Shown here: positions 1 to 32,000 of the stretch, one piece after another | Layout: every line of letters starts with the position of its first letter | How positions within the stretch are numbered: the stretch's first letter is position 1 | Assembly: GCF_000172995.2 (NCBI RefSeq) | Contig: NC_014732.1 | Location: 60,001 to 92,000 of the forward strand | Source of the DNA: Halogeometricum borinquense DSM 11551 | Lineage (GTDB): Archaea > Halobacteriota > Halobacteria > Halobacteriales > Haloferacaceae | Direction: 5' to 3' | DNA length: 32,000 nucleotides | Notes under the pieces: model-generated | What the model was told of the DNA's origin: nothing | Databases searched by the model: none | The model's input: the letters and a program-made list of their open reading frames with translations, nothing else | Position numbers and translations under genes: made by a program

Positions 1-14
1 TCGAGAGCAGACAA

Positions 15-41
15 CAACAGCGGACACGGTGGTGTGGTTCG
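15..41 (+). repeat. ORB-like element, short class (outlying copy)
   Basis: CAACAGCGGACACGGTGGTGTGGTTCG; near-identical to the copies at 17547 and 19632. Confidence 0.5.
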
Positions 42-87
42 CGGCTTTCCATCGTCTCCCGACGAAGCTGTCGAGAGAACCGTCAGT

Positions 88-885
88 TTAGTCGCCGTCG
101 TCAGCAGATGACGCCGCTGAGGAGAACTGCGACCGCTCCACCGCATCAAGTTCCTCAAGTCCGAGTTCACCCCGCTCCGCTCGTATGAGGCGCTCAGCGC
201 GGTCGCGGTCTTCCGGATACCCAACGTCAACACGCCATCCATCACACGGAATTGCGGAGATAGTCCGGCCGGATCGGATGAGTAGATCGATGGCGTCCGG
301 GAGTTCGTACTCGCCGCGGTCGGAGGGTTGGACGAGGTTGCAGGCGTGGAAAATGGCGGGCGAGAACGTGTAAAAGCCCGTCATGACAAGGTTCGATTCG
401 GGATTGTCCGGTTTCTCGACGACTTCGACGATGTCGCCGTCGTCGTTCGTGACACAAACGCCGTATCGAGACGCCTCGTCCCACGGAACCTCTTCGACCA
501 AGAACGCCGCATCGGCGTGGTCGTCGTGCTGTCGCGCGACAACTTCGTCAAGGTTGGCCTCGAAGATGTTGTCGCCGAGCATCAGCATGAAGTCGTCGTC
601 AACGTGCTCTTCGGCGGTGAGTACGGCGTGTGCGAGACCGAGTGCCTCCCGTTGGTGGGCGTACGTGATCGGAATGTTGCGGTACTCGTCACCGAATCGG
701 GCGATAATCTGCTCTTTCCGGTGTCCGACGACGAGAATGAACTCATCGGCATCGAGTTCGGAGAGCGTATCAAGGCAGTGTTCGAGAATCGGTCGGCCGT
801 CAACTTCGACGAGCGCCTTCGGTTTATCGTTCGTCAGCGGTTGGAGACGGGTTCCCTTTCCAGCGGCGAGGACGACTGCTTTCAT
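88..885 (-). CDS. sugar-1-phosphate nucleotidylyltransferase (RmlA/AglF-like NTP-transferase)
   Basis: 265-aa ORF. It has the N-terminal nucleotide-binding loop VLAAGKGTRLQPLT plus DKPKALV, LGDNIF and VEKP motifs typical of glucose-1-phosphate thymidylyl/uridylyltransferases. Composition is acidic. Confidence 0.9.
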   Translation of the reverse strand: MKAVVLAAGKGTRLQPLTNDKPKALVEVDGRPILEHCLDTLSELDADEFILVVGHRKEQIIARFGDEYRNIPITYAHQREALGLAHAVLTAEEHVDDDFMLMLGDNIFEANLDEVVARQHDDHADAAFLVEEVPWDEASRYGVCVTNDDGDIVEVVEKPDNPESNLVMTGFYTFSPAIFHACNLVQPSDRGEYELPDAIDLLIRSGRTISAIPCDGWRVDVGYPEDRDRAERLIRAERGELGLEELDAVERSQFSSAASSADDGD

Positions 886-892
886 CAGAGAT

Positions 893-989
893 AGCTACGG
901 CTAGAGTACGGATTGTTATACCATATCTACAGCTAGAGCGCAGATTGTTATACGGCGGATAGCGGCGCGGCCCCCCGCGCCACATCCGC
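893..989. promoter_or_regulatory. two ~28-bp direct repeats plus a GC-rich extended hairpin just upstream of the NTP-transferase gene
   Basis: CTAGAGTACGGATTGTTATAC (901-921) and CTAGAGCGCAGATTGTTATAC (933-953). The hairpin is GCGGAT-agc-GGCGCGG-cccc-CCGCGCC-ac-ATCCGC (955-989). Confidence 0.45.
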
Positions 990-1196
990 TACTGTGCGGG
1001 TCGAACCCGTTCAGACGGTTTCAGGCAGACAGCTTGGTGTTCGAGCCAACGCGTCGCGGCAGCGAGCCGGGAGCATCCGAAATGCGACCACGTTGCCTGA
1101 ACAAGAATACAAATGTGCTAGAACATTATAAATAGTATTACACCAAATAGAGAAATACGCAACACCTGAAAGGGTTAGGCAGTGATTTGTGTCCGT

Positions 1197-2522
1197 TCAG
1201 GTCGTTATTTCTTCTTTCTCGATAAGACTAGTTACTTCCTCTAAAAGCGCGTCAGCTTTGGATTCCTGTCTCGCCTCGGCTGTCACGCGTACGAGCGGTT
1301 CGGTTCCGCTCGCTCGAACCAGGAGCCACCCGTCATCAGTATCAACGCGCACACCGTCTGTCGTATCGATGTCGTCGTATTTCGCGGAGAGAAGCCCGTC
1401 AATAGCCCGCATTGCGCTCGCTTTGTCATCAACCGGGAGACTCAGTCGCCGCGTGGTGTACCGAGACGCCGCGATATCGGCGACCTGCTCGGAGAGCGGT
1501 CCCTCGCGGCGAATCAAGTCTGCGAGCCGGAGCGCTGCATAGTTAGCATCGGGTGCGAGCGTCTGATCCGGCCAAATCCACGCGCCACTCGGTTCACCGC
1601 CGAAGACGAACCCGGACTGTGAGACGGCCTCGGCGATGTACACGTCACCGACAGGCGTGTAAACGACAGTCCCGCCCGCAGACGCCACCACGTCGGCGAC
1701 GAGGAGACTGGTATCGACCGGGACGGCGACAGAATCACCCGGAGAAACAGCGTCACGCGCAAAGAGCGCAAGAAGAACGTCGCCGGGAACGTACTCACCG
1801 GTGTCAGAGACGGCAACCATCCGGTCGGAATCGCCGTCGTGAGCGATTCCGAAATCCGCGTCTAGCGCAGGCACAGTTCGTTGGAGTGTTGTGAGCGTCT
1901 CAGCGTTCGGTTCACTCTTGCGCGCTGGGAAGGTGCCGTCGGGTTGCGCATCGAGCGTGTTCACGGTTGCACCGAGTTCGTAGAGGGCATCCACAGTTAC
2001 CCGCCCAGTGCCGTTACCGAGATCGACGACCGCATTCAACCCCGTCATCGAGTCGAACTCGTCCGTGATAGCTGAAACGTGACGTTCGACGGCGGAGCGG
2101 TCCGTGGACTCGCTTCCGAACGAGTCCCACGTCGCGCGCGCACTATCGTCGTTGTCGAGTCGTCGCTCGATACGCTCGTTCTGTGTCGGCGAGAACGCCT
2201 GTCCCGACTCGTTCCACAACTTGATGCCGTTGTCCGCTGCGGGATTGTGCGAGGCAGTGATGGCAACGCCAACGTCCGCTCCGAACCACTCGACGCTTCG
2301 CGCGATAGTCGGCGTAGCGGCAACACCGACGCGAATCACGTCGGTCCCACACTCGCGGAGACCGACACTGAGGGCGTCTGCGAGGACATCACCCGTAACG
2401 CGAGCATCCCGCCCAACGACAGCCCGGTCGGCTTCCACAGCGACTGCCTGTCCGATATGGAGTGCGAGGTCGGCGGTCACCGTCTCACCGACAGGTCCGC
2501 GAATACCGCTCGTTCCAAACAT
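1197..2522 (-). CDS. alpha-D-phosphohexomutase (phosphoglucosamine/phosphomannomutase type)
   Basis: 441 aa. All four family motifs are visible: TASHNPAADNGIK (active-site Ser), GIAHDGDSDR (Mg site), GGEPSG (sugar loop) and RASGTEPLVRV (phosphate loop). Confidence 0.92.
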   Translation of the reverse strand: MFGTSGIRGPVGETVTADLALHIGQAVAVEADRAVVGRDARVTGDVLADALSVGLRECGTDVIRVGVAATPTIARSVEWFGADVGVAITASHNPAADNGIKLWNESGQAFSPTQNERIERRLDNDDSARATWDSFGSESTDRSAVERHVSAITDEFDSMTGLNAVVDLGNGTGRVTVDALYELGATVNTLDAQPDGTFPARKSEPNAETLTTLQRTVPALDADFGIAHDGDSDRMVAVSDTGEYVPGDVLLALFARDAVSPGDSVAVPVDTSLLVADVVASAGGTVVYTPVGDVYIAEAVSQSGFVFGGEPSGAWIWPDQTLAPDANYAALRLADLIRREGPLSEQVADIAASRYTTRRLSLPVDDKASAMRAIDGLLSAKYDDIDTTDGVRVDTDDGWLLVRASGTEPLVRVTAEARQESKADALLEEVTSLIEKEEITT

Positions 2523-2676
2523 ACGAGACAGTCACCTCGGCTGACTGCATTGGTATGCGTCACCTATAGTCTCATCCGTAACGAGAGTAGTATCATCTGC
2601 AACAACAGCGCCAGGGACCAGCGCGAGTTCAAAGCGGGTGAGGACCGACGGACCGTGCCCGGAGCGGACGCGTCGG

Positions 2677-2997
2677 TCAGTTTGATCGTTGCCGAGCAAC
2701 GTCGGCACTAGGGACAATTTCCAAGCTGCCGTCGTTGTGGATCGTTATTTCGTAGCCCGTATACGAAAACGTAACATGCCCACTGCTATCTTCCGTAAAC
2801 AGGTTATCGAGTGCGTCAGGATCAATTGTCGTCGCCAGCGGCGGTAGTTCCGTCGGCTCCGTTTCTTCGATGGCCGCGATGGTCAGAACGATATTCGTAC
2901 TGATAAGTTCTGATTGCTCATGCTTGACATGATAGGAATTTGAACTATTGTCGTAGTTGATACGCTGTTCCCACCAACTCTCAGTCTGTGCTCTCAT
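2677..2997 (-). CDS. small HalOD1-like (halobacterial output domain 1) protein
   Basis: 106 aa. The pattern IAAIEETEPTELPPLATTIDPDALDNLF ... VTFSYTGYEITIHNDGSLEI matches HalOD1 as I remember it. Confidence 0.65.
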   Translation of the reverse strand: MRAQTESWWEQRINYDNSSNSYHVKHEQSELISTNIVLTIAAIEETEPTELPPLATTIDPDALDNLFTEDSSGHVTFSYTGYEITIHNDGSLEIVPSADVARQRSN

Positions 2998-3227
2998 CTA
3001 TACGATATTCTGCGAGTTCATTCGATTTCACATAAGCCTTTATGTTCCATGAGGTGACGGAATAGTCGGTTTAACTGAATATTGAAAAGGTGGTGTCAGA
3101 TAGAAATAACAAGCTGAAGTATAATTTTCATGATTTTAGTTATACGTTATCTAACGAAACACTCGGAGACGAAGTGCCGGCCCGATAGCAGACCGGAGCG
3201 TCGAACTGACCGACAGGTAGTTATCCA

Positions 3228-3806
3228 ATGGCGTTCGAGAGTACGGCGATGTGGCCCTGGGGACATCTCGCGTTCGCCTACGTGCTCTACTCGTCGTTCT
3301 TTCGTCTCCGGTACCGACTGCCGCCGACGTGGCCGGGAGTCGCGCTGTTAGCGCTCGGTTCGCAGGCGCCTGACCTCATTGACAAGCCGTTGGCGTGGAC
3401 GCTCAGCCTCCTCCCGAGCGGCCGGTCGTTCGCTCATTCGCTCGTCCTCGGGGCGGTCATCGTCGTCGTCGCCGTTGCTATCATTCGAAGGCTGGACTTA
3501 CCCGGCGAAAAAGCGTTTGTCATCGGGTACTACTCACATCTTGTCGGAGACAGCTACCGATCAGTTCTCACAGGGAAATTCCACGAACTTGCCTTCCTCC
3601 TGTGGCCGTTCGCGCCGCTGAACACCGGTGACGAGCCGACCGTCGGTATCGTCCACTACCTTTTGCATGTTCAACTGGATGGACAAGTCGTGATGGAACT
3701 CGGATTTGCGGGCGTCGTCGTCCTCTGGTGGGTTCTCGACGGTGCGCCGGGTGTGACAGCAGTGTGGAACGCGATGCGTCGCCGAATCACCCGACCGGCA
3801 AGCTAA
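3228..3806 (+). CDS. membrane-bound metal-dependent hydrolase-like protein (YdjM/DUF457 type)
   Basis: 192 aa with several hydrophobic segments. It has an N-terminal WPWGHLAFAY and later HS...GD-type His/Asp residues, as in DUF457 membrane hydrolases. Confidence 0.6.
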   Translation: MAFESTAMWPWGHLAFAYVLYSSFFRLRYRLPPTWPGVALLALGSQAPDLIDKPLAWTLSLLPSGRSFAHSLVLGAVIVVVAVAIIRRLDLPGEKAFVIGYYSHLVGDSYRSVLTGKFHELAFLLWPFAPLNTGDEPTVGIVHYLLHVQLDGQVVMELGFAGVVVLWWVLDGAPGVTAVWNAMRRRITRPAS

Positions 3807-3881
3807 CTAATTTATTGAGATTCAATTATTTGTGAAATTACATCGATCATAATAATCTGGTGTGGATTCGTACTGGAGGAC

Positions 3882-5168
3882 ATGCACGTCGTCCTCGTCA
3901 CTGCGTCCGCCGTACGTCACGACCACGTCCACGCGGGGAATGGACAAATACACAGTTCACTTCCAACGCTCTCCCGTCTCGCGGATGATGCGACAGTGTT
4001 CTCGCGGGCATACACGAGTTCACCGGACCACGAATCGACCCTTCGAGCGATACTGACGGGGACCCATCCGACAAGGGATCTGGGCGTCGTTCCGACGTTG
4101 GTTGATACCATCGCTGAGTCGGGGTGGGAAACGGGACTGTTTCACGGCGATTCGGACGGTCCGCTCACCTCGTGGGGGTTCGAGGTTCCCGACGAATCGA
4201 CCACGCACAGCACGACCGAACAGTTCCGACAAATGCTCGGACAGAAGATAACAGCGGAGACAACACTCGGGGGACTGCTGGAACGCGGAGACCGATTGCT
4301 CGGATCGTCACTCGGCATTCGTCTCACTTCGTCGCCGACGCACGCCGGCGAAGCCGTGACGGAACGTGCGCTGTCATGGCTTACTGAGACGACAGAACCA
4401 CAGTTCCTGTGGGTTCATTACGACGACGCGGCGGCACCGCACGTTCCGCGCGAAGGGACGGTAAGCGACGACATCGACAAGCGGACGGCGACGAAGCTCG
4501 CGTACGCCACCGAGAACGCGCCGGAAACGCTCACAGATGACGAACAGGAAACACTCAACACGCTGTATCGGGGCGAACTCGAACACCTCGATCAGTGCCT
4601 CGGTCAACTGTTCGACGGCATACAGTCACGTCTCGATGCGAACGAAACTGTGACGGCGTTCGCGGGGACAAGCGGGTGTCCGTTGGGCGAACACGGGACG
4701 TGGTACGAGACGACGAGCGATTTCCACGACGAATCGGTTCGCGTCCCCTTGTTCATTCACGGACCGGAGTTCGACGCCGAAACAGTGGAGTTTGCCGCCT
4801 CGTCCGTGGACATTCTGCCGACGCTTCTCGCCGCAGTCGGCGTCAAGTACGACCAACAGCGCGGTGGGTCCGACCTCCGGACGTTCATGGGTCGTCGTGT
4901 GACCGAACGGCAGGTGTTCGCTGCAAGCGGCAATGCGCTGTCAGAGGCGATGGTCTGTAACAGTCGGTGGAAACTGGCGCGGGCACTCCGTGAAGGTCGT
5001 GAGACGCTGTTCGACCACGGTGACGACCCCAAAGAACGCCGTGACCGCTCCAGTGAGAACCTGCCTGTCCACCGCGCTCTCTCGCACGCCCTGGACTGCT
5101 TCGTCGAAAACCGACGGACGCAACAAACGGAATCGTCCCACCGCGTCACAGCGTCCGGCGAACGCTGA
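3882..5168 (+). CDS. sulfatase-fold (alkaline phosphatase superfamily) protein, catalytically degenerate
   Basis: 428 aa. Sulfatase-family landmarks are conserved (RAILTGTHP, FLWVHYDD..PH.P, LGEHG, VRVPLFIHGP, SSVDILPTLL). The metal and nucleophile positions are substituted: VTASAVRHDH replaces DD/DS, His sits at the Cys/Ser/Thr nucleophile position, and TSGCPLGEHG replaces SDHG. Confidence 0.8.
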   Translation: MHVVLVTASAVRHDHVHAGNGQIHSSLPTLSRLADDATVFSRAYTSSPDHESTLRAILTGTHPTRDLGVVPTLVDTIAESGWETGLFHGDSDGPLTSWGFEVPDESTTHSTTEQFRQMLGQKITAETTLGGLLERGDRLLGSSLGIRLTSSPTHAGEAVTERALSWLTETTEPQFLWVHYDDAAAPHVPREGTVSDDIDKRTATKLAYATENAPETLTDDEQETLNTLYRGELEHLDQCLGQLFDGIQSRLDANETVTAFAGTSGCPLGEHGTWYETTSDFHDESVRVPLFIHGPEFDAETVEFAASSVDILPTLLAAVGVKYDQQRGGSDLRTFMGRRVTERQVFAASGNALSEAMVCNSRWKLARALREGRETLFDHGDDPKERRDRSSENLPVHRALSHALDCFVENRRTQQTESSHRVTASGER

Positions 5169-5432
5169 CGTTACGTGCGCCATAAAACCGCTCAGGAGCG
5201 ACCAAGCCGTCGTTCTGAACCCGTTTATCGACATTCAGCTTTAGAAGAAATTCACGTTATGTTACTATTTTTCACCAAAAGATATTTGTAATTAACACAC
5301 GATTAATCAGGTGGATGGCGCAAAACACCGCAGTTGGCAGCGCTCTGGGGGATGAAGCAGGCCGTCAGCCGTCCGGGTTCGTCCACGCGCCCGAGTCCGG
5401 GCGGATAGCCACTACCCGAGGATGGGCTATAG

Positions 5433-5506
5433 TAGCGTCTGCAAGTCTTCGCTCACGTGACTGCACAAGGTCGTGCGGTCGGGTGAGTAATCAGTTGCAG
5501 ACGCTA
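5433..5506. repeat. 12-bp perfect inverted repeat with 50-bp spacer in a 0.5-kb gene-free gap
   Basis: TAGCGTCTGCAA (5433-5444) and TTGCAGACGCTA (5495-5506). Confidence 0.6.
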
Positions 5507-5696
5507 CGATACCGCTCACTGCGGCGGGTCATCGCGCTATCCACTGCTGCGTCGGGTCCGCCGGTCGAACGCAGCGACCATATCGCCAGCAGAACAAGCC
5601 GCAACCGCCACTTCGTCAGGTCACCGACGGCAGCCGCTGGGCTCTGTTGGTCTCCAGTAGTATCCAGAACCGTGTATCGGACTACGTAGTACCGAC

Positions 5697-6965
5697 TCAG
5701 ACCGTCGAGAGTTCCGTACTGCGACGAGACGGCTCCGAACTGTTATCGAGCGTGCGATAACACGCACAAAGCGATTCTCCCGCGGTATCCCAACAGTAAC
5801 GGGTTTCGACCGCACGACGGCCGTTCTCGCCGAGCCGACGTGCGCGCTCGTGGTCTGTAGCGAGTTCGACGAATGCGAGTGCAAAGCCAGCCGGATCGTC
5901 AGCGCGGACGACGACTCCGGCGTCGGCGTCTTCGACGACACGGCGGAGCGGTTCCACATCAGTGACGACGACGGGCCGTGACATCGCCATATACTGGAAC
6001 AGTTTGTGCGGGACCGTCGTCTCCGTGTGTCCCGTTGATTGGTGCGGGACGAGACAGACGTCGCTTGCGTCGATATATGAGGGTACGTCCTCGAAGGGGA
6101 CACGGCCCGTGAACGTGACGTGATCTCCGATTCCGAGGTCGGTGACGATAGATTCGAGGTGACTGCGGTACTCTTGGCCGTTCCCGACGATAACGAGATG
6201 TGCGCTCGGGACTCGCTCTACGACGGCCGGCATCGAGCGGACGACCGCATCGAGTCCGCGGTGAGGACCGCCGAGGGTACCGACGTAGGAGATAACGAAA
6301 TCGTCTTCGAATCCCACGTCGCGGAGTTCGGCGTCGTCGAATGTTTCCAAGGAAACGTAGTTCGAGACAATATCTACCTTCGAGGCGTCGATTCCGCAGT
6401 CTCTGACGTAGTGGGCTGCCGCCTCTTCGGTGACAGCGATAACCCGGTCAGCGCGTTGGACGGCGTCGCGTTCGATTCGCTTCCAGCGGAGAACCGGACG
6501 TGTGAGGCGACGAGCGACGTACCGGAAATTTGTGAACGAGTCGAGTGAGTCGCCGCGACGGTACTGTTTGACGGCTTCGGGCCAGTTCTCGTGAAGATCT
6601 GCGACGACCGGGAGGTCGTGTTTCTCGCCCGCAGCGAGTGCCGTATGGACCATCGGGAGATCATGCGCGTGAAGCGCCTCGATTCCCTCAGTGGGGACGA
6701 TATCGTCTAACGCGTGAACCCACGACTCGACGACGTTAGTGACGAGAGTTCGTGTCCCAGCGGCGACGCCGTCGAGACCCGCGTACGCCGCTTGAAACGG
6801 GCGGCGGATGACGGTCGCCGAACCAACCTCCTCGCGGTCGGGAAGGTCCTCGTCGGCCTCCGACAGGATGTAAACAGTGTGACCGTCGGCGGCCAACGAC
6901 TCGACCTCTTTTGCGAGACGGATGTCGGTTGGATAGACCGCGTTCAGGAGCATGCAGATGCGCAT
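5697..6965 (-). CDS. GT4-family (group 1) glycosyltransferase
   Basis: The ORF track starts at a TTG at 6983; the ATG at 6965 (MRICMLLNAVYP...) is the more likely start. It has a two-Rossmann GT-B layout with the C-terminal motif FTGRVP....Y....DVCLVPH....E...PHKLFQYMAMSRPVVVT. Confidence 0.88.
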   Translation of the reverse strand: MRICMLLNAVYPTDIRLAKEVESLAADGHTVYILSEADEDLPDREEVGSATVIRRPFQAAYAGLDGVAAGTRTLVTNVVESWVHALDDIVPTEGIEALHAHDLPMVHTALAAGEKHDLPVVADLHENWPEAVKQYRRGDSLDSFTNFRYVARRLTRPVLRWKRIERDAVQRADRVIAVTEEAAAHYVRDCGIDASKVDIVSNYVSLETFDDAELRDVGFEDDFVISYVGTLGGPHRGLDAVVRSMPAVVERVPSAHLVIVGNGQEYRSHLESIVTDLGIGDHVTFTGRVPFEDVPSYIDASDVCLVPHQSTGHTETTVPHKLFQYMAMSRPVVVTDVEPLRRVVEDADAGVVVRADDPAGFALAFVELATDHERARRLGENGRRAVETRYCWDTAGESLCACYRTLDNSSEPSRRSTELSTV

Positions 6966-7112
6966 CGCTGGTACCTGCCACAACCGGTGACGAATAAAAC
7001 GTTACGCAGGTTAGGAACCGTGAACTCGTTCGACAGAACGTTCGCCGCCGCATAATTAAGTCCGATTCGCCAGTGAAGACAGTATACCCCGCCGCCACAC
7101 GGCGCGACACCC

Positions 7113-8951
7113 ATGTCAGAAACCACAACAATCTCCGAGCCGACCACGTCGAACGATATCCGAGAAGAACGCCTCGAACGGTGGGTAAAACAACCGCCAG
7201 TCGGACCGAACATGCAGTATCTCCGCGACGCCGAACGGGTCGCCGCACTCGATCATCTCGGTCACCGCGACACAGTGTTAGATCTCGCCTCCGAATCAAC
7301 ACTGACGGCCGGTATCGACGCTGACGAGGTCGTCCGCCTCGACTTCTCGGCCGACGCCAGCGAGACGGCCCGCGAGGAACTCGGTGACCGCGTCGATACC
7401 TACGAAGTGACGGAACCAGAAGCACCGCGCTTGCCGTTTCCGGACAACCACTTTGACGGGGCAGTCTGCATCGGCCCTTACGACTGGAAGTTCCTCGACG
7501 TGGCCGGTCTAACCGACGAAGTACACCGCGTCACGACAGCCGACGGACTCTATGTCTTCTCCGTTCCGACACCGCGGTCACCCTACGCGGTAAACGGAAA
7601 CAACCGCTTCTACGAACCCGAGGAAGCACTCGACATTATCTCGCCGGAGTGGACACTCACGGACTACGACCTCCTGTTTCAGTATCCCCGCCCCCTCCAC
7701 CTCGGAATCAACTCCCTGCCAGAGAGCCTTCAAGAGCGATTCGTCACCGTTTCCGAACGACTCACAGAACAGTTGACCGAACGCGAGATGTGGCATCGCG
7801 CGTCCTATATCGTCCTCGCGGCGCGGCCGATGAAGTTCAAGTCGTACCTTCAACGGGGCGTTGAGTCGCTGTTCCGGCCGACCGGAGAGAACGGCTTCTG
7901 GGATGAGGTTACCGACTCCATTATCCGCGCACTGAACTACGAGATAGACGGTGACTCGGTAACGTGGTCACGCGACGAGAGCCGAGAGTGGCGCTACGCC
8001 ACGATGGCGATGATGGGCGTGCTGAACTGGCGGGCGTCGTCCGTCGGATCGGACCGCCACGACAAGAAAATTCACCGCGAGTTCGAGTACTTCGACGAGC
8101 ATATCGCGTCGGGCGAACTCCTGAACGAGATGCCGAGTTACGGACTCGGCCCGCTCCTCTCGGTTTACGCGACGGCCGCGACCGTGTTCGATGAGAAGCG
8201 CGAGTCGTACCTCGACTCGGCGCGGACGTTGTTCGATCACGCCGTGGAGACGGTCGAGTTTGACCACGCCGAAGACAGTCTCGTTCTCTACGGCGCGACG
8301 TATCTCCTCGAAGCGGATCCAACAGACGAACGGGTTCGGGCGTTCGTCAAGCGCGGCCTCTCCGAAATATCCGACCGTCGTGCTACCGAGGGACTGTTCC
8401 ATTTCGACAATGCGACGACGCGACGACACCAAAACCAGATGTACACCTGTTGGGCGCTCGCGCGCGCCATCGAAGTGACCGGACAGACGGGCTACCTCAC
8501 TGACGTGGAGTCGGCTCTCGATTACACCATCGAGCATCGGATGCGCAAAGACGGCGCATTCATCTGGGAGGATCTGCCGTTCTACGCCCGAATCCCCGGC
8601 GAGATTCGGAATCGGCTCACCGAACGGACGCCGTACTGGCAGTATCTATACGAGTGCCACCAGACGTTCTTCGTCAACGCCGTCGCACATTACTACGACG
8701 CGGGTGGCGAGAACGACTATACACAGGCGGTGCGCCGCGCGATGGCGTGGATATTCGAGACAAACGGCACTGGCCGTGATCTCGTTGACGTGTCGGGTAT
8801 CGGCGTCCCGATGCGGCAGGTGACAGTAGACGGGCGGATGGACAACCGACAGTTCACCAGTGGATGGCGCGACCAACAGTACAAAGGAACGTACGAAGTC
8901 GGCTCCTACGTGATGGCGCTGACGCATCTCCTCGACGGCACCATCAACTGA
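7113..8951 (+). CDS. fusion protein: N-terminal class-I methyltransferase-like domain plus large C-terminal all-helical (alpha/alpha-toroid-like) domain
   Basis: 612 aa. Residues ~40-170 resemble a type-11 SAM methyltransferase (VLDLASES..., FPDNHFDGAVCIGPYDW, DGLYVFSVP). Residues ~240-612 show repeated helix-hairpin signatures (HQNQMYTCWALARA, CHQTFFVNAVAHYY, YEVGSYVMALTHLL) reminiscent of six-hairpin barrels. Confidence 0.75.
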   Translation: MSETTTISEPTTSNDIREERLERWVKQPPVGPNMQYLRDAERVAALDHLGHRDTVLDLASESTLTAGIDADEVVRLDFSADASETAREELGDRVDTYEVTEPEAPRLPFPDNHFDGAVCIGPYDWKFLDVAGLTDEVHRVTTADGLYVFSVPTPRSPYAVNGNNRFYEPEEALDIISPEWTLTDYDLLFQYPRPLHLGINSLPESLQERFVTVSERLTEQLTEREMWHRASYIVLAARPMKFKSYLQRGVESLFRPTGENGFWDEVTDSIIRALNYEIDGDSVTWSRDESREWRYATMAMMGVLNWRASSVGSDRHDKKIHREFEYFDEHIASGELLNEMPSYGLGPLLSVYATAATVFDEKRESYLDSARTLFDHAVETVEFDHAEDSLVLYGATYLLEADPTDERVRAFVKRGLSEISDRRATEGLFHFDNATTRRHQNQMYTCWALARAIEVTGQTGYLTDVESALDYTIEHRMRKDGAFIWEDLPFYARIPGEIRNRLTERTPYWQYLYECHQTFFVNAVAHYYDAGGENDYTQAVRRAMAWIFETNGTGRDLVDVSGIGVPMRQVTVDGRMDNRQFTSGWRDQQYKGTYEVGSYVMALTHLLDGTIN

Positions 8952-9083
8952 ATGGCTGAACCGATCTGCCAAGTGGGCTGCTACGCCGAGTACTAGAATG
9001 CCTCGATTCAGGCGACAGCGGCGTCTTCGAAGAATAGCCCGCCCATAACTATCCCGGGAGGGGCCGTCCCAACGGCCACTACG

Positions 9084-10523
9084 ATGACGCAGCCGCAGTC
9101 ACGACCCAACATCATCTGGATCTCTCTGGAGAGCGTCCGCGCCGACCACACCTCCGTCGGCGGGTACCACCGTGACACGACACCGAACCTGCGCCGCATT
9201 GCAGACTTACGGGACGGCCGGTCGTTCGACGAGTGTTTCGCCCACGCTCGATGGACACCCGCGGTCTCTACCTCTATTCTGACGGGGACGTATCTCACAA
9301 CGCACGGCGTCGGTCACGCGAACACGCGCGACGTTCGCCAACTCCCCGGCGACCTGAAGACAGCCCCCGAACTGCTGAAGTCGGAAGGGTACACCACCGC
9401 CGGGTTCAGCAGTAACCCGTGGATTAGCGACGTGATCGGACTCGACCGTGGATTCGACCGCTTCAAGGCAAATCCCAACCGCGACGACTTCCTCTCGCCG
9501 AGAGGCGTGCGGGCCGGGTGCAACTATCTCCGCGAGTTTACCACCATGGGTGCCGGATTCGAGACGGAGCCGATCTACCACGCGCAGTGTCTGCCGCCGT
9601 ACTACCAATATCAATCACTCTGTGAGTGGGTAGACGACCTCTCCAACGAAGACCGCCCATACTTCCTGTATACCCATATGAACAGTTCGCACCACCCGTA
9701 CAATCCACCGCTTTCCCTCCTGAAGCGGTTCTTGGGAGAGTTCGATGGAACCCCGAAGGAGGCCATCGAGACGGCGAAGGAACTGACGAACAACATCTGG
9801 CGAGAAGTAGCCCACGGCTGCGACTTCACTGCCCAGCAACGAGCCGCGCTGAAGGCCGTCTACGACGCTGAGATAGCGTTCTCAGACCACTTCGTCGGGA
9901 AACTGTTCGAACACGTGCGCGCGAATACCGACCAAAAGACGGTGTTCGTGATAACCGGCGATCACGGCGAACTGTTCGGCGAGCAGGGCGTTCTCGGGCA
10001 CAATCTCACCCTCCATGACGGGCTAACGAAGGTACCAATGGTGACCTACGGGATGAACTTCTCCGAAAGCGTCACCGAGAACGTCGTCCAGCACATGGAC
10101 GTGATGCAGACACTGGTCAGTGCCGTCGGCGGCGACACCAGTCAGTTCCAAGGCGTGGATCTGGCACGCGAGACACGCACGTACGCGCTCATGCAACGCG
10201 GCCCCCGAATGGACGACCTGAACACCGTCCTCGAACACAACCCCGACTGCGATATCAGCAAGTACCATGCAGGAGCAATAGACTGTCTCCGCTCTGTAGA
10301 ATGGAAATACCAGCGGAGCGACGACCGAACGGAACTGTTCAAGCTCCCCGATGAGGAGACGAACGTCGTGGACAAATATCCGGACGCTGCCGCAGAGATG
10401 GACGCTGCGCTGGACGAGATGCTTCCCGAGGCGCAGTTCGACGACGACGACAGAGAAGCGGCCAATCAAGTCGAACTCTCATCGCAGATGAAAGACCACC
10501 TCGCAGACCTCGGATATCTCTAA
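9084..10523 (+). CDS. sulfatase / alkaline-phosphatase-superfamily enzyme (Thr-nucleophile type)
   Basis: 479 aa. Motifs: NIIWISLESVRADH, WTPAVSTSILTG (Thr58 at the nucleophile position), HMNSSHHPYNPP, FVITGDHGELFGEQG. Confidence 0.88.
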   Translation: MTQPQSRPNIIWISLESVRADHTSVGGYHRDTTPNLRRIADLRDGRSFDECFAHARWTPAVSTSILTGTYLTTHGVGHANTRDVRQLPGDLKTAPELLKSEGYTTAGFSSNPWISDVIGLDRGFDRFKANPNRDDFLSPRGVRAGCNYLREFTTMGAGFETEPIYHAQCLPPYYQYQSLCEWVDDLSNEDRPYFLYTHMNSSHHPYNPPLSLLKRFLGEFDGTPKEAIETAKELTNNIWREVAHGCDFTAQQRAALKAVYDAEIAFSDHFVGKLFEHVRANTDQKTVFVITGDHGELFGEQGVLGHNLTLHDGLTKVPMVTYGMNFSESVTENVVQHMDVMQTLVSAVGGDTSQFQGVDLARETRTYALMQRGPRMDDLNTVLEHNPDCDISKYHAGAIDCLRSVEWKYQRSDDRTELFKLPDEETNVVDKYPDAAAEMDAALDEMLPEAQFDDDDREAANQVELSSQMKDHLADLGYL

Positions 10524-10868
10524 TCGGTCCCCAACGACGGTTGTTTTTGTCTAAAATAGTAAATATAGATGACATTTATGTCTGGTCGCAACAAATAGTG
10601 GCGACGAGCAACAGAGAGAAGCGGCGAAAACGGACAGAGGTGGCACTAGAACAGAGAGGGCGTTGGATCTGAGACGGAGGGGTACACGGACAGATTGGAA
10701 AAATCAGCCGTCTACGAAGAGATTTGAAGATTATTTGTCACTTTGTCAGTTAGCCGTTCCCTGTTATCGGCTAGTTCCGTATTCAGCTTCGGTTTCCAGA
10801 TGCCACAAGTGGGATTATCGTGGCTAACTTTGGTTTGTGATTACGTGTCAAATGGTAACGTGCCAGCC

Positions 10869-13800
10869 ATGATTCGCTCAAACACCAAACAGAGCGCTAT
10901 CGCCATCGTGTTAGCTCTCGTGACACTGACCGCATCAATCACAGCGGGTGTTGTTTTCGCCACAGGACCGGCCGTGGCGCACGGCGACCACACCGACGGT
11001 GGGGGGACTGACGGGTCGAACGAGTGGGCGACCGATTCAGACTCGTTCAAATCCGAGACGGTGTTATCGGGACTTGACCGACCGACCGAGACTGTCTTTC
11101 TCCCCGACGGTCGGATACTGATCATTCAACAAGGTGGGAAGATACTCATCGACGACCCAACGACGAAAGGTGGGGCCGAAACGTACCTCAACATCAACCA
11201 AGTCGATAGTCTCGAATCAAATCGTGAGCGCGGTCTCCTCGGAATCGCCATCGCGCCCGACTTCGAGCAAAGCGGGGATTTCTACGTCTATTACACCCGT
11301 CTCGACAATCCCGGTGCGGAAGACGAGGCGGACACCGAACCGGAGAACGTACTCGCTGCGTTCACTCACCGAGAGAACAGCGGTGGGACGACGAGTCGGG
11401 CAGACCCGAACAGCAAGCAGATTCTCTGGCGCAACGAGATTCGGACCGGGAAATCTATCGTCTGCTGTCACTTCGGTGGCGGACTCGACATCGGACCGGA
11501 CGGGAAAATATACATCACGACCGGTGAGGAGTTCCAAGGCTGGCGCTCGCAGGATCTCTCTGTGCCCGACGGTAAGGTCATCCGCCTGAATCAAGATGGC
11601 TCGATCCCGCAAGACAATCCGTTCGTCGATGACGGAGACCCCGAGACCCTCGGAGAGGTTTGGGCGTACGGTCTCAGAAATCCGTACCGGGCGAAGTTCG
11701 CTCCCAACGGGAATCTCTACATCGGAGAAGTCGGGTCCAACCGAGAAGAGGAACCGAGTTCGCAAGAAGACATCCATCTCGGAGCAAAAGGTGCGAACTA
11801 CGGATGGCCCAACTGCGAAGGTAACTGTGATGACCCCGCGTACGACGACCCGATCTATACGTACTCGCACATCGATTCGGGTGATCCGCCGGGTGCGGCA
11901 GTCACGGTCGGACCCGTCTACACCGGCGACATGTACCCTGCGGAGTACGACAACGTCCTGTTCTACAGCGACTACAACGACGGATGGGTCAAGTATCTCA
12001 CCCTGAACGATGACGGGACGACAGTCGGGCAGAGCTACAACTTCGACGCCGACGCTGGACCGCTCGTGTCGTTGACGATGGGCCCGGACGGCGCGCTCTA
12101 CGGGACGAACTACGGTGGACCGCCGGGTGCAGGTGAAATCGTTCGCTACGTCTACGAAGACACAAACAGCGCACCGAGCATCGACTCGACGAGCGTCTCG
12201 CCTGAAAGCGGTGCGATCCCACTTGAGGTAACGTTCGAGGCGAGTGCATCGGACCCCAACGGCGACGATCTGACGTACACATGGCATTTCGGCGATGGAA
12301 CGACAACCCGCGGCGCGAGCGTCACACACACCTACAGTGAGGCAGGGTCGTACGACACCTACGTCGAAGTGAGCGATGGAAACACGACCGTCGAGTCAGG
12401 AACGACGACGATCACGGCAGGCGAACCACCACAAGTTGACATTACGACGCCTGCAAACGGCTCTCTGTTCCGTGCGGGCGACTCGATAGACGTTGCGGCG
12501 GACGTAACAGATCCCGAAGACGGGCAACTGAGTGGTGACTCCGTCGAGTGGTCGGCCTTCCTCACGCACAACGATCACATCCACCCGGACACGACCACAA
12601 CGGGCAACTCGTTCACGTTCGACGTTCCAACAACGGGGCACCCCACAACCGGCGACGTTGGCTACAGACTCTCGGTAACCGCTACGGATTCGGACGGTCT
12701 CCAGACGACCAAGAGCATCGAGATACGACCTGACGAAGTCGATGTCACGCTGAAGACGGAACCCGACGGGATCCCTATCGACATCGAGGGATCGCCAAAA
12801 TCCACCGACGGTGGATACACGTTCGATACGGTGATCGGCTACGAACACAGTCCGTCAGCTCCGGAATCAGTCTGTCGGCAGGGAACGACCTACGAGTTCA
12901 CAGGGTGGAGCGACGACAACACGGAGCGCGTCCGGACGTTCACCGTCCCCGAGTCTGACACGACGCTGACTGCGCAGTACCAGTCGGCCGGGTCCTGCGA
13001 AGACCTCCCCGAAAGCGGACTCGTCGGACACTACGAAGCCGACTCGGGTGTACAGATGAACGCGAGCGGCGTAACCGGATGGACGGACAAATCCGGAAAC
13101 GGAAACGACCTCAGCGCCGCGGGCGCACCGCAGTTCGACGCTGACGGCGCGACCGGCGCAGGTGCAATCGCCTTCGACGGCGAGGATGACGTACTCGACC
13201 GGTCCGGTCTCACCGGGTTCTCCGGCGGAAGCGAGAACCGCTCGATGTTTCTCGTCGCCAACTACACCGACAACAACGGCGGATTCGGCGGTGTCGCCTA
13301 CGGCCGCGGCGGAAACAACAAGGCGTTCGGTCTGGTCGTTGACGACAAGGGTCGGTTGACAGTCCAAGGCTTCGGCGGCGGCAACGACTTCCCCTCGGAC
13401 AAACAGGGCCTCGGTGCCGGACGGCTCACGCAGTCGGTCGTCTACGAAGGCGGCCAGTTCACTCAGTACGCCAACGGCCAACAACTGAACTCCGGAACCC
13501 ATCAGTTCGACACGAATCCGCAGCGGTTCGTCGTCGGCGGTGAGATAACGCCGCCGCCGTACACCGAGATGCGCGTGTCTGCTGTCCTTGTCTACAACCG
13601 CGCACTCTCGACTGAAGAGCGGCAGCAGGTCCAGTCGTACCTCTCCGAGAAGTACATCGGAAACAGCACCACAGAACCGAACGACCCGCCCGAACTGGGA
13701 GACATATCCGTCACCTACACGGGCGGCGAGAAATCGATTAACGTGACCGCGGCGGCGTCGGACCCCGACGGCGACGTTGATCCGTCGAGCGTCCGCATCG

Positions 13801-15329
13801 TCGAACAACCGACGAGCGGAACCGTGACGAACAACGGCGACGGCACCGTGACGTATGCGACCAGCGACGAAAGCGCAACGAGCGATTCGTTCACTGTCGC
13901 TATCAGTGACACCGACGGGGCCGAGTCCGCTCCGGCGACGGTTGACCTCACCTACCAGATCAGCGAAACCAACGCGCCACCGACGGCGAACGACGACGCT
14001 GCAAACGTCACTGTCGGTCAGAGTGTCAAAATCCCGGTCCTCGGAAACGACGGTGACTCCGATGGCTCTCTCGACACCTCGTCGGTGACAATCGTCGCAC
14101 AGCCCTCGACCGGGAGCGTGACGATAGACGGCGACGGGGCTATCACGTACACGCACACCGGTGACAGCGCAACGACGGACTCGTTCACCTACGAAGTCTC
14201 CGACGACGACGGCGATATCTCGAACGTTGCGACGGTCGAGATTACCGTTGCGGAGCCAGATCCGGCCGACGGCGTACCCGAGACGAACGACGACCACGGA
14301 ACGGTCGAATCGGGGGAAACGGTTACGCTCAGCGTACTTGCCAACGACTCCGCGAGCGTCGATGCGAGTACGCTCCGAATCGACGGCGACGCAGACCACG
14401 GAACCGCGACAGTAGAGAACGGTCAACTCGTCTACCAACACAGCGGAGATTCGGCGACGGACGACATGATCGAGTACACCGTCGCGGACGCGAACGGAAA
14501 TCGCTCGGCCCCGACGTTCGTCTTCATCGAAATCACAGAGTCAACCGACCAAGACCCCGAAGAAGGCGATACCGACGAAAGCGACGGTGGCGACAACGGC
14601 GGTGAAGACGGGAGCAATGACGGAGACAACAACGGTGGCGGATCGAGTCCACCACCGAGCAACAATGGCGGCGGAGGCGATGACCGACCATCTCGTCCGT
14701 CCAGCCCGTCCGGTAGTTCCGCCGGAAGCGGGTCAGTTCCGTCTGCCGAGCAGAAAGCGTCCTTCGAGGTCTCGAACGTGGCGCTTTCGAGTACGAACGT
14801 CACCGTTGGAGAAACTGTGAACGCCTCGGCCGTCGTCGATAACACCGGCAACGCAGCGGGAAGTACAACTGTTGATCTCGCTGTCGGGAACGACACCGTC
14901 GATGCTCGAAGCCTCACGGTCGGCGCAGGAGCGAATGTGACCGTGGCGTTCTCGTACACGTTCGATCAGTCGGGAGCGTACGAACTCCGACTCGGGAACC
15001 AGTCGCTCGGGACAGTGACCGTCTCCAACGCGACGCAGACGGACGAATCCAACAACGACGACACGGGCGACGGAGACAGCACATCGGAGGCAGTGACAGA
15101 GGGAACCGGGACTGACGAACGTAACGAGCGCGTAGAGAACGGAAATCGCAGTAGTACAGAGACGAGGACAGCCACCGACGAACCGACGGCAGTCACAGCA
15201 GATGATGAAAACAAGGAGAACAGCACGGAGACAGAGACGAACACCGGAACCCCCGGTTTCGGACCGTTCGTCGCAGTGCTCTCGGTACTCCTCGCGGTTG
15301 TGATGCTTGGGCGTCGCCGTCTGGACTGA
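10869..15329 (+). CDS. giant secreted cell-surface protein: PQQ-dependent sugar dehydrogenase beta-propeller + PKD + Ig-like + LamG + 3 cadherin-like repeats + CARDB + PGF-CTERM
   Basis: The start is most plausibly the ATG at 10869 (MIRSNTKQSAIAIVLALVTL... signal/TM); the track's TTG at 10743 adds 42 implausible residues. Visible motifs: GLLGIAIAPDF, CCHFGGGLDIGPDGKIY, GLRNPYR, GANYGWP (sGDH-like); TYTWHFGDGTT..HTYSEAGSYD (PKD); LamG-like block ending VLVYNRALSTEERQQVQSYL; three ~95-aa repeats with DSFTY.VSD.DG; a CARDB-like block; C-terminal TGTPGFGPFVAVLSVLLAVVMLGRRRLD. Confidence 0.93.
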   Translation: MIRSNTKQSAIAIVLALVTLTASITAGVVFATGPAVAHGDHTDGGGTDGSNEWATDSDSFKSETVLSGLDRPTETVFLPDGRILIIQQGGKILIDDPTTKGGAETYLNINQVDSLESNRERGLLGIAIAPDFEQSGDFYVYYTRLDNPGAEDEADTEPENVLAAFTHRENSGGTTSRADPNSKQILWRNEIRTGKSIVCCHFGGGLDIGPDGKIYITTGEEFQGWRSQDLSVPDGKVIRLNQDGSIPQDNPFVDDGDPETLGEVWAYGLRNPYRAKFAPNGNLYIGEVGSNREEEPSSQEDIHLGAKGANYGWPNCEGNCDDPAYDDPIYTYSHIDSGDPPGAAVTVGPVYTGDMYPAEYDNVLFYSDYNDGWVKYLTLNDDGTTVGQSYNFDADAGPLVSLTMGPDGALYGTNYGGPPGAGEIVRYVYEDTNSAPSIDSTSVSPESGAIPLEVTFEASASDPNGDDLTYTWHFGDGTTTRGASVTHTYSEAGSYDTYVEVSDGNTTVESGTTTITAGEPPQVDITTPANGSLFRAGDSIDVAADVTDPEDGQLSGDSVEWSAFLTHNDHIHPDTTTTGNSFTFDVPTTGHPTTGDVGYRLSVTATDSDGLQTTKSIEIRPDEVDVTLKTEPDGIPIDIEGSPKSTDGGYTFDTVIGYEHSPSAPESVCRQGTTYEFTGWSDDNTERVRTFTVPESDTTLTAQYQSAGSCEDLPESGLVGHYEADSGVQMNASGVTGWTDKSGNGNDLSAAGAPQFDADGATGAGAIAFDGEDDVLDRSGLTGFSGGSENRSMFLVANYTDNNGGFGGVAYGRGGNNKAFGLVVDDKGRLTVQGFGGGNDFPSDKQGLGAGRLTQSVVYEGGQFTQYANGQQLNSGTHQFDTNPQRFVVGGEITPPPYTEMRVSAVLVYNRALSTEERQQVQSYLSEKYIGNSTTEPNDPPELGDISVTYTGGEKSINVTAAASDPDGDVDPSSVRIVEQPTSGTVTNNGDGTVTYATSDESATSDSFTVAISDTDGAESAPATVDLTYQISETNAPPTANDDAANVTVGQSVKIPVLGNDGDSDGSLDTSSVTIVAQPSTGSVTIDGDGAITYTHTGDSATTDSFTYEVSDDDGDISNVATVEITVAEPDPADGVPETNDDHGTVESGETVTLSVLANDSASVDASTLRIDGDADHGTATVENGQLVYQHSGDSATDDMIEYTVADANGNRSAPTFVFIEITESTDQDPEEGDTDESDGGDNGGEDGSNDGDNNGGGSSPPPSNNGGGGDDRPSRPSSPSGSSAGSGSVPSAEQKASFEVSNVALSSTNVTVGETVNASAVVDNTGNAAGSTTVDLAVGNDTVDARSLTVGAGANVTVAFSYTFDQSGAYELRLGNQSLGTVTVSNATQTDESNNDDTGDGDSTSEAVTEGTGTDERNERVENGNRSSTETRTATDEPTAVTADDENKENSTETETNTGTPGFGPFVAVLSVLLAVVMLGRRRLD
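15240..15329 (+). other. PGF-CTERM archaeosortase sorting signal of the giant surface protein
   Basis: A Thr/Glu-rich linker is followed by PGF (15252-15260), a hydrophobic helix and the basic tail RRRLD. Confidence 0.85.
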
Positions 15330-15468
15330 TTCGTTCGGCCCAAAGGCAAGATAACGGTTTGTGCCTTCCGGACGTTGACTTCTGAAAACAGGATCTCAGA
15401 CACTCTCACGGCTCGTTATCGGGTATTCACCAACTAACTATTTTCACTGGAACGAAACGACGGAGCAA

Positions 15469-16407
15469 ATGAAACGGTTCCTCGTCGTCCTCACGTGTCT
15501 CGCTGTCCTCCTTGCAGGAGTCAGTATCAGTGCAAACGCTGTCGAAGCGCAGTCGAACGAAACAACCTACTCGCTGGACACCCCCGGAAGCGTCACCGTC
15601 CACGACCGGAAAGCGACCATCGGCGGAACAGAGAGGGACATCACCTCACTTGTCGGGATGTATCCGGGTGAAGAGGTGCTTGTCAACGTGGCCGCACCAG
15701 CAGACGAACTCGCCGTTGTTACCGTCCGGACGGCGGACGGAACCGTCCGCCAGAAGGATAGTGTGACGACAGGTGAGAGTGTTCTCGTAGACAGTTCCGA
15801 ATACGACCCCGGTACCTACTACCTCGTACTCTCGACAGATGGGCAGGTACGAACGGTCAGCCTCCTCATCGTCTCGAAGTACCGAGTGAGTTTCGGATTC
15901 GACTCGATAACAGATGAGGCGCTTACCGGTGATGTGACGGTTGCTGGTGGCGTCAGTGATGCCGAATCGGTCCAACTTGTCCTCTCGAACGATGAAGCCG
16001 ACTTCCGGACGGAGGCCGGGACAGTGCGCAAGGGCCTCCACGACTTCAGTCTCGCACTTGAGGACGTTCCCGACGGAAACTACACCGCGATCATCGAAGT
16101 CGTCAAGACGGAAGCGAACGGCACGAGGACGATACTCGCCACGAGTCAAGTCCGCACAGTCACTGTCGGATCAACCGACACCGGTGAGAGCGTTGCCGTC
16201 GCATCCGATACAACGGAGACGGAGGCTGGCCCAACTGACGCATCTGCCGAGGTGAAGACCGCAACCAAGACCGCTGGGCTGGACAACGGTGAAACTGTTG
16301 CACCGACCGAGTCGGACTCAACGGTTCCCGACCTCAGTCCGGCCGTCCTCTTTGCCATCCTCGTCTCGTTGGCCATCGTTTCCCGCATCCGAAGACTGAC
16401 CCGTTAA
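15469..16407 (+). CDS. secreted surface protein, unknown family, with C-terminal TM anchor lacking PGF
   Basis: 312 aa. It has a signal peptide (MKRFLVVLTCLAVLLAGVSISANA), beta-rich acidic modules, a T/E/A-rich linker, and then LSPAVLFAILVSLAIVSRIRRLTR. Confidence 0.75.
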   Translation: MKRFLVVLTCLAVLLAGVSISANAVEAQSNETTYSLDTPGSVTVHDRKATIGGTERDITSLVGMYPGEEVLVNVAAPADELAVVTVRTADGTVRQKDSVTTGESVLVDSSEYDPGTYYLVLSTDGQVRTVSLLIVSKYRVSFGFDSITDEALTGDVTVAGGVSDAESVQLVLSNDEADFRTEAGTVRKGLHDFSLALEDVPDGNYTAIIEVVKTEANGTRTILATSQVRTVTVGSTDTGESVAVASDTTETEAGPTDASAEVKTATKTAGLDNGETVAPTESDSTVPDLSPAVLFAILVSLAIVSRIRRLTR

Positions 16408-16462
16408 TCTGTTCCTAACAGCATTAGATCACGGGACTGAGTGCCGACGATAGGGAGAATGC

Positions 16463-16510
16463 AAACTGTCGTCCAGTGGAAACCCCAAACTGTCGTCCAG
16501 TAGAGACCCT
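16463..16510 (+). repeat. 24-bp tandem direct repeat (2 copies plus partial) upstream of the 16552 gene; copy 1 contains TCCAGTGGAAAC
   Basis: AAACTGTCGTCCAGTGGAAACCCC (16463-16486) is followed by AAACTGTCGTCCAGTAGAGACCCT (16487-16510) and then AAAC. Confidence 0.8.
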
Positions 16511-16551
16511 AAACAAAAGGTACTATAGTGTTCAGATGACTGTCAGGCAGT

Positions 16552-17430
16552 ATGGGAAACGGGCTGAGCGTCGTGAATGCTGTCGGTAGTGGTTTGCTGG
16601 TTTTTGCGGTGCTTATGCTATTTGCATCGCCGATTCTCTATCGAGGGTGGCAGAACCGGGTGAAATATCACGAGTATGCTCGTCTCCATGCAAAGTCGCC
16701 AAACGTGGCTACAGACGGCGAAATCGCACTGCTATCTGGTCGGATAAAGGACACAAAGAATCAGATTAAGTCACCAGTACAGTCAGAAGACTGTGTAATG
16801 GCGTTCTGGAAGGTTGCGACGTACTTCCGGTATGGGCTACTTGGTGTGAAGGCGCACTGGTCAGAAGAGGGAGTTGGTATCGACGCGGGAGAGATTGTAC
16901 TCGCTGGGGACCACGAGGACGTGATAATTGAGGGAGCTAGTGGCAGCCAACAATTGGATTCGCGGGACAAGCTTGGGAAGATTGCTGGTTCCAAGCGGGA
17001 TTCGGTTCTTGGTTCCATTTCACTCATGCTTGACGGTTCCAAATTTGAAGACAGGGTGCATCCAACAGCGGACTGGCCGCAAGAATACGAGAATCTCGGC
17101 GCGAGAGTCGGGGTTCAGAGCGATGAGCATCAGTCACAAGGGGTTCTCGGCCGGTTGCTGAGCAAGTTGCGAACGCCAGCAGGGACAGTACAGTTCCAAG
17201 AGGCAGTGATGCGGGCGGGTGAGCCACTAACAGTTGTCGGACGAGTCGTCGGTAGTCGAGATAAGCGAGTGAAATTGGAAGAAAATGACGCTGTGGACCC
17301 GATTATTACTCGATTGTCACCATCAGAGCTACGGTCGAAACATCGAAGAGCGTACGTAACACAACTGTACGCCGTTCCGCTGGTCTTGATCGCGTTTGCT
17401 TCACTAACGGGGTATGCTGTCTACCTGTAA
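16552..17430 (+). CDS. two-TM membrane protein, possibly GIDE-domain-like; compositionally atypical
   Basis: 292 aa with N-terminal and C-terminal hydrophobic helices. The architecture G.IALLSGRI....IKSPVQSEDCVMAFWKV....GIDAGEIVLAGDHEDVII resembles prokaryotic GIDE (PF12483-like) proteins as I recall them. It is Lys-rich, and its third-codon-position GC is lower than in neighbouring genes. Confidence 0.65.
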   Translation: MGNGLSVVNAVGSGLLVFAVLMLFASPILYRGWQNRVKYHEYARLHAKSPNVATDGEIALLSGRIKDTKNQIKSPVQSEDCVMAFWKVATYFRYGLLGVKAHWSEEGVGIDAGEIVLAGDHEDVIIEGASGSQQLDSRDKLGKIAGSKRDSVLGSISLMLDGSKFEDRVHPTADWPQEYENLGARVGVQSDEHQSQGVLGRLLSKLRTPAGTVQFQEAVMRAGEPLTVVGRVVGSRDKRVKLEENDAVDPIITRLSPSELRSKHRRAYVTQLYAVPLVLIAFASLTGYAVYL

Positions 17431-17445
17431 CCACGCTTGGAAGGT

Positions 17446-17561
17446 GGACGGACAGGGAGAGGGAAGAAGAGGGACAGACAGAAAGGGGAGAAGAGGGACA
17501 GACAGAAAGGGGAGAAGAGGGACAGACAGGAAGTAGAACGGGGGAAGAACAGCGGACGCGG
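17446..17561 (+). repeat. T-depleted purine-rich tract containing ~2.7 copies of a 24-bp tandem repeat (17466-17530)
   Basis: 17446-17533 contains no T and only 8 C on the + strand. The unit GAAGAGGGACAGACAGAAAGGGGA repeats at 17466, 17490 and 17514 (the last copy partial). Confidence 0.85.
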
Positions 17562-17574
17562 TGGTGTCGGGTGG
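17547..17574 (+). repeat. ORB-like element, short class (3-prime side of orc1/cdc6)
   Basis: GAACAGCGGACGCGGTGGTGTCGGGTGG. Confidence 0.65.
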
Positions 17575-17634
17575 ACAATCAAAGATCGCCAGGGCGCTGA
17601 CAAACTAGAGCGGCGGACGTAGGCAGCGTACTTA

Positions 17635-17656
17635 GAACAGCGGACGTGTGGTGTCC
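17635..17656 (+). repeat. ORB-like element, short class (3-prime side of orc1/cdc6)
   Basis: GAACAGCGGACGTGTGGTGTCC; a degenerate copy, GAGCGGCGGACGTAGG, lies at ~17608-17623. Confidence 0.6.
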
Positions 17657-17813
17657 AAGCCGAACTAGATACCATCAGACGGATTGGAAAACCGGAAATT
17701 CGAAAACGGGTGAAACACAGTTCGTATTCGAGAACTCCAACACCACTATGTCCGGAGTATCTCCAGTTAATAACGCCTCGACGTTTCGAAATCAAAGGAG
17801 TCGAGTTACAAAG

Positions 17814-19067
17814 TCAGGTTCCGTGGAATTCGTCGAGCGTCGTCGGTTTGTCGCCGTCGTCGAGGTACGGATCGATGCTGTCGTGGACGCCGACGAGTTC
17901 GACGGTGTCCGACATCGCCGAGAGAATGAGTTCGACATCCATGTCGAGTGCGTATTCACGGTACGTTCCACCACGGCGGCCTTCGTTCCGTTCGGTGACT
18001 GAGACGATGCCCAGCATAGCGAGTTCGCTCAGATGGTCGCGCATCCGTCGCGGAACAAGTGGGTCGCGGTTTGCGAGTTCGGCAAAACGGGTGTAGCGGG
18101 GTCGAACATCGCGCGAACGGATGGGTGTCTCGTCTTCAAGGTCCAAGGTGAGGAGAGCGTAGAGGACAAGGTGACCATGCTCGGTCAGTCCGTTGATACC
18201 CTCTTTGATTCGGCCGCGTTCGAGAGCACGACGTCCACGCCGGACGTGATCTTCTTCGATGGTCTCGGTATCTTCGTCGCGTGCAAGATCACCTGCCTTC
18301 ATGAGAAGGTCGATTGACTGGCGCGCATCACCCGCGTCTTTCGCGCCGTAGGCGGCACACAGCGGGATAACTTCCTCCGAGAGGACGCCGTCGTGGAAGG
18401 CGACTTCCGCCCGCTGTTCGAGGATGGCACGGAGATTTTCGGCGTTGTAGGCGGGGAAATGAATCTCCTGTTCGCACAGTGAACTCTTGACTTTCGGGGA
18501 GAGGTCGTCGCGGAAAGAGAAGTCGTTCGAGATACCGATAAGACCGATTTTTGCGACTTCGAGATTGCCGTTGGCGCGGGCACGGGGGAGTTGATACAAG
18601 ATGCTGTCATCGTTGACGTGATCGATCTCGTCAAGAACGACGAGAACGGTTCCCGCTCGGTCGTCGAGTTCCTCCCAGAGCATCTCGTAGACCGAGGCGA
18701 GAGGGTAGCCCGTCGTAGATATCTGATTCGATTCCGACCGAAGGCTGTTAACAAGACGAGTAGCAATCTGGTACGAACTCGTGAGTCCGTCGCAGTTGAG
18801 GAACGTCACCGAGAGGTCGATGTCGTCGTACTGGGCAGCGTCCTCACGGAGGTGCGAAAGGAGGTACTTCGTCGCTGCGGTTTTTCCGACTCCGGTTTTC
18901 CCGTACAGGAAAACGTTGTTTGGTTGCTCGCCGTTGATCACGGGCTGGAGTGCCGCCTGATACGTTCGGAGTTCTTCGTCTCTCCCAACGAGTTGTTCGG
19001 GCTGGTAATCCTCACGAAGGGCATCCCGGTCCCGATAGATGTCGTTGTCCCGCTCGAACAGCGCCAT
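17814..19067 (-). CDS. orc1/cdc6: Orc1/Cdc6 replication initiator
   Basis: The likely start is the ATG at 19067 (MALFERDNDIYRDRDALREDYQPEQLVGRDEE...); the track starts at a GTG at 19079. It has Walker A LYGKTGVGKTA, Walker B LVVLDEIDH and a C-terminal winged helix (LGIVSVTERNEGRRGGTYREYAL). Confidence 0.95.
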   Translation of the reverse strand: MALFERDNDIYRDRDALREDYQPEQLVGRDEELRTYQAALQPVINGEQPNNVFLYGKTGVGKTAATKYLLSHLREDAAQYDDIDLSVTFLNCDGLTSSYQIATRLVNSLRSESNQISTTGYPLASVYEMLWEELDDRAGTVLVVLDEIDHVNDDSILYQLPRARANGNLEVAKIGLIGISNDFSFRDDLSPKVKSSLCEQEIHFPAYNAENLRAILEQRAEVAFHDGVLSEEVIPLCAAYGAKDAGDARQSIDLLMKAGDLARDEDTETIEEDHVRRGRRALERGRIKEGINGLTEHGHLVLYALLTLDLEDETPIRSRDVRPRYTRFAELANRDPLVPRRMRDHLSELAMLGIVSVTERNEGRRGGTYREYALDMDVELILSAMSDTVELVGVHDSIDPYLDDGDKPTTLDEFHGT

Positions 19068-19091
19068 GAACACGTCCACTCATCGGTGGCT

Positions 19092-19099
19092 TATAAAAC
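19092..19099 (-). promoter_or_regulatory. candidate TATA box of orc1/cdc6 (leaderless spacing)
   Basis: The minus strand reads TTTTATAA, centred ~28 nt upstream of the ATG at 19067 and directly abutting an ORB-like element. Confidence 0.45.
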
Positions 19100-19125
19100 C
19101 ACCGCGTCCGGAGTGTCCGCTGTTC
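19099..19125 (-). repeat. composite ORB-like element overlapping the orc promoter
   Basis: The minus strand reads GAACAGCGGACACTCCGGACGCGGTGG, followed by TTTTATAA. Confidence 0.65.
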
Positions 19126-19147
19126 TCGAAGTATATAAAGAATGGCG

Positions 19148-19179
19148 AACACACACCCCCTCCACTTTGTCCGGAGTTC
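19148..19179 (-). repeat. ORB-like element, long class with G-string
   Basis: The minus strand reads GAACTCCGGACAAAGTGGAGGGGGTGTGTGTT. Confidence 0.75.
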
Positions 19180-19224
19180 TAGTGAAAAGAGGAGGTGGGG
19201 GTCGTGACGAGCAGCAGTAACCCT

Positions 19225-19345
19225 TAGTAAACCGACGGTTTTATTGTGTAGCCAACCAAGTTACTCCGTAGTCCTCTTTGAAAGAGATAATGAGTGAGGG
19301 AACGAACGAATATTCTCTTTCTAGTGTGTATAAACCGCTAAACCG
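19225..19345. other. AT-richer spacer between inverted long ORBs (candidate DUE 1)
   Basis: It lies between the 19148(-) and 19417(+) long ORBs and contains the 13-bp palindrome CTCTTTGAAAGAG at 19274-19286. Confidence 0.4.
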
Positions 19346-19416
19346 GCAACTCTGGTGCGCGTAATCATCCGACATCTCATTCGGTCACCTATCCCCCTCA
19401 CCCCTCCACAAGACGA

Positions 19417-19446
19417 GAACAGCGGACAAAGTGGAGGGGGTGTGTT
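19417..19446 (+). repeat. ORB-like element, long class with G-string
   Basis: GAACAGCGGACAAAGTGGAGGGGGTGTGTT; identical over 30 nt to the copy at 20020. Confidence 0.8.
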
Positions 19447-19631
19447 GCGACAGTTGGAACGACACGGAGCTACGTTGAAACCGACTTAGAACCGTGCTGG
19501 ACCCGGCTACGAACGTGTTTGGGACACAGAGTGCAGTAAAATCGCCTTAGCGAGGAGCGTGACAAGCTATCGACTGGATCGTTCGTCCCATTACACTGTT
19601 TTGATGACGATGCCGATTCACCGAATCCCAA

Positions 19632-19657
19632 GAACAGCGGACATGGTGGTGTGTTCG
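19632..19657 (+). repeat. ORB-like element, short class
   Basis: GAACAGCGGACATGGTGGTGTGTTCG. Confidence 0.7.
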
Positions 19658-19740
19658 AGAGACGATTGACGTTCGAGCTACGACTCAAATTCGAACTCGA
19701 GATTGATCTGTATTCGAATCGCATCTGAAACTTGTCGATA

Positions 19741-19764
19741 ACTCCGGACAAAGTGGGGTTCGAG
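19741..19764 (+). repeat. ORB-like element, minimal class
   Basis: ACTCCGGACAAAGTGGGGTTCGAG. Confidence 0.55.
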
Positions 19765-19828
19765 ACGACTTTTATTCTCTGACAAATAGCATTATTTTGC
19801 GAATTTAAACACGTTCTATAGGGTTATT
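19765..19828. other. most AT-rich stretch of the origin region (candidate DUE 2)
   Basis: ACGACTTTTATTCTCTGACAAATAGCATTATTTTGCGAATTTAAACACGTTCTATAGGGTTATT, flanked by two minimal ORB-like copies. Confidence 0.45.
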
Positions 19829-19850
19829 ACTCCGGACGCGATGGTTTCGC
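19829..19850 (+). repeat. ORB-like element, minimal class
   Basis: ACTCCGGACGCGATGGTTTCGC. Confidence 0.5.
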
Positions 19851-20019
19851 TTTGAGAAACGAAGTGACTGCTACTTGGGTGTCGAAATAAGCTCTGCCAA
19901 CTCAAATAAACTGTGCTAACTCAGTATGATGGCTCGAGATGCAATCTCTGGTTCGACCAAACCGACGCTATACTGACCGAACTGACGTCACAGTTCGTCC
20001 GGGTACTCTCTCAGTTGTA

Positions 20020-20051
20020 GAACAGCGGACAAAGTGGAGGGGGTGTGTTCG
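20020..20051 (+). repeat. ORB-like element, long class with G-string
   Basis: GAACAGCGGACAAAGTGGAGGGGGTGTGTTCG. Confidence 0.8.
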
Positions 20052-20206
20052 ACAGTACGTTCGAGAATAGCGGTATCAATGGGGTAACACAGCTGAGTTT
20101 TCGTCACGATCTCCAAAATGCCGCGGTCATTCTCCTGCGCACGCGAGCGAAGAAGATAATATACTGACCTAGTCTATCACCGACACAGTCTATCATTGAC
20201 TCTCAA

Positions 20207-20230
20207 CGAACACCACTCCGTCCGCTGTTC
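20207..20230 (-). repeat. ORB-like element, short class
   Basis: The minus strand reads GAACAGCGGACGGAGTGGTGTTCG. Confidence 0.65.
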
Positions 20231-20309
20231 TTTGTGAGCTCTCGACCGTTGTTACCGTTCGAGAGACGGAAGTGCTTAGAGTTAAGTTTCGCGCCCGAGT
20301 GATTTAGAT

Positions 20310-20732
20310 ATGGTCAAACTCGACGACGTGGATCCTGATGAACTTCGTCGTACTCTCGCAGAGGTCGATTCCGCGAAGGAGGCGAAGCGACTCGTCGTCG
20401 CTTTAGACTATCTCGACGACGTACCGGTTTCTGTTCTCGCAGATCGGTACGGAATCCCGCGTTCAACGCTGTACTACTGGCTTGACCGATTCGAGACTGA
20501 ATCCATTGAGGAGGCGATAACCGATGAGGATCGTCCGGGCCGTCCTCGGAAACTCGACGAGGAGGACCGAAACCGACTCCGCAGTCACCTCGATACGACG
20601 CCCAGAGAGTACAACTACGATGCAGACGAGTGGACTCCGGAACTCGTTAGAGAGCATGTTGAGCATACGTTCGGCGTGACGTACTCTGTCGGTCATATTC
20701 GTCGTCTCCTCCGTGACCTGCAGTCTTCGTGA
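20310..20732 (+). CDS. stand-alone HTH / winged-helix protein resembling the N-terminal DNA-binding part of IS630-family transposases (no DDE domain)
   Basis: 140 aa. It has LADRYGIPRSTLYYWLDRFE (HTH), RPGRPRKL, and EWTPELVREHVEHTFGVTYSVGHIRRLLRDL (second winged helix). No DDE-domain ORF follows. Confidence 0.75.
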   Translation: MVKLDDVDPDELRRTLAEVDSAKEAKRLVVALDYLDDVPVSVLADRYGIPRSTLYYWLDRFETESIEEAITDEDRPGRPRKLDEEDRNRLRSHLDTTPREYNYDADEWTPELVREHVEHTFGVTYSVGHIRRLLRDLQSS

Positions 20733-20840
20733 AACTAGCGCGCTTTTCATTTCCAACTCGTTCTATCGATTCAGGAATTTGTCTCCGGCACCTTGAGGCG
20801 GAACGTATTTACTAACACGTACTCACGTATCTAACGTTCA

Positions 20841-21506
20841 ATGAGTAGTGACGAGAGCGAAACGCCGAGACGAGGTCGTCGAAGCAAGGTCCAACGACTC
20901 ATCGACGAGTACGACCTCGACGGCGAGGGTGAACGCTTAGAAGACCTGTGGACGGCGAATCGGGAGGAGCGTCTGAGTCTCCGTGAACTCGCTGACGACT
21001 TTAACCGGCGACTCCTTCGCGCAGTCATGGTCGAGGTGGGGATGAATCCGCTTGACGGCGAGGTAGCCAATACGTATCGACTCCTGACAGACGATGATGT
21101 CTCGAGCGGGATGCAGACGCAGGCCAGACAGACGCTTGAGCGCGAGGGGGTCGATGTGGATGATCTCCAGAAGAACTTCGTTTCACACCAGGCAATACAC
21201 ACGTATCTAACGAAGTACCGCGGTGTTACACAGGATAAACAAACCGACGAGGATCGTATCCAGAAAGGTCTCGACACCATCCAACGCCTCCGGAGCCGGA
21301 CGGCAGCTGTCTCCGAGAACATTGTCGAAAACCTCGTGAGTACGGGTCGCATACATGTCGGCGATTTCGAAGTCCTCGTGGATGTTCGTGTCTTCTGCCG
21401 CGACTGCGGGACGCAGTACGACGTGCAGGATCTCTTGGAGGAGGGTCAGTGCGAGTGCGGCGGCGACATCGTCTCCACCGGGAGCGAGGCAGATGTGTCG
21501 GAGTGA
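20841..21506 (+). CDS. rdfA: RdfA / hp24-like protein (rod-determining-factor family) with C-terminal zinc ribbon
   Basis: 221 aa (~24 kDa). The blocks SLRELADDFNRRLL, LDGEVANTYRLLTDDDVSSG and LEREGVDVDDL match my memory of haloarchaeal RdfA proteins. It has a C-terminal CRDC...CEC zinc ribbon (21396-21458) and lies immediately upstream of an Sph-type SMC-like gene, as in the known pairs. Confidence 0.6.
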   Translation: MSSDESETPRRGRRSKVQRLIDEYDLDGEGERLEDLWTANREERLSLRELADDFNRRLLRAVMVEVGMNPLDGEVANTYRLLTDDDVSSGMQTQARQTLEREGVDVDDLQKNFVSHQAIHTYLTKYRGVTQDKQTDEDRIQKGLDTIQRLRSRTAAVSENIVENLVSTGRIHVGDFEVLVDVRVFCRDCGTQYDVQDLLEEGQCECGGDIVSTGSEADVSE

Positions 21507-21566
21507 CGACCTGTTCTGACGGACTACCGTTGTCGGTTCTCTCGGCTCGAGGGATTCTGTGTAACA

Positions 21567-21592
21567 ACGTTACAGCGTTATTACTGTAACGT
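21567..21592. promoter_or_regulatory. perfect 9-bp inverted repeat (8-nt spacer) between the rdfA-like and sph-like genes
   Basis: ACGTTACAG-cgttatta-CTGTAACGT. Confidence 0.5.
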
Positions 21593-21643
21593 CTCCACAG
21601 CGTGTGATGAAGTATTATATGCCTTCAACGTCTTCACTCCGAT

Positions 21644-23587
21644 ATGAGTCGTGCACAGTCTACGACAGGGACCGTTACACTCCACGTCGAGAATATTGGC
21701 GGAATCAGAGAGACAACGGTCGAACTCGGCCCCGGAGTCACGGCGCTTGCGGGTCGAAATGCCACGAACCGAACATCGCTTTTGCAGTCGATTATGGCGG
21801 CGCTCGGAAGCGACCGGGCTTCGCTGAAGGGGGATGCTGATGAGGGGTCAGTAACGCTCACCGTCGGTGATCAGACGTACACCCGAACGCTGAAACGACG
21901 CGGGAGTACTGTCGTCACGGAGGGGGACCCGTACCTCGAAGACGCAACGCTTGCTGACCTCTTTGCTTTCCTCCTTGAGTCGAATGAGGCTCGACAGGCC
22001 GTCGCCCGCGGCGACGACCTGCGTGAACTCATCATGCGGCCCATCGACACCGAGGCGATACAGGAGGAAATTCGTGAACTCGAACAGGAAAAACGAGAGA
22101 TCGACAACGAGATCTCCAGTCTCGATTCTCTCGACGGCCGACTCCCCGAACTCGAACAAAAGCGCACGTCGCTGAAAGAGAAGATCGAGGAGAAACGCGC
22201 CGAACTGGAGGAGAAAGAACAGGAGATCGAGGAAGCCGATGCCAACGTCGAGCAGACGCGGGACGACCGCGACGAACTGGAGAATCGTCTCGACGACCTG
22301 AAACAGGCACGGTCGGACCTCGAAGACGTTCGATACGACATCGACGCCGAGGCCGAGAGCATCGATGCGCTTGAAACCGAACGGGATGAACTCACGACTG
22401 AACGTGAAGATATCCCCGAGGAGATCGACGGTGCTGACGAAATCGAGGCGCAGATTTCCGACCTCCGCGATCAGATGCAACGACTCGATTCCAGCGTCAA
22501 CGAACTCCAGACGGTCATCCAGTTCAACGAGGACATGCTGGAGGGAACGAGTGCGGACGTTGCTGCGGCCCTCCGCGACGGGACCGACAGTGGCTCGGTC
22601 ACTGACGCATTGGTCGAGTCGGATACGGTCGTCTGTTGGACCTGTGGTACCGAAGTCGAGACGAGTCAGATCGAAGAAACCGTAGACCGTCTCCGGTCGC
22701 TCCGCCGCGAAAAACTCGACCAGCGGAACGACCTTCGTGACCAGATTGATGACCTCGAATCCGAGCGCGACGAACTCGAACAACTGCACCGCCGTCGCGG
22801 ACGACTCGACGACCGCCTCCAGAGCATTGACGAGGAACTTGACCGACGCCGAGAGCGCCGCGAGTCGTTGAAACAAAAGCGCGAGGATCTCACCAATCGA
22901 GTTGAGACGCTCGAATCCGAGGTTGAGGAGTTGGAGTCCCGCGATTACGGCGACATCCTCGAACGCCACCGCGAGGCGAACGAACTGGAGTTCGAGATCG
23001 GTCGGCTCGAAAACGAACTCGAATCGGTCAACTCCGAGATGGAGTCCGTCGAGTCCCGTCTGGATGACCGCGACGATCTGGAAGCCCGACGCGAGGAGAT
23101 CGCCGACGAACTCGCGGACCTCCGGACGCGTATCGAGCGTATCGAGTCTGAGGCTATCGAGGAATTCAACACTCACATGGAAACCGTCCTCGACATCCTC
23201 GACTACGATAACCTCGACCGCATCTGGATCGAACGGACCGAACAGACCGTCCGTGAGGGTCGGCGGAAAGTCCAAAAATCGGTGTTCGACATGCATATCA
23301 TTCGCAGTACCGACGATGGGGCCACGTACGAGGACACCATCGACCACCTCTCGGAGAGTGAACGTGAGGTAACCGGTCTCGTCTTCGCCCTCGCTGGATA
23401 TCTCGTCCACGACGTTCACGAGACGGTACCGTTCATCCTTCTCGACTCCCTGGAGGCTATCGACTCGGGCCGTATCGCTCAGTTGGTAGACTACATCAGC
23501 GAGTACGCTGAGTACACCGTCGCGGCCCTCCTCCCCGAGGACGCGTCGGCACTCGACGACCAGTACGAACGCGTCCGCGAGATCTGA
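21644..23587 (+). CDS. sph: archaea-specific SMC-related protein (Sph family)
   Basis: 647 aa. It has an N-terminal head (VENIGGIRETTVELGPGVTALAGRNATNRTS), two long acidic coiled-coil arms, a CWTC at residues 331-334, and a C-terminal head with the signature-like LSESEREVTGLVFALAG and Walker B-like PFILLDSLEAID. Confidence 0.88.
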   Translation: MSRAQSTTGTVTLHVENIGGIRETTVELGPGVTALAGRNATNRTSLLQSIMAALGSDRASLKGDADEGSVTLTVGDQTYTRTLKRRGSTVVTEGDPYLEDATLADLFAFLLESNEARQAVARGDDLRELIMRPIDTEAIQEEIRELEQEKREIDNEISSLDSLDGRLPELEQKRTSLKEKIEEKRAELEEKEQEIEEADANVEQTRDDRDELENRLDDLKQARSDLEDVRYDIDAEAESIDALETERDELTTEREDIPEEIDGADEIEAQISDLRDQMQRLDSSVNELQTVIQFNEDMLEGTSADVAAALRDGTDSGSVTDALVESDTVVCWTCGTEVETSQIEETVDRLRSLRREKLDQRNDLRDQIDDLESERDELEQLHRRRGRLDDRLQSIDEELDRRRERRESLKQKREDLTNRVETLESEVEELESRDYGDILERHREANELEFEIGRLENELESVNSEMESVESRLDDRDDLEARREEIADELADLRTRIERIESEAIEEFNTHMETVLDILDYDNLDRIWIERTEQTVREGRRKVQKSVFDMHIIRSTDDGATYEDTIDHLSESEREVTGLVFALAGYLVHDVHETVPFILLDSLEAIDSGRIAQLVDYISEYAEYTVAALLPEDASALDDQYERVREI

Positions 23588-23909
23588 GACCGGCGCGTCA
23601 ACCGTTCTTGCTGAACTCGTTTCGAGCGCTGTACGTCGTCTATAAGTTCTATCTGCGATCTATAACGGTCGATCTCGGTAACAGTAAACAATATCTGGGT
23701 ATTAAACTTCTCAGCGCGTTCTCGTCCTCTCGCGACGCTTATCAGTAGTTGAAAATACGGATAGTTTATTCAGCAGGGTTTGTGGAATAGCTGTCCGATA
23801 CAGACAAACTACTGGACGCTCACTACGGTACTCACCAAACGACGCACGAAAGTCCATCTTTGGACTTGTGAGTATGGAACGGTGATCGCCAGATATGGGA
23901 GATAGTATG

Positions 23910-24116
23910 TCAAGCCCTGTGATTTTGGATTAGATACCGGGCACCGGCAACTGCAAGTCCCAGCATAGCGCCGGTGAGAAGGCTAAATTCAAGGGAGTTT
24001 CCATTTAGTAAGAGAACAGCTGTAAGAGTGAGTAGAGCGACACCCCCAACGAAAACGCACTCTCCAGCGAGTCCAATTCGGCTCCGAAGGAATTGATCAG
24101 TGCTGGTTTCGCTCAT
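23910..24116 (-). CDS. possible small two-TM membrane protein
   Basis: 68 aa from the ATG at 24116 (MSETSTDQF...), with two hydrophobic segments. No family was recognised. Confidence 0.3.
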   Translation of the reverse strand: MSETSTDQFLRSRIGLAGECVFVGGVALLTLTAVLLLNGNSLEFSLLTGAMLGLAVAGARYLIQNHRA

Positions 24117-24405
24117 ACCCCCACTATCCGTGGAATGATGAAGAATTTTGGGACTACGCACCCCCACGTACCGATAGCGGCGGTTGGTTCTGAAGGACGG
24201 ATTGAATAAATGTACCGTATTTTCAACGACTGTTATTAAAATTTCTTAAAATTCTACAATTTCCAAAAAGTGAGCATATTCATTTAGACGTTCGTGTACC
24301 TGACGGCAGCTAACGACCGATTCGACGTGGGTCGCTTGTGTATTCGGTCTCGATAGCGGCTCAAAATGGAACGGAAGGGTACTCGGCAGTTCCGAGCGTT
24401 TCTCC

Positions 24406-26736
24406 TCAGTCGCGGCGGATTGTGAGGAGTGCCGCGGCGAGGAGTGCCACGATTGCAACGACGACACCGAACCCGGGCGTTCCGGTTTCCGTTTCGGTTT
24501 CGGTGACCGTCTCGGTTTCCGTTTCAGTCTCGGTGACTGTCTCAGTTTCCGTTTCGGTGCCGGTGGTTGTCTCGGTTTCCGTTTCGGTCTCGGTGACTGT
24601 CTCAGTTTCCGTTTCGGTCATATTGCCGACTTCGGCGACGTTTCCATCGACGGTGACGGAGTCGGCCGCACCGCCGCGGACGGTCACGTCGAACGTGTCA
24701 CCCACTTCCTGCTCGCTAAAGTCGAACATACCTTGGTAGGTGCCGTTTTCGGTGACGTAGACGGTCGCCGTCTTCAGGAAACTCGGCTGTGTGTCGCCCG
24801 TCGAACGGACGCGCAGACTGAGTTCCGTCCCGGGTGCGACTGTCGTCTCGCCCGCTATCGTCTGGTCGGCTACGGCTGAGACGTTTACCGGTTCGTCCAG
24901 TGAGTGCTCGGCTTCGACGATAGCGTACCCGTCTTCGACGGTTTGTTCTTCGTCAGCGAGGTTCCCCTCGTCTTCGTAGACCGTGAAGTTCGCCGTCAGT
25001 TCGTGGTCGGCGCTGAGGTCAACTGTCTGACCGCCCGGGCGCTGACCGATCACGTCGTCCGTGTCGAACGCGACGAAGTAGTTGTCGTTCACCGGGTCGG
25101 GGATGACGACGGTGTTCGAGGCGTCGAGTTGGAGTACGAACGGCTGACGGTTCGCACCGGGGTTCGACTGCTCGACGGTCAGTTCGTACAGGTTGCCGTT
25201 CGGTGCGAAGAACGCCGCAGTGTCGTTCCCGCTTTGCACATCGAGTACGCCTTCCAGACCGGATGCGTTCAACTGATGGATGACGATGTCACCATCAGCG
25301 ATGGTGTCGGATCTGGTGACGTTTGCATTTTCGATGGCCTCATACACATCGTCGCTGTCGTCGAGCGTCGTGCCCGTCGGTGCAGTCCAACTGGCGAGCG
25401 AGTCGGTACTCCGCTCTTCGAGGATCAGCGTCCCAACGCCTTGTGCGTCGGCGGCGGCGTCACTCCCGGTACGAACTTCGAGGTCGTACTCGCCGGCGTC
25501 AAGGAGCGAACTGACCGTATTCTGCGGATCAATATCACTTGTGACGAGTTCGTCGTCGCTGTCGGCGACTTCGAACACGTCACCGCTGACGCCGCTCGTG
25601 GCAGCGTAGGTGTTGAACAGTACGGACACTTCCCCGTCGCCGGAGTCGTCTTGAACTGTGACGTTGGCACGGAAGCCGACATCGTCGCTGCCGACAGTCA
25701 ACGTCGCTTCGTCAGCGTTCGCGATACTGACAGTGATGTTTGCGATGTCGCCGCGCTGTTGATTGACGATTCTGTCCTTGATACTTGCCCGACCTTCACC
25801 GGCTGTCGAAACGATGATGGTACTCGATTCAGTGACGACGCCGGATCCGAGATCGGTCACTTCGACAGTGTACTCGCCGGTCTCGACGGGACCGAGCGAG
25901 AACTCGTACTCGCCTTGCCCGCTCAGGTCGGCCGTGACTGATTCACCGCTGACGGCGTCGCCGTCGCTGTCGAGGAGTTCGACTTTCACACCGCGGTCAC
26001 CGGCGTTCGCGGTGACGGTACCCTCGATGCTTTCCTCGTCCGTGACGCTCGTTTCGTCGAGGTCGACGTCGAGTCCGAGTTCGCGGAGTTCGATAGTCGC
26101 TTCGTTACTTCCATCGAAGGTGACGGCATAGCTACCGATTCTGCGGTTCTCGGTGTTGAACGTGTAGACGCGACTGTTCGTCCCGGTGGAACCCGAGGCG
26201 AAGAAGTCTTCCGTCTCGTCGTCGGTGCCGCTGACTTCGATGTCAGTATTGACCGATGCCGCTTCGACGGCGACGATAGAGCCCTTGTAGGCGTTCACGT
26301 CTCCGTTCGGACCGACAGTGGTCGCCGCGAACGCGACATCTTTTCGACCGCTGTTCGAGAGGTCGTTGTTCGACGTATCTTCGATGTCGTCCGAGAGCCG
26401 GACTTCGATATCGTGTGACTGTACGACTTCGTTCATCTCGATAACGACGCGGCCCGCGTCGGGTTGAGTGATGTCGCTGACTTGGCCCGACAGATCTTCG
26501 TCGTCGTCGAAGACGGTGAAGTTGGCCGTCGTCAGGCTGTTGCTGTTCACCTCCGTGTCGAAGGGTACCTCGATAACAGCAGTGTCGCTGCTGTTGACGT
26601 AGTGTACGGCACCGCCGTCGTAACTGAATGTTGTCTGTGCCGCACTCGCCCCCGCGAACGCGACGGTCCCGGCGAATACCGAGAGGACCATCAGCGCAGA
26701 GAGAGCGATTGCCCGTGTTTTGTACGTGTGACTCAT
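24406..26736 (-). CDS. S-layer-like cell surface glycoprotein with PGF-CTERM
   Basis: The likely start is the ATG at 26736 (MSHTYKTRAIALSALMVLSVFAGTVAFAGASAAQ signal peptide). It is a long acidic beta-rich ectodomain with many N-x-S/T sequons, a (TETE/TV)n linker, and then GTPGFGVVVAIVALLAAALLTIRRD. Confidence 0.92.
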   Translation of the reverse strand: MSHTYKTRAIALSALMVLSVFAGTVAFAGASAAQTTFSYDGGAVHYVNSSDTAVIEVPFDTEVNSNSLTTANFTVFDDDEDLSGQVSDITQPDAGRVVIEMNEVVQSHDIEVRLSDDIEDTSNNDLSNSGRKDVAFAATTVGPNGDVNAYKGSIVAVEAASVNTDIEVSGTDDETEDFFASGSTGTNSRVYTFNTENRRIGSYAVTFDGSNEATIELRELGLDVDLDETSVTDEESIEGTVTANAGDRGVKVELLDSDGDAVSGESVTADLSGQGEYEFSLGPVETGEYTVEVTDLGSGVVTESSTIIVSTAGEGRASIKDRIVNQQRGDIANITVSIANADEATLTVGSDDVGFRANVTVQDDSGDGEVSVLFNTYAATSGVSGDVFEVADSDDELVTSDIDPQNTVSSLLDAGEYDLEVRTGSDAAADAQGVGTLILEERSTDSLASWTAPTGTTLDDSDDVYEAIENANVTRSDTIADGDIVIHQLNASGLEGVLDVQSGNDTAAFFAPNGNLYELTVEQSNPGANRQPFVLQLDASNTVVIPDPVNDNYFVAFDTDDVIGQRPGGQTVDLSADHELTANFTVYEDEGNLADEEQTVEDGYAIVEAEHSLDEPVNVSAVADQTIAGETTVAPGTELSLRVRSTGDTQPSFLKTATVYVTENGTYQGMFDFSEQEVGDTFDVTVRGGAADSVTVDGNVAEVGNMTETETETVTETETETETTTGTETETETVTETETETETVTETETETGTPGFGVVVAIVALLAAALLTIRRD
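24485..24619 (-). repeat. 30-bp-period coding tandem repeat (~4.5 copies) encoding the Thr/Glu linker
   Basis: GTTTCC recurs at 24485, 24515, 24545, 24575 and 24605. The repeat encodes TETETVTETE units just upstream of the PGF-CTERM signal. Confidence 0.9.
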
Positions 26737-27063
26737 GGTTTCTACTACTCCTCGTAACCCAGTCAGAACGGCCACCGATATCCCCAATGGATTAGCGTGT
26801 TACAGGCCGGTCGGACTGGTTTCTAGTGAGGATGTACTGACTCGTGAGACTGGTGAGAGTAAGTACTTTGTGTTAGTTTCGACTATTAACTATGTGATAA
26901 TATTGCTCTCTGTTTCTCTCTGTACGTAATTCGGGATTTTTGCTTTGACTCCCTGGTTGTCCTTACTGTTGGTCGCGCACCTGTGATTGGACCACTTCTC
27001 CCGCGAGACGATATCGAAGGCACCGTTCGGATGCGACCGACTTCTTCCTCGCGGGAAGATATC

Positions 27064-27564
27064 TCACCGTTTGGTCCGCCCCGCAAAGACACGCCGCTGC
27101 ACGGTCTGTACTCGGTCGATGGCTGTCCATCCGCGGCGGAGGACAGTACGGAGAATTCTTCCGGCGATGTAAAGTGCGAGAAACGACCCAACAGATGCGG
27201 CGACGATAGCTGGAACCTCAACTGGTGTCTGCGTGTAGACGATGGTGGCGGGTGTTGTCGGATAGAGGAGTGTTCGCCCTGCAAGTGCGATACCGCCGAA
27301 TGCGACGGTGGCGACGAGTAACTGCCTTCCGGTCCGCACGACTAGCGACTGGCCGAGTCTGAACGGTGCCGTAACGGCGCACGTCGCACCGAACACCGTT
27401 GCGCCGAACACGATTATGCCCGCTATCCAATTCGTCGGCGGGATGTCTGCGAGAGCGATACTGCTCAACGCCGCGGTCCACCATCCGAGACCCAGCACGA
27501 CCATTCTTCCATCCCGGTATTGCACGAGTTCCCACGCTCGCGTCTCGTTTTCTCTCGTACGCAT
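27064..27564 (-). CDS. multi-pass membrane protein, unknown family
   Basis: 166 aa with about four hydrophobic helices and a basic C-terminal tail. The start is an ATG at 27564. Confidence 0.55.
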   Translation of the reverse strand: MRTRENETRAWELVQYRDGRMVVLGLGWWTAALSSIALADIPPTNWIAGIIVFGATVFGATCAVTAPFRLGQSLVVRTGRQLLVATVAFGGIALAGRTLLYPTTPATIVYTQTPVEVPAIVAASVGSFLALYIAGRILRTVLRRGWTAIDRVQTVQRRVFAGRTKR

Positions 27565-27571
27565 ACTGTTG

Positions 27572-27596
27572 ATATATTAACGGGAAATTAATATAT
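27572..27596. promoter_or_regulatory. perfect 9-bp AT-only inverted repeat in a divergent promoter region
   Basis: ATATATTAA-cgggaaa-TTAATATAT, between the divergent genes at 27564(-) and 27700(+). Confidence 0.5.
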
Positions 27597-27699
27597 GTTG
27601 TCCCATGTTCACATACAACATTCAGGGTACCGCTTCGGTCATGATATTGTCGAACCGAGGAAGCTAAACCGCCCACCGTACTCTCTTCGGAAGAAAGCG

Positions 27700-28281
27700 A
27701 TGCGCGAGGATGAACTGGCGACGGCGGTGGTCGAACACTTCGAGACGGCGTTCGAAGACAGTGAGGTTCGACTCGAAGAGCCATACGACCATTACGGCAA
27801 CCGCGGGTCCGTAGATGTGTACGCGCGCACGCGAGATCCCGAGCGCGTTGATTATCTCGTCGAACTCAAGGCGGACCCGGCCGTCAGAATCGCCTCGGGT
27901 GCGAACGAGATTCTGCGTCAGTATCGCCGTATGGAGCGCTACTTCTACAAAGACGACGAGCACGTGATTCGCCGGAAACTCGCCCGAGACGGGCCGGGTG
28001 TTCACTTTCTTCTCCTCTTCGCGCCGACGGTGGCGTGCGTCGAACACGTCGGTGAACACCGCAAACTGTACGAATCGGTCACAACTGACACGAGCGTGAA
28101 CGGCATCCCTGCGGTACGGAAAGTGGCCTTCCTCACGAATCTCGACCGCGCTAATGACGGTAAACTCGGCTTCCTCTCGGTCAACGGTGACGTGCCGTTC
28201 GACTCGGTGTTATTCCACCAGTCTATTCCTTCAGGATCACAACTTCAAGCGGCGATGAACGACGCCGACTTGAGTGAGTGA
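27700..28281 (+). CDS. PD-(D/E)xK nuclease-fold-like protein (inferred)
   Basis: 193 aa from the ATG at 27700 (MREDELATAVVEHFE...). The order of acidic helix, GSVDVYA and DYLVELK fits the E...D...ExK pattern of restriction-endonuclease-fold proteins. The track's 27595 start adds a basic, implausible 35 aa and overlaps the palindrome. Confidence 0.55.
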   Translation: MREDELATAVVEHFETAFEDSEVRLEEPYDHYGNRGSVDVYARTRDPERVDYLVELKADPAVRIASGANEILRQYRRMERYFYKDDEHVIRRKLARDGPGVHFLLLFAPTVACVEHVGEHRKLYESVTTDTSVNGIPAVRKVAFLTNLDRANDGKLGFLSVNGDVPFDSVLFHQSIPSGSQLQAAMNDADLSE

Positions 28282-28470
28282 CAAGATAACTATACGACGG
28301 AGTAGCGGTTCCAACATTCGCTTAGTGATACGCTGGCCTTCGAACCTCCGTATACCGAATAGCGATATATGAGCCGATGAAAGGTGCCGTTGTACTGTTT
28401 CGGAGGCCGAACTATTCGTATATTCGAGAAAAGACCCACATTCAACACATATCGAACCCCGTCCTGTTGG

Positions 28471-29364
28471 TTATGAAAGATGCTGGAGCAGTGCTTCGGT
28501 TACTTCTTCACGCTCGTGGTGTACCCAGTGTGAAGCATCAGGAAACATCCGTAGCTGACCGTTTTCACAGTAGTCGATACTCTTTTGTGCCATTGCGGGG
28601 ACGAGTGCGATGTCGTCTTCACCCCAACAAATCAGTGTCGGCTGAGTAACGGTGTTGCGTGCTGGGCGTTCCGAACGACGGAATCCACGATACCAGTTTA
28701 TCCGTGGACCAACGCCGGTGTGCCGCCAGGCCGCCCGGTAGCGATGGATTGTTTCCTCGTCGAACGTTCCTTGATTTGAAGTCACTTCAAGCGATGCAAC
28801 CATATTCTCCATCTCGTTTCGACTCAACATCCACTCGGGTAGTTTCGGTACCTGATAGAACCAGACGTACCAGCTCCGGACAATTTGTCGGAGACTCGCT
28901 CGTAAGGTATCTCGGTACACTGTCGGATGTGGGACGTTTAAGATTCCGAGTCGGTTGACGACAGATGGCTGACGGAGTGCGAGGTTCCAAGCGACGTATG
29001 CACCGAAATCGTGTCCGACAACGTGTGCCGATTCCCGTCCCTCATCGTGAATCAACTCACGTATGTCGTCACATAAATTCGGTGTCCGATAGGGATCGAT
29101 TCCGGTTGGAGCTTCGCTCAGATTGCAGCCCCGCTGGTCCGGTACGACCACACGGAAGCCGGCTTCGACGAGCGAAATAATCTGGGCGCGCCAGCCGTAC
29201 CAGAAATCGGGATGCCCATGCAGTAAGACGACCAGCGGAGCGTCGGTTTCGCCCGCTGCCACGACGTGTAACTGGACGCCGTTAACGTTGCGATAGGTAG
29301 ATTCGACACGGTGATCAGCAAGTAACGATGCATCGGTGTCCGGGAATGTTTTTGTATCTGTCAT
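28471..29364 (-). CDS. alpha/beta hydrolase, epoxide-hydrolase / haloalkane-dehalogenase-like
   Basis: 297 aa. It has HGHPDFWYGWRAQI (HGxP oxyanion motif), the VVGHDFGAYVAW nucleophile elbow with Asp, and a C-terminal DASHWVHHE catalytic His. Confidence 0.9.
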   Translation of the reverse strand: MTDTKTFPDTDASLLADHRVESTYRNVNGVQLHVVAAGETDAPLVVLLHGHPDFWYGWRAQIISLVEAGFRVVVPDQRGCNLSEAPTGIDPYRTPNLCDDIRELIHDEGRESAHVVGHDFGAYVAWNLALRQPSVVNRLGILNVPHPTVYRDTLRASLRQIVRSWYVWFYQVPKLPEWMLSRNEMENMVASLEVTSNQGTFDEETIHRYRAAWRHTGVGPRINWYRGFRRSERPARNTVTQPTLICWGEDDIALVPAMAQKSIDYCENGQLRMFPDASHWVHHEREEVTEALLQHLS

Positions 29365-29593
29365 CAGTATTGACTTGAAACTCCAACCGGATTCTGTACC
29401 TGTACCACAGTCATGGGAATTTTAAATCAGAGTAAGTAAAAAGAAACGACGGAGCTGAATATCGTTACTGCCGCAGTCATAGGGCTATTTTTAAACTATA
29501 CTTCCTCTTTCGGGGACAAACGAGTAGTCTGATAAACAAGTATTCTGATGACACTTATAGAACCGAACTGATGGGAGCGTTCGCAACGTAACG

Positions 29594-30448
29594 ATGGTAT
29601 TTAGGGACGAATTCGAGACCACGGAACCGACGCACAAACTCGTCACGAGAAATCTCCCCGATGTCAAGGACTGGGACGAGGTCGGATGGATCAGCGTCGA
29701 AAATCGGGCACTGACCGTATTCATGAACTATGGGGCCGCCGTTCAGTTCCAACTTGATCCCAAACACGGATAGTTCGAGACCGCTCAGCGGGAACTAACC
29801 CGTGTTTTAGAACCAAATTGTCTGTTCGCTGGCTCAGAAGAGGAGTATCGAGCAACACTCCCCGACGACCGTGAGCTCGTCCAGTCGATTTTGGCTGTAA
29901 CTACTGGTGACACTGACGAACCAATCGACAGAACGTTTTATCTCGATGCGTTTGCGGTGGTAACTGAACAATCGTGGGTCTATCGGTCGGTTCCACACCA
30001 CTTTCACATTCGAGAGATCAACGCCACGGGACATGCGGGACTACTGGAGGAGTTGCGCGAGTCGCTGGCGGACGTTCGGGGTTCGACCGTGGTTCCATTC
30101 GGGGGGCTCATCTCGTGGGAGGCTGACAGCACGCAGTACGAACTGGTGTGGGATGCACTGCGCCAGTCTGACGGCGGTGAGGGGTACGTCTCGTATGATT
30201 TGGAGCGTCTGAAGCACGTTGCTATGCACCCACAAGAACACTCACTTGTTTTCGAGTGGGAATCGGCGTCTGAGGAGCCGCTCCTTCGTCGCGCCTTCTG
30301 GCGGTTCTTCGATCCTGAAACGGCAACCCCACCACGCCGTATTGTCGTTCCTGACAGACAGCGGAGGAGAGAAGTACTTTCTGCGTTCCGCCGACTCCGT
30401 CGCGACCTTGACTATCAATACACGGTCGAAGCCGACTCGACTGAGTAG
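29594..30448 (+). pseudogene. unknown-function ORF interrupted by a single in-frame TAG (29771-29773)
   Basis: The ATG at 29594 opens 59 codons (MVFRDEFETTEPTHKLV...QLDPKHG) ending at TAG. The same frame stays open through 39 sense codons with no ATG/GTG start and runs into the 185-aa track ORF (TTG 29891..30448). Confidence 0.5.
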
Positions 30449-30509
30449 GGTCTTGAAGCCTCTGTCAACCGATCACGAAGAACCTGAAGCGCCGAAATCC
30501 GACTGAAAA

Positions 30510-30914
30510 CTAATCGTGTTCCGTGAACGGGATGTCCCGCGTTGAGAGGATGATTTCAGCGACCTCTTCGGGGTGTTCCGCGGCGACACGAACAAGGGCA
30601 TCGTGGAACTCGCGGCCGGTCAAATCGCGTACGTCGTGTTCGCGGCGAAGCACTGACTCTACCTCGAACTCCGCGTCGTCCATCACCGATAGCGTCTCCG
30701 GGCGGACGTAGACGCTCTTGGCTGTCGTGTCCTCGAATTCGAACGCCGGGCCAGACGATGATGACATCTGTTCGTCCGCATCGCTTGTTGCGGTATTTTC
30801 TGTGGCGTCCTTCTCTCTATCACTGGATTCGTCCGCTGAAACCTCGACTTCTTTTTCGGGTTCCTCTTCTTCGACTACGTCGCCGAGCCCCGAGAACCGG
30901 TTTTCGTCAGGCAT
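30510..30914 (-). CDS. small acidic protein translationally coupled to parA (candidate ParA partner / centromere-binding adaptor)
   Basis: 134 aa from the ATG at 30914 (MPDENRFSGLGDVV...). This start overlaps the parA stop by 8 nt (ATGCCTGA). It has an acidic low-complexity N-terminal half and a structured C-terminal half. No family was recognised. Confidence 0.6.
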   Translation of the reverse strand: MPDENRFSGLGDVVEEEEPEKEVEVSADESSDREKDATENTATSDADEQMSSSSGPAFEFEDTTAKSVYVRPETLSVMDDAEFEVESVLRREHDVRDLTGREFHDALVRVAAEHPEEVAEIILSTRDIPFTEHD

Positions 30915-31722
30915 CCGTGCCTCCGTTTTCGACGACTTGCGCCAGTTTGTCGAGTCGGTCGAGCATGTCGCTGTTGGGATCGTATTCTCTGAGTGTCTCA
31001 CCGTCGCGCCATGCGCGACTGAATGCGATGCGATGGCGGAGCCCCGGCCCCGGCGATTCACCGAATCGCTCGGATCGTGCAAACGACGGGAGGTACTGCT
31101 CGAATGGCGACGATTCGAGGTCGTCGATGATGCGCTTTTCCTCGTTGTTGCCGCTCAAATCGTTTGGTACGATGGCGAGAATACCGAGATCGACTTCCTT
31201 GCGGATCGGTCGAATCTGCTGTTCGACCATGCGTTCGAATCCGCTGACGCTCGGTTCGCTCATCAGAAGTGGGACGATGACGTTCCCAGCACCGATGAGC
31301 GAGGCGTCTGAGAGGGGACCGAGACTCGGCGGTGAGTCGATGACGATGTAGTCGTACTCCTCACCGAGGAGCGGTTCGATGATACGCCGTCGGACCCACA
31401 GCACGCCGAACGTGGAGTTGCGGATACGGTCTTCGATGTCGTCTAAGTCAACGTGTGCGGGGATAAGATCGAATTCACCTCGGTCGTGGATGATTTCCCG
31501 TACGTCTACGGGGTCGTCGTCGGTCAGCAGGTCACCGACGTGTGGCTCTTCGGTCTCGTAGAGGTCCTTTCGACCGACGCCCTCCGTCGCGTTCCCCTGC
31601 TGGTCGAGATCAACGAGGAGCACGTCGTTCCCCCGCGCTGCGAGAGCGTCCGCGAGGTTGATCGCGACTGTTGTCTTTCCGACGCCTCCTTTCTGCAGTG
31701 AGACGCTCACGGCGCGTGCCAT
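30907..31722 (-). CDS. parA: ParA/Soj-family partition ATPase
   Basis: 271 aa. It has the deviant Walker A QKGGVGKTTVAINLA, Walker A-prime LLVDLDQQGN and Walker B YDYIVIDSPPS. Confidence 0.93.
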   Translation of the reverse strand: MARAVSVSLQKGGVGKTTVAINLADALAARGNDVLLVDLDQQGNATEGVGRKDLYETEEPHVGDLLTDDDPVDVREIIHDRGEFDLIPAHVDLDDIEDRIRNSTFGVLWVRRRIIEPLLGEEYDYIVIDSPPSLGPLSDASLIGAGNVIVPLLMSEPSVSGFERMVEQQIRPIRKEVDLGILAIVPNDLSGNNEEKRIIDDLESSPFEQYLPSFARSERFGESPGPGLRHRIAFSRAWRDGETLREYDPNSDMLDRLDKLAQVVENGGTDA

Positions 31723-31773
31723 CTATCGACCCTCCATCTCGGACAGTGTTCGAATCGCATACATGGTAGGATG

Positions 31774-31996
31774 TGTGAAATTTGTGGAAATTGTGGACTG
31801 TGTTGGTCGTCCACGATACGACCGTACGTTCTGCGGCATCCCATATAACACCTCGTCAGACATTCGAGCCATCTTAGAGATTTCACAATTTCTAAAATGT
31901 CTGCAACATGCGCTTTAGAAACATTCTAAAATTCGCTTTCTATTCTCTCCTATCTAGTCCAACATTTCACAAATTGTGCGCTATTTTATCCCATAT
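31774..31996. promoter_or_regulatory. iterated-motif region upstream of parA (candidate operator / centromere-like site)
   Basis: TTTCACAA(A)TT-type motifs lie at 31775-31796 (two tandem copies, minus orientation), 31879-31892 and 31964-31978 (core CACAAATTGTG is palindromic). There is also an inverted repeat, TTTAGAA-aca-TTCTAAA, at 31914-31930. TTCTAAAAT occurs twice (31890, 31924) and ATCCCATAT twice (31838, 31988). Confidence 0.5.
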
Positions 31997-32000
31997 CTAA

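Follow-up and report, generated by a model that had tools for sequence, protein, structure and literature searches.

The region adjacent to orc3 (HVO_A0001) of Haloferax volcanii is listed as ori-pHV4 ('ori-pHV4-2' in Norais et al. 2007, PMC1868953). The intergenic region (IR) next to this gene showed weak ARS activity with few transformants, and its repeats differ from the ORB consensus (Norais et al. 2007, PMC1868953). In Haloarcula hispanica, oriP-cdc6K of plasmid pHH400 is ARS-positive; oriP is undeletable and was identified as the single pHH400 origin by marker-frequency analysis (Wu et al. 2012, PMC3528665; Wu et al. 2014, PMC3936714). ARS activity of every origin of H. hispanica needs its adjacent cdc6. 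Note that two of the seven predicted orc-adjacent origins of this organism lack ARS activity, so prediction alone is no guarantee of firing. H. hispanica also carries oriC2D, a region downstream of cdc6E that is rich in ORBs, exerts negative control on oriC2 and has no origin activity. Wu et al. 2012 (BMC Genomics 13:478; PMC3528665) printed the ORBs of H. volcanii orc3, H. hispanica oriP-cdc6K and the IR by Hbor_36740 of Halogeometricum borinquense, the last as a predicted origin in Additional file 4. According to the same study, the H. borinquense plasmid concerned, pHBOR04, has a single orc gene and a single predicted orc/cdc6-adjacent origin.

We analyzed a stretch of 32,000 nt of pHBOR04 (the window; positions are counted from its first base) that contains this region. 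All 1,242 nt of positions 19068-20309 corresponded to the printed IR of Hbor_36740 (pHBOR04 79068-80309), with every base matching and no difference in DNA sequence. The printed stretch is the upstream IR only, and the ORBs at 17546-17761 as well as a copy at 14-39 lie outside it. Because the identical region was printed as a predicted origin, the origin reading is not new; the origin at Hbor_36740 has been known as a prediction since 2012 and is an ordinary one. Judged by sequence comparison, the locus is orthologous to ori-pHV4/orc3 of H. volcanii and oriP/cdc6K of H. hispanica, and in the plasmid collection the best matches were Haloferax plasmids (80% identical). We consider it highly probable (roughly 0.88) that the locus is the orc1/cdc6-adjacent replication origin of H. 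borinquense DSM 11551 plasmid pHBOR04, with Hbor_36740 as the initiator gene. This reading is supported by orthology, comparative architecture and the published literature.

Hbor_36740 (17814..19067, minus strand; published coordinates pHBOR04 77814-79067) encodes a protein of 417 aa, which an earlier note on this DNA had taken for orc1/cdc6. Pfam agreed, with matches to Cdc6_lid (2.3e-27), Cdc6_C (6.1e-20), AAA_16 and AAA_22, and the alignment showed Walker A (GKTGVGKT) and Walker B (VLDEID) motifs. The start codon of the gene is the ATG at 19067; in the mechanical list of ORFs it is extended to a GTG at 19079. Full-length alignment gave 87% identity with H. volcanii Orc3 and 72% with H. hispanica Cdc6K, and the initiators of 36 related loci share 77-96% identity with the protein. 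A TATA-like box, TTTTATAA (19091..19098, minus strand), is centered ~27 nt upstream of the orc ATG. Going by haloarchaeal promoter geometry, this box is likely the promoter of a leaderless orc transcript. In the alignment of the relatives the distance from the TATA box to the ATG was conserved and the intervening sequence was not, and TTTTAT stood immediately after the composite ORB (see below) in 34 of 35 relatives.

The repeats upstream of orc had been described as a divergent ORB family. The notion of an initiator-specific ORB variant is supported, but the family is not newly recognized, the same ORBs having been printed by Wu et al. 2012. The 5' half had been judged unlike the canonical ORB, which did not hold up: ACAGCGGAC-AAA aligned with the mini-ORB core plus AAA when a 2-nt gap was introduced. 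Compared to the euryarchaeal consensus GTTCCAGTGGAAAC-AAA----GGGGG, the motif matched at 16 of 22 specified positions, and GGGGG aligned with the G-string. Common to the motif and the canonical oriC1-type ORB are the full-length alignment, CAG-N-GG, AC-AAA and, in the long copies, GGGGG, as well as the arrangement of two inverted copies that enclose a DUE and point their G-strings outward. In contrast to the canonical ORB, the left dyad arm is lost (GTTCC changed to AGAAC), GGAAAC is shortened to GGAC, the spacer is filled by a conserved GTGG and most copies lack the G-string. Thus, the motif is not a dyad-symmetric mini-ORB of the form GTTCCAGTGGAAAC, since the left arm is absent and the 2-nt gap is required. 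The family ORB AACAGCGGAC-N3-GTGG, with or without a G-string, is common to the window, the orc3 IR and the cdc6K IR.

All eight motif copies that the earlier note had claimed upstream of orc1/cdc6 were present, with coordinates and strands as claimed. To score them we used a PWM trained solely on the relatives, counting sites above 8 bits; in the shuffle control the mean maximum was 2.3, and 1 of 50 shuffles scored as high as 20.2. The copy nearest to orc, P1, is a composite ORB (GAACAGCGGACACTCCGGACGCGGTGG; 19099..19125, minus strand) without a G-string that lies against the TATA box and scored lowest of the window sites (19.9 bits). Its consensus CGGACACT(C/G)CGGAC(G/A)CGGTGGTTTTAT was found in 34 of 35 loci, with an identical copy in H. 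volcanii orc3 (GAGAACAGCGGACACTCCGGACGCGGTGGTTTTAT) and a near-identical one in H. hispanica cdc6K. P2 is a long ORB with a G-string (GAACTCCGGACAAAGTGGAGGGGGTGTGTGTT; 19148..19179, minus strand) and forms the orc-proximal flank of the unwinding element. It was present in all 35 relatives at about -105, with at least five G after GTGG. Footprint alignment revealed a conserved AT-rich box between P1 and P2 (19130..19142; TTCTTTATATACT in the orc sense), which was kept in four of five aligned sequences, diverged in Halobellus rufus, and also found in the H. volcanii orc3 IR. P3, a long ORB with a G-string in inverted orientation relative to P2 (19417..19446, plus strand), forms the distal flank, and its inverted counterpart was found at -295 to -476 in 35 of 35 relatives. 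The arms of the P2/P3 pair (19151-19183 and 19413-19445) are 33 nt long, 91% complementary and 229 nt apart.

Farther upstream of orc, the gap contains five additional copies. A third long ORB with a G-string (20020..20051, plus strand; 31.7 bits) is identical to P3 at 31 of 31 positions. Accessory short ORBs are located at 19632..19657 (plus strand; GAACAGCGGACATGGTGGTGTGTTCG, 34.4 bits) and 20207..20230 (minus strand; 33.4 bits), the latter convergent with the 20020 copy. These two copies do form the inverted pair that had been noted; its polarity, however, is opposite to that of the DUE-flanking pair, being convergent with the G-ends inward. Two accessory ORBs, ACTCCGGACAAAGTGGGG (19741..19764, plus strand; 30.6 bits) and ACTCCGGACGCGATGGTTTCGC (19829..19850, plus strand; 21.5 bits, the second-weakest in the window), the latter with ATGG, had been classed as minimal. 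The copies exist, but rather than truncated sites they are of a widespread 5'-variant type, (T/A)ACT(C/G)CGGAC, and the ACT(C/G) variant is common among the relatives. The G-string is restricted to the three long copies, being absent from the short, variant and composite ones. Spacings are irregular and orientations mixed. The graded hierarchy of site strengths suggested in the earlier note is conjectural; what the comparison bears out are classes that are conserved and defined by position. The sole ORF of at least 80 aa in the gap (93 aa; 19470-19751, minus strand) was rejected as a gene because tblastn gave no match in any of 38 related loci. An Rfam search at gathering thresholds and a tRNA scan of the whole window returned no match, and the gap is thus not accounted for by any known RNA gene.

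The interval between the inverted G-string ORBs (19180..19416) measures 237 bp and has a GC content of 48%, compared to 57% for the window, in agreement with the AT-richer ~240 bp noted before. Its lowest-GC 60-mer is 19275-19334 (33% GC). When the 1.5 kb upstream of orc was examined in 35 relatives, the 60-mer lowest in GC likewise fell between the inverted ORBs in 31 of them and outside the P3-to-P2 interval in four. In those 31 it lies at -180 to -300 from the orc start, mostly at -200 to -260, a range that includes 19275-19334. The stretch 19765..19828 is, as had been pointed out, the most AT-rich of the gap (29.7% GC) and is placed between two ORBs of the same orientation, but it does not occupy the position of the family-conserved DUE. 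We infer that the conserved DUE, and with it the exact site of unwinding, would be near 19275-19334 and not at 19765-19828; the latter may represent an additional DUE or a promoter region. Neither AT-rich stretch (19180-19416 or 19765-19828) is exceptional for the window. By nearest-neighbour duplex stability, the weakest 50-mer of the gap (19771-19820) ranked only ninth in the window; thus, duplex stability alone cannot place the origin or the DUE. The unwinding interval also contains a conserved half-ORB, CTACGGAGTAAC, together with an ATAAA box (19238..19280, minus strand), the half-ORB reading TACGGAC in other genera. A TACGGA(C/G) half-site aligned in six of seven genera, and Haloferax larsenii has a TATGG in shifted position. 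Conservation was lower for the ATAAA box than for the half-ORB, with only its central AA invariant across all seven genera.

The pattern CGGAC-N3-RTGG occurred 12 times in the 32-kb window compared to 1.00 expected, a number reached in none of 100 shuffles, and eight of the 12 matches fell inside the ~1.24-kb gap. With the PWM, 11 sites were found in the window: the eight in the gap, a further two in the downstream IR and the one at 14-39; the other ~30 kb yielded zero sites. Four copies had been overlooked in the earlier note, namely the one at 14-39 and a group of three in the IR on the downstream side of orc. This downstream cluster (17546..17761) occupies the IR where orc and a 292-aa ORF converge with their 3' ends, and consists of short-class copies at 17546-17571 (plus strand), 17634-17654 (plus strand; spacer one base shorter, 2 nt) and 17736-17761 (minus strand). 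Of the 36 related loci, 35 likewise have ORBs downstream of the initiator gene (density 4.0 per kb), as have orc3 of H. volcanii and cdc6K of H. hispanica. The solitary ORB, ACAACAGCGGACACGGTGGTGTGGTT (14..39, plus strand; 34.0 bits), is 17.8 kb from orc in an IR between two convergent genes, and the 6 kb past the left window edge contained neither another copy nor a second ORB cluster around it.

Across the 36 related loci, 342 of 377 motif copies were within the two flanking IRs. Motif density was 4.6 per kb on the upstream and 4.0 per kb on the downstream side of orc, compared to 0.02 per kb within the gene itself and 0.18 per kb in the remaining sequence. A common layout was conserved in 35 related loci: a composite ORB abutting the TATA box, a G-string ORB, an AT-rich DUE, an inverted ORB, and short ORBs up- and downstream. 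In the footprint alignments the ORBs and the TATA box were invariant, the AT-rich box between P1 and P2 was well conserved and the spacers had diverged. The site classes are therefore positional and conserved. Neighbouring genes were conserved together with this module solely in the three closest relatives.

The H. volcanii orc3 origin contains an identical long ORB (GAACAGCGGACAAAGTGGAGGGGGTGTGTT) and the same order of elements, namely inverted ORB, AT-rich DUE, long ORB, AT box, composite ORB and orc. However, the H. volcanii IR is the shorter of the two, at 688 bp, with a DUE far richer in AT than that of the window, and its neighbours differ, with a ParA gene ~1.2 kb downstream of orc3. 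H. hispanica oriP/cdc6K shares with the window the long class with a G-string, the short GTGGTGT class and the composite class beside TTTTAT upstream, as well as three ORBs downstream of the initiator gene. Like the predicted origin of the window, oriP is the sole orc-type origin of its plasmid. It differs in its G-string (GGGGTGGGAG compared to AGGGGGTG in the window) and in a larger share of TACTG variants among its 5' halves. The downstream cluster resembles oriC2D in being a cognate ORB cluster in the IR directly 3' of the initiator gene, but oriC2D has 11 ORBs compared to three in the window and belongs to another Orc/ORB family. A plasmid origin of the Rep/iteron type is not indicated, as Pfam found no Rep-family protein among the 16 larger ORFs and the repeat spacing is irregular.

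Might the array bind Orc and yet be dormant or purely regulatory, acting in autoregulation or titration, while pHBOR04 replication starts elsewhere? We regard this as very unlikely. pHBOR04 has no other orc gene or predicted origin, and the inverted G-string ORBs around an AT-rich minimum are conserved in 31-35 of 35 relatives. The low transformation with the H. volcanii orc3 IR is consistent with dormancy, as are the two ARS-negative predictions in H. hispanica and oriC2D as an ORB cluster lacking origin activity; the orthologous oriP, in contrast, resisted deletion and is the only origin that marker-frequency analysis revealed on pHH400. A regulatory role would also fit the composite ORB carried by the orc TATA box and a DUE that is only moderately AT-rich (48% GC; minimum 60-mer 33%), with a more AT-rich stretch elsewhere in the gap.

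It is highly improbable that the repeats bind another protein, such as the HTH_32 protein encoded at 20310-20732 or a partition/centromere-binding protein, and that their linkage to orc is incidental. Although the HTH_32/HTH_29 gene begins exactly at the end of the gap, neighbours of the HTH_32, RdfA and SMC-like types were found in three of 38 loci, whereas ORB clusters with orc were found in all. The HTH_32 neighbour and the RdfA/SMC-like pair were rejected as partners of the repeats because their synteny is limited to the three closest relatives. Moreover, Wu et al. 2012 (PMC3528665) list a transposase near the Hbor_36740 origin, which is probably the HTH_32 ORF at the gap end. The ParA gene ~1.2 kb downstream of H. 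volcanii orc3 would suit a partition site, but the motif can be aligned to the canonical ORB, G-string included. We assign next to no probability to a generic dispersed repeat or mobile-element remnant. The lone copy 17.8 kb from orc and the isolated copies in related loci (0.18 per kb) might suggest dispersal, but 11 of the 12 window copies flank orc with irregular spacings, the PWM found no match in the other ~30 kb, and the concentration of 342 of 377 copies in the two flanking IRs of related loci also argues against it. In passing, neither terminal repeats nor a target duplication were noticed around the copies.

If the locus is the pHBOR04 origin, the single Orc1/Cdc6 of the plasmid would bind an ORB variant specific to it, AAC-NN-CGGAC-A-NN-GTGG, whether or not a G-string follows. 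The inverted G-string ORBs at 19148-19179 and 19417-19446, with their G-strings outward, would flank the DUE near 19275-19334, where Orc would load MCM. With a composite ORB against the orc TATA box, Orc may repress its own gene. The upstream short ORBs and the three downstream ORBs may, by analogy to H. hispanica oriC2D, be accessory or titrating sites that tune initiation. A further reading, which we consider unlikely, is that four features of the locus form a layered copy-number control circuit, undescribed for the orc3/cdc6K family. The stretch 19765-19828 between the same-orientation ACT-type ORBs could be a second, more AT-rich unwinding site; the conserved half-ORB and ATAAA box could act within the primary unwinding element; the composite ORB could couple Orc occupancy to orc transcription; and the downstream and solitary ORBs could titrate Orc or regulate distant genes. 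If this were true, the origin would be more elaborate than the published one-line prediction.

As a discovery the locus carries little weight, the predicted origin having been published in 2012 and its orthologues being among the experimentally studied haloarchaeal plasmid origins. What the comparison of 35 species adds are the positional site classes, the composite site on the orc TATA box and the near-universal downstream ORB clusters, and these details might help in choosing sites to mutate in ori-pHV4 of H. volcanii or oriP of H. hispanica. The locus is a good illustration of a rule for haloarchaea, namely that every Orc paralogue is accompanied by an ORB dialect of its own.

The intergenic gap under study (19068-20309) is bounded on its left by a full-length orc1/cdc6 initiator gene, Hbor_36740 (orc; 17814-19067, minus strand), whose product contains AAA+, Cdc6 lid and Cdc6 C-terminal winged-helix domains. 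The orc start is the ATG at 19067 according to the published annotation and an alignment with Orc3/Cdc6K; a mechanical ORF call gave GTG at 19079. Wu et al. 2012 (BMC Genomics 13:478, PMC3528665) list Hbor_36740 in Additional file 4, for Halogeometricum borinquense DSM 11551, on pHBOR04 (1), minus strand, 77814-79067, and print its intergenic region (IR) as 79068-80309. By text match, the printed IR is an exact substring of the window, 19068-20309, with zero mismatches, which places the window at pHBOR04 60001-92000. In the same study Hbor_36740 is the sole orc gene of pHBOR04 and its IR the sole predicted origin. The repeat cluster is this orc/cdc6-adjacent predicted origin, published before and already known.

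All eight motif copies of the earlier note were recovered with the positions and strands reported there, both by reading the sequence at 18900-20500 and with a repeat finder. The 32-kb window contains 12 copies of the core CGGAC-N3-RTGG versus 1.00 expected, a count matched by none of 100 dinucleotide-preserving shuffles, and 8 of the 12 copies fall within 19099-20224. With a position weight matrix (PWM) trained on relatives' sites alone, 11 window sites exceeded the cut-off of 8 bits: eight on the upstream side of orc, two on its downstream side and one at 14-39. No PWM site was found in the remaining ~30 kb of the window. Only 1 of 50 shuffles scored as high as 20.2, the mean shuffle maximum being 2.3. 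The proposed AT-richness between the inverted long copies was borne out (237 bp at 48% GC, compared to 57% for the window). Copies of the 'minimal' class are not truncated sites; they match a 5' variant, (T/A)ACT(C/G), that is common in related loci.

Three origin recognition boxes (ORBs) downstream of orc had been overlooked, as had a strong copy at 14-39(+). A motif search located downstream ORBs at 17546-17571(+) and 17736-17761(-), and a third, at 17634-17654(+), has a spacer shorter by one base. They lie in a 383 bp IR into which orc and a 292-aa ORF converge with their 3' ends, so that a promoter would not be expected there. Of 36 related loci, 35 have ORBs downstream of orc, and this arrangement is similar to oriC2D, the titration cluster of H. 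hispanica. Note that a 24-nt purine-rich tandem repeat, AGGGGAGAAGAGGGACAGACAGAA (17460-17533; 3.1 copies, 96% matches), is located just ahead of the first downstream ORB. In Halobaculum saliterrae (L028), seven same-strand ORBs with exact 34-nt spacing, 300-504 nt downstream of orc, form an iteron-like tandem arrangement in the IR.

The solitary ORB at 14-39(+) (and L039 6840-6870), ACAACAGCGGACACGGTGGTGTGG, has a high PWM score. It is situated 17.8 kb from orc, where two convergent genes leave an IR of 165 bp, and no further ORB was found in the 6 kb past the window edge in a matching public assembly contig. Single isolated ORBs were seen ~+2.0 to +2.9 kb after orc in loci L004-L017, L032 and L034, and ~-2.8 to -3.4 kb before orc in L007-L022 and L033. 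That they recur about equally far from orc in loci of Halobellus and Haloferax suggests that solitary Orc sites outside the origin are conserved. The window's left half (88-15329) holds a glycan/cell-surface gene set: an NTP transferase, a phosphomannomutase, two sulfatases, a GT4 glycosyltransferase, a methyltransferase-domain protein and a 1528-aa GSDH/PKD/cadherin-domain protein.

We compared 36 related loci, one genome per species, with Orc 77-96% identical to that of the window (Halogeometricum, Halopelagius, Halobellus, Haloferax, Salinigranum, Halegenticoccus, Halobium, Halobaculum, Halobonum, Halohasta and Halocatena). The motif was found in 227 copies in the 1.5 kb upstream of orc (4.6 per kb) and 115 in the 0.8 kb downstream (4.0 per kb), compared to one inside orc (0.02 per kb) and 34 in the remaining 194 kb (0.18 per kb). 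The comparative data contradict the view that the motif is a dispersed repeat, and equally that it is bound by a neighboring HTH or partition protein. To the right of the gap (20310-23587) lie an HTH_32 ORF with a transposase-like N-terminal region, RdfA (rod-determining factor A) and a 647-aa AAA_23 coiled-coil SMC-like gene. This plasmid-borne trio is syntenic with the module in the three closest relatives only, which assigns the repeats to orc instead of to the trio.

The ORB layout is positional and conserved across 35 loci. P1, the composite ORB (19099-19125(-) in the window), reads CGGACACT(C/G)CGGAC(G/A)CGGTGG with TTTTAT directly after it, and lies at ~-40 from the orc start in 34 of 35 loci. 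P2, the long site with AGGGGGTGTGT (19148-19179(-)), is found at ~-105 in 35/35, always with at least 5 G within 8 nt after GTGG. P3, the inverted site with G- or GT-rich tails (19417-19446(+)), occupies -295 to -476, again in 35/35. Other copies on both sides of orc are chiefly of the short GTGGTGT type; 14% of those upstream and 4% of those downstream are G-rich. In footprint alignments the ORBs and the TTTTAT box are invariant while spacers diverge; the TTCTTTATATAC box that lies between P1 and P2 is well conserved, having diverged in Halobellus rufus. In the draft genome of Halogeometricum pallidum (L001), the long ORB block at ~3800-3910 seems doubled, with an N at the junction, probably an assembly artefact.

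Within the 1.5 kb upstream of orc, the 60-mer with the lowest GC content sits between P3 and P2 in 31 of 35 loci, at -180 to -300 from the orc start and mostly at -200 to -260. Window 19275-19334 (33% GC) is inside this range. The earlier note had highlighted 19765-19828, which is indeed AT-rich (29.7% GC) but off the family-conserved position and flanked by two direct, not inverted, ORBs; it may be a second unwinding element, serve as a promoter or have no role. Within the unwinding interval, at 19238-19280, a conserved half-site TACGGA(C/G) aligns in 6 of 7 genera compared; the window has TACGGAG, against TACGGAC elsewhere. An ATAAA box ~20 nt further on is less well conserved.

The euryarchaeal ORB consensus is GTTCCAGTGGAAAC-AAA----GGGGG (quoted in Norais et al. 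2007, PMC1868953). Global alignment placed window ACAGCGG--ACAAA on CCAGTGGAAACAAA and window GGGGG on the G-string, matching 16 of 22 specified positions with a 2-nt gap. On this alignment the motif is a diverged ORB along its whole length, the 5' half being the mini-ORB remnant and GTGG filling the spacer before the G-string. This departs from the earlier assignment, with an unrelated 5' half and AGTGGA as the mini-ORB. The window motif lacks the dyad symmetry seen in the canonical mini-ORB. A sister element, TAACAGCGGAAACAGTGGGGTGGGGGGGT, occurs in H. lacusprofundi and H. walsbyi origins (Wu et al. 2012, PMC3528665), indicating that intermediate forms exist between the canonical ORB and the window motif.

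Megablast of the plasmid collection matched H. volcanii pHV4 38-1390 and H. hispanica pHH400 1-800, annotated with orc3 (HVO_A0001 region) and cdc6K, respectively. Over its full length, the window Orc shares 87% identity with Orc3 and 72% with Cdc6K. The published orc3 IR contains GAACAGCGGACAAAGTGGAGGGGGTGTGTT and GAGAACAGCGGACACTCCGGACGCGGTGGTTTTAT, which match the long and the composite copy of the window exactly. In the published IR of H. hispanica oriP the copies are likewise long (…CGGACAAAGTGGGGTGGGAG), short (…CGGACATCGTGGTGT) or composite (AGAACAGCGGACACTCCGGACACTGCGGACAGGGGTGGTTTTAT). Both loci also carry copies downstream of the gene. oriP-cdc6K confers autonomous replication (ARS activity; Wu et al. 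2012, PMC3528665). Deletion of oriP failed, marker-frequency analysis identified it as the single origin of pHH400, and every H. hispanica origin depends on its own adjacent cdc6 for ARS activity (Wu et al. 2014, PMC3936714). The H. volcanii orc3-adjacent region has weak ARS activity (Norais et al. 2007, PMC1868953), and this origin is now listed as ori-pHV4, paired with Orc3. Origin function is thus known from the orthologues, weak (ARS) for orc3/ori-pHV4 and firm for oriP. That the array is a dormant or purely regulatory Orc-binding locus is unlikely: two of seven predicted H. hispanica origins are silent (Wu et al. 2012, PMC3528665), but this is the only orc-type origin of the plasmid and its orthologue could not be deleted.

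For an active origin, Orc bound to P2 and P3 (19148-19179 and 19417-19446), the G-string ORBs that face outward, would open the DNA near 19275-19334 and load MCM. The GTGG of the composite ORB abuts a TATA box centered ~27 nt before the ATG, and TATA-ATG spacing is conserved while the intervening sequence is not; Orc bound here may repress its own leaderless transcript. The short upstream ORBs and the three downstream would hold Orc and tune initiation, as oriC2D does by holding initiator (Wu et al., H. hispanica).

In conclusion, anatomy, enrichment, conservation, orthology and identity with the published prediction support the orc-linked origin proposed in the earlier note, with three corrections: the downstream copies are added, the unwinding element is repositioned and the motif is aligned to the canonical ORB. 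What the locus still offers is a positional grammar shared by 35 species, along with a few minor unexplained details.

What the first reader, a model, noticed from the sequence alone, without database searches (positions are those of the whole stretch)
20310..23587. Origin-adjacent three-gene module: solo HTH, RdfA/hp24-like zinc-ribbon protein and Sph-type SMC-like protein, a candidate replicon-dedicated organisation/segregation system
Seen: three co-oriented genes start 80 bp after the last ORB. They encode a 140-aa double winged-helix DNA binder, a 221-aa protein with a CxxC...CxC ribbon, and a 647-aa coiled-coil ATPase-like protein. Established, as far as I recall: the hp24-sph1 pair in Halobacterium salinarum and the rdfA-sph3 pair in Haloferax volcanii are chromosomal and are linked to the cell cycle and rod-shape determination. 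Inference: a paralogous pair sits here on a replicon with its own orc and parA, flush against the origin and preceded by a DNA-binding protein. This arrangement suggests a role in compaction, cohesion or positioning of this replicon, or in sensing foreign DNA as in the bacterial SMC-like Wadjet and Lamassu systems, rather than in cell shape. To my knowledge no mechanism is known for this family.
Basis: partly seen in the sequence, partly recalled or inferred. Interest (0 to 1): 0.75.

Follow-up and report, generated by a model that had tools for sequence, protein, structure and literature searches.

The report
Plasmid-origin-adjacent HTH, RdfA and Sph2-type genes
Next to the replication origin of a Halogeometricum megaplasmid sit a small DNA-binding gene and an already-catalogued RdfA/Sph2-type gene pair; the placement beside the origin is a peculiarity of a few related genera, not evidence of a plasmid-specific segregation machine.

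Summary
An orc1/cdc6 gene and about 1.15 kb of ORB repeats are followed, 78 bp later, by three co-oriented genes. These are a 140-aa IS630-type HTH protein, a 221-aa RdfA-family zinc-ribbon protein and a 647-aa Sph/ASRP SMC-like protein.

- The window is pHBOR04 (60,001-92,000) of Halogeometricum borinquense.
- The origin (Hbor_36740) and the pair (Hbor_36760/36770, group 3, Sph2-type) are already listed in published supplements.
- Known RdfA-Sph pairs are mostly plasmid-borne, not chromosomal.
- Among 80 other RdfA loci, Orc lies within 10 kb at 9, no more than chance once one lineage is collapsed. The HTH lies within 10 kb at 11.
- The orc-origin-HTH-rdfA-sph block is conserved only in Halogeometricum and Halopelagius, and is rearranged in Salinigranum.
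- H. volcanii Sph2 mutants have cell-wide phenotypes.
- Defence-system models match only the coiled coil.

Best reading: this is a trans-acting Sph2-type RdfA-Sph assembly with a facultative local regulator, placed beside the origin by lineage-specific synteny.

Side findings: a family-wide palindrome next to rdfA/sph genes, invariant non-canonical ATPase motifs in Sph, and an RdfA fold with no PDB match.

The parts
17814..19067 (-). orc1/cdc6 initiator gene (Hbor_36740 of pHBOR04; the ORF extends to 19079 if the GTG start is used)
   Evidence: TIGR02928 E 3e-134 and Cdc6_lid/Cdc6_C domains. About 80% nucleotide identity to the Haloferax pHV4-type orc. The coordinates and flanking sequence match those given by Wu 2012 for Hbor_36740 at 77814-79067.
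19096..20232 (.). Origin region with eight ORB or mini-ORB repeats in both orientations. Full copies are AGAACAGCGGACAAAGTGGAGGGGGTGTGTT at 19416-19446 and 20019-20049, with inverted copies at 19151-19183 and 20210-20232. An AT-rich stretch lies around 19770-19830.
   Evidence: Repeat families D1-D3 and inverted pairs I1-I9 and the sequence itself. Already predicted as the pHBOR04 origin in Wu 2012 Additional file. Origin activity was not tested.
20269..20288 (+). Conserved promoter-like block upstream of the HTH gene (GAAGTGCTTAGAGTTAAGTT; TATA-like element at about -30 to -22)
   Evidence: Largely conserved across the six aligned orthologous sequences from five species, at synonymous divergence of about 1; Halopelagius differs at several positions. 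Promoter function is inferred.
20310..20732 (+). 140-aa stand-alone double HTH protein, homologous to the N-terminal DNA-binding region of IS630 transposases and lacking a DDE domain (inferred to be Hbor_36750 from tag order)
   Evidence: HTH_32 1.6e-16 and HTH_29 1e-10. NF033545 IS630 positions 2-109 of 299, at 72.6 bits against a cutoff of 100. dN/dS 0.08-0.16. Solo homologues of 50-61% identity are annotated as HTH proteins on other plasmids.
20795..20813 (+). Conserved promoter-like block upstream of rdfA (GAGGCGGAACGTATTTACT; TATA-like element at about -36 to -29). The rest of the HTH-rdfA gap is not conserved.
   Evidence: Phylogenetic footprint. A T-rich tract (GCGCTTTTCATTTCC) follows the HTH stop codon. 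Independent transcription is inferred.
20841..21506 (+). RdfA-family protein (Hbor_36760): all-alpha domain, a long helix (residues 136-167) and a C-terminal CxxC...CxC zinc ribbon
   Evidence: PF21811 E 2.9e-77. Invariant cysteines. AF2 model with pLDDT 86.9 and no PDB fold match. Listed in Schiller 2024 Supplementary Table 2.
21569..21590 (.). Perfect palindrome GTTACAG-N8-CTGTAAC in the rdfA-sph gap, about 54-75 nt upstream of the sph ATG; candidate operator
   Evidence: Conserved in all orthologues. It is the only copy in the window. The motif is strongly enriched next to rdfA/sph genes in 80 independent loci. The binding protein is unknown.
21608..21622 (+). Conserved promoter-like block upstream of sph (TGAAGTATTATATGC; TATA-like element at about -29 to -23)
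   Evidence: Phylogenetic footprint. Promoter function is inferred.
21644..23587 (+). Sph/ASRP SMC-like protein (Hbor_36770, group 3, Sph2-type). N-head with P-loop-like GRNATNRTS (residues 37-45), coiled coil with CWTCG zinc hook (C331, C334), C-head with LSESE and LLDS.
   Evidence: NF045487 E 1.5e-215. 60% identity to H. volcanii HVO_B0118. Motif conservation in 54 sequences. Alignment to SMC1A heads.
30510..31722 (-). parA (30907-31722) plus a downstream small ORF (DUF7970 in the homologous locus). This is the replicon's conventional partition-type cassette and is context only, not part of the module.
   Evidence: AAA_31, CbiA and ParA domains. DUF7970 plus ParA are called in L005 and L009. 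This cassette is linked to the block in three Halogeometricum species but not in H. limi or Halopelagius.

Best explanation
This is the replication-origin neighbourhood of the 194-kb megaplasmid pHBOR04 of Halogeometricum borinquense. The initiator gene orc (Hbor_36740) and its ORB-rich origin are followed by three genes, each with its own promoter-like block.

Two of the genes, rdfA and sph, form a co-evolving RdfA-Sph cassette of the published group 3, the Sph2 type (shown). Sph is a zinc-hook, antiparallel coiled-coil, SMC/Rad50-like protein. Its head keeps the SMC-like layout but has lost the canonical catalytic residues (shown). I therefore infer that it works as a Zn-hook-bridged scaffold or tether, at most a nucleotide-binding one, and not as an ATP-driven loop extruder. 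I infer that RdfA, a zinc-ribbon protein with no known fold relative, is its obligate partner or adaptor.

By analogy with H. volcanii Sph2, I infer that the assembly acts in trans on cell-wide processes: the rod/disk shape and motility switch, and recombination or gene conversion between genome copies. I do not think it acts on this plasmid alone.

The 140-aa protein is a domesticated IS630 transposase DNA-binding domain (shown). It most probably acts as a facultative local transcription regulator of the cassette (inferred).

The position flush against the origin is synteny inherited within Halogeometricum and Halopelagius, with a rearranged remnant in Salinigranum. It is not a mechanistic coupling (inferred from the survey).
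For: Identities.

Location and prior listing: Wu 2012 gives Hbor_36740 at 77814-79067, with the same flanking sequence as the window from 19068. Schiller 2024 lists Hbor_36760/36770 as +137, group 3. Sph is 60% identical to HVO_B0118.

The pair behaves as a unit: Sph is adjacent at about 58 of 80 RdfA loci. RdfA and Sph distances give Mantel r 0.81, with 0 of 2000 permutations reaching it.

The pair is not origin-linked in general:
- Orc lies within 10 kb at 9 of 80 loci, and 5 of those are one orc lineage. With 11-12 orc genes per roughly 3.9 Mb and 20.6-kb windows, about 6% is expected by chance.
- ParA lies within 10 kb at 5 of 80 loci.
- The commonest neighbours within 5 kb are IclR regulators (23 of 81) and ABC transporters (23 of 81).
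- The H. volcanii group-3 pair lies among rhamnose genes.
- Only two pairs are listed for the six H. borinquense replicons.

Cell-wide function of the orthologous group: H. volcanii delta-sph2 has a slight growth defect, is rod-locked and over-swarming, shows about 5% survival in the gene-conversion assay, and is synthetically lethal with delta-sph4 (PMC11276520).

Non-canonical head: GRNATNRTS, LLDS and LSESE are invariant in 54 sequences. They align to GPNGSGKSN, LDE and LSGGE of SMC1A. The same motifs occur in H. volcanii Sph2. The Methanohalobium ASRP has a canonical GKT and DE.

HTH as regulator: it is under purifying selection. It is adjacent to rdfA-sph in three arrangements, including the divergent layout typical of local regulators, in Salinigranum. 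Its closest solo homologues are monocistronic genes in unrelated contexts. Other pairs carry IclR or Lrp regulators in the same position.

Separate promoter-like blocks for each gene.
Against: The orc-origin-HTH-rdfA-sph order is kept in five species of two genera at synonymous divergence of about 1, while the genes downstream of sph differ. An orc 87% identical to this one lies 7.5 kb from the HTH/rdfA/sph set in two Salinigranum assemblies. A parA-small ORF-rdfA-sph arrangement recurs at the start of plasmids from two unrelated genera. Of the 60 listed plasmid records, 11 have rdfA within about 12 kb of the record ends. These points leave room for a real link to replicon cores.

No expression, binding or deletion data exist for this organism. 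Transferring Sph2 phenotypes from H. volcanii is inference, and the Soppa-lab tree reports that Sph2 proteins are not monophyletic. The regulator role of the HTH and the scaffold reading of the deviant ATPase motifs are untested.
Confidence: 0.6

Rival explanations
1. One reading: a replicon-dedicated organisation, cohesion or segregation module. The HTH protein binds near the origin and loads the RdfA-Sph complex onto pHBOR04 to compact, pair or position this plasmid.
For: The block is conserved next to the origin in Halogeometricum and Halopelagius. The same orc lineage lies within 7.5 kb in Salinigranum. parA-x-rdfA-sph operon-like arrangements occur on Haladaptatus and Halolamina plasmids. 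The pair is very common on megaplasmids: 134-146 PLSDB records. Sph has SMC-like architecture with a zinc hook. All four H. volcanii Sph proteins affect a DNA transaction, gene conversion.
Against: Most pairs have no orc or parA nearby. The same-group pair in H. volcanii has no orc or parA within 7 kb. Only two pairs are listed for the six H. borinquense replicons. pHBOR04 already has a conventional parA cassette 7 kb away. Each gene has its own promoter-like block. The head lacks the Walker A Lys and the Walker B Glu expected of a DNA-translocating SMC motor. The only apparent partition-gene neighbour of the HTH, in Salinigranum, turned out to be a short coiled-coil protein.
Confidence: 0.2
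2. Origin-coupled expression. The genes act in trans, but their position beside the origin matters. Early replication, or Orc binding at the last ORB about 36 bp upstream of the HTH promoter block, couples their dosage or transcription to replication. This would echo the cell-cycle-linked expression that the first reader recalls for hp24-sph1 in Halobacterium.
For: The last ORB (20210-20232) lies just upstream of the conserved HTH promoter block (20269-20288). The arrangement is retained in five species.
Against: rdfA and sph have their own promoter-like blocks, so only the HTH would be directly affected. The arrangement is absent from most of the family.
Confidence: 0.1
3. An SMC-based anti-plasmid or anti-phage defence system of the Wadjet or Lamassu kind.
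For: PADLOC LmuB and JetC models match Sph (E down to 5e-17).
Against: The matches cover only the coiled-coil region (residues about 136-544), not the heads. RdfA matches no defence family. There is no JetA, JetB or JetD, and no LmuA-type effector or nuclease gene nearby. Catalytic ATPase residues are absent. The genes sit on the plasmid itself.
Confidence: 0.03

Closest known systems
Haloferax volcanii HVO_B0117 / HVO_B0118 (RdfA-family protein and Sph2) on pHV3
   Same: Same published homology group (group 3, above 55% identity). Sph is 60% and RdfA 51% identical. Same R-S gene order, same deviant head motifs and same zinc hook. Both are megaplasmid-borne.
   Different: The H. volcanii pair lies about 131 kb into the pHV3 record among rhamnose-catabolism genes, with an IclR gene downstream. 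It has no orc, no ORBs and no IS630-like HTH nearby. Phenotypes are known only for H. volcanii.
RdfA / Sph3 (HVO_2174 / HVO_2175), the rod-determining pair
   Same: Same two protein families and same adjacency. RdfA matches the Pfam family built around HVO_2174.
   Different: It belongs to a different group (group 1). The H. borinquense orthologue of that pair is Hbor_31810/31800, not this locus. In H. volcanii the delta-sph3 and delta-sph2 shape phenotypes are opposite.
Sph1 with its upstream partner gene (hp24 of Halobacterium salinarum; HVO_A0179/A0180)
   Same: An RdfA-family gene directly upstream of an Sph gene. It is plasmid-borne, with a zinc hook and a coiled coil.
   Different: This is the most divergent Sph branch, about 38% identical over part of the protein. 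It keeps the Walker A GKS, and its Walker B reads VDR. I did not test directly that hp24 is an RdfA-family protein.
ClsN (coalescin) of Sulfolobus and other non-haloarchaeal ASRPs, for example Methanohalobium pMETEV01
   Same: Same ASRP family model (NF045487) and a zinc hook. The methanogen ASRP is also paired with an RdfA gene on a plasmid.
   Different: The methanogen protein has a canonical Walker A (GKT) and Walker B (DE). ClsN organises chromosome compartments, which the ASRP paper considers unlikely for Sph (PMC9389158).
Rad50-Mre11 and SMC-kleisin complexes
   Same: Split ATPase-type head, antiparallel coiled coil, CxxC zinc hook as in Rad50, and a small partner gene encoded immediately upstream.
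   Different: The arms are much shorter, about 190 residues each. The catalytic Lys and Glu are replaced. The RdfA model resembles no solved fold, so it resembles neither Mre11 nor a kleisin.
IS630-family transposases (N-terminal DNA-binding region)
   Same: The 140-aa protein aligns to positions 2-109 of the IS630 transposase model. It is about 40% identical to the N-termini of haloarchaeal IS630 transposases.
   Different: It has no DDE domain, and only 108 bp follow it before rdfA. It scores below the family cutoff. It is conserved at full length under purifying selection in five species.

Membership tests
RdfA family (Pfam PF21811) | Full-length match to the family model above the curated cutoff | tested here: met
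   259 bits against a cutoff of 27; residues 15-206 match profile positions 1-194 of 195.
RdfA family (Pfam PF21811) | Conserved C-terminal CxxC...CxC cysteines and the HQA(I/V)HTYL core | tested here: met
   C186, C189, C204, C206, H116, Q117 and A118 are invariant in alignment A1 and invariant or nearly so in A2.
RdfA family (Pfam PF21811) | Encoded next to an Sph/SMC-like gene | tested here: met
   The 137-bp gap matches the published entry Hbor_36760/36770. Adjacency holds at about 58 of 80 loci.
RdfA family (Pfam PF21811) | Required for rod formation and motility | not testable with these tools
   This is known only for HVO_2174 (PMC10869688).
ASRP / Sph (NCBIfam NF045487) | Full-length match above the curated cutoff | tested here: met
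   717 bits against a cutoff of 300; residues 17-632 match profile positions 1-593 of 593.
ASRP / Sph (NCBIfam NF045487) | Zinc-hook CxxC in the middle of the coiled coil | tested here: met
   C331-W-T-C334-G is invariant in 54 of 54 sequences.
ASRP / Sph (NCBIfam NF045487) | [quoted passage not shown] | tested here: inconclusive
   The motif positions are present, but with GRNATNRTS (Arg for Lys), LLDS (Ser for Glu) and LSESE. This is typical of the Sph2-type clade. It is not true of the Methanohalobium ASRP.
Schiller group 3 (Sph2 type) | More than 55% protein identity to HVO_B0118 (the SMC-like protein may meet the cutoff alone) | tested here: met
   Sph is 60.0% identical over 99% of its length, and RdfA is 51% identical. 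The pair is listed as group 3.
IS630-family transposase | N-terminal HTH DNA-binding region | tested here: met
   NF033545 positions 2-109, E 3.7e-20.
IS630-family transposase | DDE catalytic domain and a score above the family cutoff | tested here: not met
   The protein ends at residue 140. It scores 72.6 bits against a cutoff of 100, and only 108 bp follow before rdfA.
orc-adjacent haloarchaeal replication origin | orc1/cdc6 gene flanked by inverted ORB repeats around an AT-rich stretch | tested here: met
   It was predicted earlier by Wu 2012. Firing activity is not testable here.
Plasmid partition system (NTPase, centromere-binding protein and centromere) | A ParA, ParM or TubZ NTPase encoded together with the DNA-binding protein | tested here: not met
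   There is no such NTPase in the three-gene set. parA lies 7.3 kb away with its own small partner ORF. The HTH neighbour annotated 'chromosome partitioning protein' in Salinigranum is a coiled-coil protein without a P-loop.
Plasmid partition system (NTPase, centromere-binding protein and centromere) | Consistent linkage to the replicon's origin or partition region across relatives | tested here: not met
   Orc lies within 10 kb at 9 of 80 loci and ParA at 5 of 80.
Wadjet (JetABCD) / Lamassu (LmuA, LmuB, LmuC) | Head-domain homology to JetC or LmuB plus kleisin, nuclease or effector partner genes | tested here: not met
   PADLOC matches cover only residues about 136-544, which is coiled coil. 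RdfA has no hit and no partner genes are present in the window.
SMC-kleisin / Rad50-Mre11 | A partner protein with a kleisin or Mre11 fold | tested here: not met
   The RdfA model (pLDDT 86.9) has no PDB match better than E 0.77 and TM 0.25. The profile search of PDB sequences was empty.

The most novel reading that the evidence does not exclude
RdfA-Sph cassettes are DNA-tethering modules of haloarchaeal secondary replicons. In the Halogeometricum, Halopelagius and Salinigranum lineage, a domesticated transposase HTH targets the Zn-hook-bridged Sph-RdfA assembly to the origin region of its own megaplasmid, where it pairs or positions plasmid copies. The shape and gene-conversion phenotypes seen in H. 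volcanii would then be downstream consequences of disturbed replicon organisation in a polyploid cell.
Probability: 0.12. Interest if true: 0.75.

Novelty: new member of a known kind. Interest (0 to 1): 0.35.

Why it matters
The RdfA-Sph family is widespread in haloarchaea. It has strong but puzzling phenotypes in cell shape, motility and gene conversion, plus synthetic lethality, and no known mechanism.

This locus adds little to the family, because the pair and the origin are already in published tables. The comparative work it prompted does give testable handles:
- A sub-lineage in which the cassette is fixed beside an origin together with a domesticated transposase HTH.
- A conserved palindromic element bordering rdfA/sph genes in about 44% of loci.
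- Sph2-type heads that have invariantly lost the catalytic Lys and Glu, which argues against a motor mechanism.

If the origin linkage were functional, it would be a first clue that Sph proteins organise secondary replicons.

Tried and rejected
- **PLSDB megablast of the locus.** It found only orc and Sph relatives. H. borinquense plasmids are not in PLSDB, so I established the replicon identity from Wu 2012 instead.
- **Exact-protein lookup.** It pointed to a 3.99-Mb record, which at first suggested a chromosomal location. Gene spacing showed that this record is a different strain from the window.
- **tblastn survey.** It can miss divergent ParA genes. I complemented it with all-vs-all ORF clustering and Pfam; ParA remained rare.
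- **First gene caller.** It picked shadow ORFs, so I abandoned it.
- **'Chromosome partitioning protein' next to the HTH in Salinigranum.** It looked like support for partition, but it is only a coiled-coil protein.
- **The palindrome.** It is not the CsmR motif or the RosR motif, and the QarA paper gives no binding motif. It also occurs at loci without the HTH gene, so I rejected it as an HTH-specific operator.
- **RdfA against PDB.** Nothing was found by sequence or by fold.
- **PADLOC.** Only coiled-coil matches were found.
- **Not attempted.** I did not predict an Sph structure or an RdfA-Sph complex. The tool folds single chains only, and a model would not settle nucleotide binding.

Full report
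**Observation.** The three co-oriented ORFs are present exactly as described: 20310-20732, 20841-21506 and 21644-23587.
- The first encodes a 140-aa protein made of two HTH/winged-helix modules (HTH_32, HTH_29, HTH_23 and HTH_33). NCBIfam shows that these correspond to positions 2-109 of the 299-position IS630 transposase model, scoring below the family cutoff and lacking the DDE domain.
- The second is a full-length RdfA-family protein (PF21811, E 2.9e-77). Its CxxC...CxC cysteines are invariant.
- The third is a full-length archaea-specific SMC-related protein (NF045487, 717 bits against a cutoff of 300).
- Upstream lies an orc1/cdc6 gene (17814-19067, minus strand). Between it and the module are eight ORB or mini-ORB copies in both orientations (19096-20232). 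The last ORB ends 78 bp before the first ATG.
- A parA gene lies at 30907-31722.
- dN/dS of 0.07-0.16 at dS of about 1 against four orthologous loci shows that all three genes are maintained by selection. This includes the HTH gene, which is therefore not a decaying IS fragment.

**Where this is.** Wu et al. 2012 (PMC3528665) list the only orc of plasmid pHBOR04 of Halogeometricum borinquense as Hbor_36740, minus strand, 77814-79067. They print the origin sequence starting at 79068. It is identical to the window from 19068, and the orc coordinates differ by exactly 60,000. The window is therefore pHBOR04 60,001-92,000. That paper records one orc and one predicted origin for this replicon. In another strain (CP048739.1) the homologous region lies at 1.27 Mb of a 3.99-Mb record, and the origin region there is about 0.9 kb longer.

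**Already in the literature.**
- Schiller et al. 2024 (PMC10869688), Supplementary Table 2, lists Hbor_36760 (RdfA family) and Hbor_36770 (SMC-like) as 'adjacent, serial R-S, +137'. They are placed in group 3 together with HVO_B0117/HVO_B0118, which is Sph2.
- The window gap is 137 bp, and the window Sph is 60% identical to HVO_B0118.
- The H. borinquense orthologue of the rod-determining RdfA/Sph3 pair is a different locus, Hbor_31810/31800.
- The same table shows that three of the four H. volcanii pairs carry HVO_A or HVO_B tags. I located two of them directly on pHV3 and pHV4.
- PLSDB holds RdfA on 134 plasmid records and Sph on 146, including Halobacterium Sph1 and Sph2.

**Is the origin link general?**
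- I fetched 80 RdfA loci from one-genome-per-species archaeal assemblies and scored their neighbours.
- Sph is adjacent at about 58 of the 80 loci.
- Orc lies within 10 kb at 9 of 80. Five of these are one orc lineage: Halogeometricum pallidum, H. limi and Halopelagius at 92-96% identity, and two Salinigranum assemblies at 87%.
- With 11-12 orc genes per roughly 3.9-Mb genome and 20.6-kb windows, about 6% is expected by chance. Once the lineage is collapsed there is no excess.
- ParA lies within 10 kb at 5 of 80.
- Within 5 kb, with the window included (81 loci), the commonest neighbours are IclR regulators (23), ABC-transporter ATPases (23), the IS630-like HTH (12), a histidine kinase (8), Orc (7) and ParA (5).
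- The same-group pair of H. volcanii lies among rhamnose genes, about 131 kb into the pHV3 record.
- Only two pairs are listed for H. borinquense, although it has six replicons.

**What does support a link.**
- The order orc-origin-HTH-rdfA-sph is conserved in H. borinquense, H. luteum, H. limi, H. pallidum and Halopelagius fulvigenes, while the genes beyond sph differ.
- parA-small ORF-rdfA-sph arrangements occur at the start of Haladaptatus and Halolamina plasmids.
- Of the 60 listed plasmid records, 11 have rdfA within about 12 kb of the record ends.
- These observations keep the replicon-core idea alive at low probability.

**The HTH gene.**
- An HTH homologue of at least 49% identity lies within 10 kb at 11 of the 80 loci, in three arrangements. 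It is co-directional and upstream in Halogeometricum, Halopelagius and one MAG. It is divergent and 116-176 bp away in four Salinigranum loci. It is downstream in three loci.
- Where it is adjacent, its divergence tracks that of RdfA and Sph.
- Its closest plasmid homologues (55-61% identity, in Haloprofundus and Halorussus) are monocistronic genes in unrelated sugar or signalling contexts.
- Other pairs carry IclR or Lrp regulators at the equivalent position.
- This pattern fits a facultative local regulator derived from a transposase DNA-binding domain.
- The gene annotated 'chromosome partitioning protein' that follows the HTH in Salinigranum is a 210-aa coiled-coil protein without a ParA domain.

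**Transcription signals.** Alignment of the intergenic regions of six orthologous sequences shows one conserved BRE/TATA-like block about 25-45 nt upstream of each ATG: 20269-20288, 20795-20813 and 21608-21622. The sequence between these blocks is not conserved. Leaderless, separately promoted genes are the simplest reading, which is an inference. The rdfA-sph gap also holds a perfectly conserved palindrome, GTTACAG-N8-CTGTAAC (21569-21590).

**The palindrome is family-wide.**
- TTACA[GC]-N8-[GC]TGTAA occurs 18 times in the 80 independent loci, against 0.1 expected.
- Twelve of the 18 copies lie in the 3.3% of sequence that borders rdfA or sph (P about 3e-14).
- With one mismatch allowed, it borders the pair in 35 of 80 loci.
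- It occurs once in the window.
- It also occurs at loci without the HTH gene, so it is not HTH-specific.
- It differs from the CsmR and RosR motifs.
- Its binding protein is unknown. RdfA itself is a candidate, which is speculation.

**How the proteins probably work.**
- RdfA and Sph co-evolve (Mantel r 0.81, with 0 of 2000 permutations reaching it).
- Sph has a central invariant CWTCG zinc hook flanked by two coiled-coil arms of about 190 residues.
- In 54 of 54 sequences the P-loop position reads GRNATNRTS, the Walker B position reads LLDS and the signature motif reads LSESE. These align with GPNGSGKSN, LDE and LSGGE of SMC1A. The N-terminal stretch of that alignment is not significant on its own, but it is positionally consistent.
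- H. volcanii Sph2 has the same motifs.
- H. volcanii Sph1 keeps GKS but has VDR at Walker B.
- The Methanohalobium ASRP, also plasmid-borne and paired with an RdfA gene, is canonical, with GKT and DE.
- Loss of the catalytic Lys and Glu is thus specific to this clade. It argues for a scaffold or tether, at most a nucleotide-binding one, and against an ATP-driven motor. This is an inference.
- RdfA folds confidently (pLDDT 86.9) into an all-alpha domain, a long helix and a zinc ribbon. It has no PDB match (best E 0.77) and no PDB sequence relative. It is neither a kleisin nor Mre11.
- In H. volcanii, delta-sph2 cells grow slightly more slowly, stay rod-shaped, over-swarm and survive a gene-conversion assay at about 5%. 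The sph2 and sph4 genes cannot be deleted together (PMC11276520). These are cell-wide effects.

**Defence analogy.** PADLOC LmuB and JetC models match only the coiled coil (residues about 136-544). RdfA matches nothing, and no effector or kleisin genes are present.

**Verdict.** The locus is a catalogued Sph2-type RdfA-Sph pair with a facultative HTH partner. It lies beside an already-predicted megaplasmid origin because of synteny specific to a few Haloferacaceae genera. The mechanism proposed here is a trans-acting Zn-hook scaffold with RdfA as adaptor and the HTH as local regulator. That mechanism is inferred, not shown. The replicon-dedicated reading remains possible at about 0.2.

Noticed in passing
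window 21569-21590; also L003, L023, L036, L038, L042, L071, L073, L080, L081 and L094 next to their rdfA/sph genes: The palindrome TTACA[GC]-N8-[GC]TGTAA is a family-wide cis element. There are 18 exact copies in 80 independent RdfA loci against 0.1 expected, and 12 of 18 directly border rdfA or sph (P about 3e-14). With one mismatch it borders the pair in 35 of 80 loci. It does not match the CsmR or RosR motifs, and its binding protein is unknown.
   Followed up: partly
window 21752-21778 (Sph residues 37-45) and 23432-23455 (residues 597-604); L101:7001-8950; L108:2489-4270; L107:1983-3896: Sph2-type proteins invariantly carry GRNATNRTS (Arg in place of the Walker A Lys), LLDS (Ser in place of the Walker B Glu) and LSESE (54 of 54 sequences). 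H. volcanii Sph1 keeps GKS but has VDR. The Methanohalobium ASRP is canonical (GKT, DE). The papers I read describe these proteins simply as having Walker motifs.
   Followed up: partly
L107 (Methanohalobium evestigatum plasmid pMETEV01, 149475-152150): An ASRP gene is followed by a gene annotated RdfA in a halophilic methanogen, again on a plasmid. The RdfA-ASRP pairing is therefore not confined to Halobacteria.
   Followed up: partly
window 20841-21506 (RdfA model ma7d81df2092a): RdfA gives a confident AlphaFold model (pLDDT 86.9) with no significant structural match in the PDB (best Foldseek E 0.77, TM at most 0.25).
   Followed up: yes
L005 (CP048739.1, 1,266,351-1,287,016) against window 19080-20309: In another H. 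borinquense strain the whole region lies inside a 3.99-Mb record, which suggests an integrated plasmid or a merged assembly. The origin there carries an insertion of about 906 bp immediately upstream of the ORB that corresponds to window 20019-20049. The matching draft contig L006 shows an IS200/IS605 Y1-transposase fragment in that insertion.
   Followed up: partly
L002 (Haladaptatus salinisoli plasmid, 327-4620) and L097 (Halolamina sp. CBA1230 plasmid, 575-4583): A co-directional parA - small unknown ORF - rdfA - sph arrangement lies at position 1 of plasmids from two unrelated genera. L097 also has an Lrp regulator and a second rdfA directly after sph.
   Followed up: partly
81 RdfA loci (window plus L017-L096), within 5 kb of the pair: IclR-family regulators are the most frequent neighbours of RdfA-Sph pairs (23 of 81 loci), often directly upstream or convergent downstream. 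This includes H. volcanii pHV3 and H. limi.
   Followed up: partly
window 2677-2997 (-); L004, L103-L106: A 106-aa ORF here resembles HalOD1 (DdfA-type) output-domain proteins, judged by eye and from synteny with the HalOD1 gene of L012; I did not scan it. HalOD1 genes also lie 1-4 kb from the closest solo-HTH homologues in Halorussus and Haloprofundus plasmids. This may be chance, because HalOD1 genes are common.
   Followed up: no
L003:7511-8143 and L036:8658-9290: The Salinigranum gene annotated 'chromosome partitioning protein' directly downstream of the HTH homologue is a 210-aa coiled-coil protein without any ParA/P-loop domain.
   Followed up: yes
window 20163-20194: A tandem direct repeat (ACTGACCTAGTCTATC / ACCGACACAGTCTATC) lies just upstream of the last ORB. 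It is present in both H. borinquense strains but not in the other species.
   Followed up: no
window 88-17430 and 24406-26787: The module is flanked by cell-surface and glycan genes: a nucleotidyltransferase, a phosphomannomutase, two sulfatases, a GT4 glycosyltransferase, a 1528-aa GSDH-PKD-cadherin protein and a 793-aa DUF7827/PGF-CTERM protein with (TE)n-rich repeats.
   Followed up: no
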